The notes below the pieces were generated by a model. It made no database searches. It was not told where the DNA came from and saw nothing but the letters and a program-made list of their open reading frames with translations. A DNA stretch of 64,000 bases. It comes from Fibrobacteria bacterium GUT307. GTDB lineage: Bacteria; Fibrobacterota; Fibrobacteria; Fibrobacterales; Fibrobacteraceae. The DNA lies in assembly GCA_001462235.1 (NCBI GenBank), contig LIUI01000155.1, positions 1,766-65,765 of the forward strand. Reading direction: 5' to 3'. Positions 1-64,000 of the stretch are shown piece by piece. Within the stretch, counting starts at the first letter, position 1; every line of letters begins with the position of its first letter. The translations under genes were made by a program, and so were the position numbers.

Positions 1-1
1 T

Positions 2-130
2 TTGAATAGCCAAATTGAAAATTTACTAGATTTACTGCGGGCAGAATTCTGCAATGCCAACACCAGGATTGCAGGAGCGACCCAAAAACAGTCCAGCGGA
101 ACGCTCACAACCGGGCAACCGGCGAGCTAG
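2..130 (+). CDS. 3' end of an ORF entering from the left edge; position fits a DGR accessory (Avd-like) gene, but this is unproven
   Basis: Open frame from the window edge to TAG at 128-130 (..LNSQIENLLDLLRAEF..). It lies immediately upstream of the template repeat, where Avd genes usually sit. No family motif recognised. Confidence 0.2.
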   Translation: MNSQIENLLDLLRAEFCNANTRIAGATQKQSSGTLTTGQPAS

Positions 131-194
131 GAGAATGGCTAGTGAGATTTTCTTTTAGAACCTCTTGCCGGCCAGCAAAAAGTTTCCGCTTATG

Positions 195-389
195 TTTCTG
201 CTCTGCCGGGCGGCAACGGCAACTCGGATGGCAGTTTCAACAATGTTGGCAACAACGGCAACTGGTGGAGTGCCAGCGAGAACAATAGCAACAACGCCTA
301 CAACAGGAACATGAACTACAACAACGACAACGCGAACTACAACAACAACAATAAGAACAACTTGTACTCTGTTCGTTGTTTGCAGGACT
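195..389 (+). repeat. DGR template repeat (TR)
   Basis: 195 nt matching 32167-32361 with 23 mismatches, all at TR adenines. Contains 21 AAC codons in the frame of the target gene. Lies directly 5' of a DGR-type RT. Confidence 0.93.
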
Positions 390-1489
390 GTAACGGGGAA
401 GCGGTAGGGGCGTTGCATGCAACGCCCCTACAGGCTTCCCCTATCTTTTTGGAGTTGCACAGAGCCTACCTAGATGCCCGTAAACACAAACGCAATACAA
501 TAAATCAACTTAAATTTGAACGCCGTTTAGAAGTGGAATTGCTTTCTCTTTGCAAAGAGCTTGAAACCCATACTTACGAGCTTAAGCCGGGAATATGCTT
601 TATCAATGAATTGCCTGTAAAGCGTGAAATTATCGCCGCAGATTTTAGAGACAGGGTAATCCATCATTTTCTCTACAACAGGATTTATCCCGCCTTAGAC
701 AGAAAGTTTATTTACGATTCTTACAGTTGCAGGGTAGGCAAAGGAACATTGTTTGGCATAAAAAGGGTGCAAAAATTTTTGAAATCGTGCGGGGCAACGC
801 CCTGGGTTTTGCGTTTGGACATACAAGGATTTTTCATGGCTATAAACCGCAGCATCTTGTTTGATTTGATAATCAAAGGATTGCAAAATGAGATTTGCGA
901 TTTATCCAAGTTTTTAATCCGTAAAATAGTATTCAACAACCCTTTGAAAGATTCTCTTTTCAAAAGCCCAAAATCCGCTTGGAATGATTTGCCTCCGGAC
1001 AAATCCTTGATGTATTCTGCCCCAAACTGTGGCCTCCCTATAGGCAACCTAACAAGCCAGGTTTTTGCGAATGTGTATCTGAATCCCTTAGACCATTTTA
1101 TAAAAAGGGATTTAAAAATAAAGTGCTACGGCAGGTATGTTGACGACATGGTTTTAATCCACAGCGACAAGCAAATTTTGCTGAATGCAATCTTGCATAT
1201 AAGGGAATTTTTATTGAAGAAACTGAAATTGACTTTGCACCCCCGCAAAATCCGCTTGCAGCAAGCATATAAAGGCTTTGATTTTTTAGGTGCCCGCATA
1301 TCGCCTTTTTATTTAGGCCCCGGAAAACGCATTGCAGGTAATTTTTGCGAATGTATTTTTGACCCCTTGCCAAATTTTGAAAAGCAAGTGCAAAGGGTGC
1401 AGAGTTATTTGGGATTGTTGGGAAGCTTTAGCAAGCGGTGCAACATCGGGGGCATCGGAGTTCAGACAATTTTACTATGTTTACAATAA
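311..1489 (+). CDS. DGR-type reverse transcriptase
   Basis: YVDD catalytic box (YGRYVDDMVLI), PIGNLTSQVFANVYL (the DGR-typical [ILV]GxxxSQ motif) and ADFRDRVIHHFL. The ATG at 311 lies inside the TR, and there is no other ATG before the RT domain. The real start may be TTG at 449 or 455, after the hairpin. Confidence 0.9.
   Translation: MNYNNDNANYNNNNKNNLYSVRCLQDCNGEAVGALHATPLQASPIFLELHRAYLDARKHKRNTINQLKFERRLEVELLSLCKELETHTYELKPGICFINELPVKREIIAADFRDRVIHHFLYNRIYPALDRKFIYDSYSCRVGKGTLFGIKRVQKFLKSCGATPWVLRLDIQGFFMAINRSILFDLIIKGLQNEICDLSKFLIRKIVFNNPLKDSLFKSPKSAWNDLPPDKSLMYSAPNCGLPIGNLTSQVFANVYLNPLDHFIKRDLKIKCYGRYVDDMVLIHSDKQILLNAILHIREFLLKKLKLTLHPRKIRLQQAYKGFDFLGARISPFYLGPGKRIAGNFCECIFDPLPNFEKQVQRVQSYLGLLGSFSKRCNIGGIGVQTILLCLQ
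395..441. other. Long GC-rich hairpin in the TR-RT spacer
   Basis: GGGGAAGC-G-GTAGGGGCGTTGCA / TGCAACGCCCCTAC-AG-GCTTCCCC, about 22 bp of near-perfect stem. The core palindrome recurs at 11748-11775. Confidence 0.8.
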
Positions 1490-1516
1490 TGAACTTGAAA
1501 AGAAGTTTTGACGCAT

Positions 1517-2635
1517 TTACATTTTTTCTTGATTTTCTCGCAAGCAAACAACTTTTATGAACCAAGTGCAGAGCGGCACGCTCAAAATCAAACCCCATAG
1601 CCCAAATATTTTCCCGAATACCGTTAAAATACCTAGAACAACAACTGGATTCATGTGCAAGTGAGAACCATATATGCGTGGATTGAGTATATATGCCTCA
1701 ATAGCGTGTATAATGCAAATTAGGCCTACTGCCAAAAACATTTGAAAAAGCCCGTGATCTTGCAAAGATACCATGCAAATAGGCACAGAAGACATGAACA
1801 CCCCCGCTATAGGCACAAAACTGCACAAAAACACGGTAGAAAGCAAAAATGCCGAGTATTTTCCAATGCCTAGCAGCCAAAGCCCAATTCCCGTTAATAC
1901 GGTATTCAAAATAGCTATAAAGAACTGCGCTTCAAAAGCCTTCCCAAGCATTTTTGAAAATTGCACTATGCCGGGTTTTATCTCTTGAACAATAAACGAC
2001 ATTCGCGATTGTTCTAGCTTTCTCATAGAGCGAACCAGGCGAGGGGAGTCTAGGGTAATTAAAAAGGAAAAAAGCAAGGACAGCAAAAAGGAGCTGGCAA
2101 TCCCAGCTACCTTCCCGGAATAAAGCAAAACTCTGGCGAGATTTTTTTTGATATTCCCGCTCTGTTCTGCGGTAGGCAAATCAAAAGCGTGATGCAAAAT
2201 CAAAAGAGTTGGTGATTTTATGCTGTAGCCTTCTGCTAAGTTGGAATGCTCAATATCTGCTATCATTTGATCAACAATAGGGAAAGACACCCTAAGGGTA
2301 TTGATTTGGGTATCCATTGCTCCTATATAACTGTCAAAATTATTCAAAAACAAACGAGTTTGGATTTTAACTTCCGTAGCTAAGAAATATATGCTTCCGC
2401 TTATGGCTAACAAAAGCACCATGCCTATTAACCAAGTTCTAAGGCGATAATTTTTTATTTTGGGTTTAAGTTTTTCTCCTGCTCTATATTGCAAAAAAGA
2501 AAACACAAAGGTAAGGAATATGAGTAAAAAGAAGGAACGCAGTAAGTAAAGGGCTACAAAAAACCCAAGCCAAACTGCGATTTTAGCGAACTGCGGATAC
2601 TTAGTGACGAGCCAGGGCGGTGCCGAATTTAACAT
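1517..2635 (-). CDS. AI-2E family transporter (PerM/UPF0118-like permease)
   Basis: 372 aa polytopic membrane protein with the layout and C-terminal ILNPRIYG-type segment typical of AI-2E/PerM permeases. Confidence 0.6.
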   Translation of the reverse strand: MLNSAPPWLVTKYPQFAKIAVWLGFFVALYLLRSFFLLIFLTFVFSFLQYRAGEKLKPKIKNYRLRTWLIGMVLLLAISGSIYFLATEVKIQTRLFLNNFDSYIGAMDTQINTLRVSFPIVDQMIADIEHSNLAEGYSIKSPTLLILHHAFDLPTAEQSGNIKKNLARVLLYSGKVAGIASSFLLSLLFSFLITLDSPRLVRSMRKLEQSRMSFIVQEIKPGIVQFSKMLGKAFEAQFFIAILNTVLTGIGLWLLGIGKYSAFLLSTVFLCSFVPIAGVFMSSVPICMVSLQDHGLFQMFLAVGLICIIHAIEAYILNPRIYGSHLHMNPVVVLGILTVFGKIFGLWGLILSVPLCTWFIKVVCLRENQEKM

Positions 2636-2673
2636 TTGAACTTTAATTTAGAAAATTCCAACCGTTATTTTTT

Positions 2674-2679
2674 TATATT
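2674..2679 (+). promoter_or_regulatory. -10 box 7 nt upstream of the fur-family ATG (leaderless candidate)
   Basis: TATATT-tctcttt-ATG. Confidence 0.45.
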
Positions 2680-2686
2680 TCTCTTT

Positions 2687-3115
2687 ATGGATTTGGAAAA
2701 AGCCATCAAAATTTATAAGGATTTTTTGAAATCCAAGGGTTTGCTGTACACGCAACCGCGCGAAATTGTTTTAAAAGAGGCAATATCTGCTACGTGGCAT
2801 TTTTCTGCAGACGAACTTATTTTACAAATGCACAATCATGGAATAAGCATAAGCCGAGCCACGGTTTACAGAACTCTTGCTTCCATGAAAGAAGCGGGCA
2901 TTTTGAATTCCGTTGATTTTGGGCACGGGCATATACACTACGAGGCTCCAAAAGCAAGGAAGCAACATGAGCATATAAGCTGCGAAAAATGCGGCACTAT
3001 TTGCGAAATACAAATAGAAAACCTCGATAAGGCCATAAACTCAGCCGCTGCAAAAGCCAAATTTAAGCACATACAATACGCCATAAGAATTTCCGGCGTG
3101 TGCGAAAAATGTTAG
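2687..3115 (+). CDS. Fur family transcriptional regulator
   Basis: Winged-helix N-terminus (TQPREIVL..ISRATVYRTL), HGHIHYE, CEKCG..(x)..CEKC metal-binding pairs. ATG at 2687 preferred over the TTG at 2636. Confidence 0.8.
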   Translation: MDLEKAIKIYKDFLKSKGLLYTQPREIVLKEAISATWHFSADELILQMHNHGISISRATVYRTLASMKEAGILNSVDFGHGHIHYEAPKARKQHEHISCEKCGTICEIQIENLDKAINSAAAKAKFKHIQYAIRISGVCEKC

Positions 3116-3129
3116 TAAACCCATATTTC

Positions 3130-3135
3130 TACATT
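3130..3135 (+). promoter_or_regulatory. -10 box 9 nt upstream of the guaA ATG
   Basis: TTTCTACATTACCCCCatcATG. Same TTTCTAYATTAYCCCC block as dapA and 30634. Confidence 0.45.
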
Positions 3136-3144
3136 ACCCCCATC

Positions 3145-4947
3145 ATGGAAACCGATACCCTTGCTGTTTTAGACTTTGGTGGGCAATATGCGCACTTAAT
3201 TGCAAATAGAATTAGAAGGATTGGCGTATTTACCCGCATATTTTCGCCAGATTCTCCCGCAGAAACGCTGAACGGCGTAAAAGGCATTGTTTTTAGCGGC
3301 GGCCCTACAAGCGTTTACGGAAAAGATGCGCCTGCATTCAATAAAGAAATTTTGAATTTAAAAATTCCAATGCTGGGAATATGCTACGGCCACCAACTCA
3401 TAGCGCAATGCTTGGGTGGCAAAGTATCGCCGGGAAAAATAAAAGAATATGGCATAGCCAACTTAGAAATCACAGATAAAGAAAGTTTACTTCTTAAAAA
3501 TATTCCTTCAAAAAGCCGTGCATGGATGAGCCACGGAGACCAGGTTTCAAAACTTCCGGATGGTTTTAAAATCATAGCAATCACAAATGATTGCGAATTT
3601 GCGGCAGTTGAAAATCTTGAGAGAAAATTTTACGGCATACAGTTTCATCCGGAAGTAACGCATAGCGAATATGGCGAAAAGGTTTTGGAAAATTTTGCGA
3701 TAAATATATGTAAATGCAAAAAATCTTGGGACGTCAAAAGCTACTTGCCGCAGATAAGCGAAAAAATAATCGAAACAGTTGCAAATAAAAAAGTGTTCTT
3801 GCTGGTGAGCGGCGGTGTGGATTCTACCGTGGCATTTGTGCTTTTGAATAGAATTTTGGGCAGCGAAAAAGTCTTGGGTTTGCATATAGACAACGGCATG
3901 ATGAGGCTAAATGAAAGCCGCCAAGTGATGGATTTTTTGCAAAAAGAAGGCATGAACAATTTGCAAGTTTGCGATGCAAGCGAAGATTTTTTAAAAGCAT
4001 TGCAAGGCATTGCAGAACCGGAAGCAAAACGAAAAATTATCGGTGATACCTTTCTCAAAATAAAAGATAGGGAAATGCAGCGCCTATCGCTAAATGCAGA
4101 AGAATGGCTAATAGCCCAAGGCACTATTTACCCAGATACCATTGAGAGCGGCGGCACAAAAAATGCAGATGTGATTAAAACCCATCACAACCGAGTGCAA
4201 GGCATTCTGGATTTGCAAGAAAAGGGGTTGTTGTTAGAGCCGCTAGCAGATTTGTACAAAGATGAAGTTAGGTATTTAGGTGAAGAACTCGGCATTCCTA
4301 AAGAACTTGTTTGGCGGCATCCTTTCCCTGGCCCCGGGCTTGGGGTTCGCCTGCTATGCAGCGATGGAAAGGTTACTCACAAAACTTTTGACGAAATTCC
4401 TGATTTAAAAAACACTCTGGAAACGAATTCCTTAAAAGGGACATTGCTTCCCATAAAAAGCGTAGGTGTGCAAGGGGATGCAAGGACTTATGCCCAGCCA
4501 TTACTTATAGAAAGCGAACTTCCGTGGCAAATTTTGGAAAAGCACAGCACCGCCATTATAAACCGTTTTGCAGAAATCAACCGTTTGGCGTGGCTAGTTG
4601 GGCGTGTTGCAGATTTACCCCCGGAACCTTTGGAATTGCACTCTGAAAGAGCAGCTTTTGACCAACTCAGAATTTTTGACAATATTTGCAATAATTTTTT
4701 GCTTGAAAATAATTTATACAATAAAATATGGCAAATGCCGGTTGTTTTGCTGCCGCTTAAAGTTGCAGGCAAACCCTGCGTTCTTATGCGCCCCGTGAAC
4801 AGCGCAGAGGCAATGACGGCGAATTTTGCAAAAATAGACCAAGAATTGCTGAAAAATACTCTGTGGCCAAAGTTAAAAGAAGCTGGAGCCGGAGCATTAT
4901 TTTATGATATTACACACAAGCCGCCTGCTACTATTGAGTGGGAATGA
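3145..4947 (+). CDS. guaA: GMP synthase (glutamine-hydrolysing), long form
   Basis: GATase-1 motifs (GICYGHQL, FHPEV), ATP-PPase SGGVDS loop, C-terminal dimerisation region. METDTL start chosen because a -10 box lies just upstream. Confidence 0.9.
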   Translation: METDTLAVLDFGGQYAHLIANRIRRIGVFTRIFSPDSPAETLNGVKGIVFSGGPTSVYGKDAPAFNKEILNLKIPMLGICYGHQLIAQCLGGKVSPGKIKEYGIANLEITDKESLLLKNIPSKSRAWMSHGDQVSKLPDGFKIIAITNDCEFAAVENLERKFYGIQFHPEVTHSEYGEKVLENFAINICKCKKSWDVKSYLPQISEKIIETVANKKVFLLVSGGVDSTVAFVLLNRILGSEKVLGLHIDNGMMRLNESRQVMDFLQKEGMNNLQVCDASEDFLKALQGIAEPEAKRKIIGDTFLKIKDREMQRLSLNAEEWLIAQGTIYPDTIESGGTKNADVIKTHHNRVQGILDLQEKGLLLEPLADLYKDEVRYLGEELGIPKELVWRHPFPGPGLGVRLLCSDGKVTHKTFDEIPDLKNTLETNSLKGTLLPIKSVGVQGDARTYAQPLLIESELPWQILEKHSTAIINRFAEINRLAWLVGRVADLPPEPLELHSERAAFDQLRIFDNICNNFLLENNLYNKIWQMPVVLLPLKVAGKPCVLMRPVNSAEAMTANFAKIDQELLKNTLWPKLKEAGAGALFYDITHKPPATIEWE

Positions 4948-4977
4948 GTCAAAATGTGAATTTTCCCCTATATTACC

Positions 4978-5006
4978 TTGCCAAAGTGAAAAAAAATTGC
5001 TATATT
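4978..5006 (+). promoter_or_regulatory. Sigma-70-type promoter of the CBM48 gene
   Basis: TTGCCA, 17 nt, TATATT. The CTATATTTGTGTA block is identical to the one in the rpsU promoter. Confidence 0.6.
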
Positions 5007-5035
5007 TGTGTACGCATTTCTAAAAAGGAGGCTAT

Positions 5036-5395
5036 ATGGCATTAAAAAAAGAAACGAAGCCGGCTAAAAGCGTTGCTAAAACTGCACCCAAAACTGCGGT
5101 AAAAGCGGTAAAAACAGTTAAAGAGACTGCTAAAAAAGGCAAAACTTCCGAAGTGGAGTTCAAAGCCTATTCCCCGGCTTCTGGTTCTGTTGCCGTTGCC
5201 GGTGATTTTAACGGTTGGAAACCGCAAGCTCTCAAAAAAGGCAAAAACGGAAACTGGAGCGCAAAACTCAAATTGCCTTCTGGCGTTCACCAATACAAGC
5301 TCGTTTTTGACGGGCAATACTGGCAAGTGGACAACGGAAATCCAGAGCGCATTTCCGACGGTCATGGCGGTGAAAACAGCATTGTGAGAGTTTAA
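5036..5395 (+). CDS. CBM48/AMPK-beta-like glycogen-binding domain protein with Lys/Ala-rich N-terminal tail
   Basis: VAVAGDFNGW..W..L.L..G.HQYKLVFDGQYW.D motif pattern. Strong AAGGAGG RBS at about 5024-5030. N-terminus KKETKPAKSVAKTAPKTAVKAVK. Confidence 0.7.
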   Translation: MALKKETKPAKSVAKTAPKTAVKAVKTVKETAKKGKTSEVEFKAYSPASGSVAVAGDFNGWKPQALKKGKNGNWSAKLKLPSGVHQYKLVFDGQYWQVDNGNPERISDGHGGENSIVRV

Positions 5396-5419
5396 CAATA
5401 AATCCTAAACTAAACTTCA

Positions 5420-6673
5420 GTGCAAGAATACAATGTTTCTTTTGGTGACAATGAAATAGCTCTAGCGGTTGAGCGCTTTGGCTCTCCGCTTTGGCTTTAT
5501 GATATTGGAGTTATAGAGAAACGTATTTGGGATTTGCGTTTTTTTGGCGTTATTCGCTACGCTCAAAAAGCTGCTCCAAATATAAATCTGCTCTCTAGAG
5601 TTAGGCACATGGGAGTTGATGTAGATGCGGTAAGCGCAGGCGAAATTGTCCGTGCTTTGCGGGCTGGTTTTGCACCAAACCAAATAAGGTACACCGCAGA
5701 TATCTTCGATAGAGACGCTCTTGCTTTGATAAAGGAGCATTCAATCCCTGTCAATATAGGCAGTTTGGATATGCTTTTTCAACTGCGCGAAGCAGGTATA
5801 AAAGTTCCTTTGGCAATCCGTATAAATCCGGGGTTTGGGCACGGGCATTCTAATAAGGTGAATACCGGCGGTGAACACTCAAAGCACGGAATTTGGCATA
5901 GTGAGCTGGAATATGCTGTTAAAAAAGCAAAGGAATTTGGTTTTAAAGTTGAATGTTTGCACATGCACATAGGTTCTGGTTCAGATTATATACACCTTTC
6001 ACAGGTAGCTTCTGCAATGCAGCGAGCCGTTGATTCTATTGAAGAATTCACTTCAACACTAAAAATAATAAGCATTGGCGGCGGTTTACCCATATCTTAT
6101 AAAAGAGACGAACCTTGGCACATAAGCATGGATAAATACTACGGTATTTGGGATGCTACACGCAAAGAAATCAGCGGGGTAGCGGGCAATTATCTTCAAC
6201 TGGAAATTGAGCCGGGGCGTTATTTAGTAGCCGAGAGCTGTGTTTTAGCTGCAGAAATTCGGGCTGTGAAAAAAATGGGAAATAACTTGTTTTACCTAGT
6301 AGATGCGGGTTTTACGGATTTGGTGCGCCCGGCTTTTTACGGGGCCTATCACCATATTTCCATTATTCACAAAAATAAAAGAGAAACCAACGAAGAGGTA
6401 GATGTAATAGTCGCAGGCCCGCTTTGCGAAAGTGGCGATGTTTTTACCCAAGAAGAAGGCGGCGTTGTTGTAAGCCGTAAATTGCCGCTTGCACAGGTTG
6501 GCGATTTGCTTGTAATTCACGATGCAGGCGCTTATGGTTCTGCTATGAGCAGCAACTACAATTCTCGCCTGCTTGCACCAGAAGTTCTTTGGGAAAAAGG
6601 AGAGTTCACGCAAATAAGAAGGCGGCAGACTTTTGAACAATTATTGGAAAATGAGCGCGATGAATCGTTATGA
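5420..6673 (+). CDS. lysA: Diaminopimelate decarboxylase
   Basis: Fold-III PLP decarboxylase motifs: YAQKA (PLP lysine), HIGSG, EPGR, CESGD, DAGAY. GTG start. Confidence 0.85.
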   Translation: MQEYNVSFGDNEIALAVERFGSPLWLYDIGVIEKRIWDLRFFGVIRYAQKAAPNINLLSRVRHMGVDVDAVSAGEIVRALRAGFAPNQIRYTADIFDRDALALIKEHSIPVNIGSLDMLFQLREAGIKVPLAIRINPGFGHGHSNKVNTGGEHSKHGIWHSELEYAVKKAKEFGFKVECLHMHIGSGSDYIHLSQVASAMQRAVDSIEEFTSTLKIISIGGGLPISYKRDEPWHISMDKYYGIWDATRKEISGVAGNYLQLEIEPGRYLVAESCVLAAEIRAVKKMGNNLFYLVDAGFTDLVRPAFYGAYHHISIIHKNKRETNEEVDVIVAGPLCESGDVFTQEEGGVVVSRKLPLAQVGDLLVIHDAGAYGSAMSSNYNSRLLAPEVLWEKGEFTQIRRRQTFEQLLENERDESL

Positions 6674-7280
6674 CTTGGTTTTGCTGGGATTTATATTAGA
6701 GGAAAATTCCAGCGGTTACGACATTATCTCTAAAATAAAGGAGCGGGAATTGGAGCGGTGGGCTATGATAAGCACATCTACCGTGTATAATCGCCTGAAT
6801 TACCTTGAAAAGCACAAATGTATAGAGGGTAAAACCGTCCAAAAGGCAAAGTACCCGCCTGCAACGGTTTATAGCATAACCGCAAAGGGCAAAGATGTTC
6901 TCAATAGGGAAGTGATGAAGCATTTAATAGGCTTTAACGATGACCCAAGAACGCTAGGCTATGCTTTTTTGTTTGGATTAGAAGACAAACGCAATTTAAT
7001 GCGGCTCTTAGAAGAACACGAGGTAAAATTGCGGGGAGAGATTGCCCGGCTAGACAAAATGATAGAAGATGAGCCAAGGCCAACTCTTTATCCCGAGGGT
7101 CCTTTTTTGAATTGCATGAGCCGCGATCACATTTTAGTTGAGCTAAAATATTTACGAGCCGCGATGCTAATTCTGCAAGACCCGGAAAAATCTGCCATGC
7201 TAAACGGATACTTTTTCATAAACTTTGGCAACCGCGAATGGCAAAAAAAAACAATCATTGGCACAGAGCATCCTGTTTAG
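6651..7280 (+). CDS. PadR family transcriptional regulator
   Basis: N-terminal PadR winged helix (LVLLGFILEENSSGYDI..STVYNRLNYLEKHKCIEG). Start uncertain (6633 TTG, 6651 or 6660 ATG). Confidence 0.65.
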   Translation: MSAMNRYDLVLLGFILEENSSGYDIISKIKERELERWAMISTSTVYNRLNYLEKHKCIEGKTVQKAKYPPATVYSITAKGKDVLNREVMKHLIGFNDDPRTLGYAFLFGLEDKRNLMRLLEEHEVKLRGEIARLDKMIEDEPRPTLYPEGPFLNCMSRDHILVELKYLRAAMLILQDPEKSAMLNGYFFINFGNREWQKKTIIGTEHPV

Positions 7281-8478
7281 GGCTAAAGCCAAGGCACCAA
7301 GATACTCCATCCGTGCGGTTTGCATAATTTGATATTGGAAGCTGCATGGCTGTTCTTTGCCCCAGAGGGAAGGGGTTATCTCCGGTTTTTGAATAGTACA
7401 GAGAATCTACAACCAAGTCATCGCAAAAAAATCCAAGACTTTGCTGGGAATCCGTAAGTCCAAAACTTTTATAATTAAAATCTGCATTGCTAACGCTGTC
7501 GCGTCCTAGAAGGAGGTACTCCATAGGTGGCAAAATCAAGGTTTCCGGTGTAGCAGATATACTAGACATAAGAATTCTATATGATGCCGAAGTTTCATTC
7601 CTGCCTCTTGCTATGCGGCAAGATGATAATTTTAGAGTGTCTAAGGTTGCGTTGTAAATTTCCATATATTCAAAATTGACTCCATTTTTAGGGTCTGTAA
7701 AAATTTCCGTGAAAAATAATTCCCCGTATTTTTGTGGCGGCCTGGAACCCGATGTGGGAAGGATTGCCACAATTTGCATGGGCTCTGTAGAGCTGCTTTC
7801 TAATTCCAGAATTGCAGAACCCATATTTGATCTTAGCTGCATTGTTTCGGTTTGCAAAATTGAAGATATCATTATTTCCTTTTCCCCTAAGAATAGAATA
7901 GCGCCGCTTGGGTCTTTGAGTTCCACTTTTATGGTTAGAGTTTGGCTTAAAGGCAAAGCACCGGTGTTAAAAATTCCCTTGCCGTTTTCAATTTGCATTT
8001 GAAATTCCAGACCATCTATAGATAGTGTTCCTGAGTGGATATTCTCACTATTTGCCAGCCCTATGGGAATTTCCAGCTTTAAAAAGCCGTAAAGAGGCGT
8101 TAAGGATATTGGGATGGTAGCCGTTTGATTTGCGATTATATCTGCGTTTGCCTCGCCTTTTTGAACTAGTTTGCCGTTGTCTGCATATACTTTTACCTCA
8201 AATTTTCTGTTTTCCCCAAGCGGAATGCCATATATCTTTATATCCTCACCTATTGATTTCGCGGATACGTATATGTTTTCAATATCCTCAGCAGACACAA
8301 GAACGGAAATACTGTCTAGCAAGGGAACCTGAATTTTCCCTAAAAACAGTTTAACTGTTCCATCGTCCCCTTCCTTGATTCCGTTGCCATAATCACTGCA
8401 GGCCACCACAAACAACGCGATTACTACGGCCCACATACTGCAAGCTGCAGCACACAAAAAGCAAAAATGCCTTATCAT
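7255..8478 (-). CDS. Lipoprotein with C-terminal lamin-tail-like domain
   Basis: Signal peptide plus lipobox (FVVAC). ELFFTEIFTDP..FEYMEIYN resembles LTD signature. GGAGG RBS before the ATG at 8478. Confidence 0.5.
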   Translation of the reverse strand: MIRHFCFLCAAACSMWAVVIALFVVACSDYGNGIKEGDDGTVKLFLGKIQVPLLDSISVLVSAEDIENIYVSAKSIGEDIKIYGIPLGENRKFEVKVYADNGKLVQKGEANADIIANQTATIPISLTPLYGFLKLEIPIGLANSENIHSGTLSIDGLEFQMQIENGKGIFNTGALPLSQTLTIKVELKDPSGAILFLGEKEIMISSILQTETMQLRSNMGSAILELESSSTEPMQIVAILPTSGSRPPQKYGELFFTEIFTDPKNGVNFEYMEIYNATLDTLKLSSCRIARGRNETSASYRILMSSISATPETLILPPMEYLLLGRDSVSNADFNYKSFGLTDSQQSLGFFCDDLVVDSLYYSKTGDNPFPLGQRTAMQLPISNYANRTDGVSWCLGFSPKQDALCQ

Positions 8479-8503
8479 AAAAACCTCCAATGTTTCTATA
8501 TAC

Positions 8504-8532
8504 TTAGACGGAAAAAATGGGGGGGTTGGTTC
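8504..8532 (-). promoter_or_regulatory. ECF-type promoter (GAAC-N18-CGTCTAA) upstream of the LTD lipoprotein gene
   Basis: Minus strand reads GAAC (8529-8532), 18 nt, CGTCTAA (8504-8510), 26 nt before the ATG. Confidence 0.55.
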
Positions 8533-8539
8533 AAAAAAA

Positions 8540-8573
8540 GTGATTTTGCAAACAACTGTTGACGTTTTTTTGC
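8540..8573 (+). repeat. Conserved intergenic box GTGATTTTGCAA-CA-TGTTGACGTTTTTTTGC (copy 1)
   Basis: Near-identical to 33409-33442 and 35172-35200. Confidence 0.75.
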
Positions 8574-8597
8574 ATTTTTTTTCATTGATTATGATTT

Positions 8598-8969
8598 TTA
8601 GGAAAAACGCACCGATTTAACCGCTATTTTCCCTAAAATTTTGTTACATGCGGCTATAATGCTTGTTTTTATAGCCATAGCCTCGGCACGCCAAACGGAT
8701 GAATTTATTTTTAAGATAAGAGTTTCTTCTTTTAAAGTGACGATTATTGCTTTTTCTTGCAGATTTTTTGGTAAAATTTTGGCTTTATTCTCGTTCAAAA
8801 TAAGGACATCTTTTTGTTCCTGGCTCAAAAAATTGTTTAAAATATTTGCAGCTAAGAAGCCTGCACCGAGCGGTTCATTTTTGCATAAAGCCGGATTTCT
8901 GCGTTTTTTTTTCAATTTATCGTAAATATCGCAGGCTTCAACAAAAAAATTAGGTTCGTATTTAGTCAT
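8598..8969 (-). CDS. DUF721/DciA-like small protein
   Basis: 123 aa with size and C-terminal pattern (..LILKINSSVWRAEAMAIKTSII..) resembling DUF721 family. Confidence 0.4.
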   Translation of the reverse strand: MTKYEPNFFVEACDIYDKLKKKRRNPALCKNEPLGAGFLAANILNNFLSQEQKDVLILNENKAKILPKNLQEKAIIVTLKEETLILKINSSVWRAEAMAIKTSIIAACNKILGKIAVKSVRFS

Positions 8970-8972
8970 AAA

Positions 8973-10022
8973 TCAAAAACTTATGGATGTGTTATGCCTT
9001 TCTGTGGTGCCACCGTAAAGCCCTATATCGTGCTCGCCTTTTTCGTTTTTAAAGAAATTTGTTCTGGGTGCGGCATTTAAAGCGGGGGAGTATGTAGAAA
9101 GCCTGTATGGCAAGGAATCAAGAGGGCTTGCCTGTGGTTTAGGTGGGGCAGCCTGAGACTCCTTGTAAATATTTTGCAAATCCGGGTCTTTTACTTCTTT
9201 GATGGGAGTTGGCAGCTTAGGGTCTTTTTTTATCATGATTTTTTCTGCTTCGCTGAATTTGAAAATGGGGTCTGTGTTCATGTTTTCAAATTTGTCTTTG
9301 GTATCTTTTTTGGAAGCCAAAATTCCAACGGGGCAATAACGGCAATCGGTATCTGCGTTTCCAAAGAATATATTGTTGCGTATGCGTGGGCTGGGTCTTG
9401 AATCGGACAAAATTCCAAAACTTGAATTTTTGTAGAAGATGTTTGCTATTATTGAAGGGCGTGAGTTGTCTATATAAATGCCTGCACTCAGATTTTTGGT
9501 AAACATACAATTAAAAACAGATACATCGCCTTCGTTTTGCAGCCAAATTCCCGTGCCGTTAGATTCAAAAAGCGTGTTCCCAATATTAAACCTGCTGAAT
9601 GAGGCATTTATCGCTTTGCTTGCACCCATAATATGCAAATATTCTATGTGGATGGTTGCTCTATCTCTGTAAGGCAATCTTATTCCATCCCATTGTATTT
9701 TACCCGGGACGTGTTCTACCGGCAAAATTCGCACAGGCTTTGTTGGCGTACCTTTTATAACCAAAGTACCATAAGCCTTTATGCTTATGCCCGTAGAATC
9801 GGACCAATCAAGTTGCTTGGTTTCACCGCATTTTTCGCCCGGCACAATATACACCACCACACCGGAATCTATGGTTAGCCGCGATGCAGGCGGAATTTGA
9901 ATATCCCCGGTTATGTAATAAGGAGAACCCTCTTCTGTCCAGGTTATAGGCATATCAATTATGCCGCAAAACTCCTCTGCAAACGCAGAAACTGCCATTA
10001 TTGCAAGAATTAAAATCCTCAT
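8973..10022 (-). CDS. Secreted right-handed parallel beta-helix repeat protein
   Basis: Signal peptide. Repeated N.F..N / I..N motifs (NCMFTKN, ANIFYKN, NNIFFGN) typical of PbH1 repeats. Confidence 0.55.
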   Translation of the reverse strand: MRILILAIMAVSAFAEEFCGIIDMPITWTEEGSPYYITGDIQIPPASRLTIDSGVVVYIVPGEKCGETKQLDWSDSTGISIKAYGTLVIKGTPTKPVRILPVEHVPGKIQWDGIRLPYRDRATIHIEYLHIMGASKAINASFSRFNIGNTLFESNGTGIWLQNEGDVSVFNCMFTKNLSAGIYIDNSRPSIIANIFYKNSSFGILSDSRPSPRIRNNIFFGNADTDCRYCPVGILASKKDTKDKFENMNTDPIFKFSEAEKIMIKKDPKLPTPIKEVKDPDLQNIYKESQAAPPKPQASPLDSLPYRLSTYSPALNAAPRTNFFKNEKGEHDIGLYGGTTERHNTSISF

Positions 10023-11125
10023 TTACGGGAAATATAGAAATCTCTATAACTTCCGTTCCCGAGTAAAATGTCTATTGGCAGTTTTTTGAATTCGTATTCG
10101 TATGGCGGGGCTTTCCATGCAAAGTCGTTTTTGTGGCGGTGGAATAGGTATTTTAAGATTTGGATTGTTGTTTCAAAGGGTAAAAATTCTTCACGCTCCA
10201 AAACATGGATTTGCGCTCCGTGGCAAATTTGCCCGGAGTATTTGTGGAATGTGGGCTGGAAATGGCTTTCCCTAAAATAAACGCCCGGCAATTTAAGGTT
10301 GTTTAGATAGTCGCACATTTCTTGGGCTTCAATCCAGGGAGCGCCAAAAAGCTCAAAGGGCTTTGTTGTGCCGCGTGCTTCGCTGATATTTGTTGCTTCT
10401 AGCAAGCATTGCCCGGGATAAACTATTGCGGTATCTAGGGTTGGCATATTAGGGGAGGGCATAATCCAAGGCAAGCCGGTTTGGTCAAACCACATATTTT
10501 TTTTATAGCCCTGCATTTCCAAAACATGAATTTCTGCACTTGGGAAGCATTCTTCTTTGAATTGCAAAGCGAGTTCGCCTATGGTTTTTCCGTGCCGCAC
10601 TTGAATGGAATGCAAACCCACAAAGCTTTTGTATTCCAAATCCAAAACCGGTCCCTCCGTTATATGGCAGCCTATAGGGTTTGGGCGGTCTATTACAATA
10701 ACAGGGATGCCGCATTTTTCTGCGGCTTTTATGCAAAGATAAAGAGTCCAAATAAAGGTGTAATACCTTGCACCTACATCCTGCAAATCAACCAAAAGCA
10801 TATCAAGATTTTTTAGCATTTCTGGCGTGGGTTCTCTGTGCTCGCCGTATAAACTGTAAATAGGAATGTTTAAGCGTGGGTCTGTGGAGCCTTCCCATTC
10901 TATCATATTGTCTTGGGTGTGCCCCAGAATTCCGTGCTGCGGGCCAAAAAGAGCAGCAAGTTTGAAGAGCGAACCGTTGTGCTTTTCTAGCGTTGCAAGG
11001 GTGTGGTGCAGGTTTGCGGTTATTGATGCGGGGTGCAAAACCGCTCCTAATCGCTTTCCCTTTAATTTTTCCGGGAAATGTTTTTCCAAATTTTCAAGGG
11101 CTAGTTTTACCATAAATCGTTCCAT
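10019..11125 (-). CDS. DUF1343 family protein (NamZ-like exo-beta-N-acetylmuramidase)
   Basis: GPQHG, YSLYG, DLQDVGARYYT and IDRPNP motifs characteristic of DUF1343. Confidence 0.75.
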   Translation of the reverse strand: MERFMVKLALENLEKHFPEKLKGKRLGAVLHPASITANLHHTLATLEKHNGSLFKLAALFGPQHGILGHTQDNMIEWEGSTDPRLNIPIYSLYGEHREPTPEMLKNLDMLLVDLQDVGARYYTFIWTLYLCIKAAEKCGIPVIVIDRPNPIGCHITEGPVLDLEYKSFVGLHSIQVRHGKTIGELALQFKEECFPSAEIHVLEMQGYKKNMWFDQTGLPWIMPSPNMPTLDTAIVYPGQCLLEATNISEARGTTKPFELFGAPWIEAQEMCDYLNNLKLPGVYFRESHFQPTFHKYSGQICHGAQIHVLEREEFLPFETTIQILKYLFHRHKNDFAWKAPPYEYEFKKLPIDILLGNGSYRDFYISRK

Positions 11126-12141
11126 GCTTTAACCTCATTGTTTTTTGTGAGCATTCCTGCTTGTTTTCTAAAAATAGCCGCTGCTGCTATCATTGCTCCG
11201 TTATCTGTGCATAGCGGGGGAGGGGGGCAAATAAAATTTAGCCCGCTCTTTTCCGCTCGTTTTGCCATGAGTTCTCTGAGCCTATAATTTGCACTAACGC
11301 CACCGCACAAAACAAGATTTTCAACGCCGTGCTTCTCTGCAGCTTTAACCGCTTTTAATGATAAAATATCCGCTATTGCCTCTTGCAAACTTGCGCAAAT
11401 ATCTGCAATATGCTCTTTTGCAAATTCCTCGCCCTTTGCTTGGACATAGCGAAGCACTGCGGTTTTTAACCCGCTAAAGGAAAAATCAAAAGAATTTGCT
11501 TCGTTCAGTGCCCTTGGAAATTCGTGAAAATTTTTATCTCCGCTTTTTGCCAAATTGCTTATTTCCACACCCGCAGGGTAGCCAAGCCCAAGAATTTTCC
11601 CGCTTTTGTCAAAAGCCTCGCCTGCAGCATCGTCTCTTGTTTTGCCAATAGAAACATATTCAAAATTAGGTTTTGCCAAAACCAATTCCGTGTGCCCACC
11701 GGAAACTATTAAGGATATTGTTGATTGTAGTAGGGGCGTTGATTTCAGTAGGGGCGTTGCAGGCAACGCCCCTACTGAATATATATGCCCTTCTAAATGG
11801 TTTATTCCGTGGCATTCCACATTTAAATCTTTCGCTAGGCCTTGGGCAAAATTGGCCCCTACCAACAAGGAACCCATTAAACCGGGGCTACAGGTGAAGG
11901 CTATTTGTTTTATTTCTTCTATGTTTATTTTTGCTTCTGTTAATGCTTGTTCTAAAACAGGGACAATTTTTTCTAGGTGAGCGCGGGATGCTAGTTCCGG
12001 GACTATGCCTCCCCAGGCTTTGTGTTCGTCTATTTGGCTATATAGGCAGTTAGATAGAACTTCTATGGAGTCTTTGTTTTCTCTAAGCACGGCGCAGGCG
12101 GTATCGTCGCAACTGCTTTCTATTCCAAGCCATAAACTCAT
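11107..12141 (-). CDS. tsaD: tRNA N6-adenosine threonylcarbamoyltransferase
   Basis: GIESSCDDT, HLEGHI, VSGGHTEL, DDAAGEAFDK, LCGGVSAN motifs. Contains an in-frame palindromic repeat (next feature). Confidence 0.9.
   Translation of the reverse strand: MSLWLGIESSCDDTACAVLRENKDSIEVLSNCLYSQIDEHKAWGGIVPELASRAHLEKIVPVLEQALTEAKINIEEIKQIAFTCSPGLMGSLLVGANFAQGLAKDLNVECHGINHLEGHIYSVGALPATPLLKSTPLLQSTISLIVSGGHTELVLAKPNFEYVSIGKTRDDAAGEAFDKSGKILGLGYPAGVEISNLAKSGDKNFHEFPRALNEANSFDFSFSGLKTAVLRYVQAKGEEFAKEHIADICASLQEAIADILSLKAVKAAEKHGVENLVLCGGVSANYRLRELMAKRAEKSGLNFICPPPPLCTDNGAMIAAAAIFRKQAGMLTKNNEVKAWNDLW
11729..11777. repeat. GC-rich palindromic element inside the tsaD coding sequence
   Basis: AGTAGGGGCGTTG occurs twice (11729-11741, 11747-11759). 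The second copy forms a perfect 15-bp hairpin CAGTAGGGGCGTTGC-AG-GCAACGCCCCTACTG (11746-11777). It shares a 13+13 nt core with 404-431. Confidence 0.8.
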
Positions 12142-13076
12142 CTTTCTACTAGGCCAAATTTATCCGGAATAACTTGCCAACCTGCTACGGAGTGGGGAAT
12201 ATGCACGGTTGGGCTAAGCTCGTCTGTATTTTCAATGGAAAATCTTGAGAACTCAATGTAAAGGTTTATGTCTTGGGGGTCTATTTTTAACAATAAATCC
12301 TTACCGCCAGAAACTTCAACATCTGCTTTTGAAGGGGATAGCGAATAGAGGTCTCTATCAAAATTGCCTATTAAACGCACGGGAATGCCGGAGAATATTC
12401 TGTGGTCTAGGGGTTCTATTTGAACCTGCACAAATACGGATGTATCTGCTATATCAACCACGGAATAAAGCGAAGACAAATCCAGTTTTACCGGCAACGA
12501 ATTGCTCCATTTTAAGTTTGTTATGGAGGCTTCCTCTGTTGGAATATGCGTTATTTTTGCTATGGTGCTTCTAGCGCCGGAAATACGGACAGAATCCGGC
12601 ATAATCTCATACTTGCCAAGAAATGTAAATCCGGGCGCAGCATTAACTTGTATTCTAGATTGAACAGGGACTTTTTTTTCTATTCTGGAATCAACTTCAA
12701 GGCTTACGGGATTTGTTTGCTTTAACCCAAGCATTTTTAAATCCGGTATGCTTGGAGAAACAAAGTTAATCCGCTCGCTTGTCACTCTGGAATATCCAAT
12801 TGGCATGTCTTTCAAATCAATTTCAAGGCGTGCGGTGCGGTTCAATTTTAAGTGAATAAGGTTTAATGCCTTCCCTTCCAGTTGCACGGGTATGGTTGGC
12901 GGTGGTGGGTAAGCCAAAGCCATATTGTCTTGAAGGTTCATAATCCTAATGGGCAAATCCATTTCTGTTATGGCTTCTTCTCTTGAAGTTACGCCAAACC
13001 AAACTATGAATCCGCACAGCAGGGATAAAAGTTTGAGGGAATGTGCCGTAAAGAATTCTTTTATTCTCTCAAACAT
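12138..13076 (-). CDS. YbbR-like domain protein
   Basis: N-terminal TM (LKLLSLLCGFIVWFGV) followed by repeated beta-rich modules of about 80 aa, as in YbbR/CdaR proteins. Confidence 0.5.
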   Translation of the reverse strand: MFERIKEFFTAHSLKLLSLLCGFIVWFGVTSREEAITEMDLPIRIMNLQDNMALAYPPPPTIPVQLEGKALNLIHLKLNRTARLEIDLKDMPIGYSRVTSERINFVSPSIPDLKMLGLKQTNPVSLEVDSRIEKKVPVQSRIQVNAAPGFTFLGKYEIMPDSVRISGARSTIAKITHIPTEEASITNLKWSNSLPVKLDLSSLYSVVDIADTSVFVQVQIEPLDHRIFSGIPVRLIGNFDRDLYSLSPSKADVEVSGGKDLLLKIDPQDINLYIEFSRFSIENTDELSPTVHIPHSVAGWQVIPDKFGLVER

Positions 13077-13091
13077 CTAATTCCCCTTTTT

Positions 13092-14705
13092 TTAAGAAGC
13101 TACGCCTAGTTTTTTCTGGTAGGAATTTAAGGAATCTATAGCATTTGTGAGAACATGGATAAAGTCCTGTGCTCCTGCCGCTTTTAAATCTTCTGCTTCT
13201 TTGGGGTTGCCTGCAACTATGCGGATAATGTTTGGGAATTCCTTTTCAAGAACAGGGAAAATTTCTTTTGCGAGTTCCAGATATTCTTCGTCTTTGGAGC
13301 AAAGAACAACTACTTGAGGAACATCCTTTTTTATGAGTTCAATGCCTGCCGCCACATTTGGAACACCATTGGTGTCTATGATGCTATAGCCGGCACAGCC
13401 AAAAAAGTTTTTGATAAATGTTGCACGAGCAAGACGCATTCCCAAATCCCCGGCAGTCCACAGGAATACCTTTGGAGCGCTTCCTGTTTTTTTGGCGTAT
13501 TCCTCTGTTTGCAAGCGGAGTTTTTCAAACACTTCCGGGCCGCGGCGAATGTTCAAAGTTGTTGTGATTTTATCGCTCATTTTTTCTTGCAAATTGGGAT
13601 ACTGGTTTGTGCCTATAAATACTTCGCGGCGTTGTGCTATGAGTTTTTCTTTTTGCTTCCAGCTTTCGTCAATGGCTTTTTGAACCGAGCCGCTTTTGAG
13701 AGCGGCTAGCAAGCCACCTTCGCTTTCCAGTTTTTTGAAGGCTTCCAAAGATTTGGAGGCTATTTGCTCAGTTAGGGTTTCTATATAGTATGAACCTGCA
13801 GATGGATCAACTATTTTGTGGAAATTGCATTCGTTTTTTAAGAGCAACTGAATATTGCGGGCTATGCGGCAACTGAATTCATCTGGTTTTTTGAATACTG
13901 CATCGTAGGGAATAACGGTGATGGAGTCTGCGCCTGCTATGGCGGCACTCATGGCTTCTGTTGTTGCACGGAGCATATTCACATTAGGGTCAAATACTGT
14001 GGCATTCCACAGCGATGTGCTTGCGTGTATTTTTGCCGTGCCTGTTACCCCGTATAATTTTAGAATATTTGCCCATAAAATGCGGAGTGCGCGAATTTTT
14101 GCAATTTCAAGGAAATACCTTGAACCAACGCTTATGCTAAAGCTTATTTGCGTGGCTGCTTGTTCTGCGGTTTGACCTGCCTCTGTAAGGGCATTTATAC
14201 GTTCCAAGCCAGCAGAGAGGGCTATGCTGAGTTCTTGTATTATATTTGCGCCTGCATTGTGGTAGCCGTGTGTTTTAACTACCGAGTTATCTTCTATAAA
14301 GTCAAAATAAACTTTGCTTTTATCTATGCCGGCAGCGAGGGCTTCTGTGTTTGCTTGGGTTCCGTACAAAAAGCATACTGCATCTGTGCCGCGTTCTAAA
14401 GCGTATTTGGCTGTAGCATTTGCAACGGCTGCATCTTGTTCGTAAATGTTTTCCCTAATTTCCCAGTTATTATCCGTTTTTTTTGTGCCACGGGCAAAGG
14501 GGAACTCTCCGGGCAGGTTATCTAAAAGCCAAGATATGCCGTCTGTGTCTGCTTTGCGGTAGTAGGGTTTAACAGCAATGCCTTCTAGGGTTTTCCAGAT
14601 AAGCTTTTTTTCGTAATCTGCCCCTTTAAGGTCTGCTTGTATAGTAGCTTCCCAATCCTCGGTGGAAATAGCCGGGAATTCTGCGAATAATTTTTCTTGG
14701 CTCAT
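13092..14705 (-). CDS. Methylmalonyl-CoA mutase family protein, small (non-catalytic, MutA-like) subunit
   Basis: MCM N-terminal pattern (WE..I...LKG..YEKKLIW.T.EGI.VKPYY). The C-terminal Rossmann region lacks the DxHxxG cobalamin-ligand motif. Confidence 0.65.
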   Translation of the reverse strand: MSQEKLFAEFPAISTEDWEATIQADLKGADYEKKLIWKTLEGIAVKPYYRKADTDGISWLLDNLPGEFPFARGTKKTDNNWEIRENIYEQDAAVANATAKYALERGTDAVCFLYGTQANTEALAAGIDKSKVYFDFIEDNSVVKTHGYHNAGANIIQELSIALSAGLERINALTEAGQTAEQAATQISFSISVGSRYFLEIAKIRALRILWANILKLYGVTGTAKIHASTSLWNATVFDPNVNMLRATTEAMSAAIAGADSITVIPYDAVFKKPDEFSCRIARNIQLLLKNECNFHKIVDPSAGSYYIETLTEQIASKSLEAFKKLESEGGLLAALKSGSVQKAIDESWKQKEKLIAQRREVFIGTNQYPNLQEKMSDKITTTLNIRRGPEVFEKLRLQTEEYAKKTGSAPKVFLWTAGDLGMRLARATFIKNFFGCAGYSIIDTNGVPNVAAGIELIKKDVPQVVVLCSKDEEYLELAKEIFPVLEKEFPNIIRIVAGNPKEAEDLKAAGAQDFIHVLTNAIDSLNSYQKKLGVAS

Positions 14706-14833
14706 TGTGTCCTCTTTGGGTTCTAAACTAGTGTAATATAGAAAAAAGCTTTATACGCAATCTCCGGCTTTCTGCTCGCTGAATTTGGAGGCCGGAACCT
14801 TGCACTGAGGGCACTTCTCAGGCGGCTCAAAAA

Positions 14834-16144
14834 TCACCGAACAAAACACTCCGTTCGGCGGTAACCGGAACCTTCTGAACCTTTTGAATAGATGAAAATG
14901 CGCTTTTCGTTTATGCCAAAAAAGTTAGATAGGGTATAGAGAATATGGAAAGACCTCTGGTAAGCTATCTCGTATGCTGCTGCTGCGGAAACCAGTTTTT
15001 CCGAATAGCCAACGCAATGGAGTTGCGAATTGGGCTTTGCCTTAAGGGTATCTGCTATTTGAGAAATTAATGCTAAATGAACCGAATCGCTTGGGCTTGT
15101 GTGGGTTTCCGGGTAATTGAACACAAAATCTGCCTCTCTGTTCAGCAAAAAATCAGGAATCGGCCGTACTGGGAAAGTATCTCTTGGAGGTGGGCTGGGT
15201 GGTAGCGGCGGCGGAGGTAGCACTGCAACCGGATGTGGTGGAGTTTCTGGTTTTATTACAAGGCTATGGCTTGTGTCAATTATTTCTTTTACAGGCTCCT
15301 GCGGTTCCTGTTTGGTTATTTTTATTATATCTTCCTCCTCCTCCTCTTCTTCAGGATTTTTTTCCAGTTCATAAGAAAAAGATAATTTTATAACAGCTCC
15401 AACACTCCAAGGGCGCCAAGATTTCCAAGTGCTGTTCACCACTACGGCCGCACCATCCGAATTTTCTACCCTTTCTACAAGCGGTAAATCTCTGTCAAAA
15501 ACCTTGTTAAAGGAATAGTCTGCGAATACACCAGCGAGTAAGGCAAAATTATCGTTTAATTTCAGTTTTATTCCACCTTCTAAAGCAAGCATTACCGATG
15601 TTTTTTTGGAAGATATCTTAGTTTTATAAGAAGTGTCTCTTTGCATGCCAAAACCTTGAAAAAGCGGCTCGGTAAGGGTTAAGGCGTATTCCGGATAATA
15701 ACCCTCGGTTTTTAAACCTCTGTAATTTATGTTTGCGTTAGCTTTTTGAGTAATCCCTATTTTTAAACCTGCAGCGGTATAATACAAATCATTGCTGTAT
15801 TTTAGCAAAATGGGAATTTGCAAAATTTGTCCGTAAAGTTCTTCCTTATAACTGTCTATTTTATAATTAAAAATTAGAGAATCCCCTGAGTTATCAAGTA
15901 TAATTGGGTTGGTTCCGCTCTGTTCGTTTGTTTTTGTGCGCCACCGCCATGAATATTCAAGACCAAGGGAGAACCCAACATTTTTAATAGGGTAAAGTGA
16001 AACAGCAAAACCCGGAACGCTATTAAATGCAAGCTCAGAAGCACCAAAGCCATAATGCACATCAATTTCATAAGAAGGTTGGGCAAAAAGCAGAGCGGGA
16101 AAAATAGCAGTTAATATAAGAGTTGAAAATTTATTCTTCAACAA
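14834..16144 (-). CDS. Outer-membrane beta-barrel protein with poly-Glu/poly-Pro linker and OmpA-like C-terminal domain
   Basis: Signal peptide, alternating beta-strand N-terminal half, EEEEEEE and PPPPLPPSPPP linker, C-terminal OmpA-like segment. Confidence 0.55.
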   Translation of the reverse strand: MLKNKFSTLILTAIFPALLFAQPSYEIDVHYGFGASELAFNSVPGFAVSLYPIKNVGFSLGLEYSWRWRTKTNEQSGTNPIILDNSGDSLIFNYKIDSYKEELYGQILQIPILLKYSNDLYYTAAGLKIGITQKANANINYRGLKTEGYYPEYALTLTEPLFQGFGMQRDTSYKTKISSKKTSVMLALEGGIKLKLNDNFALLAGVFADYSFNKVFDRDLPLVERVENSDGAAVVVNSTWKSWRPWSVGAVIKLSFSYELEKNPEEEEEEEDIIKITKQEPQEPVKEIIDTSHSLVIKPETPPHPVAVLPPPPLPPSPPPRDTFPVRPIPDFLLNREADFVFNYPETHTSPSDSVHLALISQIADTLKAKPNSQLHCVGYSEKLVSAAAAYEIAYQRSFHILYTLSNFFGINEKRIFIYSKGSEGSGYRRTECFVR

Positions 16145-16853
16145 AGTAAACCCCCGCTGGAGTATTTTCGGATTTAGCTATTGCCGGAGCTATGCTTTTT
16201 GCATTGTATTCACAAGTAGAAACTCTCATACCATCTTTTGTGTGCATGGTGGCTGTGTAGGCAGCTTGGGAATCTAAAGTATCTTTGCTACTGGGGCCTG
16301 CGGAATAGAATTGCATTTCGCTTATTGCGATTTTATTTTTAAACCATTTGTAGTCTATAAATTCATAGCCTCCGTTTGTTTGCGGATTACTGTTTATGAA
16401 TAATACATTATTCCATTTTTGCCCTGCTACGGTATCAAATGGAACTGGGGTTTCTATGAGTAGGGTATGGTTTTCCGTATAAGTGAGGTCTGATGAGAGT
16501 AGGGTATAAGTGATGGTGTCTAGTCTGGGCTTGCCGGAATTAGCAATGGGCCATTCAAATTCGTAGAGAAAAAGACCGCCGTCTTCGTTAATCTTTATAG
16601 GAGAGGGACGATCTTTATTGCTCAAAGCCAAAACTATGCCTGCTTCACGTATTTTTATTTGGAAATTCAGTTTTTTTATGTTGCATTCTTCTACTACATA
16701 GTATTTTTGCAGTTTCTGTACATCGCTCAAAGCGGAGTCCATGTAAAATTTTGGTGTTCCTTCAATCTTGTGCCAAATACTTGTTTGGCTGCCCGCCTGC
16801 GCTCTTGCCATGGAAAGGGCGGCAAAAAACACTGCAATACATAGCTTTTGCAT
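16131..16853 (-). CDS. Hypothetical secreted protein
   Basis: 240-aa ORF with signal peptide (AVFFAALSMARA). No family recognised. Confidence 0.5.
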   Translation of the reverse strand: MQKLCIAVFFAALSMARAQAGSQTSIWHKIEGTPKFYMDSALSDVQKLQKYYVVEECNIKKLNFQIKIREAGIVLALSNKDRPSPIKINEDGGLFLYEFEWPIANSGKPRLDTITYTLLSSDLTYTENHTLLIETPVPFDTVAGQKWNNVLFINSNPQTNGGYEFIDYKWFKNKIAISEMQFYSAGPSSKDTLDSQAAYTATMHTKDGMRVSTCEYNAKSIAPAIAKSENTPAGVYFVEE

Positions 16854-16854
16854 A

Positions 16855-17388
16855 TCAAAGCCCCATCAATTTTTTTACCGTTTTTTCCACCAAATCCAAT
16901 GGAATATCACGAGTTTCGTCAAAGCTTACATCAACTGCATCTTGCCCGGGTTTTAGAGCTACATAAGCTTTGCCTTGTATTTTGAATTTTTTTACGCTGG
17001 GCAATGCCAAAATCTTAAAAAGGTCTAGCTGAACCGCACCGGAAAAACTTATCTGGCTATTGCCAGACGATATCCATTTTGATTGTTGCAGGCTAAATGG
17101 GACTTCAAATAGGGAATCTAAATGAATTAAACCGTTTAAATCTTGAACAAATAAGGAATCTTTGCCTGCGTTGTATGAGTTTAGAATTATGCTGAATTTG
17201 AGCGAATCTCCGGTAAAGCCATCTATCTGGGCTTTTTGGAATGTAAATTTGCATTTTTTTAGAATATTTGCGGCTTGTATTTTTTTTGAGGTGGAACAGG
17301 AGAAAATTAGGAATGCAAGCCCTAGGCAAATTACTACCTTTGCCAATATGCTTGAATTTTTAACAAAAAGAGTTCCAGAGTTACGCAT
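16855..17388 (-). CDS. Hypothetical lipoprotein (possibly LEA14-like fold)
   Basis: Internal Met at 17388 gives a lipoprotein signal (LAFLIFSC). The longer 281-aa version upstream looks non-coding. Confidence 0.45.
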   Translation of the reverse strand: MRNSGTLFVKNSSILAKVVICLGLAFLIFSCSTSKKIQAANILKKCKFTFQKAQIDGFTGDSLKFSIILNSYNAGKDSLFVQDLNGLIHLDSLFEVPFSLQQSKWISSGNSQISFSGAVQLDLFKILALPSVKKFKIQGKAYVALKPGQDAVDVSFDETRDIPLDLVEKTVKKLMGL

Positions 17389-17950
17389 ACGGGTTGAATT
17401 TACAAACTTTGCAGCGGTTATATTGCTTTTTGCAGGGCTTGCAGTGGCGGCTATAAACGTAAGCACCGCCGAGAATGCAGAAATAGCCGCTTTTATTGAA
17501 AACGAGAGCAAAAAAATTTTGCAAGTCCCGGATTCTCTTGTTTTGAATTTGAATTTTCTCACAGCAAAAAACGAGCATAGCCGTGCTGGGATCTTATTTT
17601 TTATAGGCGAGCGGGAAGTTTCAATCAAGGCAGAATACACTATGGATTTGCCGGTAGGGCAGTTCAAGGGAACTTTACGAGCAGATACATCTTGGTTCAC
17701 CGGCTATTGCGGAATGGTTGAGTGCCTTGCCAAGCCTATGCCTGCGGAGCAGAGGATAGATACTCTAAAAGCACTTGTTTTAAGGATTTTGGCAGAATTG
17801 AATAGCAAAATGCGTGGTTTAAGCGTAAACTCCGCTGCCGCTGTTCCTGCTGTTGATACCACAACTGCCGATACCACTACTGTTCCTGCTAATGTTACTG
17901 CAGATAGTGATAGCGTTCCTGCGGTGGAAGAAGTTTCGCAAGGGGATTAA
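17348..17950 (+). CDS. Hypothetical membrane-anchored protein with Thr/Ala/Val-rich tail
   Basis: ATG at 17348, TM segment FAAVILLFAGLAVAAINV. Overlaps the divergent lipoprotein start by about 40 nt, so the start, or the gene itself, is uncertain. Confidence 0.35.
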   Translation: MLEFLTKRVPELRIRVEFTNFAAVILLFAGLAVAAINVSTAENAEIAAFIENESKKILQVPDSLVLNLNFLTAKNEHSRAGILFFIGEREVSIKAEYTMDLPVGQFKGTLRADTSWFTGYCGMVECLAKPMPAEQRIDTLKALVLRILAELNSKMRGLSVNSAAAVPAVDTTTADTTTVPANVTADSDSVPAVEEVSQGD

Positions 17951-17970
17951 CTCAAAAATGGGAGGAAAAG

Positions 17971-18435
17971 ATGCAAAAAGAAACGATAACAAATGATGGC
18001 TTGCATAGCTTGATAGAGCATAATATCCTTATTGTATGGAAGCCAGAATACAATTTGGGAATATCTATTATTGACGAGCAGCATCGGGGAATTGTGACCA
18101 CCATAAATTCTCTTTTTTATGCAATGCAAAACAAGCATGGCGAAAATGTTCTCAAATCGGTGATTAACATGGTTACCGAATACACGCACATTCATTTTCA
18201 GGTAGAAGAAGACTTCCTCCGCAAGTGCAATTTCCCGGATTTTAAAAAGCATCTGGAATGGCACGATAATTTGAGGCAAACGCTCTCCAATACAGGTAGC
18301 AAAAGCCTATGGGATCGCGATCCGCAAAAATTTTTGGAGTTTCTCAAAGACTGGTGGATTGACCATATTTGCGAAAAAGACAGGATTTTCCGGGACTACC
18401 TTTTTCCGCGAGCGGAACAAGGGGTTCGCCTATAG
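17971..18435 (+). CDS. Hemerythrin-like metal-binding protein
   Basis: W...Y.LGI..IDEQH..., H.HF..EE, H...H and DWW..HI motifs of bacteriohemerythrins. Confidence 0.8.
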   Translation: MQKETITNDGLHSLIEHNILIVWKPEYNLGISIIDEQHRGIVTTINSLFYAMQNKHGENVLKSVINMVTEYTHIHFQVEEDFLRKCNFPDFKKHLEWHDNLRQTLSNTGSKSLWDRDPQKFLEFLKDWWIDHICEKDRIFRDYLFPRAEQGVRL

Positions 18436-18451
18436 CCACGGGGGGAGGCTC

Positions 18452-18961
18452 TTAATATCTCAGCCTTTTTGCAAATAAATATCTAGAATAAAAAAAAGGC
18501 TCGTCTAAGGATGAGTATTTTACCCCTTGCGAACTGGTGGCATTTGCAAATTTATTTTCTCCCATGTATATTCCAACATGGCTTACAGAATCGTTCTCCG
18601 TTTCTCCAAAAAACACCAAATCGCCCGGCAAAAGAGCATACTTTGGAACTTCAATTCCCAATTTGCTCTGCCAAACAGAATACCTTGGCAAATCAATCCC
18701 ATATATTTCATATACTTTCTTGACAAAACCCGAACAATCTATGCCATTTTCGTCGTCACCACCCAAAAGATACGGAATGCCTAAAAATGTCTCGATATGC
18801 TCTTCAAGTTCTATAGGATACCTAAAATCACTCGCTATATTTTTCCATTCGTGCTTTCCTTGAAAATAATATTCTCTCTTATTTCCACTTCCCTTTGCCG
18901 CACAAGAAAGCAGTATACAGGAAAAGGATAAAAAAACACTAATAAAGAAAATTTTCACCAC
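18452..18961 (-). CDS. NlpC/P60 (C40) peptidase lipoprotein
   Basis: Lipobox (ILLSC), catalytic GIDCSGFV, and the downstream VSHVGIY and N.. motifs. Confidence 0.8.
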   Translation of the reverse strand: MVKIFFISVFLSFSCILLSCAAKGSGNKREYYFQGKHEWKNIASDFRYPIELEEHIETFLGIPYLLGGDDENGIDCSGFVKKVYEIYGIDLPRYSVWQSKLGIEVPKYALLPGDLVFFGETENDSVSHVGIYMGENKFANATSSQGVKYSSLDEPFFYSRYLFAKRLRY

Positions 18962-18967
18962 AATATT

Positions 18968-18973
18968 ATTATA
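18968..18973 (-). promoter_or_regulatory. -10 box 6 nt upstream of the nlpC/P60 GTG
   Basis: Minus strand: TATAAT-aatatt-GTG. Confidence 0.45.
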
Positions 18974-18981
18974 GCAAATTA

Positions 18982-19028
18982 AATTTACTATATTTACACC
19001 GATATGTGTTTAGATTTAACTGAGGAAG
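18982..19028 (+). promoter_or_regulatory. Promoter plus conserved leader of the first T6SS-linked transcription unit
   Basis: AATTTACTATATTTACA...TGTGTTTAGATTTAACTGAGGAAG. Homologous to 22053-22100. Confidence 0.55.
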
Positions 19029-19534
19029 CTCCACGGCAGGGAGTGGGAGTATTATTCGGAATATTATTTGCTGTTTGGGGATTTTTTTCGCCATATTTGT
19101 ACGCAAATGAGCTTTATGGGCAAGCTTCACTTAGAGCATTGCAGGGCGTTGAAGTTTTTGTGCATTTATCCGGTGACCCAGAAATTAAAAAAATGGAAAA
19201 TGAAATAAAAAGCAGGTTAAAAACAAGACTTGAATATGTTAAAGTGCCTATAATCCCCTACAACAAGCTAAACGATATAGGTGATAAAATATCAAATAGC
19301 GGGGCGCTTAAATTTTTTATGACCGGTTTTAAACAAAAAGATGGCGACTATGTTATTTATGCAACTTTGCAATTACACCAAAGGGCATATTTGGCTATAA
19401 GCCACGAATATATGGATTGCCAAACTTGGGATAGATGGAAAATGGGTGTTTTTAAAGATGTTCAATTCTATTTAGAAGTAGAAGACATGATAAGGGATTT
19501 CGCAAATGATTTTATTGCAGCAACTGGATTTTAA
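19004..19534 (+). CDS. Hypothetical secreted protein, first gene of the T6SS-linked unit
   Basis: ORF with signal-like segment (VLFGILFAVWGFFSPYLYA). The true start may be GTG at 19043, 15 nt after GAGGAAG. Confidence 0.45.
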   Translation: MCLDLTEEAPRQGVGVLFGILFAVWGFFSPYLYANELYGQASLRALQGVEVFVHLSGDPEIKKMENEIKSRLKTRLEYVKVPIIPYNKLNDIGDKISNSGALKFFMTGFKQKDGDYVIYATLQLHQRAYLAISHEYMDCQTWDRWKMGVFKDVQFYLEVEDMIRDFANDFIAATGF

Positions 19535-19982
19535 GTTAGCAACCAAGCTCCTGATATTCCTGATAGTCGGGATTCAGGCCGCTTTTGCTATTCAGATAGA
19601 GGCGCCTAAAGAAATTGAGGAGCATGTTTTGGCATACTCAAACGAAGCAGGAGCAGAAAATATGAATGCTACTTTAAGGGTTAGCATCATAAAAAAAATA
19701 AATTGCAAGGCTTTTGCTATGAAACTTATAGATAAAAGCAAAGGAAAAACCCTCAAAGAAACAGAGCGTTGCTTTACCGAATTTCCGAATTCCGCTTTGC
19801 AAAACGGAATTTTTGAACTTTTTGGGCACAAGGTAAATACAGAAACCGAATTGAGCGAATATACAAAAACGGTTTTATTCGGAATAGGCTTTGCGGCGAC
19901 GGGGGCTTTGCTCTATTATTCAAAGCAGCCAAAGCCGGTTTACGGGTACAGCAAAAATAAAATTTCAGAGGTTGCCGAATGA
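19506..19982 (+). CDS. Hypothetical membrane protein, T6SS-linked
   Basis: N-terminal signal/TM and C-terminal TM (VLFGIGFAATGALLYY). Overlaps tssK start (ATGA). Confidence 0.45.
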   Translation: MILLQQLDFKLATKLLIFLIVGIQAAFAIQIEAPKEIEEHVLAYSNEAGAENMNATLRVSIIKKINCKAFAMKLIDKSKGKTLKETERCFTEFPNSALQNGIFELFGHKVNTETELSEYTKTVLFGIGFAATGALLYYSKQPKPVYGYSKNKISEVAE

Positions 19983-21211
19983 CCATGTTAGTTGCTTGGA
20001 AAGAGGGGATGGCTTTGTCGCAGCAACACCTGCAACAATCGGATAAATTTATCCTTGGGCATATAAAAAATGTTTCTGGTTTGCCAAAAGGAATGCATTT
20101 TGGTTTTAGCAAGTTGATATTTGAAGAAGACTTGATAAAAGACGGACAATTTGCGCTTAAAGAATGTGAAGCTGTTTTTCCAAGCGGAATTTCTTTTATT
20201 GATTACGAAAGTAAATCAGTAAAAATAGAAGCTAGAAATTTTACCCAAATTTTTGACAAGAGCTTGAATAGCCTTAATGTGTATTTGGCTTTGGATTTGA
20301 ATAAGCCAATTGAATTTTCCGAAGAGCACACTTCTCGTTTCAAGGTTGTGTGGGAAAATTGCTGGGATTTGTATTCTACAGAAAATTCAGTGCTTATACC
20401 AGTTTCCATTCCGGTTCCTTCTGTTGTTTTTGACGGGGAGTCTTTAGACGGAAAGGAATTTTTGCCGATTGCAAGGCTTTTGAGAAATTTGCAAGGCTCT
20501 TTTGAGCTAGATAAAAATTTTTATCCGCCTTTAATATCCTTGAACGGTTACGAATATTTTTCGCAAAAATTAAAATATTTTGATGCGCTTTTGCAAGGCA
20601 GAATAGCAAACATTTCTTATTCAAAAGAATTATTGCTTAAAGATTTAAAAACCTTAAGAGTGGCTTTGGGTTGTATGCAAGGCACGGATGGAGTATTGCC
20701 TTTCTTGCTTTTTTGTGAAATAGCGAAATGTTTGCAAGAGCCGTTTAATTATAATCATGCAGAATTTGACAAATGTTTCGGTAAAATCTTCACTGCATTA
20801 AACGATTTTTTATTATCCGAGAAAAAAGTTGCATTTTTGCAAAAACGCTTGCAAAAAGAAGGGCCAAGTTCATTTTTTGCAAATCTGGCAGATTTGGATA
20901 TTTCAAATGCCACTTCTGTTTGGCTTGCGGTGGAATCTAAATTATCACCGGAAGAAGCTATTAAATTTATTCCTATGCAACTTAAAATTGCTCCTAAGTC
21001 AAAATTATCCGGCATAGTTGTTAGTGCAACGCATGGCATAAACTGCATTCACAGCATTGTTCCAAAAACCATTCAAGAGATGCCCGGAACATTTTATTTT
21101 AAGCTGCAAACGGATTCTTCTCTTTGGAAAAGTTTATGCGAAGAAAGAGAACTCGGCATTTACGCACCAATAACATTGCGGGTGGATTCCATAGATATCA
21201 TAAAGGTGTAG
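19979..21211 (+). CDS. tssK: Type VI secretion baseplate protein TssK
   Basis: N-terminal WKEGMALSQQHLQQSD matches the TssK signature W.EG..L.PQHFQQ.D. Length 410 aa. Confidence 0.8.
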   Translation: MTMLVAWKEGMALSQQHLQQSDKFILGHIKNVSGLPKGMHFGFSKLIFEEDLIKDGQFALKECEAVFPSGISFIDYESKSVKIEARNFTQIFDKSLNSLNVYLALDLNKPIEFSEEHTSRFKVVWENCWDLYSTENSVLIPVSIPVPSVVFDGESLDGKEFLPIARLLRNLQGSFELDKNFYPPLISLNGYEYFSQKLKYFDALLQGRIANISYSKELLLKDLKTLRVALGCMQGTDGVLPFLLFCEIAKCLQEPFNYNHAEFDKCFGKIFTALNDFLLSEKKVAFLQKRLQKEGPSSFFANLADLDISNATSVWLAVESKLSPEEAIKFIPMQLKIAPKSKLSGIVVSATHGINCIHSIVPKTIQEMPGTFYFKLQTDSSLWKSLCEERELGIYAPITLRVDSIDIIKV

Positions 21212-21213
21212 GG

Positions 21214-21951
21214 TTAATCCTTTATGCAACGGACGGAAAGTAAATTAGTTTTTTTACCATTGTTATCATTTCTTATAGCATCGTAATCATGTAATATTCG
21301 CTTGTAATGAGCCTCACCACTTGACTCCGTAGCACTCCACCAATAACCTATGTCACCTATATCATCTAAAAAGTTACCTCCAGGCAATGCCGAAAAACCG
21401 TAATCGTTTGTACCCGTGTTAGTAGTCCAAAGATCATCATTTGCTTTTAATGCTTTTCCTGCTATTTCTGTACCGCCAACGGTTGTTATTAATGCTTCCC
21501 AGTCGGTATCATCTGGCAACTTCCAACCAATGGTAGAACAAGCAGCAGTTGCGTCTATCCAATTATACAATCTTCCGTAAATATCGCAGTTACTTTCTAT
21601 GTCACCATAACATTTACTACTTGCAGTCGCTATATTCAAGTTCTTTGCCATCCAAATTTGGTTACCTATTGTCACCCCAACAATACCATCATCACATGCC
21701 ATATATTTGGGGTCATAAGCTACTGTTCCGCATAATGCTTTAGGCCATCTGGCTTTTTCAATGTTTCCGCATTTAATTACAAATTCGGTACCATCTTCAT
21801 AAGCATCGCAACTTTGCCCATCTTTTCCATTTGTGCCTGGAGAGCCAGCTGCTTTTACACCTGTATCTACATTGTCAATAAGCCAATTGCCGTTACTGCC
21901 AATGGTTACAACGCTGCCAGATACACCCGGCAGACCTGGCTCACCAGGCAA
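21214..21951 (-). pseudogene. 5'-truncated gene fragment: collagen-like Gly-X-Y stretch plus FISUMP domain
   Basis: Frame opens right after a TAA with no ATG/GTG and no signal peptide. It begins mid collagen repeat (QPGLPGEPGLPGVSGS). The C-terminus carries YGRLYNW, GW.LP, GFSALPGG, YWWS and SVRCIKD FISUMP motifs. Confidence 0.6.
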
Positions 21952-22052
21952 GCCTGGCTGACTAGCGGAACCACTCGCTAATATAGAAAATTATTTTGCC
22001 GTGAGCCACCAGCACAAGGTTGAAAGGTGAATAGAAAAATTCTTCGATTTTT

Positions 22053-22100
22053 AATTTACTATATTACAATCTTGTGTGTGATTAGACTTAACTGTGGAGG
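22053..22100 (+). promoter_or_regulatory. Promoter plus conserved leader of the tssL-tssB-tssC unit
   Basis: AATTTACTATATTACA...TGTGTGATTAGACTTAACTGTGGAGG. The start codon lies 14 nt after GGAGG. Confidence 0.55.
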
Positions 22101-22114
22101 TATGAGGCAGTTTT

Positions 22115-23947
22115 ATGAGAAAATCTTTTATTGAGCTTTCTGAAAACATTTTTTGTTCCGTGCTTTTACTGCCGTGCGATAAAGAAATTTCGGCAGAAGA
22201 AACCAAAGGCGATTTTATAGAAAAAATAAAGGAATTTTGCAATGATTCCACAAATAACGGTTACACTGCAGGTGAAATAGAAAACGCTAAATATGCTTTG
22301 TGTGCATGGATAGACGAATATATTTACACAAATTCCGCTATATCTTCACAATGGTTTTCGCATTCCCTTGCTTTGAGCGAATTTGAAGATGCCGAAGCCG
22401 GAATACATTTTTTTGAAAGAATTGAAAATTTTCATAAAAATAAAAACTCAACTCCTTTGCTTGAATTGTATGTAAAATGCATTCTGTTTGGCTTTATGGG
22501 CAAGTTCAGAATAGGAAGCACGGCAGAGTTAAAACAAATTTTAAATTCTGCAATTTCTAAAACAAGTATGTTTTTAGATAAAATAAATTATAAACCCATA
22601 ACAAAAAACAAACACCTATTTTCATTTAGGCGAGGCATAAAAAATATCCTAATAACAGGATTTTACGAAGATAAATGTAAAAGTTCAGCAAAAACACAGG
22701 AACCACCAAAAGGGTACAAATATATATATTCCGATATGAAAAATATAGAAGAATTACCCTTTATTGACGGTATTATTTCAATAAATCCTTTATTTGAAGA
22801 AAAAGACCAAACCGAATCTTTAGAAAAGCTTTTCTCAAAGCAAAAATGCAAAATACCGCTTTATGCCGTGGCAGATTTGGAAATTCAGGAATTTGACCAG
22901 ACGTTGGATAAAAATTACGAATTTAACAGCAATCATTTGAATTACTATTTGCACAAATATTTCTTGGACGAAATTGCCTGCAAAAAGATTCTCTCCTTGC
23001 CTAGAAAATTGAAACAATTTAAAGAGACAGAAGCTTTTTATTCGTTGCCATTTTTTCCATTCATGAAAAATGAAAAACCACTTGCGTACAGCTTAGCTAA
23101 GAGAGTATTTTTTATTTTGCTTTTGGTTGCGCTTGTATTGGCTATTTTATTTTTTGTATTCTCTATTATTAATCAGCATAAAGAAGAAATCAAATCTGAG
23201 GCAATGCTTATATTGCAAAAAAGCAAACTTGATAGCATAAAAGCAGCAGAAGATAGCATGAGAGCAGCCGAAGACAGTGTTAAAGCCATGCGAGATAGCA
23301 TTAAAGCCGCGGAAGATAGCCTGAATCTTGAATTTGAAAAAAATCTTAAAAACTTAGAACTTAAATATCAAAAGCAAATTTTAGAGAAATTCCCTTTTAA
23401 GGAGGGTAAAATCCCGTCTGTAGGCGAAGTTAGCGATTATTTTGGCAAGGAGAGCGATTTTTACAAATTCCTTGACATGATAGACACAATTTCCGATGAT
23501 AGGATAAAATTCAACAAAAAAACTTTAGCTACGCTTTCGCTTCTAAAAAATAACACTTGGAGCGGCATTCCTATTAGTATAACTATTCAGGCTCCAAAAA
23601 TGGCATCCGTGACATTTGGGTTAGATAGTCAATATGTGGAAATTGAGCGTGGAAAAAGCAAAACAATAGAAATAGTTTTCCCGCAGAAAAGCAAAGGTGG
23701 CATTGAGATTGTAGCAAAAACAGCGAACAATATTTTTAGTGAAAATATCCGTGGCGAATGGAGTTTGCTTAAAATCCAAGATAGGCATGTATTTTCCTTC
23801 ATAGATAAAAGCTATTCGATTGATGTAGAATTAAACATTCGTTGGTATTTGCCAAAGGATGCTATAAAACCAAATGACTGGTTTAAACTCCGCATGGAGC
23901 CAAATTTAATAGAGAATTCCCGTTTAACCAATAACCTAGGAGAGTAG
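22115..23947 (+). CDS. tssL: TssL/DotU-like T6SS membrane protein with long extension (possible TssM-like periplasmic region)
   Basis: DotU motifs (YALCAWIDEYI, GIHFFERIE, LELYVKCILFGFMGKFR). Single TM at about residue 335 (FFILLLVALVLAILFFVF). AAEDS[MV][KR]A repeats. C-terminal FPF...EVSDYFG...F.KFL segment. Confidence 0.7.
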   Translation: MRKSFIELSENIFCSVLLLPCDKEISAEETKGDFIEKIKEFCNDSTNNGYTAGEIENAKYALCAWIDEYIYTNSAISSQWFSHSLALSEFEDAEAGIHFFERIENFHKNKNSTPLLELYVKCILFGFMGKFRIGSTAELKQILNSAISKTSMFLDKINYKPITKNKHLFSFRRGIKNILITGFYEDKCKSSAKTQEPPKGYKYIYSDMKNIEELPFIDGIISINPLFEEKDQTESLEKLFSKQKCKIPLYAVADLEIQEFDQTLDKNYEFNSNHLNYYLHKYFLDEIACKKILSLPRKLKQFKETEAFYSLPFFPFMKNEKPLAYSLAKRVFFILLLVALVLAILFFVFSIINQHKEEIKSEAMLILQKSKLDSIKAAEDSMRAAEDSVKAMRDSIKAAEDSLNLEFEKNLKNLELKYQKQILEKFPFKEGKIPSVGEVSDYFGKESDFYKFLDMIDTISDDRIKFNKKTLATLSLLKNNTWSGIPISITIQAPKMASVTFGLDSQYVEIERGKSKTIEIVFPQKSKGGIEIVAKTANNIFSENIRGEWSLLKIQDRHVFSFIDKSYSIDVELNIRWYLPKDAIKPNDWFKLRMEPNLIENSRLTNNLGE

Positions 23948-23948
23948 A

Positions 23949-24446
23949 ATGGCGAACAGTTATCAAAACGAGATCCCGCCCGCACGAATAAATATCCAAT
24001 TAAACGTGGATACGGGCGGAGCACAGAAAAAAATGGAACTTCCACTGAAGTTGCTGGTACTTGGCGATTTTAAAATGGATGGCGATGAGTCCAGACTTAT
24101 GGAACGGGAAAAGATAAACATAAATAAGGATAATTTTGATGGGGTTATGCAGTCTATGAATATAGAATTGAAAACTTCCGTTGAAAATCGCCTCAAAAAA
24201 GACGATTCAGAAATGCCCATAGAATTAAAATTCGACAGCATGAAATCCTTTGAGCCTATGGAGATAGTGAAACAAGTTCCCGATTTGAATCGCTTAATGG
24301 CTGTTCGCAATTTGATAAAAGATTTGGGTTCAAATTTACTGGACAATAGAGAATTCAGAAAAAAAATGGAAGCTATTTTGAAAGACAAAAATTCCATGAA
24401 TTCTGTTTTAACCGAACTCAAAGCAATACCGAGTGATAAGGAGTAG
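23949..24446 (+). CDS. tssB: T6SS contractile sheath small subunit TssB
   Basis: EIPPARINIQLNV...KKMELPLKLLVLGDF matches the TssB/VipA N-terminal signature. Confidence 0.9.
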   Translation: MANSYQNEIPPARINIQLNVDTGGAQKKMELPLKLLVLGDFKMDGDESRLMEREKININKDNFDGVMQSMNIELKTSVENRLKKDDSEMPIELKFDSMKSFEPMEIVKQVPDLNRLMAVRNLIKDLGSNLLDNREFRKKMEAILKDKNSMNSVLTELKAIPSDKE

Positions 24447-24454
24447 GAGGATAT

Positions 24455-25936
24455 ATGGAAGACACTCAGCTTTCTTCAATTTATAAGAGTGTAAATTTGG
24501 ATTTGCCGTCTAAGTTTATAGACCTTTCAGAGTTTAGCGACGAAACATCGCTTTCCAAGTATAGCCCTAGCGAGCGAATAAGTTCGGGTCTTAAGGCGTT
24601 TGTGCAGAGTGTTTTAGACAGTTCTGCAAGCGTAGAAAAAATAGACCGTGCCTTTATAGATTCGCTTGTGGCGTGGATAGATAAAATAGTGAGCGAACAA
24701 CTGGATGCAATTATGCACAGCACAGAATTTCAGAAATTGGAATCTTCTTGGCGTGCTTTGCATTTTTTGGTTCAACGCACCAATTTTAGAAAAAATGTAA
24801 AGATAGAATTGATAAATGCAGACAAAGAATCTATAAAATATGATTTTGAAGATTCGCCAGAAATCATTCAAAGCGGCCTTTACCGTCATATTTACAGCGA
24901 TGAGTACGATACTCCGGGTGGCGAGCCTTATGCTGCGATGATAGCAAATTATGAATTTGATAACTCCGCAGACGATATTGACCTTTTGCAAAACATATCT
25001 TGTGTTTCTGCCGCTTCGCATTGCTTGTTTGTTTCTTCCGTAGGGTCTAAATTTTTTGGAAAATCGGATATTGGCGATTTGCCAAAAATAGATGATTTAG
25101 AAAACTTTATGGAAAAAGCAGAATACACAAAATGGCGTGGATTCCGCAAAACAGACGATTCTCGCTATATAGGCCTAACTTTGCCTAGATTTTTGTTGAG
25201 GAATCCTTATGGCGAGGGCAAGAGTGCCAGGGGTTTTAAATATACGGAGTCTGTTCTGGGCGGAGAGCACGAAAAATATTTGTGGGGAAACTCGGCATTT
25301 GCTTTTGCCGCAAATATGGTTCGTTCTTTCCAAGATAATGGTTGGTGCGTTCAAATCAGAGGCCCGGAGAGTGGTGGCAAAGTTGAAGATTTGCCAATAC
25401 ATCTCTTTAACTCTGGCAAAGGAGCGCAAACAAAAATCCCAACGGAAATTTTGATTCCTGAAACCCGTGAATTTGAATTTGCAAAGCAGGGCTTTATTCC
25501 GCTGAGTTTTTACAAAAACCGCAATTATGCTTGTTTTTTCTCGGCGAATTCCACTCAAAGGCCAGAAGAATACGATGATGCACAGGCTACCGCAAACTCA
25601 AGGGTGAATTCTCGTTTGCCTTATATATTCCTTACCGCAAGGCTTGCGCATTACCTAAAAGTTTTGCAGAGAGAGAATATTGGAGCAAGCAAGAGCGCGG
25701 GCATTTTGGAAGCGGAACTTAACAACTGGATAAAAGGGCTTGTGACGGAAATGGAAAATCCAGGTCCAGAGCTTGCAGCAACTCATCCTTTGAGTTATGG
25801 GCAAGTGACGGTTGCCGAGAATCCAGATAATCCCGGATTTTTCAAGGTTGCTCTTTCCGTTGTTCCACATTTCCAGGTAGAAGGCGTGAATGTGAATTTG
25901 TCATTGGTGTCTAAGATGCCAGCGGCAAAGCAGTAG
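24455..25936 (+). CDS. tssC: T6SS contractile sheath large subunit TssC
   Basis: F.KLESSWRALHFLV, LYRHIYSDEYDTPGGEPYAAMIANYEF and SAASHCLFVSS match conserved TssC/VipB blocks. Confidence 0.9.
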   Translation: MEDTQLSSIYKSVNLDLPSKFIDLSEFSDETSLSKYSPSERISSGLKAFVQSVLDSSASVEKIDRAFIDSLVAWIDKIVSEQLDAIMHSTEFQKLESSWRALHFLVQRTNFRKNVKIELINADKESIKYDFEDSPEIIQSGLYRHIYSDEYDTPGGEPYAAMIANYEFDNSADDIDLLQNISCVSAASHCLFVSSVGSKFFGKSDIGDLPKIDDLENFMEKAEYTKWRGFRKTDDSRYIGLTLPRFLLRNPYGEGKSARGFKYTESVLGGEHEKYLWGNSAFAFAANMVRSFQDNGWCVQIRGPESGGKVEDLPIHLFNSGKGAQTKIPTEILIPETREFEFAKQGFIPLSFYKNRNYACFFSANSTQRPEEYDDAQATANSRVNSRLPYIFLTARLAHYLKVLQRENIGASKSAGILEAELNNWIKGLVTEMENPGPELAATHPLSYGQVTVAENPDNPGFFKVALSVVPHFQVEGVNVNLSLVSKMPAAKQ

Positions 25937-25937
25937 T

Positions 25938-27236
25938 TTACACTATAGCCGCAATTTCCTTCATTGCGGCTTCCGTGTCTTCGTATTTTGAACTCTCGCC
26001 TATGCCTTGAATCAAAAATTTATCCAATGCGGCGTGCCTTTTAATAGAAACATCTATTTCTGGGTCTGAACCTTTTGCGTATGCACCTATGTTTATCAAA
26101 TCCTCGTTTTTGCGATAAGTTGCAAGGCTTCGCAAAAGGGTTGCAGATAGTTCTTTTAGTTGCGGGTTTGCTATATCTGTGCGGCAACGGCTTATGCTTG
26201 CCAAAACATCTACGGCAGGGTAGTGGTTTTTGTTTGCAAGCGCACGAGAAAGCACTATATGCCCGTCTAAAATGGAACGGACAGCGTCTGCTATAGGGTC
26301 TTCCAAATCATCGCCGTCCACCAGAACAGTGTAAAGCCCTGTAATGCTTCCTTTGTCGCTATTGCCAGACCGCTCAAATAACTTTGGCAAAAAGGCAAAA
26401 ACAGATGGGGTGTAACCCTTTGTTGCGGGTGGCTCGCCAACTGCCAAACCTATTTCTCTTTGCGCCATTGCAAGGCGTGTGCTTGAATCCATCAAAAAAA
26501 ATACATCATCGCCGGAGTCCCTGAAAAACTCCGCTATGCTCATAGCTAAAAAACTCGCCTTTAAGCGGACAAGGGCGGGTTGGTCGCTGGTTGCAACTAT
26601 TACCACGGAACGCTTTAATCCTTCCGGGCCTAAATCTTTTTCTATGAATTCCCTCACTTCCCTGCCACGTTCTCCGATTAAAGCAATTACATTTACTTTT
26701 GCAAGGCAGTTCCTCGCTATCATGCCCATGGTAACGCTTTTGCCAACTCCGGAACCGGCAAAAATCCCCATTCTTTGCCCGCGCCCAATGGTTAAAAAAC
26801 CATCTATGGCCCTAATCCCTGTGTACATGGGTTCTTTTATGCGTGCTCTTTGCATGGCGGTTGGGGGGCTTGAATAAATGGAGCGGCGAGCTTCGTATTT
26901 AATTTCCCCTAGGTTGTCCATTGGGTTTCCCATGCCGTCTAAAACCCTGCCCAAAAGTTGGTAACCAACGGGTGCGGTTAGCGTTTCCCCTTTTGCCACA
27001 ACAGACATTCCGGGCCTTATGCCTTCTAACACGCCAAGCGGCATGATAAGGGTTCTGGTTTCTCTAAAACCTACTACTTCTGCATGGCATACGGTTTTTC
27101 CATTTTGCTCAATAACGCAAAGTTCGCCAATGCCGGCGTTTGGCCCCTCGCATTCAATAACCAAGCCTATTATTTTCACAATGCGCCCACGCACATCTGC
27201 AAGGCGAATGCGGGAGATTTTTTCCAGCTTATTCAT
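25938..27236 (-). CDS. fliI: FliI/YscN family type III secretion ATPase
   Basis: Walker A GSGVGKS, ALIGERGREV, Walker B FFLMDSSTR and TVLVDGDD motifs. Confidence 0.9.
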   Translation of the reverse strand: MNKLEKISRIRLADVRGRIVKIIGLVIECEGPNAGIGELCVIEQNGKTVCHAEVVGFRETRTLIMPLGVLEGIRPGMSVVAKGETLTAPVGYQLLGRVLDGMGNPMDNLGEIKYEARRSIYSSPPTAMQRARIKEPMYTGIRAIDGFLTIGRGQRMGIFAGSGVGKSVTMGMIARNCLAKVNVIALIGERGREVREFIEKDLGPEGLKRSVVIVATSDQPALVRLKASFLAMSIAEFFRDSGDDVFFLMDSSTRLAMAQREIGLAVGEPPATKGYTPSVFAFLPKLFERSGNSDKGSITGLYTVLVDGDDLEDPIADAVRSILDGHIVLSRALANKNHYPAVDVLASISRCRTDIANPQLKELSATLLRSLATYRKNEDLINIGAYAKGSDPEIDVSIKRHAALDKFLIQGIGESSKYEDTEAAMKEIAAIV

Positions 27237-29007
27237 ACATCTCGTTTATTTCATTCACGTATATTTTTTCAACCATCCTGCGGCGGAGTTTTAGAGTTGG
27301 AGTTAAAAGCCCGTTTTCTGTTGAAAGCGTGGCAAAAACAGCCCTCCACTTTTTGATTTTTTCCCAGTCGTTTAATTTCTTATTCACAGAATCCACGTGT
27401 TTTTGCAATAGTGCATTGACTCTGCGGGATTTCAGGGCTTTTTCGGGGGTGAATTCCGCTTCGCTCCTTCTCAATTTGCTTCTGATTATGTCTTGATTTA
27501 AGAACAAAATAGCGGATGTGAATTTTTTCCCTTCTGCAAATACTTGTGCGGCTTCTATAAATGATCTATGGCAAAGAGCCTGTTCTATTGGAACCGGGCT
27601 AACATATTTGCCTGTGCTGGTTTTGAACATTTCTTTTAAGCGTCCCGTTATCCAAACATAACCGTCTTTGTCTATGCGGCCCTTGTCTCCGGTTCTAAAG
27701 AAACCGTCTTCCGTAAAAGTCTCTTTATTTAAATCCGGGCGGTTAAAATACCCGCTGAACACGCTAGGCCCTTTAACTTGAATTTCTCCTTCGGAAGAAA
27801 TCCTGACTTCTAAATTATGCAAGGGCTTGCCAACCGAACCCATCCTATTATTAGTTGGGCATTCTGCAGAAATAACAGGTGAAGTTTCCGTTAATCCATA
27901 ACCCTCATAAAGCGCCAAACCTATGTTTCTCAAAAACCTGTTAACCGAAATGTTTAAAGCAGAACTTCCAGATACCATAAGGTAAAAATTATCGCCAAGC
28001 GCAGCGCGCATTTTTGAATATACAAGTTTATCCCAAATGGTGTTTCGCAAATTCTTTTTGCTTGGGTCTGTGTTTTTAGCTTTGTTTATGGCATACTTCA
28101 CTAGCCATTTTACAGGTATAGGTTTTTTGTTAGCTCCGTCTATGAGTTTTTCGTAAAGTTTTTCCAAAACTCTTGGCACTACGGTCATAATGCTTGGGCG
28201 AATTTCTGGCAGGTATTTCCCTACATTGTTAGGACTGTCTGCAAAATAAACAGGCAAGCCGCAACTGGAGAAATAATAAACTACCATTCGCTCGAATATG
28301 TGTGCAACCGGCAAAATACTCATGCATACGTCGCGGTCTTTATCAACAGGGAAAAATTCTGCAATTGCTTTAAGATGCAAATTCATGTTTTTTTGCGTTA
28401 AAGGAACGCCTTTTGGAGTCCCGGTTGAACCGCTGGTGTAAATAACGGAAAAAATTTCATCACCCGCTATATTTTTTATGCGTTTTGAAAAGTTTTCTCG
28501 CTCGGAAGCCGAATCTATTTTTTTTCCTTTTTCTATAAAATCGCTCCAGCCAAAGGAATTTTTGTGTTTTATTTTGTTTGGAAGAGGAGAAAGATGAATC
28601 AGAGTGGGTACGGAATCTACAAGCGGGTGAATTTGCGGAGAAAGCGTTTCCCAAGAGTCTATCGTTAAAACTTTAAGCTGGGCATCTTTAACTTGATATT
28701 CAAAATGGGCAGAAGATATATTTGAAAATATGGGGACGGTATAGCCGCCGCAAATTTGCGTTGCAAGGTCAACCATAAACCATTGCGGGGAACTTGGTGC
28801 GATTATTCCAACTCCAACCCCTTTGCCAACACCGATTTCTCGCATGGCGAGGCTTAAAAAGTAAATTGTATTTTGCAAATTCTCCGAATCGTAGTGAATC
28901 CATTCTTCGCCTACGCGGTGAAAAAGCCCCTTAAAACCCGGCTGGCTAAATGCATTTAGCGATAAAGCCGGCAATGATTCTATTCCTTCAAAGCTGTTCA
29001 TATTCAT
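27229..29007 (-). CDS. Long-chain fatty acid-CoA ligase (AMP-forming)
   Basis: YTSGSTGTPKGV AMP-binding motif, GYGLTETS and TGD.G..D..GY..ITGRLKE motifs. Confidence 0.85.
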   Translation of the reverse strand: MNMNSFEGIESLPALSLNAFSQPGFKGLFHRVGEEWIHYDSENLQNTIYFLSLAMREIGVGKGVGVGIIAPSSPQWFMVDLATQICGGYTVPIFSNISSAHFEYQVKDAQLKVLTIDSWETLSPQIHPLVDSVPTLIHLSPLPNKIKHKNSFGWSDFIEKGKKIDSASERENFSKRIKNIAGDEIFSVIYTSGSTGTPKGVPLTQKNMNLHLKAIAEFFPVDKDRDVCMSILPVAHIFERMVVYYFSSCGLPVYFADSPNNVGKYLPEIRPSIMTVVPRVLEKLYEKLIDGANKKPIPVKWLVKYAINKAKNTDPSKKNLRNTIWDKLVYSKMRAALGDNFYLMVSGSSALNISVNRFLRNIGLALYEGYGLTETSPVISAECPTNNRMGSVGKPLHNLEVRISSEGEIQVKGPSVFSGYFNRPDLNKETFTEDGFFRTGDKGRIDKDGYVWITGRLKEMFKTSTGKYVSPVPIEQALCHRSFIEAAQVFAEGKKFTSAILFLNQDIIRSKLRRSEAEFTPEKALKSRRVNALLQKHVDSVNKKLNDWEKIKKWRAVFATLSTENGLLTPTLKLRRRMVEKIYVNEINEMYE

Positions 29008-29016
29008 GTACTCTCC

Positions 29017-30531
29017 TTAACCACGAACGCGAGTTTCGTCAACCGAATATCTTTTTACCGTTTCCACTAAGGTTTTTAATCCAAATGCCGTTGCGCCATG
29101 CTCGGTGTATTTATATCCTTTTGCGGAGAATGCTACTCCGGCTATATCTAAGTGCGCCCATTCCAAATTTTTATCTACAAATTCTTTTAAGAACAAGGCA
29201 GCGCTTATGGCTCCGGGACCGCCATCGGTTATGTTGCGAATATCGGCTACCTTGTCTTTCAAGTCTTCTGCGTATTCTTCGTCTAGAGGCATTCTCCACC
29301 ATTTTTCGCCGCTCTCTGCACCAGCTTCTGCAATGGTAAGCGCAAGCCCTTCGCTATTGCTAAAAAGCCCGCCTATGGAAGTTCCAAGTGCGCGCTGTAT
29401 TGCTCCAGTTAAGGTTGCTATGTCTATTACATGAGTTGCGCCAAGCGTTGCTGCTTCCATTAAACCGTCTATTAAAACAAGCCTGCCTTCGGCATCGGTG
29501 TTTTCTACCATAATGGTTTTTCCGTTTTTGGCTTTGAAAATATCCCCGGGCAGCATTGCGTTTTCTCCGGGGCGGTTTTCTGCCAGGCAAAGGATAGCGT
29601 CCACTTCTATTGGGAGTTTAAGTTCTGCTACCACTTGAATGGTTGCCAAAACTATTGCCGCGCCAGACATATCGCTTTTCATTTCGTACATTTTATCTTG
29701 GGGTTTTAAGCATATTCCGCCGGTATCAAAAGTTATGCCTTTGCCTACAAGAGCTAGGTGAGAAGGGTTTTTGTATTTGGGCCTGTAGCTTAGGGTAAGC
29801 ATTGCCGGCTCGTTTTGGCTGCCTCGCCCAACGGTTAAGATTCCGTTATAGCCGTCTTTTTCCAGTTCTTTGCTACGGCGCACTCTTATTGCAAGCCCGT
29901 ATTTTTGCGCTATGCCTTGTGCTATGTTTGCCACGATTGTTGGGGTTAGGTAGCCGCCCGGTTCGTTTATGAGATTTTTTGCTAGGTCAATTCCGGAGAA
30001 CATGGCTTGGAGCGAGCGCCCGTCTATTTCCATATCGTCTGCGAAAAGGTATTCAATGTCTGCTTTTTTGTGCTTTTTGCTTTTGTATTTATCAAAGGCG
30101 TAGCTTGCGTGGCACAGGCCTTGCAAAATAGCATCTCTCTTTTTTTCCGAATCATCTACTAGTGGCGGTATCATCAGGGTTTTTACCGAGTTATTTTCTG
30201 CCCATTTTGCAAGGCGGTAAGCCGCCATGCGCAGGTGATCCAAGAAATCCAGCCCGGCTTCTTTTCCTGTGTCAACAAATAATACCGGATGCGAATATTC
30301 GTTATCAATTCTTATTATACGTAGAGCTTCTGATTCGTGCAAGACGTGTTCTGAGTCTTCTATAAATTGCAGAATTTCTTTTGCAGTGCCATTGGTTATG
30401 GCTTTTTTAGTTTTTTTGCTATAAAGGAACACAAATACAGGACCATCGCCCCACCATCCGCTATGTTCTTTGAATGAGGCTGTGCCTTTTTTATGCGCGC
30501 TGCTTTTTGAATTGGCGGTTTTCTTTTTCAT
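29017..30531 (-). CDS. pepA: Leucyl aminopeptidase (M17)
   Basis: VGKGITFDTGG, NTDAEGRLVL and metal-ligand pattern of M17 peptidases. Confidence 0.9.
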   Translation of the reverse strand: MKKKTANSKSSAHKKGTASFKEHSGWWGDGPVFVFLYSKKTKKAITNGTAKEILQFIEDSEHVLHESEALRIIRIDNEYSHPVLFVDTGKEAGLDFLDHLRMAAYRLAKWAENNSVKTLMIPPLVDDSEKKRDAILQGLCHASYAFDKYKSKKHKKADIEYLFADDMEIDGRSLQAMFSGIDLAKNLINEPGGYLTPTIVANIAQGIAQKYGLAIRVRRSKELEKDGYNGILTVGRGSQNEPAMLTLSYRPKYKNPSHLALVGKGITFDTGGICLKPQDKMYEMKSDMSGAAIVLATIQVVAELKLPIEVDAILCLAENRPGENAMLPGDIFKAKNGKTIMVENTDAEGRLVLIDGLMEAATLGATHVIDIATLTGAIQRALGTSIGGLFSNSEGLALTIAEAGAESGEKWWRMPLDEEYAEDLKDKVADIRNITDGGPGAISAALFLKEFVDKNLEWAHLDIAGVAFSAKGYKYTEHGATAFGLKTLVETVKRYSVDETRVRG

Positions 30532-30538
30532 GATGATA

Positions 30539-30544
30539 AATATA
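30539..30544 (-). promoter_or_regulatory. -10 box 7 nt upstream of the pepA ATG
   Basis: Minus strand: TTTCTATATT-tatcatc-ATG. Confidence 0.5.
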
Positions 30545-30620
30545 GAAAAATTGATATAATTTCCGAAAATGGAAACTCGTAAACTATACTGTATCGTTGA
30601 TTTTTTTATGTAAATTTTTC

Positions 30621-30626
30621 TACATT
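30621..30626 (+). promoter_or_regulatory. -10 box 7 nt upstream of the 30634 ATG
   Basis: TTTTCTACATT-atccccc-ATG. Confidence 0.5.
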
Positions 30627-30633
30627 ATCCCCC

Positions 30634-31515
30634 ATGAACGCATTTATGAGAAAAATACTATGCATCTCGTTTCTCTTTGCTATTGCCGCTTATGGGCAGC
30701 AGGAACGCATAGCAATAATGAACACTGTTGACAACAAAGATTCCATAGCTTTTTTGGATTTGAGCTATTTAACGGACAAGCTCCGCGACATAGCAGGCAA
30801 GATTCTGCCTCAAAGCCGCTATGGCATAATGACCCAGCAGAGCATAGTTGACCGCTTAGGCTCTCAAGAACGGGCTATAAAGGAATGCAAGGAGGCAACC
30901 TGCTTGGCAGATTTGGGCAGGAAAATCAGTGCAGATTACATAGCTCAGGGGCATGTTGGGCGTTTTTCTGGTGAATTGACTATAAAGGTAGAGCTTTACA
31001 ATGTAGGTAGCAGCAACTTGATTGGCTCGTTCACTGGGGATTCCAAAGATTTGAAGGGTTTGCTTTCTGTTTTGGAGGCTAAGGCTCCTAAGCTTTTTGA
31101 AGATATGATTTCTACAACTAAGGAAAAAGAAAAGCCTGCACCGCCACCTCCTGCTCCGGAAAGTGCCTGGGATTTAGTGGGGAGGGCGAGCGATTTAGAG
31201 GATGCTGTTGATGTTGAGCTTGGCTACAAGTTGCCGGCGAGGGTTGACTCTCAGGTGAATACGGAAGAATACCGGCCTTCCAATAACTCTTTTTGGATTG
31301 CTCTTGCATTGGATGTAGCAGGTGCCGCATTTGTGGGTTATGGCATATACAAGAATAGTGAAGTGCTTAACAAGCATGAAGAATACGGTGATTTACGTTC
31401 CGGTTTTGGCAATTCTTGGGAAAAAGTGGAGGATGCCAAAACATCAAGGAATGTTTCTTATATTTTGGGCGGCGTGCTTTTGGCATCGGGAATAGGAGTG
31501 CATATATGGTTTTAG
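30634..31515 (+). CDS. Hypothetical secreted/membrane protein
   Basis: Signal peptide, Pro-rich linker (KPAPPPPAPE), two C-terminal TM segments. Overlaps the start of the DGR target gene. Confidence 0.5.
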   Translation: MNAFMRKILCISFLFAIAAYGQQERIAIMNTVDNKDSIAFLDLSYLTDKLRDIAGKILPQSRYGIMTQQSIVDRLGSQERAIKECKEATCLADLGRKISADYIAQGHVGRFSGELTIKVELYNVGSSNLIGSFTGDSKDLKGLLSVLEAKAPKLFEDMISTTKEKEKPAPPPPAPESAWDLVGRASDLEDAVDVELGYKLPARVDSQVNTEEYRPSNNSFWIALALDVAGAAFVGYGIYKNSEVLNKHEEYGDLRSGFGNSWEKVEDAKTSRNVSYILGGVLLASGIGVHIWF

Positions 31516-32363
31516 TTATGATTATAGCATTCCTGTTTTTGGGGTGCGCAGAAGTTGAGCGAGACAATCCTTATGATCCGGATGGGATTAATTACAACCC
31601 CAGCCTTGTTGCAATTTCCAGCTCCTCTGTCCGCAGCTCAAGTTCATCCATTCCACCGCCAAGCTCCAGCTCCTTTGCTCCAAGTTCAAGTTCGTCAAGT
31701 GTTGCTCCGAGCAGTAGTTCAATTAGTTCGTCTTCGTTGTCTAGTTCGTCTGCACCGCCACCAAGCTCTAGCTCCTTAGCCAACGTTGTTTATGGTACTC
31801 CCGTAGATTATGGTGGCGAAACTTATCCAACGGTTATTATAGGCACTCAAACTTGGTTTGCTAAGAATTTGAATTACGATCCCGGCACAGGCAATTCTGG
31901 TTGCTATGATTGTGCGACTTATGGCCGTTTATACGATTGGGCAACGGCAATGGATCTTCCATCAAGTTGCAACTCAAGTAGTTGCTCAAGCTCAATACAG
32001 TCAAAGCATCGTGGTATTTGCCCTTCTGGTTGGCATATACCGAACAATAATGATTGGGATGCGTTGATGACAGCTGTTGGCGGTAGTGGTACAGCAGGCA
32101 AGCATTTGAAGGCTAAAGAAGGCTGGAATCCCTACAGCGGCATAGAGAACTTGGACACCTACGGATTTTCTGCTCTGCCGGGCGGCAACGGCTACTCGGA
32201 TGGCAGTTTCGGCAATGTTGGCTACGACGGCTACTGGTGGAGTGCCAGCGAGGTCAATAGCAACTACGCCTACGGCAGGGGCATGAACTACTACTACGAC
32301 TACGCGAGCTACAACTACAACGATAAGTTCGGCTTGTACTCTGTTCGTTGTTTGCAGGACTAA
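31506..32363 (+). CDS. FISUMP-domain lipoprotein, DGR variable target protein
   Basis: Lipobox (FLFLGC), Ser-rich linker, FISUMP motifs (YGRLYDW, GWHIP, GFSALPGG, YWWS, SVRCLQD). The last 65 codons are the VR. Confidence 0.85.
   Translation: MVLVMIIAFLFLGCAEVERDNPYDPDGINYNPSLVAISSSSVRSSSSSIPPPSSSSFAPSSSSSSVAPSSSSISSSSLSSSSAPPPSSSSLANVVYGTPVDYGGETYPTVIIGTQTWFAKNLNYDPGTGNSGCYDCATYGRLYDWATAMDLPSSCNSSSCSSSIQSKHRGICPSGWHIPNNNDWDALMTAVGGSGTAGKHLKAKEGWNPYSGIENLDTYGFSALPGGNGYSDGSFGNVGYDGYWWSASEVNSNYAYGRGMNYYYDYASYNYNDKFGLYSVRCLQD
32167..32361 (+). repeat. DGR variable repeat (VR)
   Basis: Matches TR 195-389 over 195 nt. All 23 differences are at TR adenines (16 of 21 AAC codons plus one AAT). The 3' 28 nt are identical to the TR. 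Confidence 0.93.
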
Positions 32364-32389
32364 GCGGTTGGGTGCTTGCACCTAGCCGC
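32364..32389. other. Hairpin immediately 3' of the VR and stop codon
   Basis: GCGGTTGGGTGC-TT-GCACCTAGCCGC forms a 12-bp stem (two G-U pairs). A second 7-bp stem follows (CGCCGCT...AGCGGCG, about 32388-32414). Confidence 0.7.
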
Positions 32390-32474
32390 CGCCGCTAGCC
32401 TTGGCAAGCGGCGCAACATGAAGCTGTGAGCGTTTATGTATGGCATTGCGCCGGGGCGTGGCGGGGCGAATTTT

Positions 32475-33339
32475 TTAGCTTAGACTATGCGTCCCGGTTA
32501 GGCGGAAATGTTTTTTTTTGGCTTTATCCATGGCAATCTTCTGTTTCACATCAGCTAAAGACATGCCGCTTTCCCAAAGAGAAAATACTTTCTCAACGCC
32601 AATCTCAATGCCTTCTTCCTTCTCAACCTCAAGGGCTGTTTCAAGATTCCATTCTTCGTCAAACATATTCAATACCTCCGAGCCGTGCTTTTCAAGAAAA
32701 TATACTAAAATACCACGCTCAATGCAAGTTTTTATGGCTGCCGCTATGGCTGCGTCTTTATCCATAGTTTCCATGTTCTTCTTAACCTCTGCTATCAACT
32801 CACTGTAACCGCTTAGATTGGGACTCCTTTGAATCATGCTCGCATTGCGGCCTTTGTTGATGTTGTAAGCCTTAACTACCAACTCAAGATTGGGAACGCC
32901 TTGACCAAGCTCAAAAAAATCGGACAATCTCATTTCCGTGAAATCGGCCATCTCTTTTTCGCCATTGTATAATGGCTATAAATTCCGGGGATGGTATTTT
33001 AATTTTATGCTCCTTGTACAAATCTCTGCGATTTGTGAGCCTTTCGTATTCGCGAGCTATGTATATAAGCATTCTGAGCGGCATATTTTCGTTTATTGAC
33101 GACTGGTGCTCTATCAATACCACCAGTTTATCCTCAATCACAAAAGAGATGTCGTTCAGTTGTTCCATGTAGAGGGCGTCAGAAAGAGTCACAATTTTGA
33201 TTTTTGTACTTTCTGGGTAGTTTTTACCGCTAATAGCGTTGTATAGCTCCAGAGCTTTTTCGGGTGTTCCGAAGAGCTTTGTGAAGACGCTGTTTTTGTA
33301 TTGGCGGTTGGTCGCGGCTTTGCCTGCATTTTCTTCCAT
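32475..33339 (-). pseudogene. Frameshifted Rpn/YhgA-like PD-(D/E)XK nuclease (putative transposase) gene
   Basis: ORFs 32911-33339 and 32475-32951 are two halves of one gene. A third frame reads ..PEFIA-LYNGEKEMADFTEMRLSDFF across about 32952-32976. YKNSVF and LIEHQSSINENMPLRML motifs. Confidence 0.7.
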
Positions 33340-33372
33340 TGTTGCAATCTCCTATTTTGGGTGTCTATGTAC

Positions 33373-33400
33373 TTAGACGCGTTTCGGAGGGAAAAAGTTC
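33373..33400 (-). promoter_or_regulatory. ECF-type promoter (GGAAC-N17-CGTCTAA) upstream of the Rpn-like pseudogene
   Basis: Minus strand reads GAAC (33397-33400), 17 nt, CGTCTAA (33373-33379). Confidence 0.55.
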
Positions 33401-33408
33401 CGGAAAGG

Positions 33409-33442
33409 GTGATTTTGCAACAAGTGTTGACGTTTTTTTGCG
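33409..33442 (+). repeat. Conserved intergenic box (copy 2)
   Basis: GTGATTTTGCAACAAGTGTTGACGTTTTTTTGCG. Same position relative to the ECF-type promoter as copy 1. Confidence 0.75.
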
Positions 33443-33739
33443 TTTTTTGCAATTTTTTAAAATCCCCTAAATCCCAAAAATCGGGGGCATCGAGGTTCTG
33501 ACATTTTTTTTACACTTTTTTTACATTTTTTTTTGACTTTCTCTCAAAAAAAAATATATATTTATGTGTATAATGTTGTATAACACCCCAAATACAGCGA
33601 AAGGAGCTTGCAGTGCAGGCAAAGCCTTGCACCCTTGACCCAAGCGTTGGCAATGTCATCATAATATATATATACGCATTCAAATTTCTTCCATATTTAA
33701 GCCCAAAAAAGCCCAAAAATTTACAAGAATTTTACAATT

Positions 33740-33781
33740 CTCAAAAAATTAGTTGCAAAACTCAAAAAATTATTTGCAAAA
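33740..33781 (+). repeat. 21-bp tandem direct repeat (2 copies) upstream of the OMP paralog pair
   Basis: CTCAAAAAATTAGTTGCAAAA / CTCAAAAAATTATTTGCAAAA, ending 33 nt before the ATG at 33814. Confidence 0.8.
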
Positions 33782-33813
33782 ATTTCCCCTCAAACAACAA
33801 TAGGAGGTATTTT

Positions 33814-34446
33814 ATGAACAAAGTGAAGTTCATATTTTTGGCGGTAAGCCTTGCGTTTACCATGGCATTAGCTCAACCCACTGTATCAATAAACGGCTCT
33901 GCCGGCTATTATAGAGCTGTGGTGGATGGTCTGGATGATTATCCATTTACCGGACCGGGGTTCGAAGCGGGTTTTTCTGGCTTAATTCCTATAGCGGATA
34001 TTGCCCAATTTGGAGCCGGGGCAAGTATAGGCTATTACTCAGTATCTGCAGATGAAAACGGTATAGAATATACTATTTCCAGTCTTTATTTGGGTTTAAA
34101 TCCAAAACTTAGATTGGGGCTGGAAAAAACATATGTTGATATAGCTTTGCCTATACAAATACCTCTTTCGAATAAAATAACAGTGAAAGTTCCAGGATAC
34201 GGAAGTACGAGTGAGGATGTGGAGGATGTGGAAACCAGTTTTGCTGTTTCATTATTTGGGCGATACAATTTTATTGGCATAGGTATAGGCAAGATTTTAA
34301 CTGGTAGCAGTGGAGCAACAATATTAGCAGCCTCCGTACTCATACCTATATCTGAGCAATTCGAAATAGGACCTTCTATAAGTTATGCCATGGGAAAAGA
34401 TGAAACCGATTTAAACGTATCCTTTGGGGTTGAGTACACATTTTAG
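33814..34446 (+). CDS. Small outer-membrane beta-barrel protein (paralog 1)
   Basis: AGGAGG RBS, signal peptide, alternating strands, C-terminal ..GVEYTF. Confidence 0.6.
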   Translation: MNKVKFIFLAVSLAFTMALAQPTVSINGSAGYYRAVVDGLDDYPFTGPGFEAGFSGLIPIADIAQFGAGASIGYYSVSADENGIEYTISSLYLGLNPKLRLGLEKTYVDIALPIQIPLSNKITVKVPGYGSTSEDVEDVETSFAVSLFGRYNFIGIGIGKILTGSSGATILAASVLIPISEQFEIGPSISYAMGKDETDLNVSFGVEYTF

Positions 34447-34459
34447 GTAGGAGGTTATT

Positions 34460-35161
34460 ATGAATAACGTGAAAACGACCATGTGCATGCTTTTTTTTAG
34501 CGTAGCAATTGGCTCGGCTCAATCGATAACTTCGTCTGTGTTTTATGCAGGGTACTTGAAGGAGACCGTAAATGGATTGAAAGATTATCCACTTACTGGT
34601 CCTATTGTCGGTGGTGGCGGAACGTTAGAATTTCCTATATCTGATAATTTTTCCGTGCAGTCTTTTGCAGGCTTAGAATTTCTAATAGTGTTTGCTAAAG
34701 ATGATAATTATGATCTTTTAATTTCACAGCTAGCAATGGGAATTGATCCTGCACTGAAATTTGGCTCGGAAACCAAAAATTTTTGTGTAGGAACGTCGAT
34801 ATCCGTGCCAATTCAAAGTACTGTTCGGCTAAAGGATAAGCAAGACAATAATATTGAATCTGCTAATGTATATGGCAATGATATCAATGTCGCTCTCATA
34901 CTGTCATCACGATATGAATATATCAGTGTTTTACTGGGCAAAGAAATGACAGGAAAGAACGCGGCTGCGATATACGGGGCGGGATTTAATATACCATACG
35001 GATCCGATAACTTTATAGTCAAGCCACAAATACAATACAGTAATGGCAATCAAAAAAGCGACTTAGTTATTTCACTGGGCTTTGAATATAACTTCAATGC
35101 TAGTAGCGAAAAATTGAATTATAATGACGATTATGATGAATATGATGAAGAAGATTACTAA
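34460..35161 (+). CDS. Small outer-membrane beta-barrel protein (paralog 2) with acidic Tyr-rich tail
   Basis: Similar to the preceding gene (..GL.DYP.TGP..). ..GFEYNF is followed by YNDDYDEYDEEDY. Confidence 0.6.
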   Translation: MNNVKTTMCMLFFSVAIGSAQSITSSVFYAGYLKETVNGLKDYPLTGPIVGGGGTLEFPISDNFSVQSFAGLEFLIVFAKDDNYDLLISQLAMGIDPALKFGSETKNFCVGTSISVPIQSTVRLKDKQDNNIESANVYGNDINVALILSSRYEYISVLLGKEMTGKNAAAIYGAGFNIPYGSDNFIVKPQIQYSNGNQKSDLVISLGFEYNFNASSEKLNYNDDYDEYDEEDY

Positions 35162-35171
35162 GATTTGGCGC

Positions 35172-35200
35172 GATTTTGCAACAGTTGTTGACGTTTTTTT
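35172..35200 (+). repeat. Conserved intergenic box (copy 3, opposite orientation relative to its promoter)
   Basis: GATTTTGCAACAGTTGTTGACGTTTTTTT, about 40 nt upstream of the -35 at 35241. Confidence 0.7.
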
Positions 35201-35240
35201 ATGTGTCTGCCCGGATTCGTGAATTTTTTTCATTTTTTTT

Positions 35241-35268
35241 GAACTTTTTTCCCGAAATTTCCGTCTAA
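35241..35268 (+). promoter_or_regulatory. ECF-type promoter (GAAC-N17-CGTCTAA) upstream of 35275 gene
   Basis: GAAC (35241-35244), 17 nt, CGTCTAA (35262-35268), 6 nt before the GTG. Confidence 0.55.
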
Positions 35269-35274
35269 TGATAT

Positions 35275-36339
35275 GTGAGAACATATCTTTTTTTATTTTC
35301 GCTTTTTTGCCTGTTTTTTGGCTCTTTTTGCTTTGCCCAAGATGGTTTTTCTTATTGGTGGCAGAGCGATGGGCTTATAGATTATATGCAAATGGAAGAA
35401 TTGGATGCCCTTAGCGGGGACCAAGAGTTGTGGTGCGCCTTGGCAGAGCTTTATGTTGGCAAGGAGGTGGCAGAAGAAGCGGAGTGCGTTTTTGAAAGGC
35501 CAAAGGAAGCAAAGGGAAAAAAATGGAAAACAACTGCAAATTTGAGCAGTGGGGCAAATTTGGATACAAATGGGAACTTGAAGAACAAGTTTGCAAAAGT
35601 CAGTGGCAGGGTAGGGGGATTTTATGCAAATGTTAATTTAAGGGAAAACAAGGATGTAAAGGGAACTGCGGCTTTTAGGCATGGGATTTTTTACGCAAAG
35701 GGCGGAGATTTAACTAGCAAAAACAGGGGAATTTTATCTGAATTCAATGTTGGCGATTTGCATTTGGGCGGTGAATGGCTTTTCAAAGAGGGCAGGGATT
35801 CCTCTTGGATTTATGGAAAATTCAGCAAAAATTTCTGGGAAAAGAGGATATACGCCGGCGGCAATTTTAGGATAGTAGAGCCGTATGCTCATGGAACCCG
35901 GCTTTGGAGCAGAACTTGGCAAGGCGTGCGGCTTGGTGATTTTAATTTTAAGGCAACGGAAATAGCTGTGGTAAAAGAAAGAGAAAATACCCTTGACTTT
36001 GCCTTTATTGCCGAGAGAAAGCGAAAAGGTGCAAGGCTTGCCTTTAATTGGGACAAAAACAAAAGCAGCATAAGCGCAGGAGTAAAACCCCTTTTGCAAG
36101 GCACAGACAGCTTGTGGGCAAAGGCAGAACACCCCTTGCGTTTGCGGAGCGGCTGGGACAAAAAAATGAAAAATGTGCGAGTTTCCAGTTCATTTTCATT
36201 CAGGGAAAATAAACCCCCAGAGTTCAGAAGCGAAAGCAAAATAAAAATTCCCCTGCCGTTTTCGCCGCTTTTAACCATAAGATGGACAATGAACAAAATG
36301 GACCTAAAGCAGTTTTATATAGGCTTGGCTATAAAGTGA
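35275..36339 (+). CDS. Hypothetical secreted/outer-membrane protein
   Basis: GTG start and signal peptide (LFSLFCLFFGSFCFA). An ECF-type promoter lies directly upstream. Confidence 0.5.
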   Translation: MRTYLFLFSLFCLFFGSFCFAQDGFSYWWQSDGLIDYMQMEELDALSGDQELWCALAELYVGKEVAEEAECVFERPKEAKGKKWKTTANLSSGANLDTNGNLKNKFAKVSGRVGGFYANVNLRENKDVKGTAAFRHGIFYAKGGDLTSKNRGILSEFNVGDLHLGGEWLFKEGRDSSWIYGKFSKNFWEKRIYAGGNFRIVEPYAHGTRLWSRTWQGVRLGDFNFKATEIAVVKERENTLDFAFIAERKRKGARLAFNWDKNKSSISAGVKPLLQGTDSLWAKAEHPLRLRSGWDKKMKNVRVSSSFSFRENKPPEFRSESKIKIPLPFSPLLTIRWTMNKMDLKQFYIGLAIK

Positions 36340-36387
36340 CGGAAGGCCGCCTATTTCTGGCACGATTTTTGCACATATCCCTATGAT

Positions 36388-37119
36388 ATGTCTATTAACG
36401 GAACAGATGGCTTAGGAATGCGTTTGCCAAACGCTTCTTCCGATGATGCTAAAAAATGGAAGGTCGCTCAGGATTTTGAAGCGATGTTCGTGCATCAAAT
36501 GCTAAAATCCATGCGAAATACCGTGCCAAAAGACAAAGATATGAGCACCGGCAGGCGTATTTTTACAGAAATGCTAGACGAACAAATTGCAAATAAGGCA
36601 AGCCAAACAGGGAGTTTTGGTCTTGCACAGATAATTTATAAAGAATTGGCCGGCAAAAACGCAGAAGATCCGCGAAAAATCATGGCTGCTCAAGGAGCAT
36701 ACGGAGCTACGCGGGCATCTGAAAATCAAATAGAAAAATGGATTACGGAAGCATCAGAAGCTATGAGCATGGATAAAAATTTGATAAGAGCCGTAATTCG
36801 CCAAGAGAGCAGCGGAAATTCCCTTGCCCGCTCCAATAAAGGAGCAAAAGGGCTTATGCAGCTCATGGATTCCACCGCAAAAGAATTAGGGGTTGCAAAT
36901 CCCTACAATGGTCGGCAAAATGTTATGGGCGGCGTAAAATACCTAAAACAACTTTTGACCAAGTACGATGGAGATGAAAGCAAAGCCCTAGCAGCTTACA
37001 ACGCAGGCCCTGGCGCAGTTGAGCAATACGGCGGAATCCCGCCTTTTGAAGAAACCCAGAACTATGTAAAAAATGTTCTTAAATACAAGGAAGAATTTTC
37101 TCAGGAGGAGGTATTATGA
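36388..37119 (+). CDS. flgJ: Flagellar rod-assembly protein FlgJ-like: rod-binding domain fused to SLT lytic transglycosylase
   Basis: Rod_binding motif (VAQDFEAMFVHQMLKSMR). SLT motifs (ESSGN, GLMQL, AYNAGPG). Confidence 0.75.
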   Translation: MSINGTDGLGMRLPNASSDDAKKWKVAQDFEAMFVHQMLKSMRNTVPKDKDMSTGRRIFTEMLDEQIANKASQTGSFGLAQIIYKELAGKNAEDPRKIMAAQGAYGATRASENQIEKWITEASEAMSMDKNLIRAVIRQESSGNSLARSNKGAKGLMQLMDSTAKELGVANPYNGRQNVMGGVKYLKQLLTKYDGDESKALAAYNAGPGAVEQYGGIPPFEETQNYVKNVLKYKEEFSQEEVL

Positions 37120-37649
37120 ACTCAGATAAGGAATCAAAGCAGGAATTTGATACTTTGGTAATGGTGCTTGGCAAAATGAAGGAGCAATATACTCTTTACA
37201 AGGAAGTTCTTGTAAAGCAACGTCACGCCATAATAGCCAATAATACCACCGTACTAACCGAGATTATAAGCGAGATAGAAAATATTACCGAGGGCATAAA
37301 CCGTCTGGAAACTCGCCGTATTTACAACACGGAAGTTTTGGCGCGTAATGCCAATTTAAAGCTAAAAACCATCCGGGAGATAGTTAAGGCATTTCCCGAA
37401 TTTGACGGCGAAAAACTGGAAAATGTTTCTGCAGAATTGAAAAAAGAGGCTTTGGAAGTAAAAAGAATATCAGACTCCAATACGGAACTTTTGGAAATTT
37501 CACGCAGCATAGTCAAAGAAACTATGAGAACCATAATGGTTCAAGATGTTGACCCTCGCGACCGAGCTTGGCGAACCTACGGCAACAGCGGTGCCTACGC
37601 CAGAACCGTGACCAGAGCACCTATACATTTGGTGAATAGGCAAGGGTAA
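37116..37649 (+). CDS. flgN: FlgN-like flagellar chaperone
   Basis: 177-aa helical protein directly after flgJ. N-terminal pattern (L...L..........L..Q..AI) resembles FlgN. Confidence 0.5.
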   Translation: MNSDKESKQEFDTLVMVLGKMKEQYTLYKEVLVKQRHAIIANNTTVLTEIISEIENITEGINRLETRRIYNTEVLARNANLKLKTIREIVKAFPEFDGEKLENVSAELKKEALEVKRISDSNTELLEISRSIVKETMRTIMVQDVDPRDRAWRTYGNSGAYARTVTRAPIHLVNRQG

Positions 37650-37654
37650 ATTTC

Positions 37655-37660
37655 TATATT
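37655..37660 (+). promoter_or_regulatory. -10 box 10 nt upstream of the cimA ATG
   Basis: AATTTCTATATTACCtcccttaATG. Confidence 0.45.
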
Positions 37661-37670
37661 ACCTCCCTTA

Positions 37671-39233
37671 ATGCTCATATCCCTTTACGATACCACATTA
37701 CGAGACGGCAACCAAGCCAGAGGCATAAACTTTTCTTTGAACGATAAAATTAGAATTGCGCATTTATTAAACGATTTTGGAGCGGACTATATTGAAGGAG
37801 GCTGGCCCAATAAAGGTAACCCAACCGATGAAGAATTTTTCAAGGCAATTCGCACAGAGAATATTTCAAATTCAAAAATAGCGGCATTTGGCAGCACCAG
37901 AAGGCCCAAAATCAAGGCAGAACAAGACCAAATATTGCAAGACCTTGTTAGGAGCGAGGCCCCAGTGAAAACCATATTCGGGAAATCTTGGGATATACAT
38001 GTAACAGAGGTAATCCATACCGAGTTAGAAGAAAATTTGGATATGATAAGTTCCTCTTTGGAATTCTTGAAAAAACATTCCGAAGAAGTTATTTACGATG
38101 CGGAGCATTTTTTTGACGGCTATAAGGCAAACCCGGAATATGCAATAAAAACCATAAAGAGGGCAGAACTAGGCGGTGCGGAGTGCATTGTTTTATGCGA
38201 TACAAACGGTGGGACTATGCCTTGGGAAATTGAGAAAATCCTAGGTGATGTTTTTAAGAATGTCAATTGCAAAATAGGAATACATTGCCATAACGATACA
38301 GGTTTGGCTGTTGCTAATTCACTCAGTGCCGTGAAGGTTGGCGCGGTTCAGGTGCAGGGTGTTATAAATGGTTATGGCGAGCGTTGCGGGAATGCAAATT
38401 TAATCACCATTGCCGCAGACCTCTGTTTGAAAATGGGCTATGAAATGAAATGCAAAAATAATTTGCCACGTCTCAGATATTTTAGCCTTGCTGTTGACGA
38501 AGTGGCAAATATGCAAAGCGATATTCGTGCGCCTTTTATAGGAGATACAGCTTTTGCGCATAAGGGCGGGGCACATATAGACGGCGTGTTGAAAATATCA
38601 AAGAGTTTTGAGCATATACAACCTGAACTTGTTGGCAATTCCAGAGAATTTATAACCAGCGACCAAGCAGGTGGGGCTTTGATAGCAGAAAAACTTTCAA
38701 AAATTTTGCCCGGAATTGATAAAAAATCCAAGGTAGTTGCAGAACTTTTGGAATGCGTTAAGCAAAAAGAAAATCAGGGTTTTGCCTTTGATACCGCCGC
38801 AGGCAGTTTTGAAATACTGGCTCGCCGCCACCTGGGGCTTTACCAAGACAAATTCAAAACGCTGGGCTATCGCGTTATAGAAGATATGGGCGAAGACGGT
38901 GTTCATGTTTCCGAGGCATCCGTTAAATTGCAAATTGGCGAAAAAATTATCCATGAAGTAAGCGAGGGGGATGGCCCCGTTAATGCTTTGGATTCTGCCC
39001 TTCGCAAGGCATTGATTGAGCATTTTCCGTGCATTGAATCCGTGAAATTGGACGATTACAAAGTGCGTGTTCTTGGAAGCAAAGTAGGGACGGATGCTTC
39101 TGTGCGAGTATGGATAACCTTTGGCAATAGCAAGGAAACTTGGCATACCGCAGGGGTTAGCACAAATATTATAGAGGCATCTTGGTTTGCCTTGCTCGAT
39201 GGTATTCATTATAGAATTATGAGGGATGGCTAA
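37671..39233 (+). CDS. cimA: Citramalate synthase
   Basis: LYDTTLRDGNQ, GADYIEGGWP.. and HCHND motifs. About 520 aa with C-terminal LeuA-dimer-like domain, as in CimA. Confidence 0.8.
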   Translation: MLISLYDTTLRDGNQARGINFSLNDKIRIAHLLNDFGADYIEGGWPNKGNPTDEEFFKAIRTENISNSKIAAFGSTRRPKIKAEQDQILQDLVRSEAPVKTIFGKSWDIHVTEVIHTELEENLDMISSSLEFLKKHSEEVIYDAEHFFDGYKANPEYAIKTIKRAELGGAECIVLCDTNGGTMPWEIEKILGDVFKNVNCKIGIHCHNDTGLAVANSLSAVKVGAVQVQGVINGYGERCGNANLITIAADLCLKMGYEMKCKNNLPRLRYFSLAVDEVANMQSDIRAPFIGDTAFAHKGGAHIDGVLKISKSFEHIQPELVGNSREFITSDQAGGALIAEKLSKILPGIDKKSKVVAELLECVKQKENQGFAFDTAAGSFEILARRHLGLYQDKFKTLGYRVIEDMGEDGVHVSEASVKLQIGEKIIHEVSEGDGPVNALDSALRKALIEHFPCIESVKLDDYKVRVLGSKVGTDASVRVWITFGNSKETWHTAGVSTNIIEASWFALLDGIHYRIMRDG

Positions 39234-39303
39234 ACAGTCCACACCACTCCTACATCTCCGGTTTTTCGGCGAATATAGGCAATAATATAGTTAAATTCTT
39301 ATA

Positions 39304-40443
39304 TTAAAATCCAATTTTCACAGACATATTCAATAAGCCATCCATTGGGCTTATGCCTTGCATAAGCGTGTAATAAATAGCTATGCCTGCATTAGAGATG
39401 CCCTGTTCCCAACCCAAACCATAAGCCAAAACCCTTTCCCAACCCCTAAAAGGCGGGTTATTCCTATAAATTCCGTTTTGCCCAAATACGTGCAAAGCCG
39501 AGTTTTTTAACCCGTGCCATTGAAAATCCACTTCCGAAAGCCCGTAAGCTCTTGTTCTAATGCTACGTGGCTGCAAACCTATAAAATCATTGCGGCCTCC
39601 TACAAAAAATAAATCCTCTTTTGCATAATTCTTTGCCGGCAACATTCCAAAACCTTTTGCTGCCAAAAGCATAGTCCAGTTTTCAAAAAAAGGTTGGTAA
39701 TATTCCCCGCTCAAACCCATTGCGGCAAATTTTGAAAACTCAGCAAATATCTCCGTAAACAAACCCTTGAAAGCCAGCGGAATTTTATCCCTGCTATCAA
39801 ATCCAAGCGAAAGGGAAGAAAATAATTTGTCGTTTTTATAGCCACCACCAACGGAATATTGCCATTCCCAGCCTAGCTTTTGAAAATATTTTATATCTGC
39901 ATTTCTTTGCCTGGTAGAATCGTATTCCAAAAATTCGCCATGAAGTTTTAGCGAGCCGCTCAAATCAAATATAAAAGGTTCTTTGTAAAATATTTCTGCC
40001 GAGCGATAATTCTTTGCATTTTCGCCGCCAAAAGAAAAATCCCTTGCCGTGCCGGCAATATTCATAAGCTGCACCATTACAAGCCCGTTAAAATCTCCGT
40101 TTTCTGCATTGTACGTAAAGGAAGCCTCTGCAAAATTTGCGGTTGCATCCGTTAAATCAAAAACCGGAACAATGCGATTTCTGTTTGCAATGCGGTAAAG
40201 TTTTGCTTCGCCGTTTTTTGAAAAATACCCTAGCCGGAGCAATGAACTTTCTGCCTTTTGGATTTGCGAGAGATCTGCAATGGTGCCGGGTTTTATCTGT
40301 GCCAGTTTTGCAAAGACGGCAGAATCTGTTTTGCCTTTTTTATATTGGACTGCCGCATTCCAAACCCAAGCTTCGTTGCTCTCTATGTGCAAAGGCATAG
40401 CATACAGCGCTACCGCCAAAACCCCGATTAACCAAACTCTCAA
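39304..40443 (-). CDS. Omp85/BamA-family-like outer-membrane protein
   Basis: Signal peptide, POTRA-like segment (LRLGYFS...), beta-barrel ending ..VKIGF. The TTG start lies inside a heptamer repeat, so the start is uncertain. Confidence 0.5.
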   Translation of the reverse strand: MRVWLIGVLAVALYAMPLHIESNEAWVWNAAVQYKKGKTDSAVFAKLAQIKPGTIADLSQIQKAESSLLRLGYFSKNGEAKLYRIANRNRIVPVFDLTDATANFAEASFTYNAENGDFNGLVMVQLMNIAGTARDFSFGGENAKNYRSAEIFYKEPFIFDLSGSLKLHGEFLEYDSTRQRNADIKYFQKLGWEWQYSVGGGYKNDKLFSSLSLGFDSRDKIPLAFKGLFTEIFAEFSKFAAMGLSGEYYQPFFENWTMLLAAKGFGMLPAKNYAKEDLFFVGGRNDFIGLQPRSIRTRAYGLSEVDFQWHGLKNSALHVFGQNGIYRNNPPFRGWERVLAYGLGWEQGISNAGIAIYYTLMQGISPMDGLLNMSVKIGF

Positions 40444-40466
40444 TTCTCAACTCTCAATTCTCAACT
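40439..40466. repeat. Heptanucleotide tandem repeat (CTCAAYT)x4 with degenerate flanks, between dapA stop and the Omp85-like start
   Basis: CTCAATT CTCAACT CTCAATT CTCAACT. Another CTCAACT at 40477-40483 supplies the dapA TGA. The TTG start (40441-40443) lies inside the array. Confidence 0.85.
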
Positions 40467-40477
40467 CCTACCAACTC

Positions 40478-41431
40478 TCAACTATATTTTAGCAAACTTT
40501 GAGCTTTTTCTTTAATTAACTTTTGAATACGCGTTTCTGCTTCGTCTCCGCGTTCTGTGTCTTTGACGCTTACTAAAGGCAGTAAAAGGGGGCTGTTGAA
40601 GAAACTTCCAAGAGGGATAGGGTTTTTACGGCAGAATACGGCTTCTACATAGTCGCGGGCATCGTCTTGCAACTTGTCGCATTCATCGGCTTTGCCTTTT
40701 TGGAAATTGTTGTAAAGATCTACGAAAATTTTTGCTGCTTCCGGGATGTTTGCCGTTGCGCTTATTAAACCGGTGCCGCCAAATTCCAGCATATCTATAA
40801 AGGCACCGTCTTCGCCGGATACAACTGTGAAGTCAAGGTTTTTGGTTTGCTCAATTATGCTTTTTGTGTCTTCGCAAAATTTTTCGCCAATGCGAAATTC
40901 AACGGCTTGTTTTAAGCCTATTATGTTTTTGTCTTCTGCGAGTTTTATTATTGTGTTGGGGTGCATGTAGTTTGCGGTGCGCCCCGGCACATTATACATT
41001 ACAATCTTTGCACCGGTTTCTCTGCTCAATGCTTTGAAGTGAGCGTAAATGCCCTCTTGAGGAGGTGTGTTGTAATAACCAGTAAGGCAAAGCATGGGAA
41101 CTTCGGCAATTTTCAAAACATCCTGTATTATTTCTATTGATTCTTTTGTGCTGTTAGAACCGGCACCTGCGATTATAGGCACCCTGCCATCTACATAGTC
41201 TAGCGTGAACTTTACAAAGTCCAAATGCTGCTCGGTGCTAAGGGTTGCGCTTTGCCCAGTTGTTCCCACAGGAGCAAAACCGTGAACACCTGCACCTATA
41301 AGGTCATCTATCATTTTTTTGGCTTTTTCGTAATCTATGGAATTATGCAAGCAACGAGGGTCATCGTTTTTCAAAGGGGTAAAAAGGGCAGGGAACACCC
41401 CGCGCAACTGTGAGGAAGTGGTAATTTGCAT
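40478..41431 (-). CDS. dapA: 4-hydroxy-tetrahydrodipicolinate synthase family protein
   Basis: FTPL, GTTGQS, GAGSNST and YN.P motifs of the DapA/NAL family. Confidence 0.8.
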   Translation of the reverse strand: MQITTSSQLRGVFPALFTPLKNDDPRCLHNSIDYEKAKKMIDDLIGAGVHGFAPVGTTGQSATLSTEQHLDFVKFTLDYVDGRVPIIAGAGSNSTKESIEIIQDVLKIAEVPMLCLTGYYNTPPQEGIYAHFKALSRETGAKIVMYNVPGRTANYMHPNTIIKLAEDKNIIGLKQAVEFRIGEKFCEDTKSIIEQTKNLDFTVVSGEDGAFIDMLEFGGTGLISATANIPEAAKIFVDLYNNFQKGKADECDKLQDDARDYVEAVFCRKNPIPLGSFFNSPLLLPLVSVKDTERGDEAETRIQKLIKEKAQSLLKYS

Positions 41432-41437
41432 GGGGGT

Positions 41438-41443
41438 AATGTA
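41438..41443 (-). promoter_or_regulatory. -10 box 6 nt upstream of the dapA ATG
   Basis: Minus strand: TTTTCTACATT-accccc-ATG. Confidence 0.5.
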
Positions 41444-41479
41444 GAAAATTTCTAAATTTCTTTTACAATAGGAGTTTAT

Positions 41480-44380
41480 ATGGCAAAAAGAGTTTATCTT
41501 TTCGGTAAAGGTATTACGGAAGGCAATGGTTCTCAGCGTAATTTGCTGGGTGGCAAGGGCGCAGGGTTGGCAGAGATGGCAAAAAGGGGCTTTAATGTTC
41601 CACCGGGATTTACAATAACCACAGAAGTTTGCACTGAGTATTATGCAAACAAGCGTAAAATGCCGGTTGGTTTAGATGCAGAGATTAAAAAAGCTATTAC
41701 CACAATAGAAAAGCAAACCGGAAAACAATTTGGCGGGAGCATGAACCCTCTTTTGGTGGCAGTTCGCTCCGGTGCAAGAGAATCCATGCCCGGCATGATG
41801 GATACAATTTTGAATTTGGGCTTGAACGATATTACCGTAGAAGTGCTTAAAGCAAAGAGCAATAACGGGCGTTTTGCCTACGATTCTTACCGCCGCTTTA
41901 TACAAATGTATTCCGGGGTGGTTTTGCACATTGAGCGGGCAAGCGAAAACGAGCACGACCCTTTTGAGGTGATTTTAACAGATGCACGCAATAAAAGAGG
42001 CGTTGCACACGATAATCAGCTTCCCGAAGAGGACTTGAAAAGCATAATTGAAAAATTCAAAAAATTAGTTTTGGAAAAAACAGGAAAAGCTTTCCCAAGC
42101 GACCCTTACAAGCAACTGGATGGTGCAATAGGAGCCGTCTTTGCCAGTTGGATGAACGACCGTGCCATCCTTTACCGCCGCAAATATAAAATCCCGGAAG
42201 AATGGGGGACTGCTGTAAATGTTCAATCAATGGTATTCGGCAATTTGGGAGATAGTTCGGGAACAGGCGTTGCTTTTACCCGCAACCCTGCCACCGGAGA
42301 AAATGAATTCTACGGCGAATTTTTGGTAAATGCTCAGGGCGAAGACGTGGTTGCAGGCATTCGCACGCCGCTTAAAATTTCTGCAATGGCAACTACCTTG
42401 CATTTGGAGCATTGTTACAAGGAATTATGCGAAGTTCGCAAACAGTTGGAAAAAGAATTTGGAGATATGCAGGATTTTGAATTTACCATAGAAGATGCCA
42501 AACTGTATATGCTTCAAACCAGAAACGGCAAACGCACCGCAAGAGCCTACGTAAAAATAGCTCACGATATGGTAAAGCAAAACCTTATGACCCAAGAACA
42601 CGCAATTGCAAGCGCAGATCCAGAAGCCTTAGAACAGTTGCTAGCCCCTGTGTTCGATAGAGATGCTTACCAAAAAGCCATCATGGAAAAATGCCTGCTC
42701 ACAAAGGGTTTGCCTGCTGGCCCCGGTGCCGCTACCGGCACCTTGGCATTTACCGCAGAAAAAGCGGAACGCTGGGCAACTCACGGGCCTGTGGTTTTAG
42801 CCAGGGTAGAAACCAGCCCGGAAGATTTGCGGGGAATGATCGCTGCAAGCGGAATAGTCACCGCAAAAGGCGGAGTATCCAGCCACGCTGCTGTGGTTGC
42901 AAGGCAAATGGGCAAAGTTTGCGTTGTGGGTGCCTCGGATATGGATATCAACTACAATACAGGCATTTTAACCTGCGGCGATAAAGTTATAAAGGAAGGC
43001 GAGTTTATTTCAATCAACGGTTCCACAGGCGAGGTTCTAAGCGGCAAAATAGATACCGCTCCCTCAGAGCTTATTCAGGTATTGATAGACAAAACCCTTG
43101 CGCCAAGAGATTCCGAGTTATTCGCAGATTACGACTTTATAATGAAACTCGCAGACAAATATCGCAAGCTAGGCATTCGCACCAACGCAGACCAGCCGGA
43201 GCAGGCGATAAACGCAGTGGCATTTGGAGCGGAGGGCATTGGTCTTTGCCGCACAGAGCACATGTTCTTTAAAGGGGACCGCATAGACCTTGTGCGTGAA
43301 ATGATAATTTTTGCCGCAGAATATGCAGAGTATAAAACAAAACTTGCGCAGCGCCCCGGCGATGCGGTTTTGCTGGAAAATGAATACCACATTCCAATTA
43401 GGCATTTTCGTTATGTTTTGGATAGGTTGCAGTCTATTCAGCAAGAGGATTTTGAAGGTTTGTTTATGGCTATGGGCGAACGCCCTGTTACCGTGCGCTA
43501 TCTTGACCCACCGCTGCACGAATTTTTGCCACACTCAAAAGACCAGATAGATGAGCTTGCTCGCAAACTTAACCTTCATTTTGTGCGTGTTTCGCAAACG
43601 GTTGCTTCACTTGAAGAATCCAACCCCATGCTAGGGCACAGAGGTTGCCGCCTTGGAATTGTATATCCGGAAATTTCAGAAATGCAAAGCCGTGCTTTGT
43701 TCCGTGCGGCTTTGACTGTTGCGGCAAAAAGCAAAAAGGATCCAAAGCCGGAGATTATGATTCCTCTTGTTGGTTTTGAAAGGGAACTTGAATTGCAGCT
43801 TGAAATTGTGCATAGAGTAGCAAAAGAGGAATTTGCCGCAGCCAAGCGTACCCTGGAATACAAGGTAGGGACTATGATTGAAATTCCAAGGGCTGCCATT
43901 ACCGCGGAGCAAATAGCAAAGCACGCAGAATTCTTCTCTTTTGGCACCAACGATTTAACGCAAACCACGCTTGGCATGAGCCGCGATGATGCGGGGCATT
44001 TCTTGCCTTTTTACGAAAAGGAAGCCGGCATTATAAAGAGCAATCCTTTTGCTACTTTGGATCAAGTTGGCGTTGGCAAACTTATGGAAATCGCCGTTCA
44101 GGGCGGCCGCATAACTCGCCCGAATATTAAGTTGGGAATTTGCGGAGAGCATGGCGGAGACCCGGCATCCATTGAATTTTGCAATGATTTGGGACTCAGC
44201 TATGTGAGCTGTTCGCCATTCAGAGTGCCGGTTGCAAGGATTGCAGCGGCAAAGTCTGCGGTAAAAGCTCTCCCCCTGGCAAAACCAAAAGCAACACAAA
44301 AAGCAACATCAAAACCTACTGTGAAAAAAGCCGTAAAGCCGGTAAAAAAGGTGGTTAAAGCTAAAGCCAAAAAGAAATGA
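41480..44380 (+). CDS. ppdK: Pyruvate, phosphate dikinase with Lys-rich C-terminal tail
   Basis: [10 protein letters not shown], phospho-His region [15 protein letters not shown] and [10 protein letters not shown]. Extra approx. 45-aa tail [38 protein letters not shown]. Confidence 0.92.
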
Positions 44381-45489
44381 AAACTATTTACACCTTGGCT
44401 TCTCAATGCGGCCATTGGAACAATACCCAGCTCTTAAAGGAGTGCGGGTTAATTCCATTTGTGCTGCATAAAAATTTTGGCTATAAGGCGGTGATGGTTG
44501 GTGAAAATACGGGAAGTTATCCATACTTGGAAAATTTGCCCGGTTTGGAAATGGATTTTATTCCAAATTCAAATGGGGATATAAATACCCTGATAGATAA
44601 CCAAATAAACTATATAAATCAGAATTTTCAAAAAATGGATGCTTTGATAGTAAGAGGGCTTTATTATGCCACTTATAGCTTTTTGCTAGCTTATAAACAA
44701 AAGCGTAAGGATGGAAAGGTTTACCTCTATTTAGATGCAAATTCCGGATGGATGGACAAAATTCCATGGACTGTGCCAGAAATTTTTTACATGCTAAACG
44801 CTTGCGATGTTATTTCAACATCTTGTTGGAAAATGGCTAATTTTTTGAGCAAAAAATGGCCGGATTTTATTGTTGAGCATATTCCCAACGGATTCTACGG
44901 AAAGGTGTGGGAGGGAAATAGCCAAAAAGAAGATATAATCTTAACCGTAGGCCGCATAGGCACAGAACAAAAAGCAAACGATGTTCTTTTAAATGCTTTT
45001 GCTATTGTAGCAGATAAGCTCCCAAATTGGAAACTTCGCCTTGCCGGGCCAGTGGAAGGCAAATTCAGCAACTTTACGGACAATTATTTTAATAAATTTC
45101 CACATCTAAAAAAAAGGATTGAGTTTTTAGGCAATATCACAGACAAGGAAAAACTATATAGGGAATATGCCAAAGCTAAAATTTTTGCTTTAACTTCCAT
45201 AGTTGAAGGAGGTGCGCCGAATGTAACCGCAGAAGCGTTGTTCCATGGCTGTTACACAATAACCAGCAATGTAGATGCGGCAAACGATATTACAGACAAT
45301 GAAAATTGCGGCAGGATATTTCCCAAAGAAGATTCTAATGCTCTCGCAAAAGTTTTTTTAGAAGTTTGCTTGGATAAAAAACTTTTGCAAAATGCTCCGC
45401 AAAAATCAGTTCAATTTGCCAAAAGCCATTATGATTGGGATTTGATTGTAAATAGGATAAATTACTTGTTATTTGAGGTTACAAAATGA
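44377..45489 (+). CDS. Glycosyltransferase (GT4-like, GT-B fold)
   Basis: C-terminal E(x7)E-type region ([18 protein letters not shown]). Overlaps ppdK stop (ATGA). Confidence 0.6.
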
Positions 45490-46388
45490 GAATTATCGGA
45501 GAAGGCTTTAATATTTACGCTTCGGAAACGGGCAAAAACAAAGACAAGCTATTGTTATCGCTAAAAGATAACACTGAAAATTTAAGCAGACTTCCTCTTG
45601 TAGATAGCTTGGCTTTTGGAACGGAATCCGTTTTTAGCATCTTTGATCAAATTGTAGGGGATTACGATAAACTTTCAAAAATTCCTAAAAATCCGCAGAG
45701 CCTTATTTGTATTTTGGAGGTTATAGGCAAGCTGGTAAAATGCTTGTGCCAAAAACATCGCCCTTATAATATTTTGGAACTGGGTGCAGAGCAAGGATTA
45801 CTGAGTTATTTTTTAACTTATGCAGCAAGAAATTTTAATGAAGAGAATATGGTGCATTGCGTTTCTGAAAATTTGCTCTGCAATGAATGGCTTTCGCTTT
45901 TGCTGGAATACGGCGATGTTGCAGAAAATTTGAATTTGCATATGACACAGTTGCAAACTTTATCTTTGCAGGAAAATTATTTTGATTTTTGTGTGTTAAA
46001 TAGTTCTGAAAATGAAGTTTTGAATAATGCTATTAGACTTTTAGCTGTAGGCGGAACTTTGGTTTTTATTGCACAAAACGGCAAGGTTATAGAGCAAAAA
46101 ATCACATTAAAAGAAAAGCAAGCCGCGTACGGGCAAAGCGGTGGCGCGGCAGTGGATTTGCAAAAAGAGGAGTTGAAAATTCTCTGGCAGCATACCGAGA
46201 AAAAACTTACGGAAATTGATAATATGGCAAAGGAAGATTTAAGCAGGATGGTAAAGGATTTGAGCTATCTGGAAAAATTGGCGGCAAAACTCTTTTGCAA
46301 AACAGAAGACATGGAATTGAAATACAAATTGAATCAGGCAAAGGAAAATGTTTTGAATAAACTATTTATTTCTAGTTTTAGGCTATGA
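45486..46388 (+). CDS. Hypothetical protein (weak class I methyltransferase-like motif)
   Basis: NILELGAEQG resembles SAM motif I. Otherwise unrecognised. Confidence 0.35.
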   Translation: MRIIGEGFNIYASETGKNKDKLLLSLKDNTENLSRLPLVDSLAFGTESVFSIFDQIVGDYDKLSKIPKNPQSLICILEVIGKLVKCLCQKHRPYNILELGAEQGLLSYFLTYAARNFNEENMVHCVSENLLCNEWLSLLLEYGDVAENLNLHMTQLQTLSLQENYFDFCVLNSSENEVLNNAIRLLAVGGTLVFIAQNGKVIEQKITLKEKQAAYGQSGGAAVDLQKEELKILWQHTEKKLTEIDNMAKEDLSRMVKDLSYLEKLAAKLFCKTEDMELKYKLNQAKENVLNKLFISSFRL

Positions 46389-47761
46389 TTAATCTAATTT
46401 TGTGCGGCGGCGCTGGCACAAGGCTTTGGCCTTTGAGCCGTGCCTTGATGCCCAAGCAGTTTGTGAAAATTTTTGGCGAACATTCGCTGTTTCAGCGTAC
46501 GGTGCTCACGAATAATGATTTTTGCTCGGAACAGTGCATTGTGAGCAATGCAGAGCAGTATTTTTTAGCTAGGGAACAGTTGCAGCAAGTTGGAGCAGAA
46601 AAAACATCTTTTATGCTTGAACCCATAGGTAGAAACACCGCTCCCGCCATTGCCCTTGCTTGTTTAGGATTGCCGGAAGATAAAATTGTTTTAGTTTCAC
46701 CAAGCGACCATTTAATTAGAAACGCCCAAAGTTATTCCAAGGCGGTGGCAAAGGCTGCTAAATTGGCAGGCGCAGGGAATCTGGTTACATTCGGCTTAAA
46801 ACCCACCGGGCCAGAAACAGGCTATGGCTACATAGAAGCCGATGGTGAGCGTGCAAAAAAATTTGTTGAAAAACCGAATTTAGAAACCGCTAAAAAATAC
46901 GTGGCGGCGGGGAATTATTATTGGAATAGCGGCATATTTTGCTTTAAGGCAGGCGTATTTTTAGACGAACTTAATAAATATGCACCGGCAATGCTGGCTG
47001 CCTGTAAAACTGCCCGCGAAAAAGCGGCAATGGAAAGCTCGCTGGTGCGCATTCACCACGAAGACATGGCAGAAATTCCTGCGGATTCCATTGACTACGC
47101 CGTTATGGAAAAATCAAAAAAGGTAAGCGTTGTTCCATGCTCAATAGGCTGGTCTGATTTGGGCAGTTTTGAAAGCCTATACAACGAGCTTCCCCACGAT
47201 AAAAACGGAAATACGGAAGATGAGCAACATATAGCCATAGATTCAAAAAATAATCTGGTTATGGGTTCAAATAGGCAAATAACCACAATAGACTTAAACG
47301 ATATGATGGTTGTTGATACCGCAGATGCTCTTTTGGTAGCACCGCTTGCAAGCAGCCAAAAAGTGAAAAAACTTGTAGAAACATTAAAGGAAAAGCGGCC
47401 TGATTTGCTGCATTCCCCGCAAACCGTTATTCGTCCTTGGGGCACATATACCGTTATATACGAGTATGAGCATTTTAAAGTTAAGTGCATTTCTGTGAAT
47501 CCGGGTGCAAGAATTTCTCTGCAAAAGCATTTATACCGTTCTGAGCATTGGGTTGTTGTAAGCGGAATGGCTACAGCAACTGTTGGAGACAGAACCGTTT
47601 ATGTTAGCCCAAATGAATCTATTTATATTTCTGCAGGTTCAATTCATCGTTTGCAAAACGAGGGTAAGCTGCCCTTGGTTATTGTAGAAGTGCAGGTTGG
47701 CCAATACACCGGCGAAGATGATATTATAAGAGTAGAAGACGATTATAAGAGGCATGAATAG
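46385..47761 (+). CDS. manC: Mannose-1-phosphate guanylyltransferase / mannose-6-phosphate isomerase
   Basis: LCGGAGTRLWPLSR, GYGYIE and C-terminal cupin (RPWG.Y......F.VK.I.V.PG..LSLQ.H..R.EHW.VV.G). Confidence 0.9.
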   Translation: MINLILCGGAGTRLWPLSRALMPKQFVKIFGEHSLFQRTVLTNNDFCSEQCIVSNAEQYFLAREQLQQVGAEKTSFMLEPIGRNTAPAIALACLGLPEDKIVLVSPSDHLIRNAQSYSKAVAKAAKLAGAGNLVTFGLKPTGPETGYGYIEADGERAKKFVEKPNLETAKKYVAAGNYYWNSGIFCFKAGVFLDELNKYAPAMLAACKTAREKAAMESSLVRIHHEDMAEIPADSIDYAVMEKSKKVSVVPCSIGWSDLGSFESLYNELPHDKNGNTEDEQHIAIDSKNNLVMGSNRQITTIDLNDMMVVDTADALLVAPLASSQKVKKLVETLKEKRPDLLHSPQTVIRPWGTYTVIYEYEHFKVKCISVNPGARISLQKHLYRSEHWVVVSGMATATVGDRTVYVSPNESIYISAGSIHRLQNEGKLPLVIVEVQVGQYTGEDDIIRVEDDYKRHE

Positions 47762-47770
47762 CGGGGTAGT

Positions 47771-48727
47771 ATGCGTATAGCCATGCTGTTAATATTAACT
47801 TCGGTCTTTGCTTTTTCTGCAGAGGATTTTTTTAAGAAGGCAAATGAGCTTTACGATGCCGGCAAATACTCCGAGGCTGTTCCCATTTATAGGGCGGCAA
47901 TAAAGCATGGGCAGCTTGAGCCTTATGCTTGGTTCAATTTGGGGAATACCCTTGTGCATATAAAACAAAATCATGTTGCGATAGTTGCCTATAAAAGGGC
48001 AGCAGAGCTTGCGCCTGATTTTGCAAAGCCCTGGGTGCTTTTGGGCGATATTTCCTATTCTTACGGAGATTACGGGCAGGCTGTGGCATATTACGGCAGG
48101 GCGCTTGAACTCGGAGAAAGGAGTGAGCATTTGCATTACGCTGTGGCATCTGCGTATTTGAATTTAAAGGCTTATGTTTTGGCAGAGAGATATTTTGAGC
48201 AAACATTGAATGAAAACCCAGACCGGCTTGAAGCGTGGTTTGGCCTTGCGGAGTGCGCTCGCCAAACGGGGGATTTTCCCTTAGCCTCAGAGATTCTGCA
48301 AAAAGCTTTGCAAAAGAGCATCAATGTTTCCCCGGATTTGCATTACACTTTGTCTTATTATTATTTGCAGCAAGATTCGCTTAAAGCGGCAATTCGTTCC
48401 ATGGAAAACGGTTTGTATTCAGACAGCAAAAATTACAATGCCCGCAGGTATTTAGCTTCGCTTTACGAAAAGAGCAATTCCCCGTGGATGGCTATTTGGA
48501 CTTTGGAGCAAGGTATTGCTGCAAAGAATGGCCTTAAAGAATTAGAGATGGACCTGGCAGAAATTTATTTTAAGCAAAAGAGATACAACGAGGCATTAGA
48601 GCATTACCAAAAAGCGATGAAGTCCGGAAGTTCTGCGGCACGGACAGGCATAGAAAATGTTGGCCACGCCCTATACAATCAAGGCGACAGTTTGCAAGCA
48701 GAAACGGCGTATAAAATGCTGAGGTGA
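47771..48727 (+). CDS. TPR repeat protein (secreted)
   Basis: Signal peptide and multiple 34-aa W/Y-L-G-Y-A-F-P type repeats. Confidence 0.6.
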   Translation: MRIAMLLILTSVFAFSAEDFFKKANELYDAGKYSEAVPIYRAAIKHGQLEPYAWFNLGNTLVHIKQNHVAIVAYKRAAELAPDFAKPWVLLGDISYSYGDYGQAVAYYGRALELGERSEHLHYAVASAYLNLKAYVLAERYFEQTLNENPDRLEAWFGLAECARQTGDFPLASEILQKALQKSINVSPDLHYTLSYYYLQQDSLKAAIRSMENGLYSDSKNYNARRYLASLYEKSNSPWMAIWTLEQGIAAKNGLKELEMDLAEIYFKQKRYNEALEHYQKAMKSGSSAARTGIENVGHALYNQGDSLQAETAYKMLR

Positions 48728-48732
48728 ATTTC

Positions 48733-48738
48733 TATATT
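48733..48738 (+). promoter_or_regulatory. -10 box 6 nt upstream of the GT2/GtrA ATG
   Basis: AATTTCTATATT-acctaa-ATG. Confidence 0.5.
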
Positions 48739-48744
48739 ACCTAA

Positions 48745-49890
48745 ATGCAACAAATTGCGGGCAAAACCCTTTCTTTAATAATTCCTTGCTATAATGAAGA
48801 AAATTCTTTGAGTCTTTGCGTTGAAAGATGCTTGGAACTTTCAAGCCTTGGGCTTAATTTAGAGCTTTTGATAGTAGATGATTGCTCAAAAGATAAAAGT
48901 TTATCAATAGCCCTGGATTTGGCAAAAAAGCACGGAGCGGTTAAGGTTTTTCACCATGAAGAAAATAAAGGCAAGGGAGCAGCCTTGCGAACGGGATTTG
49001 AAGTGGCAACCGGTGATTTTGTTGCAATTCAAGATGCCGATTTGGAATATAATCCCATGCAGTACGCACATCTTTTGAAGATTTGCGTTGAACATAATGC
49101 AGATGTAGTTTACGGTTCTCGTTATTTGCGCCCAAGCGCAGAGCGCAGGGTACTTTATTTTTGGCACACGTGGATGAACAAGTCTTTGACTTTTGTATCT
49201 AATATGTGCACAAATCTGGACATAACAGATATGGAAACCTGCTATAAATTATTTAAAAAGGATTTTATAAAAAAAATTGCCCCTTTGCTAAAAGAAAATC
49301 GTTTTGGTTTTGAACCGGAAATCACGGCAAAAGTTGCGCAAACAGGCGTGAAAATTTACGAAAGCGCAATAGATTACAACCCCCGCTCTTACGAAGAAGG
49401 CAAAAAAATCGGCTGGAAAGATGGAGTCCATGCTCTCTATTGCATATTGCATTATTCTGCGAATACTGCCCCCCTGCCCATGCAATTATTGCTGTACTTC
49501 TTTATAGGTTCAGTTTCGCTTTTGGTAAATGTTTTTTGCTTTACCGTTTTTGATGCAATAGGACTTCCGCTTGTAAAAGGCGTGGACTCTGGGATTGTAA
49601 TTGCATATATTTTAGCTACCCTAACCAATTACCTGCTTTGCATAGCGATTTTATTTAGGCACAAGGCACGGTGGAGTTCTGGCGGGGAGTTTGTTATTTA
49701 TCTGATAACGGTTATCGCTATGGGCTTTGTAGATTATGGGTTTATGCAGGTATTTACCATAGCGGGGGTAAACCCTATTATTTCAAAAACCATTTCTGCT
49801 GGTTTAGGCTTTATATTGAATTTTGCTCTCAGGCGGAATTTAGTTTTTGCTGAACGCTCTTCCCGTAGCCATGCCCACATAAGAACATAG
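48745..49890 (+). CDS. GT2 glycosyltransferase fused to GtrA-like membrane domain
   Basis: IIPCYNEE, DDCSKD and QDADLEY motifs (Dpm1-like). Four C-terminal TM helices of GtrA type. Confidence 0.8.
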   Translation: MQQIAGKTLSLIIPCYNEENSLSLCVERCLELSSLGLNLELLIVDDCSKDKSLSIALDLAKKHGAVKVFHHEENKGKGAALRTGFEVATGDFVAIQDADLEYNPMQYAHLLKICVEHNADVVYGSRYLRPSAERRVLYFWHTWMNKSLTFVSNMCTNLDITDMETCYKLFKKDFIKKIAPLLKENRFGFEPEITAKVAQTGVKIYESAIDYNPRSYEEGKKIGWKDGVHALYCILHYSANTAPLPMQLLLYFFIGSVSLLVNVFCFTVFDAIGLPLVKGVDSGIVIAYILATLTNYLLCIAILFRHKARWSSGGEFVIYLITVIAMGFVDYGFMQVFTIAGVNPIISKTISAGLGFILNFALRRNLVFAERSSRSHAHIRT

Positions 49891-51516
49891 ATTGCCTGTA
49901 TCGGAAAAGCGTTTTGCATGGAGCCGTAAAATAAAAACTTTGTGAGGAGCACTGGAATTTTGCATTAGAATTTCAAAGTTATCTCTTGATGTCCACACAA
50001 CGCCGCTCCATCTATCGCCATAACATTCCGTTATTCTAACCGCAACGCCCTCGCCCAAAATTCCGGTTTCTTTTTTCAAAAAATGCCCGAATAAATCCGG
50101 GATATAATCATAAGAATTTGTGCTTACAGAGTTTGTTATAATGGAACGTGTTGCATAGAATTGATTTCTGGAATCAAAGAAAACCGTATTTTCATAGGCA
50201 GAAGGCTCTATATTGTATCTTTCGTAAAAAGTTCTTTCGTCAATTTTATGAAATCTGGTTACCGAATATTTTGAAAAGAATTCCTTAAAAGTTGCACCGT
50301 AATGTACCAAATAACGGCCGGAGTCATCGTAATCTGATTTTTCGCTTTCTTTTAAGGCAGCAATTGTTTTTGCCAGCGAGTCTGCTAATTTTTTGCTGTT
50401 CAATGGCAGTGGGGGAGGGGTGAAAATCTTTTGCTGCTCTTCTGAAGATTCGTCAAGTAGCTTTCTTATATTTGGATATTCAAAATCCTGTGCATAAATT
50501 TCTGAGAATTGAGTGCGGGCTTCTTTTAGCATACGAGATTTTAGATAAATCTTTCCTAATGCCTCGCGGAGCGGCAAGTTTTCTGGATATTCTTCAATTA
50601 TGGGTATAATCACTTTTGCGGCTTCTCTTGCTTGGTCTTTTAGAGATATGGTTGTTGCAAGGCCTGTTTCTGGCATTCTTTTTTCGCCTAAGGTAATCAT
50701 GGCGGTTGTGGCATTTGCATCACCCGGTTTAAGGGCAAGGATTTTTTTATAGGCATTTTGCGCATTGTCAAAATCTCTGGAATATTCGCTTAAATATCCG
50801 TGTATAAGGAGCAAATCGGTTTGAGACGGGAACCTAGGCAAGGCGTAATTCACAAGCTCAGAACACTCCTCTATTTTGCCTGTGCTGTGCAACGCAAAAG
50901 CTAGGTTCACGTATGCCCTTACGTCTGTGCCGGCAGATATTGATATGGCGGCTCTGGCTTCATCTATTGCTTTGGATGCTTGCTCTGTTTTAAAAAGCAA
51001 GTCTGCGTATTTAAGCCGTGCCTCGGAAAATGCGGGAGACCTTGCGGCTAATTTGGCTGCCATTTCCAATGCATGGCTGGCATTTCCCTCGTGTTCTTTG
51101 ATAAAAATCAAAAGCAGTTCAACCCACACGGAGCCGGGCATTTGCTGTGCAAGCCCTTCTATCAGATTCTTGGCTTTGCTTATTTTTGCTGCAGAAGCGG
51201 TATCTTCTGCTACTATGGAATAAGCCGCTCCAAAAAGCGCAGCCGGTAAATTAGGGTATTTTAGCAGGATAGTTTCGTAATTGTTTTGGGCTGCTTGCAA
51301 TGCCCCTGCCATTCGCAAATCATTTGCCTGGCGCAGTTCGGCTTCTGCTCCGGAGGGCATGGATGGGAATTCTGCCCTTTCTTGAATGGGTATTCTTGTC
51401 CCGGCAGGCAATCCAAAGGGTACAGCAGAAACGCTTATGGTTCTGTCTGAGAGGGCAAACCACACAGAAATTACGAACACAAACGCAAACGCAGCTATTA
51501 TCGGGTATTTTTTCAA
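49840..51516 (-). CDS. TPR repeat protein (secreted)
   Basis: Signal/TM N-terminus and TPR-like repeats in the N-terminal two thirds. Confidence 0.5.
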   Translation of the reverse strand: MKKYPIIAAFAFVFVISVWFALSDRTISVSAVPFGLPAGTRIPIQERAEFPSMPSGAEAELRQANDLRMAGALQAAQNNYETILLKYPNLPAALFGAAYSIVAEDTASAAKISKAKNLIEGLAQQMPGSVWVELLLIFIKEHEGNASHALEMAAKLAARSPAFSEARLKYADLLFKTEQASKAIDEARAAISISAGTDVRAYVNLAFALHSTGKIEECSELVNYALPRFPSQTDLLLIHGYLSEYSRDFDNAQNAYKKILALKPGDANATTAMITLGEKRMPETGLATTISLKDQAREAAKVIIPIIEEYPENLPLREALGKIYLKSRMLKEARTQFSEIYAQDFEYPNIRKLLDESSEEQQKIFTPPPLPLNSKKLADSLAKTIAALKESEKSDYDDSGRYLVHYGATFKEFFSKYSVTRFHKIDERTFYERYNIEPSAYENTVFFDSRNQFYATRSIITNSVSTNSYDYIPDLFGHFLKKETGILGEGVAVRITECYGDRWSGVVWTSRDNFEILMQNSSAPHKVFILRLHAKRFSDTGNLCSYVGMATGRAFSKN

Positions 51517-51536
51517 GGCTAGATTAAAATATAAAT

Positions 51537-52373
51537 TTATAAGAAGGAATCTTTTAAATTTTGCAATTCTTTATTTCTTTGCATTTTACGAAGCGCTTTA
51601 TTTTTTATTTGCCTAACTTTTTCACGGGAAAGCTGCATATCTTCGCCTATATCGCGCAGGGTATTGTCTTCTGCAGAATCAATGCCGTAGAACATTCGGA
51701 GAATATCGCTTTCCCTTCTCGGGAGCTTGGATAGTATATCGCTTACCATATTGTGAAGCTCGGATTCCCTTATAAATTGGTCTTGAGTATCTGCATTTCC
51801 CTCTAAAACATCTAAAAGAGTCCCTATGTTATCTGTGCTTGGATCATCGTTTGCGGGGGAATCCAGTGAAATTTCCATCATTTTTTCCATTATATCTATT
51901 ATGTCTTTTTCGCTATCTTTAAATTCCGGTAAATTGAAGGTTTTTTCGTAATCGCCAAGGTTGGTAGATAATGCTTTTTTGAAACGGCTCACAAGTATAA
52001 GTTTATTTGGCGGAATTCTCATTGCGCCTATTTGTTCAAAAATAGCCTTTTGTATAGCCTGCCTTATCCACCATACCGCATAGCTTATAAAGCGAATATC
52101 CTTTGCGCAATCAAAACGGAGCGCTGCTTTGAAAAGCCCAAGATTGCCTTCGTTTATTAGGTCTAGCAAACTTAGGCCCCTTCCCTGGTATTTACGGGCT
52201 ACGCTTACAACAAAACGCAAATTCCCGCATATAAGCTTGCGAAGGGCTGCATTGTGTATATTTTTTTTGTTATCGTCACGCAATATTTGTATAAGAGCTA
52301 GTTCTTCTTGAGTGGATAAGGTTTGATAATGGTTCAAATCCTTAAAATAGAGGGCTTCCACTGGGGTTGTCAT
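51537..52373 (-). CDS. Sigma-70 family RNA polymerase sigma factor (non-ECF; regions 2-4)
   Basis: NLRFVVSVARKY, DLINEGNLGL, FISYAVWWIRQAI and region 4.2 LSREKVRQIKNKALRK. Confidence 0.85.
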   Translation of the reverse strand: MTTPVEALYFKDLNHYQTLSTQEELALIQILRDDNKKNIHNAALRKLICGNLRFVVSVARKYQGRGLSLLDLINEGNLGLFKAALRFDCAKDIRFISYAVWWIRQAIQKAIFEQIGAMRIPPNKLILVSRFKKALSTNLGDYEKTFNLPEFKDSEKDIIDIMEKMMEISLDSPANDDPSTDNIGTLLDVLEGNADTQDQFIRESELHNMVSDILSKLPRRESDILRMFYGIDSAEDNTLRDIGEDMQLSREKVRQIKNKALRKMQRNKELQNLKDSFL

Positions 52374-52807
52374 TGGCGTACCCCACTGAATTTTGCAAGG
52401 ACACTGCTTGTACAGTGCTCTAAAACAACAAATGTTTCAAAGAGCTTTGCCTCATGCCATTTAACCGCATATTCTGCCTGCCATTGCTCCGCAATGTCTT
52501 TGGGGCTTTGGTAGTAATGTCCCATTTCGCCTCTGTACCAAATTTCCTTGTTGATTTCCCTTATTATCTCTGCTAGCTCTGCTGCAGGCTGTATTGAGCC
52601 TCTTGCGAGTATTTCCCCTTTTACAGCATCCAGAATATCCTCGTCTTTAGGATCTCCGTTTTCGTTTGCTATGGCCATGATTTCTTCCAAATGCCTTTCT
52701 ACAAAATCGAGCAAATAAGCCTCTGTTTGTTTAAGAGCGCCTTTCCAATATTTTTTCTCCGCTTCTTCGAGCGGATAATATATATGAACAGGGTAGAAGT
52801 CAACCAT
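52370..52807 (-). CDS. Hypothetical protein translationally coupled to the sigma factor gene
   Basis: 145-aa ORF whose stop overlaps the sigma start by 4 nt. No family recognised. Confidence 0.45.
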   Translation of the reverse strand: MVDFYPVHIYYPLEEAEKKYWKGALKQTEAYLLDFVERHLEEIMAIANENGDPKDEDILDAVKGEILARGSIQPAAELAEIIREINKEIWYRGEMGHYYQSPKDIAEQWQAEYAVKWHEAKLFETFVVLEHCTSSVLAKFSGVRQ

Positions 52808-52834
52808 TTGTAATAATATAGTAAATTACTTGTA

Positions 52835-53815
52835 ATGCCTATATTCGGTGCAATTCTAGGTGCTACGGGTTCCGGAAAGACCAAACTAGCCGTTATGCTC
52901 GCCCAAAAAATGGGTGCAGAGGTTATTTGCATGGATTCCAGGCAGCTTTACAAAGGTTTTAGGGTAGGCACAGCGCAGCCCACCGCAGAAGAAAGGAGTG
53001 CCGCTCCCCACCATATAGTTGATTTTTTGCCACCGGAACAGCAATACAATGCGGCTAGGTTTGCAAGTGATGTAAAGGAATTGCTGGCTCAAAAACCAGA
53101 GGCAAAATTTATCCTTGTTGGCGGTACAGGGCTTTACCTGCAAGCTCTATGCCAAGGCTTAAATCCCTTGCCACCGGTAAATCCGGAAATTAGGGAAAGG
53201 CTAAAAAGGCATTATGAGAACAAAGAGCAAAAGGAACTTTATTCAGACGCCCTAAAAGCAAACCCCGGCATAGAAGGCAAAATTATGCAAGGAGACACAC
53301 AAAGGCTACTCCGCATTTTAGAACTCAACTCTCAATTCTCAACTCTCAACTCTCAACTAAATAGAGTTGGCGGCATAGGCCCCATTCCTTCTGTTTGGAT
53401 TGATTTTCCAAGGGATATGCTTTATAAGAGAATTAACGAGCGTGTTGTTAAAATGCTAAAAAACGGATGGATAGAAGAGGTAATGGAGCTTTCCAAAAGC
53501 GTGCCTCTAAATGCTCCTGCTTGGCAAAGCCTTGGGTATTTGGAATTAAAAGAGGCTTTGGAAAAAAACAAAGACCCCTTTTCAATAGCAGAGGAGGTGG
53601 CTCTAAAAACACGCCATTACGCAAAACGGCAAATAACCTGGTTTAAGCACAAAGAAAAGCCCGTTTACACTATAGAAGGCTCACAATTTCCAATAGACGA
53701 TTCTGTCTTGGTAAGCCTGTGGGGGAGGCTCGTGGGAGGCCATAATCCACCATTGGTTGGTTTCGGTTGTGGCATTCCAAAAGGCTTTGAAAATAGGCTC
53801 CCGCAGGCTTTGTGA
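52835..53815 (+). CDS. miaA: tRNA dimethylallyltransferase
   Basis: P-loop GATGSGKT, MDSRQLYKG, GGTGLY and AKRQITWF. Contains a heptamer repeat. 3' end overlaps the convergent ABC gene by 135 nt. Confidence 0.85.
   Translation: MPIFGAILGATGSGKTKLAVMLAQKMGAEVICMDSRQLYKGFRVGTAQPTAEERSAAPHHIVDFLPPEQQYNAARFASDVKELLAQKPEAKFILVGGTGLYLQALCQGLNPLPPVNPEIRERLKRHYENKEQKELYSDALKANPGIEGKIMQGDTQRLLRILELNSQFSTLNSQLNRVGGIGPIPSVWIDFPRDMLYKRINERVVKMLKNGWIEEVMELSKSVPLNAPAWQSLGYLELKEALEKNKDPFSIAEEVALKTRHYAKRQITWFKHKEKPVYTIEGSQFPIDDSVLVSLWGRLVGGHNPPLVGFGCGIPKGFENRLPQAL
53324..53358. repeat. Heptanucleotide tandem repeat (CTCAAYT)x5 inside the miaA coding sequence
   Basis: CTCAACT CTCAATT CTCAACT CTCAACT CTCAACT, translated as ..ELNSQFSTLNSQLN.. 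Confidence 0.85.
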
Positions 53816-55258
53816 AATAAAAGCCAAAGGTTCGTCTAAAAACAAGAAGGGTGCATTGCTCACAACTGCCCAAGCAAGAGCCAGCTTTTGCTGTTCTCCG
53901 TTTGAATGCCCATGTTTTTTTAGAAGAACTTCCAAATCTAAAACTTCAAATAGTTTGCTTATGGTTGGGCTCCATTTATTTTCTTTTATCTCTTGTTCAA
54001 GCCAAGAAATAGGGGGCAAAAATAATCTTTGAGAGAGGTAAAAAGAATTGTTTTTTGTTTTTCTGGGCGGCATAAAAATACTCCCTTCTTTGGGAATTTC
54101 CAAACCAGACAAAATGCGGAGCAGGGTAGTTTTTCCGCTGCCGTTTTCCCCTTGCAGCATTAACGGGTGGTTTAGCCGTATCATATTGCTAAGCGATTGA
54201 AATACCCAAGGCTCATTCTCTCCGTATTTAAAAGACAGATTTTCAATTTTAATGCATTCTTCGTTTCTTTCTTCAATAAACGGGACAAGATGTTCCATAT
54301 ACTCCAGCTTGCTAAGCCCGGCGTATGCAATTCTTAAATCTCTTAAATTTGAAAATATTTGCGAACAGTCTTTTAATGGTTTATAGCATATAAAAAGGGC
54401 AGCGCAAAACAAAATTATCTGGAATGGCTCCATTACTCCCATCCCTATAAAATTGGCACAGGTGGCTAAAACAATGCACATTATCATTATAGAAAGGCTT
54501 TCTATGTTTTGAGTTATGGTTACGTCTCTAACTCCCATGCTTGCAGATATATTCCTTAAATTGCGAATTTTGTTAAAAAGCAGGGATACATATTTTGAAA
54601 GTTCGGCTTGGTTATTCCAAAATTTGCGAAGAGCTACCCATTGCCATAAATTAGAATCATAGTCCCCGGAATAGCGGCTAAAATCGTCAATTCCTTTGCC
54701 TGCTTTTTTAAAAGTTTTTTGCAAATACAGCACTATAGGCGTAAAAACAAATATCAGCACAAGGGTTAATTGCCAAGAGAGCAAAAATAAAACAGGTATA
54801 AAGAACAGCAACTGCGATATTGCTTGTATTGATTGGGTTATTATTTTGCAACCCTTTGGCATTGCAGAAACAGAGAGGTTTGAGTTGTGCAAAATACCGC
54901 TTGTGTTATCTTGGTAAAATTGCGAGGGATGCAGGTGCTTTACCGTGTGTATCCACCAAGCCCGCAAATGGCTTTCTAGCCCGCAGTTAAGCCTTTCTTC
55001 CGAGCGTGCCCTTAGCGTTATTATTGAATAGCGTATAGCTATTAGGGCAATCATTATGAACATCCATTGCAAAACGGTTATATTTTTTATCCATTCAAAA
55101 TCAAAAAGGTAAAAATTCCAAGAAGGCGATATTATAGACAAAAACAAGCGTATGCCGCCCAGCAAAAGCAAATCTGCAAAACTCGCAAGAACTGCCAGAG
55201 GAACAATAAGTACCCAGCTATAGAGCCAAACGTCTTTTAAAAGTTGTTTTAATGACAC
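53681..55258 (-). CDS. ABC exporter, fused permease/ATPase
   Basis: N-terminal TM domain, Walker A GENGSGKTT, signature SNGEQQK, Walker B FLFLDEP. GTG start. Confidence 0.8.
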   Translation of the reverse strand: MSLKQLLKDVWLYSWVLIVPLAVLASFADLLLLGGIRLFLSIISPSWNFYLFDFEWIKNITVLQWMFIMIALIAIRYSIITLRARSEERLNCGLESHLRAWWIHTVKHLHPSQFYQDNTSGILHNSNLSVSAMPKGCKIITQSIQAISQLLFFIPVLFLLSWQLTLVLIFVFTPIVLYLQKTFKKAGKGIDDFSRYSGDYDSNLWQWVALRKFWNNQAELSKYVSLLFNKIRNLRNISASMGVRDVTITQNIESLSIMIMCIVLATCANFIGMGVMEPFQIILFCAALFICYKPLKDCSQIFSNLRDLRIAYAGLSKLEYMEHLVPFIEERNEECIKIENLSFKYGENEPWVFQSLSNMIRLNHPLMLQGENGSGKTTLLRILSGLEIPKEGSIFMPPRKTKNNSFYLSQRLFLPPISWLEQEIKENKWSPTISKLFEVLDLEVLLKKHGHSNGEQQKLALAWAVVSNAPFLFLDEPLAFISQSLREPIFKAFWNATTETNQWWIMASHEPPPQAYQDRIVYWKL

Positions 55259-55264
55259 GGAGGT

Positions 55265-55270
55265 AATCTA
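55265..55270 (-). promoter_or_regulatory. -10 box 6 nt upstream of the ABC exporter GTG
   Basis: Minus strand: TTTTCTAGATT-acctcc-GTG. Confidence 0.45.
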
Positions 55271-56104
55271 GAAAATAACGCTTTCTCCGTTTACTTTGCA
55301 TATTCCTTGAATTTCCAGTTCTGTGAGGGTTGCTAAAATTTCGTTTATGGGTTTTTCGCTTTGCTCGCAAATATCGCTGATTTGTAGGATTGTGCCTTTT
55401 GTGGCCCAGTTGGGGAGGGAATTTTCATTTTTTGCAGGATTTGGGGTATATGGGAAAAGGGAGTTTAAGCCTAAAATTTCCGGTAGTTCATTTATACTCC
55501 AAATTATTTGCGCTTGTTTTTGGTAAATCAGCTGGTTGCAACCCTCAGATACAGGATTCATGGGGGAGCCTGGTATGGCAAATATGGGCTTGTTTTCTCT
55601 AAGGCAAAAATTTGCGGTGTGCATTGCGCCGCCTTTACACCTGCTTTCTACAATCATGGTTGCATTTGACATTCCGGATATTATGGTATTTCTTTTTACA
55701 AAACTGCTCAAATAAGCTTTTGTGCCCGGAGCAAAAGGTGTTATTATATTCCCGCCGTGTTCTAAAATTTTTTCTGCTAAAATTTTTTGCGTTGCTTGCA
55801 AGGGCACGTCCAAACCTTGGGCTATTACGGCGGTGGTTGGCAAATTGTTTTCAATGGCGGCTGTGTGGCAAAAAGAATCTATGCCTTGGGCAAGCCCGCT
55901 TATAACGCGAATTTTTGAGTTCTTTAAGGTTTTAACCGCAGATTTAACCGTATTTGCAGCCAAACCGCTCGGGCTTCTGGTGCCTACCATGGCTAGGCAA
56001 AATTCATCGCCGCAGGCTTTGCCTTCAATCCAAAGCGGTACGGCATATCTTGACTTAGCCAGCACCGCAGGATATTCTGGGCTATTCACGGTTAGATATT
56101 TCAA
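55268..56104 (-). CDS. dprA: DNA-processing protein DprA
   Basis: GLAQGIDS, IISGMS and GGAMHTA motifs of the DprA Rossmann domain. Confidence 0.8.
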   Translation of the reverse strand: MKYLTVNSPEYPAVLAKSRYAVPLWIEGKACGDEFCLAMVGTRSPSGLAANTVKSAVKTLKNSKIRVISGLAQGIDSFCHTAAIENNLPTTAVIAQGLDVPLQATQKILAEKILEHGGNIITPFAPGTKAYLSSFVKRNTIISGMSNATMIVESRCKGGAMHTANFCLRENKPIFAIPGSPMNPVSEGCNQLIYQKQAQIIWSINELPEILGLNSLFPYTPNPAKNENSLPNWATKGTILQISDICEQSEKPINEILATLTELEIQGICKVNGESVIF

Positions 56105-56435
56105 TTTCTGCCCTTGGTTTTAATTCGTTTAGTTTTATGCAATAAACTTTTGCTTTTGTTATTTTAGGCGAGAATGCCATAATTTTTTTTGCAATTTCTG
56201 CGGTTAAGGTTTCTAAAAGGCTAAATTTGCTGTTGCAAATAAATGTTTTTAATTCTGCTGCTAAAACGGCGTAGTCCACGGCATTTTCTATGGAATCGGT
56301 GCTTATTGCCTGCTTGCAATTATATTCAAAAGAAAAACCAAACTCCAACTCTTGTGGAGTATGGAGTTCACCGGGGTAAACCCCGATGATTGTTTTGCAT
56401 AAGATTTTATCTACAGAAATCCAAGCCCTTACCAT
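56082..56435 (-). CDS. folB: Dihydroneopterin aldolase
   Basis: 117 aa; IGVYP.E....QEL.F, VDY and LLETLA-type pattern of FolB. Confidence 0.7.
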   Translation of the reverse strand: MVRAWISVDKILCKTIIGVYPGELHTPQELEFGFSFEYNCKQAISTDSIENAVDYAVLAAELKTFICNSKFSLLETLTAEIAKKIMAFSPKITKAKVYCIKLNELKPRAEIEISNRE

Positions 56436-58474
56436 GCAAAGAAAACTATGCTAAGTGCTGCGGAAACTGCGGCCCCGCTCCACCAACTTATGAAACTTGT
56501 TTTATAGGAATCCCTAGTTGCTCCGTTTGTATCTTTAGCGAGTTTTGTCCAATACAGCCCATTAGCAGGAACTCCATCAACCTCATTGCTTATGTCCTGG
56601 GCTTTCTTTATGTAGAATTTGGAGCAAGGATCATTCCGATTGCTCTCGCCGCACTGCTCTATTATAAAGTTTTCAATTCTCCTCTCTTCTGCATCTGCTA
56701 CATTGTATTTATCGCTTGCATCCTTGAATTTAGAGAATTGCAGGTATCCAAAAACTCCGGTGCCTATTGCGGCGGCAGCAAATAAAACGCCAGTCCAGAA
56801 TAGATATTCGTCTGTGTTTCCAAAAACATCTTTTGCACTGCTAGTGGCTCCATAGCGAGCATAATCATATTCTTCTTGGTCTTGCACTCCTTGCTCATAT
56901 TCTTCATCGTCTTCATCTTCGTCGTAGTAGGCTGAGTCTTCTTCTTCTTCTCCGTATTCTTCTACCGGTGATGGGGCAGATTTTTTTGCAGAAGAACCAC
57001 CGGAAACTTCACCGGAGCGGAGTGCATCAAGGGTTGCTCCCTCGTCTCTTTTATCCCAAGCGGCTTTGCCTGAGTATTTGGCTATGCGGGAATTCAAGTC
57101 TTTTTCTGTGCTACGAGAAGCAGAAGTTGCTTGGCCCATGGTAAAAGAGCCTTTGGTTAGGATTTTTAGCGGAGTTTCGTTATAAAAAAAGGCAATGTCG
57201 TAAATGGATGCATATTTTCCGCTTTCGTTTGGAACATTCCAGATTTTTAACACTCCGTGGACACTTTCTTGGTCTTCGGCAACTTCGTTGCGCGGCACCG
57301 AGCCGTAGGCTAACTTGGCTTTGTTGTATTTGAAGTCAACACGGGAATTTGAAATTTCTGCGTTTAACGAAAAGTCCTTTACGCCTAAATTGGTGATGGA
57401 TATTGCCGAATTGGGAATATACTCGTATTTTAAGACAAAATCCATGTCTCCTACGGCAGCATCAATATCTACCAAGAGGTCTTTGAGTTCTATGAAATTG
57501 TTTTGAGCCTCTTTATTTAAGGCGTCCCTTTCCCTAGCTTGGGCATTTGTCCATATACTTTGGCGCGCAGAGTACTCTGTTGAGCTTTCTGATGCGGCTT
57601 TTGCCGGATTTGCCGGGAATTTAGCCATAATAGCATCTATTGATTTCTTGCTTTCTGAAGAGAAGCTATTCACGGCTTTTTGAACATTTGCCTTTATGTT
57701 TTTTACTTCGTTTGCATCCTTGTTTGCAACTGCGGTTTGTAATTTAGACTTATAGGTTTGGGCTTGGTTTTCTAGGGGAACTCTTTGTGTTAAAAGAATT
57801 CCCTCTTGAGTAGCTTTGCCAGAAACAGGAGTAACGAGTTTAACAATGGTGTAGTAACCGTCTTTAGATACAACCAAGGCTACTGTTTTTGCAGAAGGAA
57901 CAGTAAAAGTGGTGGGAGTTTGGCCTTTGCTTACACCGCCAACAGTGATGTTTGCTCCGGAAGGGTCTGAGGTTACAGAAATTTCGTATTCTCTTGAAGC
58001 TATGGGCTTAAACTCCTCCATTCTGCCGTTCAGGTTCATGTAAACAGGGTCTTCGCCTTCAACATAGATATCTTTTCCGTCGTAATATACGGTTTCTAAA
58101 TCGTCGTCACCGGAAGCAGATTTGGTGTAAAAGAGTTTCATTTTAAGAAGGGTTTGGTATGGGATGCCTTCTAGGCTTACTTTTCCAAGACCCTTAGCTG
58201 CCTCCGTAGCGCGTCCCTGGAAAATTTGGTAAGTTGCCTCTTCGTCTCCAAAGGCATCTTCAAACTTTTGCCTTACATAAAGGCGGCCGCTCTGCGGGGT
58301 AACCTGCGATGGCTGAACAGGTTTTAAGTCATTTCCGGATTCTCCCGCTATATATTTGTCTGGCTCGCCGGGGTCGGGAGAATCGTCAAAAGAATCTACA
58401 GTCCATGTGCTTGCCCACGCAGAAGCGCAAAACAGCAAAAAAACTATTGCTAAAATCTCAACTTTAACCTTCAT
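56429..58474 (-). CDS. PEGA-domain membrane-anchored protein with acidic Tyr-rich segment
   Basis: Signal peptide from the Met at 58474. PEGA-like SVTSDPSGANITVGGVSKGQTP. EEYGEEEEDSAYYDEDEDDEEYE stretch. C-terminal TM helices. Confidence 0.55.
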   Translation of the reverse strand: MKVKVEILAIVFLLFCASAWASTWTVDSFDDSPDPGEPDKYIAGESGNDLKPVQPSQVTPQSGRLYVRQKFEDAFGDEEATYQIFQGRATEAAKGLGKVSLEGIPYQTLLKMKLFYTKSASGDDDLETVYYDGKDIYVEGEDPVYMNLNGRMEEFKPIASREYEISVTSDPSGANITVGGVSKGQTPTTFTVPSAKTVALVVSKDGYYTIVKLVTPVSGKATQEGILLTQRVPLENQAQTYKSKLQTAVANKDANEVKNIKANVQKAVNSFSSESKKSIDAIMAKFPANPAKAASESSTEYSARQSIWTNAQARERDALNKEAQNNFIELKDLLVDIDAAVGDMDFVLKYEYIPNSAISITNLGVKDFSLNAEISNSRVDFKYNKAKLAYGSVPRNEVAEDQESVHGVLKIWNVPNESGKYASIYDIAFFYNETPLKILTKGSFTMGQATSASRSTEKDLNSRIAKYSGKAAWDKRDEGATLDALRSGEVSGGSSAKKSAPSPVEEYGEEEEDSAYYDEDEDDEEYEQGVQDQEEYDYARYGATSSAKDVFGNTDEYLFWTGVLFAAAAIGTGVFGYLQFSKFKDASDKYNVADAEERRIENFIIEQCGESNRNDPCSKFYIKKAQDISNEVDGVPANGLYWTKLAKDTNGATRDSYKTSFISWWSGAAVSAALSIVFFAW

Positions 58475-58528
58475 ACTTGCTCCATTTAGTAAATATACAT
58501 AAAAAATCAAAAATAGTTAAAAAAAAAG

Positions 58529-58996
58529 CTATTTATAGTCCAAAATCTCCAATTTTATTACTTTTTTGGGTGTTTGAACTTCAACTCTATCCCCTCTGGT
58601 TTTGCCAATAAGTGCTTTTCCTATGGGGCTTACCGAACTTATTTTGCCATTAACAGGGTCAGAACCCTCTGGCGAAACTAGGGTGTACTCATATTCTTTG
58701 CCAAGTGTAAGGTCTTTTACCTTTACCGTTGCCCCAAACAAAATGCGGACAGCAGAGGAGGTATCGTGCTCAATAATCACAGACCTGGCAACCCTGTCTT
58801 CCAAAAACTGTATCCTTGATTCAATTTTGCCCTGCTGGTCTTTGGCAGAATGATATTCAAAATTCTCGCTTAGGTCGCCCTGCGCCCTAGCGTCTGCAAT
58901 TTCCTGCAAAATGCGAGGCCTCTGGACTTTTTTTAATTCGTCTAGTTCCTCCACCAACAGGTTATAAGTCTCTTTTGTAACCGGAATCGTATCCAT
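58529..58996 (-). CDS. greA: Transcription elongation factor GreA
   Basis: PVTKETYNLL..EL..L, AR..GDLSENFEYHSAK and C-terminal SP.G.AL.GK. Start at MDTIPVT. Confidence 0.9.
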   Translation of the reverse strand: MDTIPVTKETYNLLVEELDELKKVQRPRILQEIADARAQGDLSENFEYHSAKDQQGKIESRIQFLEDRVARSVIIEHDTSSAVRILFGATVKVKDLTLGKEYEYTLVSPEGSDPVNGKISSVSPIGKALIGKTRGDRVEVQTPKKVIKLEILDYK

Positions 58997-59005
58997 ATTT
59001 GAGTT

Positions 59006-59011
59006 AATATA
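59006..59011 (-). promoter_or_regulatory. -10 box 9 nt upstream of the greA ATG
   Basis: Minus strand: TTTTCTATATT-aactcaaat-ATG. Confidence 0.45.
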
Positions 59012-59016
59012 GAAAA

Positions 59017-60219
59017 TTAATTCTTTAACCATTTCATAGGGTCTTGGGTTTGGGTGCCCTTGTAAATTTGGAAAAAGAGCTTGTAGCCGTTGGTTGACTC
59101 TGCATTGCCTACTGTGCCTATTTCTTGGCAGTTTTTCAAGGTTTCGCCTTCTTTTACCTTTACGGTGGCTAAATGCCCGTAAACGCTGTAATAAGAACCC
59201 TTGTGGTCAAGGATTACCGAGGGACCATGCCCCGGCAGGTTCCCTACCATTACAACCGTGCCTGCAGCGGCGGCTTTAACGCCTTCTCCCTTTTGCCCCC
59301 TTATTTCTGTGCCCAGATGCATTATTTTTATGTTTAAGTCTTTGTTTACATGGTAGCCGTAATCGCTTATTATTTCTCCGCTTAGCGGAGTGCATTTGGG
59401 ACCAATGGCAACAGGGGGTTCTTTGGGAACAGCCACTTTGGATTTTTTTTGCTCCTCGCTTCTTTTTTTTGCTGCGAGTTCTTCCTGCCTTTTGAGTTCC
59501 GCTTGCCGTCTTTTTTCAAGAGCGGCTATTACTGCGGCTAAACTTCCCTGGTTTCGCTTATATTCTTCAATAGCCATTTCTTGGGTTGATTTGTCTTTTT
59601 TAACCTTTGTAAGAACATCGTTTTGGAATATCAATTGGTGCTGGAGTTTCATTTCTTCTTTTGCTTTGTTTTCATGGAGAGCCGCCATCTCTTGCTGCCT
59701 TTCTCCCAACTGCTGTTTTTTTTCACCTAGGCTATTCATGGATGCAAGGTAGTTTTCAACCACGCCTTTATCGCTATCTAAAAGTCTTTGAACCCAATAG
59801 AGCTTGCGCTCGGGGTTTTCGTTTTCTTTTAAGAGGTTTAGCAGGAGTTCCCATTCTTCTTGTTTGTGCGTATATAAAGTTCTTATCCTTGTGGCTATGG
59901 CTTTTTTTTGCTCATCTATGTTTCCTTGCAAAACTTCTATTTCTCTCTCTATGCCTTTTATGGTGTTCTTTAGCGAGTTTTCTTTTTTTTGCAAATCGTG
60001 CAAGTATTCCCGCGTTTGTGTTAAGCCGTTGTCTATCTCTGCTATGGTTTTTAGAACCCCGCTTTCTTTGTGCTCCAGCTCCTTTACCTTTGCCTCTGCT
60101 TTTTGAATATTCGCCTCTGTTTTCTTTAACGCGTCCGTATTGCTTTTCAACTGCTTGTCCACAGAAGTAGCTGCAAAAGGCGATAAAAACAATGCAAATA
60201 CAAAAATTAAGACCAGCAT
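59017..60219 (-). CDS. Coiled-coil M23 peptidase-domain protein (EnvC-like)
   Basis: Long coiled coil followed by an M23/LytM-like C-terminus (GTEIRG..G..V.A...G.V). Sits next to ftsX. Confidence 0.7.
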   Translation of the reverse strand: MLVLIFVFALFLSPFAATSVDKQLKSNTDALKKTEANIQKAEAKVKELEHKESGVLKTIAEIDNGLTQTREYLHDLQKKENSLKNTIKGIEREIEVLQGNIDEQKKAIATRIRTLYTHKQEEWELLLNLLKENENPERKLYWVQRLLDSDKGVVENYLASMNSLGEKKQQLGERQQEMAALHENKAKEEMKLQHQLIFQNDVLTKVKKDKSTQEMAIEEYKRNQGSLAAVIAALEKRRQAELKRQEELAAKKRSEEQKKSKVAVPKEPPVAIGPKCTPLSGEIISDYGYHVNKDLNIKIMHLGTEIRGQKGEGVKAAAAGTVVMVGNLPGHGPSVILDHKGSYYSVYGHLATVKVKEGETLKNCQEIGTVGNAESTNGYKLFFQIYKGTQTQDPMKWLKN

Positions 60220-61088
60220 TTTTTTACCAAGAATTGGCGTACGGTTAAGAAACTCACTACGGCTTCTGATGTTGCAACAAATAAGAGTACAAAAAGGCTT
60301 ACGTTTAAATCTTTTGGCATAAACTCAAAAAATAATGGGAAATACTCGTAAATTGTTCTTTCAACATAGATGAATAAAATTACAGAGAGACCTGCACCCA
60401 CAAGCCCTTGGAGCAAGCCTTCCAGCACAAAAGGGAATTGTATAAAAAACGGGGTTCCGCCGGAATACTTTATGTTGTTCACAAGCTCCCTTCTGGAAAT
60501 GAGCGTTAACCGCATGGAATTCCACATTATAAGCCATAAAATGCCCAGCATAAGGGCAGAAATCCCTATTGGGATAGCAAAGAAATGCCACTTAAAGCCC
60601 TCCCACCGCTTAATCCATTCGGTTGGGGATTGAACATGGTAAATTTCTGGCATGGCAAGCAGGCGCGCAGATACTTTTTGGATGGTTTCAATGCTTTGCG
60701 AATTTGCCCTTATTTGAATGCGAAGAGAGGCCGGGAGCGGGTTCCCTTCTACATGGTAAAGCATGCTTTCCGGGAAGCTCTTTTTGAATTCTTCCAGTGC
60801 TTGCTCGTCTGAGACATAAATTAGCGAACTTATGCTTTCAAAAGATGCCACTATCCTAGAGATGGAGTCTGCCTGGGATTGGGTTGGGGGGTCCAAGAAA
60901 AATGCTTCTAATCTATAAAGCGAGGCAGATTGAGAGGAGAGCGAAACAGCAAAACTCAGGGCTTTCATGCTTGCTATTAGCAAAAAAGAGCATAAAAAGG
61001 TTGTAGCAAGCGAAGGAATTATTACAAGGCGGTGCCTTAAAAGCCCTCTAAAGGCCTCTGCTACAAGATATGGCAATCGGTGGAACAT
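60207..61088 (-). CDS. ftsX: Cell-division permease FtsX
   Basis: 4-TM FtsX topology with large periplasmic loop. Conserved gene order with the EnvC-like gene. Confidence 0.7.
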   Translation of the reverse strand: MFHRLPYLVAEAFRGLLRHRLVIIPSLATTFLCSFLLIASMKALSFAVSLSSQSASLYRLEAFFLDPPTQSQADSISRIVASFESISSLIYVSDEQALEEFKKSFPESMLYHVEGNPLPASLRIQIRANSQSIETIQKVSARLLAMPEIYHVQSPTEWIKRWEGFKWHFFAIPIGISALMLGILWLIMWNSMRLTLISRRELVNNIKYSGGTPFFIQFPFVLEGLLQGLVGAGLSVILFIYVERTIYEYFPLFFEFMPKDLNVSLFVLLFVATSEAVVSFLTVRQFLVKKCWS

Positions 61089-61108
61089 TTTTTTAGAAAG
61101 TAGAAATA

Positions 61109-61137
61109 TTGACAGGCTTTGTAAATTTTTCTATATT
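61109..61137 (+). promoter_or_regulatory. Sigma-70-type promoter of rpsU
   Basis: TTGACA (61109-61114), 17 nt, TATATT (61132-61137). Confidence 0.7.
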
Positions 61138-61166
61138 TGTGTATAGAATTTTAACCCGAGGACACA

Positions 61167-61376
61167 GTGATAGGAGTAATAGTAAAGCCAAATGAACCTT
61201 TTGAGAAGGCTTTGAAGAGATTTACAAAATCTTGCGAGAAGAACGGAATAATTTCCGATGTAAAGCAGCACCAGCGTTTTGAAAAACCCTCAGAAAAAAA
61301 GAAGCGTATTAACACGTCTGCCCGCCGTAAACTTCAAAAAGAAATTGCGGAGCAGCATAAAAAGCGTTTATATTAA
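61167..61376 (+). CDS. rpsU: 30S ribosomal protein S21
   Basis: V.V..NE.FE.ALKRF.K.CEK.GI..........EKPSEK.KR pattern. GTG start. Confidence 0.9.
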   Translation: MIGVIVKPNEPFEKALKRFTKSCEKNGIISDVKQHQRFEKPSEKKKRINTSARRKLQKEIAEQHKKRLY

Positions 61377-61380
61377 CCGA

Positions 61381-62169
61381 ATGATTTTCGTTGATACTCA
61401 TTGCCATATAGACACAATCTTAGAACGGACCGGTGGCTTGGCAGGGAATTTATTTGAACAAATGGAGCCTGCACCGGAGGCTATTATTCACGTGGCTTGC
61501 GATCCGGGCGATTTTAATTGGGGCAAGGAATTTTTGCTAAAAAAAACGCTCAACGGGGTTAAGCTTTACGGTGTTTTTGGAGTGCATCCCCTGGTAGCAG
61601 AAAAATACAACAAAGAAGCGGAAGCGGGGATTTTGGAATGCTTAAAGCAGCCTGATGTGCTTGCTCTAGGCGAAATTGGGCTTGATTACCATTACCCAGA
61701 TTACAATGCGGATTTGCAGAAAAAGGTTTTTTTGAGGCAATTGGAAATTGGTTTGGAATTAAAGAAAAGTTTAGTGTTCCACCTGCGGGAAGCAGACGAT
61801 GATGCTTTTGAAATTTTGCAAAAAATAGACAGCAAAAACATCAAAGCGCACATTCATTGCTACACAGGCACGGCAAGTTTTGCAGAAAAGGTTTTAGCCT
61901 TAAAGGGAAATTATTTCTTTGGCTTTACCGGCGCGGTAACCTTTAACAAAACGGAAACAATTAGGGAAGCCGCTGCCGCCATTCCTCTAAACAAAATCCT
62001 TTTGGAAACCGATGCTCCCTACCTTGCACCCGTGCCTTTTAGGGGCAAAACCTGCACCCCAGCCATGATACCTTGCATAGCCCAAGTTTTGGCAAACATA
62101 AAAAACATCTCTCTAAATGATTTGCTTAAAAAATGCAGAGAAAACACTGCAGAAATGTACGGATTTTAA
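61381..62169 (+). CDS. tatD: TatD family metal-dependent hydrolase
   Basis: FVDTHCHI, GEIGLDY, H.R.A and ETDAPYL motifs. Confidence 0.85.
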   Translation: MIFVDTHCHIDTILERTGGLAGNLFEQMEPAPEAIIHVACDPGDFNWGKEFLLKKTLNGVKLYGVFGVHPLVAEKYNKEAEAGILECLKQPDVLALGEIGLDYHYPDYNADLQKKVFLRQLEIGLELKKSLVFHLREADDDAFEILQKIDSKNIKAHIHCYTGTASFAEKVLALKGNYFFGFTGAVTFNKTETIREAAAAIPLNKILLETDAPYLAPVPFRGKTCTPAMIPCIAQVLANIKNISLNDLLKKCRENTAEMYGF

Positions 62170-62552
62170 TTCTCTTCTTCGTCGTCTGGGAATAGCTTAA
62201 AGAATGCTTTTTTTTGCTCTTCAAATAGGTGCAGTATTTGGTTTTGCTCAAATTGCTCTCTATCTATATTTTGCATAAAATAAGGCTCTAATACAAAGCT
62301 GCGGCTTGTTATTTGCCTTTTTATTTCTGCTTCCATGTTCATATTAGACCATAATATGAGCACGCTACCCAAAGGCATATTCGCAAAAACGTTTATGTCT
62401 GCGAATACGGCTTGGTTTGCCGAGCTTGTATCTGTGGCTGTGCTAGTATTGCCAGCATTGCTGCCTTGGGCAAAACAAATAGATACAGCCATAATTATGA
62501 TTATTAACCACATTGGGTTGAATATAGTAAAACAAAGAGGATATGTAGGCAC
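62166..62552 (-). CDS. Hypothetical small membrane/secreted protein
   Basis: 128-aa ORF with an N-terminal hydrophobic segment. No family recognised. Confidence 0.4.
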   Translation of the reverse strand: MPTYPLCFTIFNPMWLIIIIMAVSICFAQGSNAGNTSTATDTSSANQAVFADINVFANMPLGSVLILWSNMNMEAEIKRQITSRSFVLEPYFMQNIDREQFEQNQILHLFEEQKKAFFKLFPDDEEEN

Positions 62553-62819
62553 CTCGAACTTATCAGGAGGGGAGCGATAGAGTGTCTTGAGGATTTACCA
62601 CTACATATCCATCGCCAAGTATAGAAATTTTTTTAACTTTTGTCAAGAGTATTTCTTAAAAAGCGAGTATTTTTTAAAAAAGTAGAAAAAACCTTTGTAA
62701 ACTTTAGATACTCTTTTCGTTGACACTTTATTTACATTTTTATTACATTCGTGGGATTTATGGCATTTATGTCATTTTTTTTCTACATTACATCCCGAAT
62801 CAACAAAGGAGTTTATTTT

Positions 62820-64000
62820 ATGAAAGGTACTCTGTTTTTAGCGGCGCTGGTTTTGGCAACCGGCTTATTCTTTTCCTGTACCTCGGAACGCGAGAGTTTG
62901 GGCGATATTTCGGGGTCTTCTAATTACTGCGTTTTCCTTGCAGATGAGCTATGTCTCCCTGCTCACAACAGCAGTACTTGTCCGAGTGGCGGGCAGTTGA
63001 GTAATACTTGTCCATATAGCTCTGCTTCCGATTACTCTTCTAGTGGCGGCATAAGCAGCAGTTCTGGCGAAAACGAAAGCGAGAGCAGCAGCTCCGGCGT
63101 GGTAGGCGTGAGCAGCAGTTCCGGTGGTGCTGAATTGCCGAGTTTTGGTTTTTGCATTTTTAGCACAGATAAAATTTGCTGGCCAGGACCAGTAAGTAAG
63201 TGCCCACAAGGCGCGGAGTTGGGTGATGTTTGCCCGTATAGCTCAAGCTCGGCTGGTGTTCCTTCAAGTTCGTCAAATTTACTCGGTATTTCTTCTTCTT
63301 CTTCTAGTATTAGCCTTATTTGCCCAAGCGCAACCGGCAATGTTTTTGTTGACCCAAGGGATTGCCAAGAATATAAATATGAGGTTGCTCCAAATGGAAA
63401 GATTTGGATGTCTGATAATTTGAATTATTCAAAAGATAATACACTTGGTTATTGCTGGGGAGTTGATATTGACGATATAAATCCTCACCAAGATGCTCCC
63501 GGTTGCAATAACGGCTATGGCAGGGTTTATGAATATGCAGTAGCAATTGACGGAAACCCGCCGCAGGGTTTGTGCCCGCCCGGTTGGCATATACCAAGCA
63601 CCGTGGAATGGAGCTATGTAATAAGCGAAGAAATGGGTAGAGCATATCGAAAAATGTCTTCTGATTTTTATATCTATGCCGGAAATTACAATGTGAATAG
63701 CGAGTACCCGCCTCTTGGCTGGAAAGACAAGGGTAAAAGCGGTTTTTACTGGACCAGCAACGGCAATAGTTATTATACCGGTTTTTGGCAGGGTCCGGAT
63801 TCAAATTATCCTTCCAATCCTTTTGAAGAGGCCCAAACAACCACTATTGGAGGCCAGGAAAAATTTTCCGTTCGTTGCATTTCAAATGAAAGCCCAACAC
63901 CAAGTTCGTCAAGTGCAGCACCGAGTTCATCTAGCGTTGCTTCAATACCAAGCAGCAGTTCGGCAACGCCGTCTAGTTCGTCTTACTATGGCAATTCTTC
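62820..64000 (+). CDS. FISUMP-domain lipoprotein, 3'-partial (runs off the window)
   Basis: Not in the supplied ORF track because there is no stop. AAGGAG RBS, ATG at 62820, lipobox (LFFSC), Ser-rich linkers, YGRVYEY, GWHIPS and FSVRCIS motifs. Frame is open to 64000. Confidence 0.8.
   Translation, partial: MKGTLFLAALVLATGLFFSCTSERESLGDISGSSNYCVFLADELCLPAHNSSTCPSGGQLSNTCPYSSASDYSSSGGISSSSGENESESSSSGVVGVSSSSGGAELPSFGFCIFSTDKICWPGPVSKCPQGAELGDVCPYSSSSAGVPSSSSNLLGISSSSSSISLICPSATGNVFVDPRDCQEYKYEVAPNGKIWMSDNLNYSKDNTLGYCWGVDIDDINPHQDAPGCNNGYGRVYEYAVAIDGNPPQGLCPPGWHIPSTVEWSYVISEEMGRAYRKMSSDFYIYAGNYNVNSEYPPLGWKDKGKSGFYWTSNGNSYYTGFWQGPDSNYPSNPFEEAQTTTIGGQEKFSVRCISNESPTPSSSSAAPSSSSVASIPSSSSATPSSSSYYGNS

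Follow-up and report, generated by a model that had tools for sequence, protein, structure and literature searches.

A probable diversity-generating retroelement in the chromosome of an uncultured Fibrobacterota bacterium, with the template repeat in the reading frame of its reverse transcriptase

The features of the locus are collected in Table 1. The window, by which we mean the whole 64,000-nt stretch of DNA that was analysed, opens within the last codons of an accessory-type gene. This is followed by a template repeat (TR), a GC-rich stem-loop, a T-rich tract and a reverse transcriptase (RT) of the type found in diversity-generating retroelements (DGRs). A single reading frame enters the TR from its upstream side and leaves it through a short linker that leads directly into the RT. 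The variable repeat (VR) is located 31.8 kb downstream of this core on the same strand, in ordinary chromosomal DNA, where it makes up the C-terminal 64 codons of a gene for a FISUMP lipoprotein, the target.

Table 1. Positions of the features within the 64-kb window
Feature	Position	Strand	Remarks
End of putative accessory gene	2-130	+	42 codons and TAG stop; final helix and tail of Avd-type domain
Continuous reading frame	146-1489	+	Upstream of TR, TR (in the frame of the VR), 20-codon linker, RT; stop codon 1487-1489
TR	195-389	+	195 nt, 65 A, 21 in-frame AAC codons
ATG, candidate RT start	311-313	+	No other ATG precedes the RT domain; the TR ends 26 codons further on; public gene call, 392-aa product P0001
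Invariant 3' end of TR/VR homology, IMH-like	361-389	+	Three A present, none mutated; last mismatch at 360
GC-rich stem-loop	395-441	+	~20 bp; 6 nt past the last TR codon; within the ORF, encoding ..GEAVGALHATPLQAS...
T-rich tract CTATCTTTTTGGA	442-454	+	Directly 3' of the stem-loop
DGR-type RT domain	449-1489	+	RVT_1 1.5e-16; PIGNLTSQ 1037-1060; catalytic YVDD 1136-1147; alternative TTG starts 449, 455
TR- and linker-encoded residues that an extended RT would carry			MNYNNDNANYNNNNK.., ..GEAVGALHATPLQASPIF..
Non-adjacent target gene	31506-32363	+	Lipoprotein-type signal (..LFLGC), Ser/Pro-rich linker, FISUMP/Fib_succ_major domain
VR	32167-32361	+	3' limit is the first base of the TAA stop of the target
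Two adjoining GC-rich hairpins	32364-32413	+	Directly after the target stop; ΔG -37.7, z -2.5

On recomputed alignment the TR and VR run together without a gap and differ at 23 positions, all of which are adenines in the TR. All 130 of the non-adenine positions of the TR are identical in the VR. Given 65 adenines in 195 nt, the hypergeometric probability that all 23 mismatches should fall on adenine is 4.8e-13. From TR to VR the changes comprise 12 A to G and 11 A to T. All but one of them (22/23) lie inside AAC codons, of which 16 of the 21 are altered in the VR; 16 mismatches occupy the first codon position and seven the second, with none at the third. The preliminary description had counted 21 AAC codons in the TR and had reported a near-copy that departs from it only at adenines; the in-frame count is the same on recomputation, and the differences are strictly adenine-specific.

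Following the last mismatch the TR and VR have in common an unmutated tail of 29 nt, and then diverge at once. This tail is IMH-like, and is presumably where cDNA synthesis begins. A scan of both strands of the 64-kb window found no third copy of the repeat. Judged from this one comparison of a TR with a VR, the DGR is apparently active.

The domain assignment of the target is based on matches to PF09603 (7.8e-26) and TIGR02145 (4.7e-41). Fib_succ_major belongs to category 'd' of DGR targets (Wu et al. 2018), and this gene is the one distant target visible in the window. Hairpins similar to the pair that follows its stop codon come after the VRs of relatives, and these structures probably correspond to the GC-rich inverted repeat that is found 3' of the VR in many DGRs.

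At the left edge of the window the ORF tail recorded in the preliminary description comprises 42 codons and a TAG stop. It has 53-93% identity to the ends of ORFs that lie directly upstream of the TR in ~30 related loci. These sequence relationships identify it as the 3' end of an accessory gene of the Avd type, which in the relatives is apparently a MutS-like/Avd fusion. There the full-length protein has 256-290 aa; its N-terminal part is probably a MutS_I-like (MSL) domain, and its C-terminal domain is Avd. Residues 128-231 of accessory set A4 align with Pfam-verified bAvd proteins in a decisive profile-profile comparison (hhalign 98.9%, E 1.6e-17), in which the aligned stretch takes in the ...WGFLNSQIE.LLNLL helix that is visible in the window; the direct Pfam Avd score of one full-length relative is 24.4 bits, under the cutoff of 40. 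For residues 14-108 of the same set, hhalign gives a match of 96.4% (E 1.4e-9) to a MutS_I-like protein that stands alone at a different DGR locus; the PF01624 score of that protein is 20.8 bits, where the cutoff is 20.6. A direct Pfam scan gave no match for the MSL-like N-terminal domain of the accessory protein, and the accessory profile matched PDB sequences weakly (2gsc, E 0.29). An Avd accessory gene is present in about 74% of DGRs.

In 16 of the relatives a VR lies 1.1-1.4 kb upstream of the TR, so that the cassette has the order target, accessory, TR, RT; the TR/VR pairs of these loci have 7-24 differences that are confined to adenine and 0-1 at other bases. By synteny, a second, proximal target is probably located just to the left of our window. 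The preliminary description had expected avd and a proximal target gene on that side, and the expectation is supported by the match of the tail in ~30 loci, by the Avd profile and by the proximal VR of the 16 relatives.

The RT contains YVDD and the [ILV]GxxxSQ motif in the form PIGNLTSQ, as originally described. Its best match among solved structures is the Bordetella bRT (PDB 8ub7, E 3.8e-30), with group II maturases (E 4e-8) and retron-type RTs (E 1e-7) far behind; the Bordetella DGR enzyme outranks group II by 22 orders of magnitude. A total of 7665 homologues were found, the nearest named being from metagenome-assembled genomes of Fibromonadaceae, Ca. Fibromonas and Chitinispirillales; for the host, the source names of the nearest proteins point to Fibromonadaceae / Ca. 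Fibromonas. NCBIfam, which contains no DGR model, returns group_II_RT_mat at 88.6 bits (cutoff 300) and the retron St85 RT at 38.7 bits (cutoff 235); every match of the RT to this collection is below its cutoff, and a group II RT/maturase heads the sub-threshold matches because there is no DGR model to do so.

That sub-threshold match, together with the label 'retron-type reverse transcriptase' that some sources attach to the relatives, might suggest that the locus is not a DGR at all, and that two paralogous FISUMP fragments happen to lie beside the RT of a group II intron or a retron. This is refuted by the RT search, in which the Bordetella enzyme is so far ahead, and by NCBIfam scores that all fall far under their cutoffs. 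An Rfam search of positions 1-2000 found no group II intron or retron RNA, returning miRNA-like hairpin noise only; thus neither Rfam nor NCBIfam gives what would define an intron or a retron. The restriction of the mismatches to adenine (P ~5e-13) and the Avd-type gene adjoining the TR point the same way, and we regard a chance association as practically excluded.

A DGR could also be present in a decayed or orphaned state, the similarity of TR and VR recording past activity of a cassette that is now inactive, with its proximal part lost or its RT unexpressed. The left part of the cassette lies beyond the window, no canonical ribosome-binding site precedes any candidate start of the RT, and the TR has been deleted from one relative (L081). 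Against this are set the absence of any difference at 130 non-adenine positions, compared with 23 at adenines, an RT that is of full length with all its motifs, and an accessory tail that is intact to its stop. We consider decay to be very improbable.

The stem-loop is strongly predicted. The segment 383-460 folds with ΔG = -44.8 kcal/mol (z = -6.4 compared to shuffled sequences), and a hairpin is found 5-7 nt after the TR in 26/26 distinct related junctions examined. In an alignment anchored on the hairpin after folding each sequence, and so fitted to the structure, 95.8% of cells pair and seven of eight base pairs change on both sides, giving a covariation score of 0.85 compared to 0.37 for shuffled sequences. 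RNAalifold applied to a MAFFT alignment of the junctions returned no structure, the stems having diverged too far for alignment by sequence. By analogy, the stem-loop is predicted to be the counterpart of the one that Avd binds in the RNA of the Bordetella DGR, placed here within coding sequence. The published element, with its 9-11 bp stem and its tetraloop, lies at the same position, and an Avd-binding stem-loop downstream of the TR was found in 207 of 278 Avd-containing DGRs (Handa et al., bioRxiv 10.1101/2023.10.23.563531).

The stem-loop is followed by the T-rich tract, and most relatives have 5-8 T within 10 nt past the hairpin. It is conceivable that stem-loop and tract function mainly as an intrinsic terminator or attenuator; a short accessory-TR RNA would then be freed, and the RT would be made by read-through only, perhaps helped by ribosomes that start in the TR. 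A discrete short TR RNA is known from Trichodesmium, and in most of the close relatives (for instance L083, L085, L092, L095, L100 and L096) 6-8 T lie within 0-4 nt of the GC-rich hairpin. RTs with a start of their own can do without the SPLF residues that the tract encodes, and the T-run is therefore probably conserved at the level of the nucleic acid. However, the published Avd-binding element fully accounts for the stem-loop in its position, stem length and tetraloop. Moreover the more distant relatives, among them L101, L104-L107, L001-L003 and L041, have only a weak T-run, and a simple consensus terminator scan of the window makes no call in this region. A primary role in termination is thus unlikely.

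Other pairings around the TR were also sought. A search for a primer duplex between TR and spacer like that of Bordetella found no consistent conserved pairing. A search for a duplex resembling the 'cPRT Stop', between sequence upstream of the TR and the T-tract, pointed to the A-run CAAAAAG (175-181) as a possible partner of CTTTTTG (445-451), both in the window and in some of the relatives; this candidate was rejected, being of low complexity and inconsistently conserved.

At this locus, then, an RT with the motifs of the DGR clade, a TR/VR pair differing only at adenines, a VR within a target gene, an Avd-type neighbour and a predicted stem-loop occur together, the combination expected of a DGR. 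We conclude with considerable confidence that the element is a genuine chromosomal DGR of an uncultured Fibrobacterota bacterium with a non-adjacent target, and the explanation proposed below is included in that judgement as a whole.

The TR occupies the open frame of the RT, as had been observed before. The frame is open from 146 to 1489, and the ATG at 311 is the only one upstream of the RT domain. The ORF from this ATG overlaps the TR, and the element fits group 3 of DiGReF, in which such overlaps of TR and RT ORF are already catalogued (Schillinger et al.). The arrangement is general among the relatives. We compared 38 loci with ≥53% RT identity, which are not phylogenetically independent of one another, and the TR is in frame with the RT in 32 of these. 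The linkers of the relatives are 17, 18, 19 or 25 whole codons in length (51, 54, 57 and 75 nt). The RT frame is free of stops in all 28 distinct TR-to-RT linkers, compared with 11 and 23 linkers that have stops in the other two frames. Where the TR has been deleted (L081) or is out of frame (L102, L109 and L110), an ATG is present right at the N-terminus of the RT. In two loci (L089 and L091, both left out of the VR comparison) a toxin module lies between the TR-linker and the RT, leaving an RT without a TR-encoded extension. These comparisons of sequence indicate that the continuity of the ORF across TR, stem-loop and RT is real, conserved and selectively maintained in the lineage.

The point at which translation of the RT begins is less readily assigned. 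The ORF in the window contains TTG codons at 362, 380, 413, 449 and 455 in addition to the ATG, and no Shine-Dalgarno sequence precedes any of these candidates at the distance that is usual for the other genes of the window. An ATG equivalent to that at 311 is found in 26 of 32 in-frame relatives. The methionine is also kept in the VRs, and so in the target proteins; conservation of the ATG is consequently not independent evidence for a start, and we rejected it as such.

The linkers are more informative. In 11 loci the linker contains no ATG, GTG or TTG, and in five of these no CTG or ATH either. The loci without a start codon in the linker include several with freshly diversified VRs (L101, L097, L152 and L103-L107). 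Where the linker has no start codon the RT must start inside the TR, and from these sequences a TR-internal start appears obligatory in some relatives. For the RT in the window, the chance that it initiates at ATG 311 to give the 392-aa product is about even, and initiation at TTG 455 or 449 is a serious possibility at a little under even.

With a TTG start the DGR would be the same, but the RT would be translated from a point past the stem-loop and U-rich tract. The TR would be untranslated, and its in-frame position inherited baggage. Both TTG codons exist in the window. The leucine codon equivalent to 455 is TTG, CTG or ATG in 22 of 30 distinct loci, being exactly ATG in three lineages; TTG and CTG make up 73% of the leucine codons at this position, compared with a background of 48%. 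This enrichment in start-compatible codons argues for internal initiation in many lineages. RT relatives that have no adjoining in-frame TR begin within a few residues of the same point, and the inserted toxin gene of L089 and L091 parts the RT from the TR altogether. On the other side, no ATG, GTG or TTG follows the TR in L082 and L154, which are the closest relatives (85% identity), and the five loci lacking any near-cognate codon include two (L101 and L097) with adenine-only TR/VR differences. Linkers of four different lengths all preserve the frame and are free of stops, for which there would be no need if the TR were untranslated. Lastly, the GGAG preceding TTG 455 is at zero spacing, in contrast to 5-9 nt in the other genes of the window. 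We hold a TTG start with an untranslated TR to be credible, though somewhat short of an even chance. The preliminary description had offered either TTG 449/455 or a TR-encoded extension; the window is compatible with both, and the extension is seemingly obligatory in some relatives.

A mechanism can be proposed from the homologous systems of Bordetella and Legionella. The RT and, at the stem-loop 395-441, the Avd-type accessory protein would bind a transcript that spans the TR and its flanks. Reverse transcription of the TR would proceed with random misincorporation opposite adenines, and the cDNA would replace the VR at 32167-32361. In this way up to 21 asparagine (AAC) codons could be recoded on the C-terminal ligand-binding face of the FISUMP surface lipoprotein. 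In the relatives without a start codon in the linker, the N-terminus of the RT would consist of an asparagine-rich peptide encoded by the TR, followed by the linker encoded by the stem-loop. We suggest, tentatively and as something a little less than an even proposition, that in this Fibrobacterota lineage, and independently in some DGRs from other bacterial lineages, the RT has lost a start codon of its own and is translated from within the TR through the Avd-binding stem-loop. If so, one stretch of RNA would serve as the template for mutagenesis, as a binding site for protein and as coding sequence. With translation passing through the stem-loop, a single RNA molecule could not be mRNA and Avd/RT-bound template simultaneously; it may be speculated that binding of Avd or RT would then couple or autoregulate synthesis of the RT in cis.

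The DGR of Legionella pneumophila (LdtA) is similar in many respects. It too is chromosomal and not carried by a phage, and diversifies the C-terminus of a surface lipoprotein of the DUF1566/Fib_succ_major group. It is associated with an Avd-type accessory, as here, and with a MutS-like (MSL) accessory, to which the N-terminal part of the accessory protein in our relatives probably corresponds. Its VR is followed by a GC-rich inverted repeat, of which the hairpins at 32364-32413 are the probable counterpart. It is classified with target category 'd' (DUF1566/DUF823/Fib_succ_major, CLec2 VR) and accessory MSL + Avd (Architecture D) (Wu et al. 2018). Unlike the Legionella system, the relatives examined here appear to have MSL and Avd fused into one protein of 256-290 aa. 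The element in the window differs from it further in having the TR inside the RT frame, the visible target 31.8 kb away, and a host from the phylum Fibrobacterota.

The Bordetella phage BPP-1 cassette (mtd-avd-TR-brt) has the same order of avd, TR and RT, and adenine-specific mutagenesis is common to both. Its bRT, for which cryo-EM structures of the bRT-Avd-RNA complex are available (PDB 8ub7 series; Handa et al., bioRxiv 10.1101/2023.10.23.563531), is homologous to the RT described here over the N-terminal extension, fingers and palm (E 3.8e-30), and I/LGxxxSQ and Y(M/V)DD are present in both. In both, a stem-loop with a tetraloop cap follows the TR at a distance of a few nucleotides; in Bordetella this is where Avd binds. 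In Bordetella the TR is followed by a non-coding spacer of 140 nt and brt has its own start, whereas here the spacer is ~60 nt and in frame. Any equivalents of the primer strand, the thumb ring and the bRT-binding stem-loop would consequently have to overlap the RT coding sequence; none of these three was identified. The BPP-1 target is a phage tail fibre encoded beside the cassette, in contrast to the remote lipoprotein of the present element.

The closest precedent for the overlap is again DiGReF group 3, where the TR lies within the annotated RT ORF as it does in the 392-aa public product. The corresponding public products of the relatives are 'fusion' proteins of 400-460 aa, with Pfam domains PF09603 and PF00078. 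The survey of Schillinger et al. recorded the overlap only and judged the spatial arrangement irrelevant, leaving conservation of the frame and absence of start codons untouched. Remote targets are also well documented, having been found in 45 of 372 DGRs at distances from a few kb to Mb (Wu et al. 2018). In Treponema denticola and other DGRs of this kind the VR is tens of kb from the RT in an ordinary chromosomal context and matches the TR at every non-adenine position, as observed here. The Treponema system differs in having an HRDC accessory and FGE-type targets, compared to the one distant target within our 64 kb.

FISUMP-type targets, MSL and Avd accessories, non-adjacent targets and overlap of the TR with the RT ORF are all present in DGR surveys already. 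The element is an ordinary member of a well-known system; its understudied quirk is the location of the TR within the RT reading frame. Gene callers annotate such elements as 'Fib_succ_major + RVT_1' fusion proteins, and at least one DGR-finding pipeline filters out overlaps of TR and RT as inconsistent with the definition of a DGR. Elements with the in-frame TR-RT architecture are thus at risk of being mis-annotated or discarded. The locus is of value as a clean and apparently active case in a Fibrobacterota bacterium that is uncultured, and with ~30 related loci a neglected question becomes testable, namely whether some DGR RTs are translated from their own template.

The template repeat (TR, 195-389) and the variable repeat (VR, 32167-32361) align without gaps. 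All 23 mismatches fall at adenines of the TR, comprising 12 A to G and 11 A to T changes, and the 130 non-A positions are identical (hypergeometric P = 4.8e-13 for 65 A in 195 nt), bearing out the preliminary description of a near-copy differing at adenines alone. The 21 AAC codons that it counted are present when the TR is read in the VR frame, and 16 of them are altered in the VR. The changes lie at codon positions 1 (16) and 2 (7), never at position 3, and AAC codons contain 22 of the 23. The last 29 nt of the TR (361-389) are unchanged. No further copy was found on either strand of the window using two A-free sub-patterns and the full-length repeat with its adenines masked. When 16 relatives are included the spectrum at TR adenines becomes A to G 153, A to T 146 and A to C 41; A to C is thus under-represented, and accounts for none of the 23 changes in the window.

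The TR lies in a single open frame with the reverse transcriptase (RT), and the RT motifs and lone ATG are present as first described (see table). The RT domain matches Pfam RVT_1 (1.5e-16), with sub-threshold matches only in NCBIfam, a collection that has no DGR model. Against all solved structures its best relative by far is the Bordetella phage diversity-generating retroelement (DGR) RT (8ub7, E 3.8e-30), followed by group II maturases at 4e-8 and retron-type RTs at 1e-7. The alignment with 8ub7 spans the N-terminal extension, fingers and palm, and includes GIPIGSLTSQLFANVY aligned to GLPIGNLTSQVFANVY. An Rfam scan of 1-2000 contained no intron or retron RNA. The nearest RT proteins (75-84% identity) carry the source names Candidatus Fibromonas, Fibromonadaceae and Chitinispirillales MAGs, and those at 53-59% identity are named as Fibrobacter. 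The interpretation of the element as a DGR is supported.

Features of the DGR, its distant target and the intervening DNA (window coordinates)
Feature	Position	Strand	Remark
Accessory gene tail	2-130		
Open TR-RT frame	146-1489		stop 1487-1489
ATG	311		sole ATG ahead of RT domain
In-frame TTG	362, 380, 413, 449, 455		
Stem-loop	395-441		after TR
RT domain	449-1489		
PIGNLTSQ	1037-1060		RT frame
YVDD	1136-1147		RT frame
TssK/VasE	19979-21211		type VI secretion cluster
DotU/TssL	22115-23947		type VI secretion cluster
VipB/TssC	24455-25936		type VI secretion cluster
FliI/T3SS-type ATPase	25938-27236	-	beside type VI secretion cluster
Target ORF	31506-32363		lipoprotein-type signal (..LFLGC), Ser/Pro-rich linker, FISUMP / Fib_succ_major domain
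Motif TTTCTATATT, examples	30617-30626, 37651-37660, 48729-48738	+	
Motif TTTCTATATT, examples	10031-10040, 30539-30548, 41438-41447, 59006-59015	-	

The VR forms the C-terminal 64 codons of the target ORF, whose FISUMP / Fib_succ_major domain matches PF09603 (7.8e-26) and TIGR02145 (4.7e-41). Directly 3′ of it are two GC-rich hairpins (32364-32413); these are the inverted repeat known 3′ of VRs, which is found in about a third of DGRs. The genes between and around the repeats encode GMP synthase, a PLP-dependent (Orn/DAP/Arg-type) decarboxylase, methylmalonyl-CoA mutase, type VI secretion components, a FliI-type ATPase, an M17 peptidase, LeuA and PPDK. This is ordinary chromosomal DNA, which makes the element a cellular DGR whose target is non-adjacent. 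The type VI secretion cluster occupies 19004-25936, between the DGR core and the distant target. Just downstream of the target an ORF on the minus strand (32911-33339) has weak PD-(D/E)XK / YhgA-like transposase matches, and may bear on the arrival of the distant target copy at its site.

The 42-codon accessory tail has no Pfam match when taken alone, and shares 53-93% identity with the terminal part of the ORF directly 5′ of the TR in ~30 related loci, where the protein is 256-290 aa in length. In a profile of 15 such proteins (alignment A4), residues 128-231 align to a set of classical Avd proteins from unrelated DGR loci, of which four sampled members pass the Pfam bAvd threshold (hhalign 98.9%, E 1.6e-17). 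The aligned stretch covers the WGFLNSQIE.LLNLL helix, which the window also contains. For residues 14-108 the match is a free-standing 168-aa protein (hhalign 96.4%, E 1.4e-9) whose gene lies directly 5′ of the RT in L027, a DGR locus from Flavobacteriales; this protein matches Pfam MutS_I at 20.8 bits, barely over the threshold of 20.6. It probably corresponds to the 'MSL' class of accessories of Wu et al., a class to which the Legionella DGR belongs. The accessory protein of the window's lineage is a predicted fusion of an N-terminal MutS_I-like (MSL) domain and a C-terminal Avd domain, found in the related locus L087 (7500-8300) and 14 others in A4. DGR loci of Flavobacteriales and Prolixibacteraceae (L027 2776-3282, L040 1949-2458) encode the MSL-like part as a separate gene directly 5′ of the RT. 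Sixteen relatives have a VR 1.1-1.4 kb 5′ of the TR, with 0-1 non-A and 7-24 A differences. L087, whose VR region failed the VR scan, has the order FISUMP lipoprotein gene, accessory gene, TR-RT. Because relatives have this accessory gene and upstream VR, the avd gene and proximal target expected from the outset would lie left of the window, a placement well supported by the tail identity, the Avd profile match and the upstream VRs.

The stem-loop that follows the TR is very stable (the fold of 383-460 has ΔG -44.8 kcal/mol, z -6.4). A GC-rich hairpin of 10-21 bp starts 5-7 nt past the TR in all 26 distinct related junctions examined, often closed by a GNRA tetraloop (GCAA, GAAA). Of the cells in its basal 8 bp, 95.8% pair, and both sides are altered in 7 of the 8 pairs. 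The covariation score is 0.85 compared with 0.37 in shuffles (0/500 reach 0.85) and ≤0.34 with partners slid, for an alignment anchored on the basal 8 bp and fitted to each sequence's own fold. In most relatives a T-rich tract follows (5-8 T in 10 nt), so that the whole resembles an intrinsic terminator and might act as an attenuator; this is a minor alternative, and a consensus terminator scan did not call it. As judged by position and fold, the element matches the Avd-binding stem-loop of Handa et al., who predict it just 3′ of the TR for 207 of 278 DGRs that contain Avd. It is unusual compared with that element in that it sits in coding sequence. No equivalent of the Bordetella primer strand or cPRT-stop duplex was identified. 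The A-run CAAAAAG (175-181) just 5′ of the TR is complementary to CTTTTTG (445-451) after the stem-loop, and similar pairing is possible in L082, L087, L100 and L096, inconsistently over the relatives. The pairing may represent a cPRT-stop-like duplex or be coincidental. The window post-TR stem-loop (390-444) is 21 nt longer than that of most relatives, giving a 25-codon rather than an 18-codon linker (locus L093 and proteins P0004 and P0027 were also compared). Its additional inner stem (AAGCGGTAGGGGCGTTGC..) is similar to the hairpin that follows the distant VR (AAGCGGTTGGGTGCTTGC..; 32362-32389), a likeness that may reflect past recombination between TR and VR flanks.

An upstream walk in the RT frame was made through 160 related loci. 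The TR, in its target coding frame, is continuous with the RT in 32 of the 38 loci with at least 53% RT identity. The linkers are 51, 54, 57 or 75 nt long, and called proteins of further relatives have other whole-codon lengths. Of 28 distinct linker sequences, not one contains an RT-frame stop, whereas 11 and 23 of them contain stops in the other two frames. Selection clearly acts on the TR-RT frame. The exceptions are telling: in L081 (2078-2140) a clean deletion has removed the TR and linker from the stretch separating accessory gene and RT, and the RT N-terminus (MVELHKAY) coincides with an ATG; L102, L109 and L110 have the TR in a different frame and likewise an ATG at the RT N-terminus. 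L089 and L091 have an insertion of ~540 nt between TR-linker and RT (L091 1536-2049), comprising a PemK/MazF-type toxin gene (1701-2048, Pfam 2.5e-18) and a small upstream ORF, with ~25 nt of the junction duplicated on both flanks; their RT starts at a TTG 1 nt past the toxin stop.

No ATG, GTG or TTG lies between the end of the TR and the RT N-terminal motif AY.DAR.HKR in 11 of the 32 in-frame loci, and in five of these (L101, L097, L096, L152 and L107) the linker also lacks CTG, ATT, ATC and ATA. This motif belongs to an N-terminal extension which, in the Bordetella structure, touches both template and Avd, and it must therefore be translated. Thus in the start-less relatives translation of the RT can presumably begin only within the TR or ahead of it. 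The DGRs of L101, L097, L152 and L103-L107 look active, because their VRs differ from their own TRs almost exclusively at adenines. In the unrelated DGR lineages L067, L070, L077, L078 and L150 a DUF1566/FGE-like TR is in frame with a short linker that has no start codon. The TR is also in frame in unrelated L013, L063, L064, L144 and L030, several such lineages having no linker start; their TRs are DUF1566/FGE-like, of the ..NNYVWPVRGG type.

In the window, initiation at ATG 311 has about an even chance. It is favored by the two closest relatives (85% identity), which have no canonical start after the TR, and by the selected frame. Against it, TTG 449 and 455 are present, and the codon equivalent to 455 is TTG, CTG or ATG in 22 of 30 loci; such start-compatible codons are over-represented, TTG and CTG making up 73% of Leu codons there compared with a background of 48%. 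Moreover, conservation of ATG 311 is explained by the target protein, since the corresponding Met is also kept in VRs. Initiation at TTG 455 or 449 is a real possibility, if somewhat short of even. No candidate start has a Shine-Dalgarno sequence at 5-9 nt spacing, as seen in ~38% of the window's genes. The motif TTTCTATATT (≤1 mismatch) occurs 36 times in the window compared with 12.0 ± 3.6 in shuffles. Its end is just 6-12 nt ahead of the ATG in ~10 of the 37 large ORFs, an arrangement that resembles a promoter -10-type element serving leaderless or very short-leader mRNAs. A further 14 of these ORFs have SD-like GGAG/AGGA at 5-9 nt ahead of the start.

Among described systems the Legionella-type DGR comes closest, with a category 'd' lipoprotein target (DUF1566/DUF823/Fib_succ_major) and MSL and Avd accessories. 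Non-adjacent targets have been assigned to 45 of 372 DGRs, from a few kb to Mb away, and MAG surveys have described FISUMP targets. The DiGReF classification puts DGRs whose TR overlaps the annotated RT ORF into 'group 3', and one recent pipeline filters out such overlaps as inconsistent with the DGR definition. Since targets, accessories and overlap have all been described, the element belongs to a known kind of DGR. Only the likely use of a translation start inside the TR, in the window's lineage, goes beyond textbook DGRs; the literature searched contained no published test of TR-RT frame conservation or start-codon loss.

By analogy with the Bordetella and Legionella systems, the components observed here (the adenine-divergent repeats, DGR-type RT, Avd-type neighbor, stem-loops and continuous ORF) would act as follows. 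The TR and its flanks would be transcribed, and the accessory protein and RT would assemble on the RNA. Adenine-mutagenic reverse transcription would begin in the 3′ tail that stays unmutated, and its product would replace the VR, recoding Asn codons of the C-terminal face of the lipoprotein. An obligatory TR-internal RT start with functional coupling is a tentative proposal, which we consider possible rather than probable. Speculatively, if ribosomes must cross the Avd-binding stem-loop to make the RT, one RNA could not be mRNA and template simultaneously. If true, this exclusivity would provide cis-coupling or feedback.

What the first reader, a model, noticed from the sequence alone, without database searches (positions are those of the whole stretch)
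19004..25936. Partial type VI secretion locus in a Fibrobacterota-like genome: tssK, tssL-like, tssB and tssC only
Clear TssK, DotU/TssL, TssB and TssC signatures are present. No hcp, vgrG, tssE/F/G, tssA, clpV or canonical tssM is found in the 64 kb window. The locus ends abruptly: tssC stops 1 nt from the stop of a convergent fliI. Two unrecognised exported or membrane proteins (19004-19534, 19506-19982) precede tssK in the position where tssJ-type lipoproteins usually sit. Either the system is split across the genome or it is a reduced or divergent architecture. I do not know of a characterised T6SS in this phylum.
Basis: partly seen in the sequence, partly recalled or inferred. Interest (0 to 1): 0.7.

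Follow-up and report, generated by a model that had tools for sequence, protein, structure and literature searches.

The report
Scattered T6SS with fused mini-anchor
This is a real but deliberately "incomplete-looking" piece of a bacterial type VI secretion (nano-harpoon) system from termite-gut Fibrobacterota, whose genes are scattered around the genome and whose two membrane-anchor proteins (TssL and TssM) have been collapsed into one small fused protein not described before.

Summary
Window 19004-25936 encodes TssK, TssB, TssC and a 610-aa "TssL-like" protein, and no other T6SS core gene lies in the 64 kb.

- **The TssL-like protein is a fusion.** It has a TssL/DotU cytoplasmic domain, an unassigned alpha/beta domain, one TM helix, a coiled coil and the C-terminal periplasmic domain of TssM. 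HMMs, hhalign, AF2 and Foldseek agree.
- **The module is conserved.** orfB-tssK-fusion-tssB-tssC, usually preceded by orfA, recurs in at least 12 termite-gut Fibromonadales MAGs and 47 protein clusters. All genes are under purifying selection.
- **The reduction is derived.** Other Fibrobacteria carry the canonical tssK-L-M-A-B-C-hcp-E-F-G cluster, with a 1136-1204 aa TssM.
- **The system is split.** In Fibromonadales, hcp is an orphan gene at another chromosomal site.
- **Still open.** TssE/F/G, VgrG, ClpV and TssA were not located for this order with the tools available.
- **Upstream ORFs.** They are exported but not TssJ-like. orfA may belong with the neighbouring NlpC/P60 gene.

Best reading: a split T6SSi with a miniaturised single-polypeptide membrane anchor, a new variant of a known kind.

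The parts
19004..19534 (+). orfA: exported ~135-aa protein with a type I signal peptide and no lipobox. Its link to the T6SS is uncertain.
   Evidence: No Pfam, NCBIfam or PDB-sequence hit. Present in 6 of 9 module copies. Only 14 representative homologues among 1.84 billion proteins. AF2 pLDDT 84.5, beta-alpha-beta3-alpha fold. Weak Foldseek similarity to LptE, TolB-N and PelC, and none to TssJ. A 39%-identical homologue on unrelated 1.1-kb contigs again sits divergently next to an NlpC/P60-like gene. dN/dS about 0.15-0.2.
19506..19982 (+). orfB: signal peptide, ~85-aa periplasmic domain with two conserved Cys, a glycine-rich hydrophobic C-terminal segment and a YYSxxPKPVYG tail. Candidate lineage-specific accessory of the membrane anchor.
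   Evidence: Present directly upstream of tssK in 9 of 9 Fibromonadales loci that include that region. No Pfam, NCBIfam or PDB-sequence hit. No homologue in the canonical Fibrobacterota clusters. dN/dS about 0.3-0.4. Its start overlaps the end of orfA by 29 nt, and its stop overlaps the tssK start by 4 nt.
19979..21211 (+). tssK (baseplate-to-membrane-complex connector), 410 aa
   Evidence: PF05936 at 2e-51. TIGR03353 equivalog 203 bits, cutoff 100, full length. PDB TssK 5y0e at 5e-16. 51-79% identical in termite MAGs but only 23-25% to the TssK of canonical Fibrobacteria. dN/dS about 0.1.
21214..21951 (-). Fib_succ_major-domain gene inserted antisense between tssK and the fusion gene. Specific to this window and not part of the machine.
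   Evidence: PF09603 at 3e-25. In L002, L004, L007, L009, L010 and L012, tssK and the fusion gene are adjacent. No signal peptide or TM. The paralogues near T6SS fragments are not orthologous to each other, at 30-53% identity.
22115..22564 (+). Fusion protein, residues 1-150: TssL/DotU cytoplasmic helical domain
   Evidence: PF09850 at 1e-25. Own TssL HMM at 4e-36, residues 4-149. PDB sequences 6y4r at 8e-19, plus 4v3i and 3u66. Foldseek 6y4r with target-normalised TM 0.82.
22640..23074 (+). Fusion protein, residues 176-320: conserved cytoplasmic alpha/beta domain of unknown origin, possibly a shrunken remnant of the TssM cytoplasmic NTPase domain (speculative)
   Evidence: AF2 pLDDT about 80-90. 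Many invariant residues across 45 sequences. Only weak flavodoxin-like Foldseek hits at E 0.05-0.1. The hhalign alignment to the TssM cytoplasmic region has only 5% probability.
23078..23182 (+). Fusion protein, residues 322-356: the single transmembrane helix
   Evidence: One hydrophobic segment in all 11 orthologues. Canonical Fibrobacterota TssL has 1 and TssM has 3. AF2 helix at 325-354.
23243..23914 (+). [quoted passage not shown]
   Evidence: Own TssM HMM positions 1062-1199 of 1205 match residues 480-600 at 3e-11, and match in all 11 orthologues. hhalign of A2 against Fibrobacterota TssM gives 98.5% probability and E 3.7e-15; the whole alignment spans residues 249-600 against TssM 678-1136, but only about 411-600 against 900-1136 carries per-column confidence. 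Foldseek hits EAEC TssM C-terminal domain 4y7l/4y7m/4y7o at E 1e-5 over ~240 columns, and membrane core complexes 6ixh and 6hs7. Pfam IcmF_C is weak only, at 4e-4 and below the gathering score.
23949..24446 (+). tssB (small sheath subunit). It starts 1 nt after the fusion gene's stop, so no tssA lies between them.
   Evidence: PF05591 at 9e-50. TIGR03358 166 bits, cutoff 97. dN 0.05-0.15 against termite MAG orthologues with dS above 1.
24455..25936 (+). tssC (large sheath subunit), T6SSi-type
   Evidence: PF05943 at 2e-122 and PF18945 at 4e-39. TIGR03355 633 bits. Best PDB matches are T6SSi sheaths: 5mxn at 1e-134, 5urw and 5n8n, against Francisella IglB at 6e-82. 86-91% identical across termite MAGs, dN/dS about 0.03-0.05.
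25938..27236 (-). FliI/YscN-family ATPase gene. It marks the boundary and is not part of the T6SS module.
   Evidence: TIGR01026 601 bits, cutoff 379.5. Not adjacent to tssC in any of the other 12 Fibromonadales loci. Fibromonadaceae are predicted to be flagellated (PMC4704652).
18452..18961 (-). NlpC/P60 peptidoglycan hydrolase gene, a divergent neighbour of orfA that is conserved in some relatives
   Evidence: PF00877 at 2e-26. Conserved upstream of orfA in L007, L009 and L012 at 65% identity. The same pairing is seen with a distant orfA homologue.

Best explanation
The locus is the anchor-plus-sheath module of a type i T6SS in a termite-gut member of the Fibromonadales/Fibromonadaceae (Fibrobacterota). 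In this lineage the ancestral single cluster has been broken up and its membrane complex miniaturised.

**Shown**
- The ancestral cluster, still present in other Fibrobacteria, is tssK-tssL-tssM-tssA-tssB-tssC-hcp-tssE-tssF-tssG.
- tssK, tssB and tssC are intact, full-length and strongly constrained.
- The gene between tssK and tssB encodes one polypeptide. It joins the TssL cytoplasmic domain, through an unassigned alpha/beta domain and a single TM helix, to a coiled coil and the C-terminal periplasmic domain of TssM.
- The two N-terminal TM helices, the recognisable NTPase domain and about 500 residues of the periplasmic domain of TssM are gone. tssA is also gone from this position.
- In the order, hcp survives as an orphan gene elsewhere in the chromosome.

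**Inferred**
- The fusion protein oligomerises in the inner membrane.
- Its DotU domain docks TssK and the baseplate, as TssL does.
- Its TssM C-terminal domain reaches the outer membrane. The always-co-encoded exported protein orfB may help, taking over the TssJ-type or bridging role.
- TssB/TssC polymerise around an Hcp tube and contract to fire effectors.
- TssE/F/G, VgrG and probably ClpV are expected at other loci of the genome. They may be too divergent for the word-based searches used here, since TssK is only ~23% identical to its Fibrobacteria counterparts.
For: - **Gene identities.**
- **Fusion architecture.** Four methods agree. Own HMMs hit TssL at 4e-36 (residues 4-149) and the TssM C-terminus at 3e-11 (residues 480-600) in all 11 orthologues. 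hhalign gives 98.5% probability and E 3.7e-15. The AF2 model has pLDDT 79.6. Foldseek matches both TssL (6y4r, target TM 0.82) and the EAEC TssM C-terminal domain and membrane core complex (4y7l, 6ixh, 6hs7; E 1e-5).
- **Topology.** There is a single TM, against 1 + 3 in canonical TssL + TssM.
- **Synteny.** The same module occurs in L002-L005, L007, L009, L010 and L012, with variable flanks. 47 protein clusters of the fusion, 526-641 aa for the full-length ones plus two shorter fragments, are all from Fibromonadales-type sources.
- **Selection.** dN/dS is 0.03-0.4 with dS above 1 for all six genes.
- **Canonical clusters in sister lineages.** L011, L014, L017, L022 and L023.
- **Orphan hcp.** NCBI names it 'Hcp [Fibromonadales/Fibromonadaceae bacterium]'. 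It lies among housekeeping genes on contigs whose flanks are syntenic with the window at 58-91% aa identity.
- **Precedent for split loci.** Stand-alone tssEFG or tssEFG-clpV modules occur in other Fibrobacterota.
Against: - No TssE, TssF, TssG, VgrG, ClpV, TssA or PAAR gene could be tied to any Fibromonadales genome. The TssF protein search, the cluster-name look-ups, 8 contig look-ups and a metagenome scan gave only other Fibrobacterota.
- hcp is absent from the two syntenic positions in this window, so even hcp is unproven for this particular genome.
- About 255 periplasmic residues may be too short to span the periplasm without partners.
- The antisense Fib_succ_major insertion splits the operon in this genome.
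- Everything rests on MAG and metagenome sequence. There are no expression or imaging data.
Confidence: 0.65

Rival explanations
1. Truly reduced machine. Fibromonadaceae have lost TssA, TssE/F/G and/or ClpV altogether. They run a contractile sheath from TssK, the fusion anchor and lineage-specific proteins (orfB, orfA, others), with only Hcp retained from the rest. This would be a new minimal T6SS architecture.
For: - No TssE/F/G/A/ClpV was found for the order in any search.
- TssK and the TssL part are very divergent from sister lineages (23-29% identity) while sheath and tube stay at 61-75%. That pattern fits a remodelled baseplate and anchor interface.
- orfB is strictly co-inherited with the module.
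Against: - The negative searches were insensitive. They were word-seeded, showed only cluster representatives, and gave no access to whole MAGs.
- From established T6SS biology, sheath polymerisation needs the TssEFG-VgrG baseplate.
- TssK's known job is to bridge TssFG to TssL/M, so keeping a full-length TssK under strong constraint argues that TssFG exist.
- Split tssEFG modules are common in the phylum.
Confidence: 0.13
2. Redundant orphan module. The genome also carries a complete canonical T6SS cluster elsewhere, and this locus is a partial duplicate or auxiliary set.
For: Canonical complete clusters exist in other Fibrobacteria. Many bacteria carry several T6SS loci (general knowledge).
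Against: - The TssC-pattern scan of one genome per species returned exactly one TssC locus per Fibromonadales MAG, always this module type.
- hcp in the order is an orphan, not part of a cluster, in all six contexts seen.
- Every TssL-type hit from Fibromonadales is the fused form.
Confidence: 0.1
3. Decaying remnant. The T6SS is being lost in this host-associated lineage and the surviving genes are non-functional leftovers.
For: Large internal deletion of tssM, loss of tssA from its place, dispersal of genes, and an antisense gene inserted within the module in this window.
Against: - All six ORFs are intact in at least 9-12 divergent genomes with saturated synonymous divergence and dN/dS of 0.03-0.4.
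- TssC is 86-91% identical across the order.
- The fusion is conserved in length and in about 100 invariant positions across 45 sequences.
Confidence: 0.05
4. Assembly or binning artefact: a chimeric contig joins T6SS fragments to unrelated DNA.
For: The window comes from a metagenome-type source. tssC abuts fliI with only 1 nt between the stops.
Against: The same gene order was assembled independently in more than 12 MAGs from different termite hosts and projects. An identical 610-aa protein lies on a 78-kb contig held by both NCBI and JGI.
Confidence: 0.02

Closest known systems
Canonical T6SSi TssJ-TssL-TssM membrane complex (EAEC Sci-1; structures 4y7l/4y7o, 6hs7, 6ixh; PMC6517824)
   Same: The DotU/TssL cytoplasmic domain and the TssM C-terminal periplasmic domain are both recognisably present. 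T6SSi-type TssK, TssB and TssC are next to them.
   Different: One polypeptide of ~600 aa with a single TM replaces TssL (1 TM) plus a ~1130-1200-aa TssM (3 TM). There is no recognisable NTPase domain and most of the periplasmic domain is missing. No TssJ lipoprotein was found. An extra conserved alpha/beta domain is present.
Canonical T6SS clusters of other Fibrobacterota (loci L011, L014, L017, L022, L023; also noted for Chitinispirillum alkaliphilum, PMC4814513)
   Same: Same phylum and same relative gene order around tssK...tssB-tssC. TssC is 64-68% and TssB 60-62% identical; Fibromonadales Hcp is 75% identical.
   Different: Those clusters keep separate tssL and full tssM, with tssA between tssM and tssB and hcp-tssE-tssF-tssG downstream. 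None has orfA or orfB.
Acinetobacter T6SS with a non-canonical membrane complex lacking TssJ (PMC10564176, listed)
   Same: Precedent for a T6SSi that works without TssJ and with lineage-specific periplasmic accessory proteins.
   Different: Acinetobacter keeps separate, full-length TssL and TssM. Comparison is from the title and abstract plus general knowledge; it was not tested here.
Bacteroidota T6SSiii (own knowledge: lacks TssJ/L/M and uses TssN-R instead)
   Same: A lineage in the same FCB superphylum that replaced the proteobacterial-type membrane complex.
   Different: Here the sheath is T6SSi-like and TssL/TssM-derived domains are retained rather than replaced.
Split T6SS loci with orphan hcp/vgrG islands (general T6SS genomics) and stand-alone tssEFG modules in Fibrobacterota (L018, L024, L032)
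   Same: Core genes are distributed over several chromosomal sites.
   Different: Here the fragmentation is more extreme. hcp is a single-gene orphan, and in one MAG (L008) tssBC is even separated from the fusion gene.

Membership tests
Type VI secretion system, subtype i (T6SSi) | Contractile sheath TssB + TssC of the T6SSi type | tested here: met
   TIGR03358 and TIGR03355 equivalogs are above cutoff. The best PDB matches are VipB and TssC of Vibrio, Myxococcus and Pseudomonas, clearly ahead of Francisella IglB.
Type VI secretion system, subtype i (T6SSi) | TssK baseplate connector | tested here: met
   TIGR03353 equivalog 203 bits against a cutoff of 100, full length.
Type VI secretion system, subtype i (T6SSi) | TssL (DotU domain + C-terminal TM) as a separate protein | tested here: not met
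   The DotU domain is present (TIGR03349 98 bits against 90). The 'TssL short form' model scores 40 against a cutoff of 180, and the domain is fused to further domains.
Type VI secretion system, subtype i (T6SSi) | Canonical TssM (3 TM, cytoplasmic NTPase, IcmF-related + helical + C-terminal periplasmic domains, ~1100 aa) | tested here: not met
   Only the C-terminal domain is detectable. There is one TM. IcmF_C is below Pfam's gathering score.
Type VI secretion system, subtype i (T6SSi) | TssJ outer-membrane lipoprotein | tested here: not met
   orfA and orfB have no lipobox. Neither has sequence similarity to PDB TssJ chains. The orfA fold is LptE/TolB-N/PelC-like, not a transthyretin-like sandwich. 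The orfB structure was not predicted.
Type VI secretion system, subtype i (T6SSi) | Hcp tube protein | tested here: inconclusive
   Absent from the window. Present as an orphan gene in Fibromonadales/Fibromonadaceae MAGs and in syntenic termite-type contigs. Not shown for this exact genome.
Type VI secretion system, subtype i (T6SSi) | Baseplate TssE/TssF/TssG | tested here: inconclusive
   Absent from the window and from ~10-kb flanks of 12 related loci. No Fibromonadales-labelled TssF in the protein search, cluster look-ups or metagenome scan. Whole genomes could not be scanned.
Type VI secretion system, subtype i (T6SSi) | VgrG spike, PAAR, ClpV, TssA | tested here: inconclusive
   None in the window by Pfam on the non-nested ORFs of at least 120 aa. 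TssA and ClpV were also absent by own HMMs. Genome-wide status is unknown, and no phylum-specific VgrG profile was available.
TssL-TssM fusion family of Fibromonadales (proposed here) | DotU domain, ~145-aa alpha/beta domain, single TM, coiled coil and TssM C-terminal domain in one ~530-640-aa protein encoded between tssK and tssB | tested here: met
   The window protein is 100% identical to P0310 and 51-84% identical to the 46 other cluster representatives by BLASTP; the MAFFT alignment of 44 of them gives 52-86%.

The most novel reading that the evidence does not exclude
Termite-gut Fibromonadaceae operate a T6SS whose entire envelope-spanning anchor is a single ~600-aa TssL-TssM(CTD) fusion protein with one transmembrane helix. 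The lineage-specific exported protein orfB may assist it. There is no TssJ, no TssM NTPase or large periplasmic domain, and no TssA at the locus. That would be the smallest T6SS membrane complex known. The remaining core genes are scattered as single genes or mini-modules.
Probability: 0.45. Interest if true: 0.7.

Novelty: new variant of a known kind. Interest (0 to 1): 0.55.

Why it matters
TssJ, TssL and TssM are treated as core T6SSi parts. The ~1100-aa TssM, with three TM helices and a large periplasmic domain, is the structural backbone of every solved membrane complex.

Here a natural lineage has kept only the TssL cytoplasmic domain and the TssM C-terminal domain, on one chain with one TM helix. 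It has held that arrangement under purifying selection across an order of uncultured, fibre-degrading termite symbionts. This gives a natural deletion experiment on what the anchor minimally needs, and a compact target for structural work.

It also shows that cluster-based T6SS detectors, which need co-localised core genes and a TssM hit, will miss or under-call the system in this clade. The proteins are currently annotated only as 'DotU family protein'. Finally, it suggests contact-dependent antagonism as a possible trait of wood-fibre-associated Fibrobacterota in termite guts.

Tried and rejected
- **Exact-protein look-up of TssC.** It found nothing.
- **Search for TssF in Fibromonadales.** I ran a protein search, looked up 8 contigs, named 20 clusters and ran a profile-driven metagenome scan. 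All hits belonged to other Fibrobacterota or other environments. I treat this as a weak negative, not as absence.
- **orfA/orfB as TssJ.** Rejected for orfA on sequence, lipobox and fold. Rejected for orfB on sequence and lipobox only.
- **orfA as a core T6SS gene.** Doubtful. It is missing in L002, L003 and L005, and a distant homologue pairs with an NlpC/P60 gene instead.
- **Middle alpha/beta domain as a remnant of the TssM NTPase domain.** It is suggestive by position and by a 'PxY..ADL' motif, but hhalign gives 5% probability and Foldseek gives only weak flavodoxin-like hits. Not claimed.
- **Upstream minus-strand genes 14834-17700 (OmpA-like and two unknowns) as T6SS accessories.** They are not syntenic in any relative and have no family hits.
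- **ORF 52370-52807 as a diverged hcp at the syntenic miaA junction.** No similarity was found.
- **Fib_succ_major genes near T6SS fragments as one conserved T6SS-linked orthologue.** Rejected. They are different paralogues at 30-53% identity.
- **Sigma-70 promoter and terminator scan.** The counts were no better than in shuffled sequence.

Full report
**1. Observation**

The reported ORFs exist as described. Pfam and NCBIfam assign them as follows.

| Coordinates | Assignment | Evidence |
|---|---|---|
| 19979-21211 | TssK | PF05936 at 2e-51; TIGR03353 203 bits vs cutoff 100 |
| 23949-24446 | TssB | TIGR03358 166 bits vs 97 |
| 24455-25936 | TssC | TIGR03355 633 bits vs 271 |
| 22115-23947 | 610-aa protein with DotU/TssL domain at the N-terminus | PF09850 at 1e-25; TIGR03349 98 bits vs 90 |

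The two upstream ORFs (19004-19534 and 19506-19982) match no family. tssC ends 1 nt before the stop of a convergent FliI/YscN-family ATPase gene at 25938-27236.

I ran Pfam on the roughly 60 non-nested ORFs of at least 120 aa in the 64 kb. Short ORFs nested on the opposite strand of annotated genes, and the frame-overlapping 17162-17950 (+), were not run. I also built HMMs for Hcp, TssA, TssE, TssF, TssG, TssL, TssM and ClpV from canonical Fibrobacterota clusters and ran them on every six-frame ORF of at least 40 aa. No further T6SS core gene is present, and the flanks are housekeeping genes.

A minus-strand Fib_succ_major gene (21214-21951) lies between tssK and the DotU gene. And the DotU protein has a weak IcmF_C match at residues 493-559.

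**2. Whose genome, and is the arrangement real?**

A TssC-pattern scan of one genome per species returned 15 Fibrobacterota loci.
- Twelve are termite-gut 'Candidatus Fibrimonadales/Fibrimonadaceae/Fibrimonas' MAGs, the Fibromonadales of PMC4704652. Their TssC is 86-91% identical to the window's.
- Three are other Fibrobacteria, at 64-68%.

tblastn synteny shows the same module, orfB-tssK-DotU gene-tssB-tssC, in every termite MAG that covers it. orfA precedes it in six of nine. The flanks differ. NlpC/P60 is upstream in three MAGs. fliI is never downstream. The Fib_succ_major insertion is unique to this window.

A protein search with the 610-aa protein found 47 clusters. All are at least 51% identical, 526-641 aa for the full-length ones plus two shorter fragments (470 and 429 aa). 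All named ones are from Fibromonadales-type sources and are annotated only as 'DotU family'. One is 100% identical and lies on a 78-kb contig held by NCBI and JGI.

Pairwise dN/dS against the window, with dS above 1:

| Gene | dN/dS |
|---|---|
| tssC | 0.03-0.05 |
| tssB | below 0.1 |
| tssK | ~0.1 |
| fusion | ~0.1 |
| orfA | 0.15-0.2 |
| orfB | 0.3-0.4 |

The module is therefore not an assembly artefact and not a pseudogene graveyard.

**3. The 'TssL-like' gene is a TssL-TssM fusion**

Own HMMs place TssL positions 2-150 on residues 4-149 (4e-36). They place only the last ~140 positions of TssM (1062-1199 of 1205) on residues 480-600 (3e-11). This holds in all 11 orthologues.

Profile-profile alignment of 45 fusion sequences against five Fibrobacterota TssM gives 98.5% probability and E 3.7e-15. 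The alignment spans residues 249-600 against TssM 678-1136, but only about 411-600 against 900-1136 carries per-column confidence.

The AF2 model (45-sequence alignment, pLDDT 79.6) shows these parts:

| Residues | Element |
|---|---|
| 1-150 | helical bundle |
| 176-320 | alpha/beta domain |
| 325-354 | TM helix |
| 377-422 | 46-residue helix |
| 436-478 | small helical subdomain |
| 485-577 | beta-sandwich |

Foldseek against the PDB hits two groups.
- TssL cytoplasmic domains: 6y4r with target TM 0.82, plus 3u66, 4v3i and Francisella DotU 4ack.
- The EAEC TssM C-terminal domain (4y7l/4y7m/4y7o, E 1e-5, ~240 columns) and the membrane core complexes 6ixh and 6hs7.

Hydropathy finds one TM in every fusion orthologue, against one in canonical TssL and three in canonical TssM. 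The topology is therefore coherent: DotU and the alpha/beta domain in the cytoplasm, and the coiled coil and TssM C-terminal domain in the periplasm.

The middle alpha/beta domain is highly conserved. It sits where the TssM NTPase domain would be if the TssL TM and TssM TM1-2 had been deleted. That homology is not supported statistically: hhalign gives 5%, and Foldseek gives only weak flavodoxin-like hits. I leave it as speculation.

**4. The reduced state is derived**

Other Fibrobacteria carry tssK-tssL(~200-277 aa)-tssM(1136-1204 aa)-tssA-tssB-tssC-hcp-tssE-tssF-tssG in one cluster. Examples are L011, L014, L017, L022 and L023.

In Fibromonadales, tssB starts 1 nt after the fusion gene's stop. 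So tssA is gone from its place, and nothing T6SS-related follows tssC.

Conservation is uneven. Sheath and tube stay similar to sister lineages (TssC 64-68%, TssB 60-62%, Hcp 75%). TssK and the DotU part have diverged to 23-29%. This is as expected if the anchor and baseplate interface was remodelled.

**5. Is the rest elsewhere?**

A profile search with Fibrobacterota Hcp found an 87-member cluster. Its NCBI members are named 'Hcp [Fibromonadales bacterium]' or '[Fibromonadaceae bacterium]'.

In six contigs this hcp is a single orphan gene between a Fib_succ_major gene and a glycosyltransferase gene, amid housekeeping genes. The flanks of those contigs are syntenic with the window.
- The FtsX-M23-GreA-PEGA-DprA-ABC-MiaA block matches at 58-91% aa identity.
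- The ManC-TPR block matches at 79-86%.

That proves the same lineage. But hcp is absent at both junctions in the window. So the system is scattered in this order, and the position of hcp varies.

For TssE/F/G, VgrG, ClpV and TssA I found nothing attributable to Fibromonadales. These searches were word-seeded, showed only cluster representatives, and could not reach whole MAGs. The negative is therefore weak.

Stand-alone tssEFG or tssEFG-clpV modules in other Fibrobacterota show that splitting is common in the phylum. Examples are L018-L020, L024, L026-L029 and L032.

**6. The two upstream ORFs**

Both have type I signal peptides and no lipobox cysteine.

orfB:
- It is always present directly upstream of tssK.
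- It has a small periplasmic domain with two conserved cysteines, a glycine-rich hydrophobic C-terminal segment and a conserved YYSxxPKPVYG tail.
- It has no homologue in canonical clusters and no PDB sequence match.
- It is the best candidate for a lineage-specific partner of the mini-anchor, but this is inference from co-inheritance only.

orfA:
- It is rarer, with 14 representatives among 1.84 billion proteins.
- It is missing from three module copies.
- It folds confidently (pLDDT 84.5) as a beta-alpha-beta3-alpha domain. The fold weakly resembles LptE, the TolB N-domain and PelC, and does not resemble TssJ.
- In a distant organism its homologue again sits divergently next to an NlpC/P60-like gene and not next to T6SS genes.

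orfA may therefore belong to a cell-wall gene pair that merely neighbours the module, even though it overlaps orfB by 29 nt here.

**7. Mechanism proposed**

Shown: the parts list and topology above.

Inferred:
- The fusion oligomerises in the inner membrane.
- Its DotU domain recruits TssK and the baseplate.
- Its coiled coil and TssM C-terminal domain reach the outer membrane, possibly with orfB.
- TssBC assemble on an Hcp tube and contract.
- The baseplate, spike and recycling genes are encoded elsewhere.

My confidence in 'split T6SSi with miniaturised fused anchor' is about 0.65. The rivals are a truly reduced machine lacking TssEFG/ClpV (0.13), an auxiliary module beside a full cluster (0.10), a decaying remnant (0.05) and an artefact (0.02).

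**8. Comparison and novelty**

By sheath type and TssK, the locus is T6SSi. It fails the membership features 'separate TssL', 'canonical TssM' and 'TssJ'.

I found no paper describing T6SS in termite-gut Fibrobacterota or a TssL-TssM(CTD) fusion. PMC4704652 never mentions secretion systems. PMC4814513 notes a T6SS in Chitinispirillum.

The closest functional precedents are the TssJ-less Acinetobacter complex (PMC10564176) and the TssJLM-less Bacteroidota T6SSiii (own knowledge). I rate this as a new variant of a known kind, with interest 0.55. The partial-locus puzzle itself is largely explained by gene scattering. The fused mini-anchor is unexpected and testable.

Noticed in passing
window 195-1489 and 31416-32363: A diversity-generating retroelement. 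It has a reverse transcriptase ORF at 311-1489 (RVT_1, 2e-16) and a template repeat at ~195-335. The variable repeat at 32167-32307 lies at the 3' end of a Fib_succ_major-domain gene about 31 kb away. The 134-nt match is 88.8% identical, and every mismatch falls on a TR adenine in AAC codons.
   Followed up: partly
window 21214-21951; L004 3652-5445; L008 1750-2331; L009 8106-8651; L033-L038 next to hcp: Fib_succ_major-domain genes sit at many independent boundaries of T6SS gene fragments. These include the gap between tssK and the fusion, upstream of orfA, upstream of tssB, downstream of tssC, and beside orphan hcp in two different contexts. They are different paralogues at 30-53% identity. 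Their density in the held Fibromonadales DNA is 19 ORFs per 317 kb (one of the 19 is the DGR RT ORF, matched through its template repeat). They could be rearrangement hot spots or T6SS-linked cargo; this is unexplained.
   Followed up: partly
window 18452-19534; L039, L040: The divergent NlpC/P60-orfA gene pair recurs with a 39%-identical orfA homologue on unrelated 1.1-kb contigs. This suggests a small conserved cell-envelope gene pair that is independent of the T6SS.
   Followed up: partly
P0365, P0367, P0368, P0370 (hits to orfA residues 75-156): The C-terminal half of orfA gives weak, repeated matches (E 1e-10 to 3e-5, 5-9 stretches) to giant He_PIG/Big_9 Ig-repeat surface proteins, although orfA itself folds as an alpha/beta domain. 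Unexplained, possibly spurious.
   Followed up: no
L008 (JAITFT010000002.1) and L013 (JADFYW010000008.1): There is further fragmentation in relatives. In L008, tssB-tssC are preceded by a Fib_succ_major gene with no fusion gene or tssK on the 6.7-kb contig. L013, a non-termite Fibrobacteria MAG, has tssA-B-C-hcp-tssE but no tssK/L/M or tssF/G within 21 kb.
   Followed up: partly
L018-L020, L024-L032: Other Fibrobacterota lineages from peat and other environments carry stand-alone tssE-tssF-tssG modules, sometimes with clpV, embedded in housekeeping genes such as thyA and pyrBC.
   Followed up: partly
window 25938-27236 and 33613-37649: The FliI-like ATPase gene stands alone, with no other flagellar export genes beside it. 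A FlgJ-like gene (36388-37119: Rod-binding + SLT) and FlgN (37116-37649) lie 9 kb away, preceded by three ORFs with no Pfam hit (33613-36339).
   Followed up: no
window 32911-33339: A short PD-(D/E)XK / YhgA-like transposase-family ORF, with weak hits only, sits just downstream of the DGR target gene.
   Followed up: no

Follow-up and report, generated by a model that had tools for sequence, protein, structure and literature searches.

Within the T6SS, only the TssJLM membrane complex is, to our knowledge, bacterial and not phage in nature. Its subunits are known in several forms. The "evolved" TssL class comprises TssL proteins with a periplasmic C-terminal extension of the OmpA/peptidoglycan-binding type, and IcmF homologues without a Walker A motif are represented by Francisella PdpB and Edwardsiella EvpO. 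Current models of the complex rest on the 1.7-MDa E. coli assembly, in which the periplasmic pillars of TssM form the channel and the gate (PMC6517824), and a non-canonical T6SS membrane complex that lacks TssJ has been described in Acinetobacter (PMC10564176). The protein analyzed here departed both from the architecture of a tail-anchored short TssL, with its TM helix near residues 180-200 and little beyond it, and from the three-TM layout of TssM, with a P-loop domain between TM2 and TM3. Literature searches for a natural TssL-TssM fusion returned none.

The window, which is the whole stretch of DNA that was analyzed (64,000 nt), corresponds to positions 1,766-65,765 of contig LIUI01000155.1 from Fibrobacteria bacterium GUT307. 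As described in the earlier note, an ORF of 610 aa with an ATG start was present at 22115-23947 on the plus strand. A GGAGG motif was located 14 nt upstream of its start codon, the start of tssB was found 2 nt past its stop codon, and a scan for promoters and terminators at the locus gave results at chance level. The features of the locus, with the evidence for each, were as follows.

18452..18961, minus strand: NlpC/P60 peptidoglycan hydrolase, divergent, conserved beside the cluster (Pfam NLPC_P60, E 2e-26)
19004..19982, plus strand: pair of small envelope proteins encoded ahead of tssK, conserved (no Pfam match; layout common to loci L001, L004, L005, and L006)
19979..21211, plus strand: tssK, baseplate subunit (Pfam T6SS_VasE, E 2.4e-51; TIGR03353, 202.9 bits)
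22115..23947, plus strand: complete tssL-tssM fusion gene, 610 aa (ORF, homologues, dN/dS)
22115..22558, plus strand: TssL/DotU cytoplasmic helical bundle, aa 1-148 (Pfam, TIGRFAM, BLAST identity, Foldseek)
22559..23104, plus strand: linker, alpha/beta domain (aa 176-305), and juxtamembrane segment (aa 306-330), the domain and the segment being conserved (AF2, hhalign)
23105..23173, plus strand: single transmembrane helix, aa 331-353 (hydropathy)
23174..23365, plus strand: periplasmic heptad-repeat stalk, aa 354-417, with five xDS[IMVL][KR]A[AM] heptads at aa 373-402 (Tandem Repeats Finder)
23366..23914, plus strand: TssM C-terminal module, aa 418-600, consisting of a YPF helical subdomain, a C2-like beta-sandwich (IcmF_C), and a tail (BLASTP, hhalign, Foldseek, Pfam)
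23949..24446, plus strand: tssB, sheath small subunit (Pfam T6SS_VipA, E 9e-50; 65% identity to the TssB of L004)
24455..25936, plus strand: tssC, sheath large subunit (Pfam VipB, E 1.8e-122, and VipB_2, E 4e-39; 72% identity to the TssC of L005)

The proposal of a TssL-TssM fusion without the NTPase domain was supported by the homologies of both end domains, by the absence of a Walker A motif, and by a shared position in gene order. The product is a natural chimera of TssL and TssM, the two inner-membrane subunits of the T6SS membrane complex. Most likely the Fibromonadaceae, a flagellated termite-gut family of the Fibrobacterota, have a streamlined T6SS in which it is the sole TssL/TssM-type subunit; the probability of this reading was put at about 0.68. 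In the cytoplasm, the TssL domain is expected to pair with TssK. Of the two small upstream proteins, the first (19004-19534) is secreted, has approximately 150 aa, and shares 35% identity with g151 of L005 (E 9e-28), and the second (19506-19982) carries a signal peptide as well as a TM helix at its C-terminus. When these two were considered as candidates for TssJ, signal peptides were present, no lipobox was seen, and no Pfam family, including T6SS-SciN, was matched; any TssJ analogue would be a remote one. The NlpC/P60 gene was 53% identical to the gene at the same position in L005 and was also found in L004, L006, L012, and L013.

Approximately 35 fusion loci from independent NCBI, JGI, ENA, and Logan assemblies were read, with some contigs fetched twice. 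The order was tssK-fusion-tssB-tssC, the genes were often overlapping or tightly packed, and housekeeping genes flanked the cluster. The gene tssK adjoined the fusion in nearly all of these loci, the rearranged locus L034 being one in which it was not directly upstream, and unrelated genes were inserted at operon junctions in some genomes. In the canonical loci L004, L005, and L006, the order was NlpC (minus strand), g151, g205, tssK, tssL (200 aa), tssM (approximately 1135 aa), and tssA, followed, where the contig reaches, by tssB, tssC, hcp, tssE and, further on, vgrG and clpV. The fusion occupied the slot of tssL-tssM-tssA of these closest canonical relatives, between tssK and tssB. Because the same syntenic slot holds tssK-tssL-tssM-tssA-tssB-tssC in other Fibrobacterota, the fusion looks derived from tssL-tssM. 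At the junction, the TssL juxtamembrane motif LPKDRHG was aligned with TKN[KR]H[KL]F of the fusion, just before the expected start of the TssL TM helix. The canonical TssM relatives with a source name came from Fibrobacteria/Fibrobacterota MAGs; the Walker A motif was absent in all ten of the closest canonical TssMs and present in two Pseudomonas-type TssMs. A metagenome scan yielded 21 loci, all of the fusion type and without intermediates, and a contig scan with a 5-sequence alignment yielded five fusion loci only.

The genes hcp, vgrG, tssEFG, clpV, and tssA were found neither in the window nor in any flank of 8-10 kb that was read. Consequently, a working system would require a second T6SS locus. 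It had been argued earlier that the fusion would explain a missing tssM; the fusion was upheld, but the argument is weak as it was stated because the window also lacks these other genes. The same absences favor the view that the fusion serves as an accessory paralogue, or a regulatory one, and modulates or caps a normal complex, with canonical TssL, TssM, and the missing core genes encoded elsewhere, and the searches able to reveal a second tssM had low sensitivity. Specifically, a metagenome scan with full TssM, of low sensitivity for a second tssM, yielded nothing, and protein searches with the TssM P0050 and with an alignment of eight TssMs yielded 2 and 8 proteins through a word prefilter too insensitive to judge the matter. 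However, the fusion lies in the orthologous tssL-tssM slot between tssK and tssB, beside the same NlpC/P60 and small genes, and it is the only tssL-like gene adjoining the only tssK, tssB, and tssC seen. Moreover, an exhaustive search with a profile of the C-terminal module yielded nine TssM-type representatives only, and those with a source name came from other Fibrobacterota MAGs. A role as a paralogue was thus considered unlikely.

The homologues of the fusion formed 47 clusters at 51-100% identity, 45 of which were near full length (526-641 aa), and all came from Fibromonadaceae/Fibromonadales MAGs and termite-type metagenomes. The gene is under purifying selection, with a dN/dS of approximately 0.11 (median dN 0.20; median dS 1.8, which is near-saturated), and pN/pS ranged from 0.22 to 0.31 over the four segments of the gene that were tested; purifying selection acts on every domain of the protein. 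These values bear on the possibility that a deletion joined tssL to the end of tssM during loss of the T6SS and left a decaying relic with a functionless product. The reduction of the cluster to four tss genes, the disappearance of tssA and three quarters of tssM, and the insertions at operon junctions in some genomes are in line with such decay. Against it stand an ORF that remained intact in the 45 near-full-length clusters down to 51% identity, constraint on all domains at near-saturated dS, tssB and tssC that are still 62-74% identical to those of canonical clusters, and the tight packing or overlap of the genes. A relic was accordingly judged very improbable. In public records, the proteins of the fusion family are labelled only as DotU family, and automated pipelines would for this reason score the fusion genomes as TssM-less.

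The N-terminus of the fusion is the TssL cytoplasmic bundle. Pfam DotU (PF09850) matched residues 10-145 with an E-value of 1e-25 and 91 bits, the cutoff being 27, in agreement with the DotU motifs previously noticed at residues of about 30-150, and only positions 7-147 of the 205 in the profile were matched. The TIGR03349 model was matched with 98.3 bits against a cutoff of 89.95, and NF038239 (TssL_short) reached 40 bits against a cutoff of 180. The sequence was 38% identical to the 200-aa TssL of L004 (E 5e-39). With Foldseek, the domain was matched to A. baumannii TssL (6y4r) with a target-normalised TM-score of 0.82 and an rmsd of 2.4, and 7thw was a further structural match.

At the other end, the C-terminus is, as judged from alignments and a predicted model, homologous to the last 220 or so residues of TssM (IcmF_helical and IcmF_C). 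Using BLASTP, fusion residues 418-599 were aligned with residues 918-1135 of the canonical 1137-aa TssM P0050 at 31% identity (E 3e-23); the alignment covers approximately 180 fusion residues in 218 columns and includes the helical YPF subdomain and the tail. The hhalign comparison of the C-terminus with TssM gave a probability of 99.7% (E 2e-25) and covered TssM 917-1136 only. Of the periplasmic domain of TssM, the fusion retains no more than the distal quarter. When the family profile was searched against 1.84 billion proteins, the matches outside the family were almost only the extreme C-termini of TssMs of 1124-1184 aa; the exceptions were a truncated TssM of 925 aa, a fragment of 135 aa, and one repeat protein of 4423 aa. 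For the AF2 model (pLDDT 87.5), the nine best Foldseek matches in the PDB were all EAEC TssM C-terminal domains and spanned both subdomains; 4y7m, 4y7l, 4y7o, 6ixh, and 6hs7 were matched with E 5e-8 to 6e-5 and query-normalised TM-scores of 0.54-0.61 over approximately 240 columns. Pfam IcmF_C (PF06744) was matched by 40 of the 45 family members at E<=0.01. On the fusion alone, IcmF-related_N (PF14331) gave no match, and IcmF-related (PF06761) gave none at E<=10.

An origin of the C-terminus as an independently acquired, generic C2-like sandwich, or of the ORF as an assembly or frameshift artefact, is hardly credible and was effectively refuted by these Foldseek, BLASTP, and hhalign matches and by the same architecture in the independently assembled loci, even though C2 domains (cPLA2, otoferlin) were among the lower Foldseek matches, IcmF_C on the fusion sequence alone (E 4.3e-4, 20.9 bits) was below the gathering threshold of 26.7, and a C-terminal alignment profile searched against PDB chains returned no TssM and only EF-P at E 1.3. 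E. coli TssM is too distant a homologue for an HMMER-type search of this kind, and Foldseek or closer TssMs were needed. The earlier note had tied its proposal to profile or structural similarity of this region to TssM; both kinds were found, and the proposal was not refuted. Its C-terminal domain of about 230 aa was correct as to TssM homology and too large, as the module has approximately 183 aa (418-600) plus a 10-aa tail. The YPF motif that it had pointed out, which reads FPF...YF...F in the fusion, does coincide column for column with YPF...YF...F of canonical TssMs, whereas its assignment to the ImcF-related family was replaced by IcmF_helical (PF21070). The GEWSLLK block that it had compared with IcmF_C is aligned column for column with GEWxxLK of canonical TssMs.

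Between the two end domains, the fusion has a conserved alpha/beta domain at the place where TssM has its cytoplasmic domain. The middle region was modeled by AF2 with a pLDDT of 86 as four beta-alpha units followed by three helices. A Foldseek search of the middle domain against the PDB gave no significant match, with generic alpha/beta folds at E>0.1 only, and comparison with TssA gave no similarity. With hhalign, aa 217-252 were weakly aligned with TssM 188-231 (score 22.8, against 12.9 +- 2.5 and a maximum of 19.6 in 100 column shuffles), and aa 312-352 were weakly aligned, in collinear order, with TssM 373-418. Through these matches the middle region and the TM helix are weakly linked to the cytoplasmic domain and TM3 of TssM, at hhalign scores that were sub-significant (E 0.02-0.06). 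The pN/pS of the middle region was 0.22. This region may descend, in shrunken form, from the cytoplasmic domain of TssM. A functional NTPase was also considered for the middle domain and was rejected because Walker A ([AG]xxxxGK[ST]) is absent anywhere in the protein and the beta1-alpha1 loop has only approximately 2 residues.

In a hydropathy scan with 19-mer windows, the Kyte-Doolittle mean rose above 1.6 only at residues 331-353. This agrees with the single TM helix placed previously at about residue 335, compared with about 200 in canonical TssL; in the closest canonical TssLs, which have 200 aa, the helix lies at approximately 178-198. K/R residues flank the N-terminal side of the helix, the protein has no signal peptide, and the 257 residues after the helix are predicted to be periplasmic. 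No more than 64 residues lie between the helix and the C-terminal module. Tandem Repeats Finder reported 4.3 copies with a period of 21 nt at 23231-23320 (aa 373-402), so the repeat noted before as AAEDS[MV][KR]A was real, but its unit is a heptad instead of an 8-mer. The stalk length varied from 25 to 93 aa across 45 homologues via gain or loss of heptads, and residues 401-423 were modeled by AF2 as one long helix.

The TssL tail-anchor may have been lost, together with the TM1-TM2 hairpin of TssM, in an in-frame deletion that joined both cytoplasmic domains and left the topology unchanged (cytoplasm, TM3, periplasm). The Walker A motif would already have been lost from the TssM cytoplasmic domain in the lineage, and that domain would then have shrunk to approximately 130 aa. 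A heptad coiled-coil stalk would have replaced a periplasmic pillar region of approximately 490 aa, and tssA would have been lost from the locus. Such a derived fusion would have shed three TM helices and most of the periplasmic IcmF-related domain. The protein might oligomerise via its stalk and tip. Its TssL domain would hold the TssK baseplate to the inner membrane, its stalk would span part of the periplasm, and its TssM tip would touch the outer membrane or a partner there, by which the sheath-tube machine would be anchored for firing. Several points count against this picture. The nearly fourfold range of stalk length is hard to square with a fixed ruler spanning the periplasm, the passage of the tube is unexplained without the TssM region that forms the channel and the gate in E. 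coli (PMC6517824) and was deleted here, and no TssJ-like lipoprotein was recognised. That the Fibromonadaceae possess a working T6SS with a membrane complex made of the single-pass chimera alone, without the TssM channel/pillar, NTPase, TssJ, and locus-encoded TssA, is put forward tentatively, at somewhat short of even odds.

The chimera represents a naturally selected deletion-fusion in which only the cytoplasmic domain of TssL and the tip of TssM were kept; if it is sufficient, it would show which parts of the complex are dispensable. Anchoring and firing would then need, as minimal elements, the baseplate hook of TssL and the tip of TssM on a variable coiled-coil stalk, and the protein, small and encoded by a single gene, could be used as a scaffold in structural and synthetic studies of T6SS anchoring. 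The deletion of three TM helices also illustrates a way in which stoichiometric partners can merge with the topology unchanged, one small protein taking the place of two large membrane proteins in a termite-gut bacterial family.

Compared with canonical TssL and TssM, as in the EAEC Sci-1 TssJLM complex (PDB 3u66, 4y7o, 6ixh, 6hs7; PMC6517824), the fusion has a TssL cytoplasmic domain of the same fold and sequence family, and it shares the C-terminal helical and C2-like module of TssM and the neighbors tssK, tssB, and tssC. Unlike that system, it is one polypeptide instead of two, has a single TM helix where TssL and TssM together have four, and lacks the Walker A NTPase domain and a recognisable TssJ; the IcmF-related (PF06761) foot, the pillar, and the gate of EAEC TssM are absent, and a variable heptad stalk is present instead. 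Similar to "evolved" TssL proteins such as Yersinia YPO0514 (PDB 7thw), the fusion has a TssL cytoplasmic domain, a TM helix, and an added periplasmic domain; however, its periplasmic part is from TssM and not an OmpA-type peptidoglycan binder, and approximately 180 extra cytoplasmic residues precede its TM helix. PdpB, EvpO, and the Acinetobacter system (PMC10564176) illustrate that loss of the NTPase motif or of TssJ is tolerated and that the TssM C-terminus is remodeled in a lineage-specific manner, but in these systems TssM is full length and TssL is separate, and none is described as a TssL-TssM single chain. The closest relatives of the fusion are the canonical Fibrobacterota clusters (L004, L005, and L006; TssMs P0050, P0060, P0051, P0053, and P0055), which, unlike the fusion locus, have a separate tail-anchored TssL of 200 aa, a three-TM TssM of approximately 1135 aa, and tssA. 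Identity to the proteins of these clusters was 38-40% for TssL, 31% for the TssM C-terminus, 37-38% for TssK, 65-66% for TssB, and 72% for TssC (62-74% for TssB and TssC together), and the NlpC/P60 gene, the small upstream genes, and the absence of Walker A (from TssM and from the fusion, respectively) are common to both types of cluster.

The N-terminus of the fusion is TssL. Pfam DotU was matched at aa 10-145 (E 1e-25) and the threshold of NCBIfam TIGR03349 was passed, so the DotU motifs that the earlier note had read there were borne out. The 200-aa TssL of the canonical Fibrobacterota T6SS locus L004 shared 38% identity with this part (E 5e-39), and the AF2 model of aa 1-332 (pLDDT 86) superposed on the TssL cytoplasmic domains of A. 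baumannii, E. coli, V. cholerae, and Yersinia, with target-normalised TM-scores of up to 0.82. A hydropathy scan placed a single TM segment at aa 331-353, in agreement with the helix expected near aa 335. The fusion is thus a DotU family member by its domain and not by the tail-anchored architecture. The repeat reported after the TM helix exists, but its unit is not the proposed 8-mer; the period is 21 nt, i.e., a heptad, at 23231-23320 (aa 373-402). Among the homologues of the fusion, the length of the stalk that holds this repeat was 25-93 aa.

At its C-terminal end, the fusion carries a TssM module. On the fusion itself, Pfam IcmF_C at aa 493-559 remained below threshold (E 4.3e-4, 20.9 bits vs 26.7), while it was matched in 40 of the 45 family members at E<=0.01 (best 5e-6). 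Among 1.84 billion representative proteins, a profile of aa 400-610 matched 13, namely, three fusion family members, nine TssM-type proteins, and one repeat protein of 4423 aa. Seven of the TssM-type proteins were 1124-1184 aa long, one had 925 aa, and one was a 135-aa fragment; all were matched at the extreme C-terminus, with E 6e-20 to 1e-6. A Pfam scan of eight of them returned IcmF-related, IcmF_helical, and IcmF_C, with IcmF-related_N in some, which identifies them as TssMs. In BLASTP against the best match of this profile, TssM 918-1135 aligned with fusion 418-599 at 31% identity (E 3e-23), and hhalign of the fusion family against eight TssMs gave 99.7% probability (E 2e-25). The AF2 model of aa 400-610 (pLDDT 87.5) showed four helices followed by an eight-strand sandwich. 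Its nine top PDB matches were all the EAEC TssM C-terminal domain (4y7m, 4y7l, 4y7o, 6ixh, and 6hs7; E 5e-8 to 6e-5, query-normalised TM-score 0.54-0.61, about 240 columns), and generic C2 domains were ranked below them. The TssM-like C-terminus proposed in the earlier note was therefore confirmed by profile, pairwise, and structural comparison. BLASTP and the multiple alignment also paired its FPF motif with YPF and GEWSLLK with GEWGVLK; the YPF motif sits in Pfam IcmF_helical rather than in the ImcF-related region or IcmF-related_N, to which it had been assigned. The fusion belongs to TssM by this module only; it lacks the IcmF-related domain, the NTPase, and a layout with three TM helices. 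In the 4423-aa protein (P0059), which lies outside the window, nine stretches matched profile positions 35-151 (E 8e-6); therefore, the helical and C2-like module is not confined to T6SS membrane proteins and is tandemly repeated elsewhere.

Between the two modules, aa 176-305 were predicted by AF2 to form four beta-alpha units followed by helices, and no significant PDB match to this middle region was found by structure search. The fusion has no Walker A motif, as anticipated for a protein without the NTPase domain, and the beta1-alpha1 loop of the middle region is too short for a P-loop. The best local similarity was to the TssM cytoplasmic domain, with IDGIISINP...KIPLYAV (217-252) against IDAVVLVNP...DLPLYAL (188-231). 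None of 100 column shuffles (mean 12.9, sd 2.5, maximum 19.6) reached its hhalign score of 22.8, and the pre-TM and TM segment matched weakly around TssM TM3, collinear with this similarity. These alignments hint that the middle region may be a remnant of the TssM cytoplasmic domain. Walker A was likewise absent from the ten closest canonical TssMs, and GPxGSGKT was present in two Pseudomonas-type TssMs. None of the canonical Fibrobacterota TssMs of this lineage (P0050, P0051, P0053, P0055-P0058, and P0060, from L004-L006) has Walker A where it would be expected, so the loss of NTPase activity probably predates the fusion.

The T6SS genes of the window were limited to tssK, the fusion gene, tssB, and tssC, arranged with their neighbours as follows:

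18452-18961, - strand, NlpC/P60 peptidoglycan hydrolase, conserved upstream of tssK
19004-19534, + strand, small secreted envelope protein, conserved upstream of tssK
19506-19982, + strand, small envelope protein with signal peptide and C-terminal TM helix, conserved upstream of tssK
19979-21211, + strand, tssK
21214-21951, - strand, Fib_succ_major gene with collagen-like N-terminus, interrupting the T6SS cluster at the tssK/fusion junction
22115-23947, + strand, fusion ORF of 610 aa, ATG start with GGAGG 14 nt upstream
23949-24446, + strand, tssB
24455-25936, + strand, tssC
25938-27236, - strand, fliI-type ATPase, flagellar gene directly after tssC on the opposite strand
36388-37119, + strand, flgJ-like Rod-binding and SLT protein, flagellar gene
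37116-37649, + strand, flgN, flagellar gene

The window ORFs that were scanned, of at least 120 aa and with the large ones included, yielded no tssM, tssA, hcp, vgrG, tssEFG, or clpV. From the window alone, the missing tssM is therefore uninformative, as the other core genes were not found either. A 392-aa ORF with a reverse-transcriptase domain (RVT_1, E 2e-16) at 311-1489 (+) may be part of a group II intron, retron, or DGR.

The cluster of the closest canonical TssMs reads NlpC/P60 (-), a secreted protein of about 150 aa, a protein of about 205 aa, tssK, tssL (200 aa), tssM (about 1135 aa), and tssA, followed, where the contig reaches, by tssB, tssC, hcp, tssE ... vgrG, and clpV. Where sources name the organism, these relatives are Fibrobacteria or Fibrobacterota MAGs. 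Identities to the window were 53% for NlpC/P60, 35% for the homologue of the small secreted protein g151, 37% for tssK, 66% for tssB, and 72% for tssC, and the tssL-tssM-tssA slot is occupied by one gene, the fusion. The TssL alignment could be extended to the juxtamembrane 'LPKDRHG', corresponding to 'TKN[KR]H[KL]F' in the fusion, right where the TssL TM helix would start. NlpC/P60 and the two small envelope protein genes are common to both cluster types; the two small proteins carry signal peptides, with no lipobox seen and no Pfam match. They may be, with NlpC/P60, lineage-specific membrane-complex accessories, e.g., for peptidoglycan remodelling or as a TssJ substitute.

About 35 fusion loci from GTDB genomes, JGI, ENA, Logan, and NCBI were read, some contigs more than once and the most divergent member included. 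They repeated the tssK-fusion-tssB-tssC order, often with overlapping genes, between housekeeping flanks, and no tssA, hcp, tssE, or vgrG was found within 8-10 kb. The tssK/fusion and fusion/tssB junctions were recurrent insertion points; ORF6N-domain genes occupied both in L001 (9459-10004 and 11736-12287) and L002, and L012, L013, and L035 had no insert. L034 (Ga0209755_10001195) was rearranged, with the g151 homologue immediately before the fusion and on the opposite strand, no tssK match upstream, and NlpC/P60 downstream of tssC.

Homologues formed 47 clusters, of which two were shorter fragments and the other 45 were nearly complete in length, with 51-86% identity; all came from Fibromonadaceae/Fibromonadales MAGs or from metagenomes without an organism name, and the sources label the protein only 'DotU family'. 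Fibromonadaceae are flagellated termite-gut Fibrobacterota (PMC4704652), and the flagellar genes in the window are consistent with this family rather than Fibrobacter. By the Nei-Gojobori method on seven orthologues, median dN was 0.20 and dS 1.8, and pN/pS was 0.22 in both the middle region and the C-terminus, 0.27 in DotU, and 0.31 in the TM and stalk. Therefore, the whole chimera is kept by selection and is not an assembly artefact.

One deletion from the TssL TM helix through TssM TM1-TM2 would have joined the cytoplasmic domains and kept the topology, and a second loss would have removed about 490 periplasmic residues of TssM. In E. coli TssM, both the foot (382-570) and the gate loop (776-786) lie in this part of the periplasmic domain (PMC6517824). 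The heptad stalk would stand in its place. Judging from the established roles of TssL and TssM, it is most likely that recruitment of the TssK baseplate would fall to the TssL domain and anchoring in the inner membrane to the single TM helix, and that the coiled-coil stalk would oligomerise and extend the TssM tip in the direction of the outer membrane. Full-text literature searches returned no description of a TssL-TssM fusion. Partial parallels are provided by TssL with an OmpA-type periplasmic extension, by Walker-A-less IcmF homologues, and by the TssJ-less Acinetobacter complex (PMC10564176).
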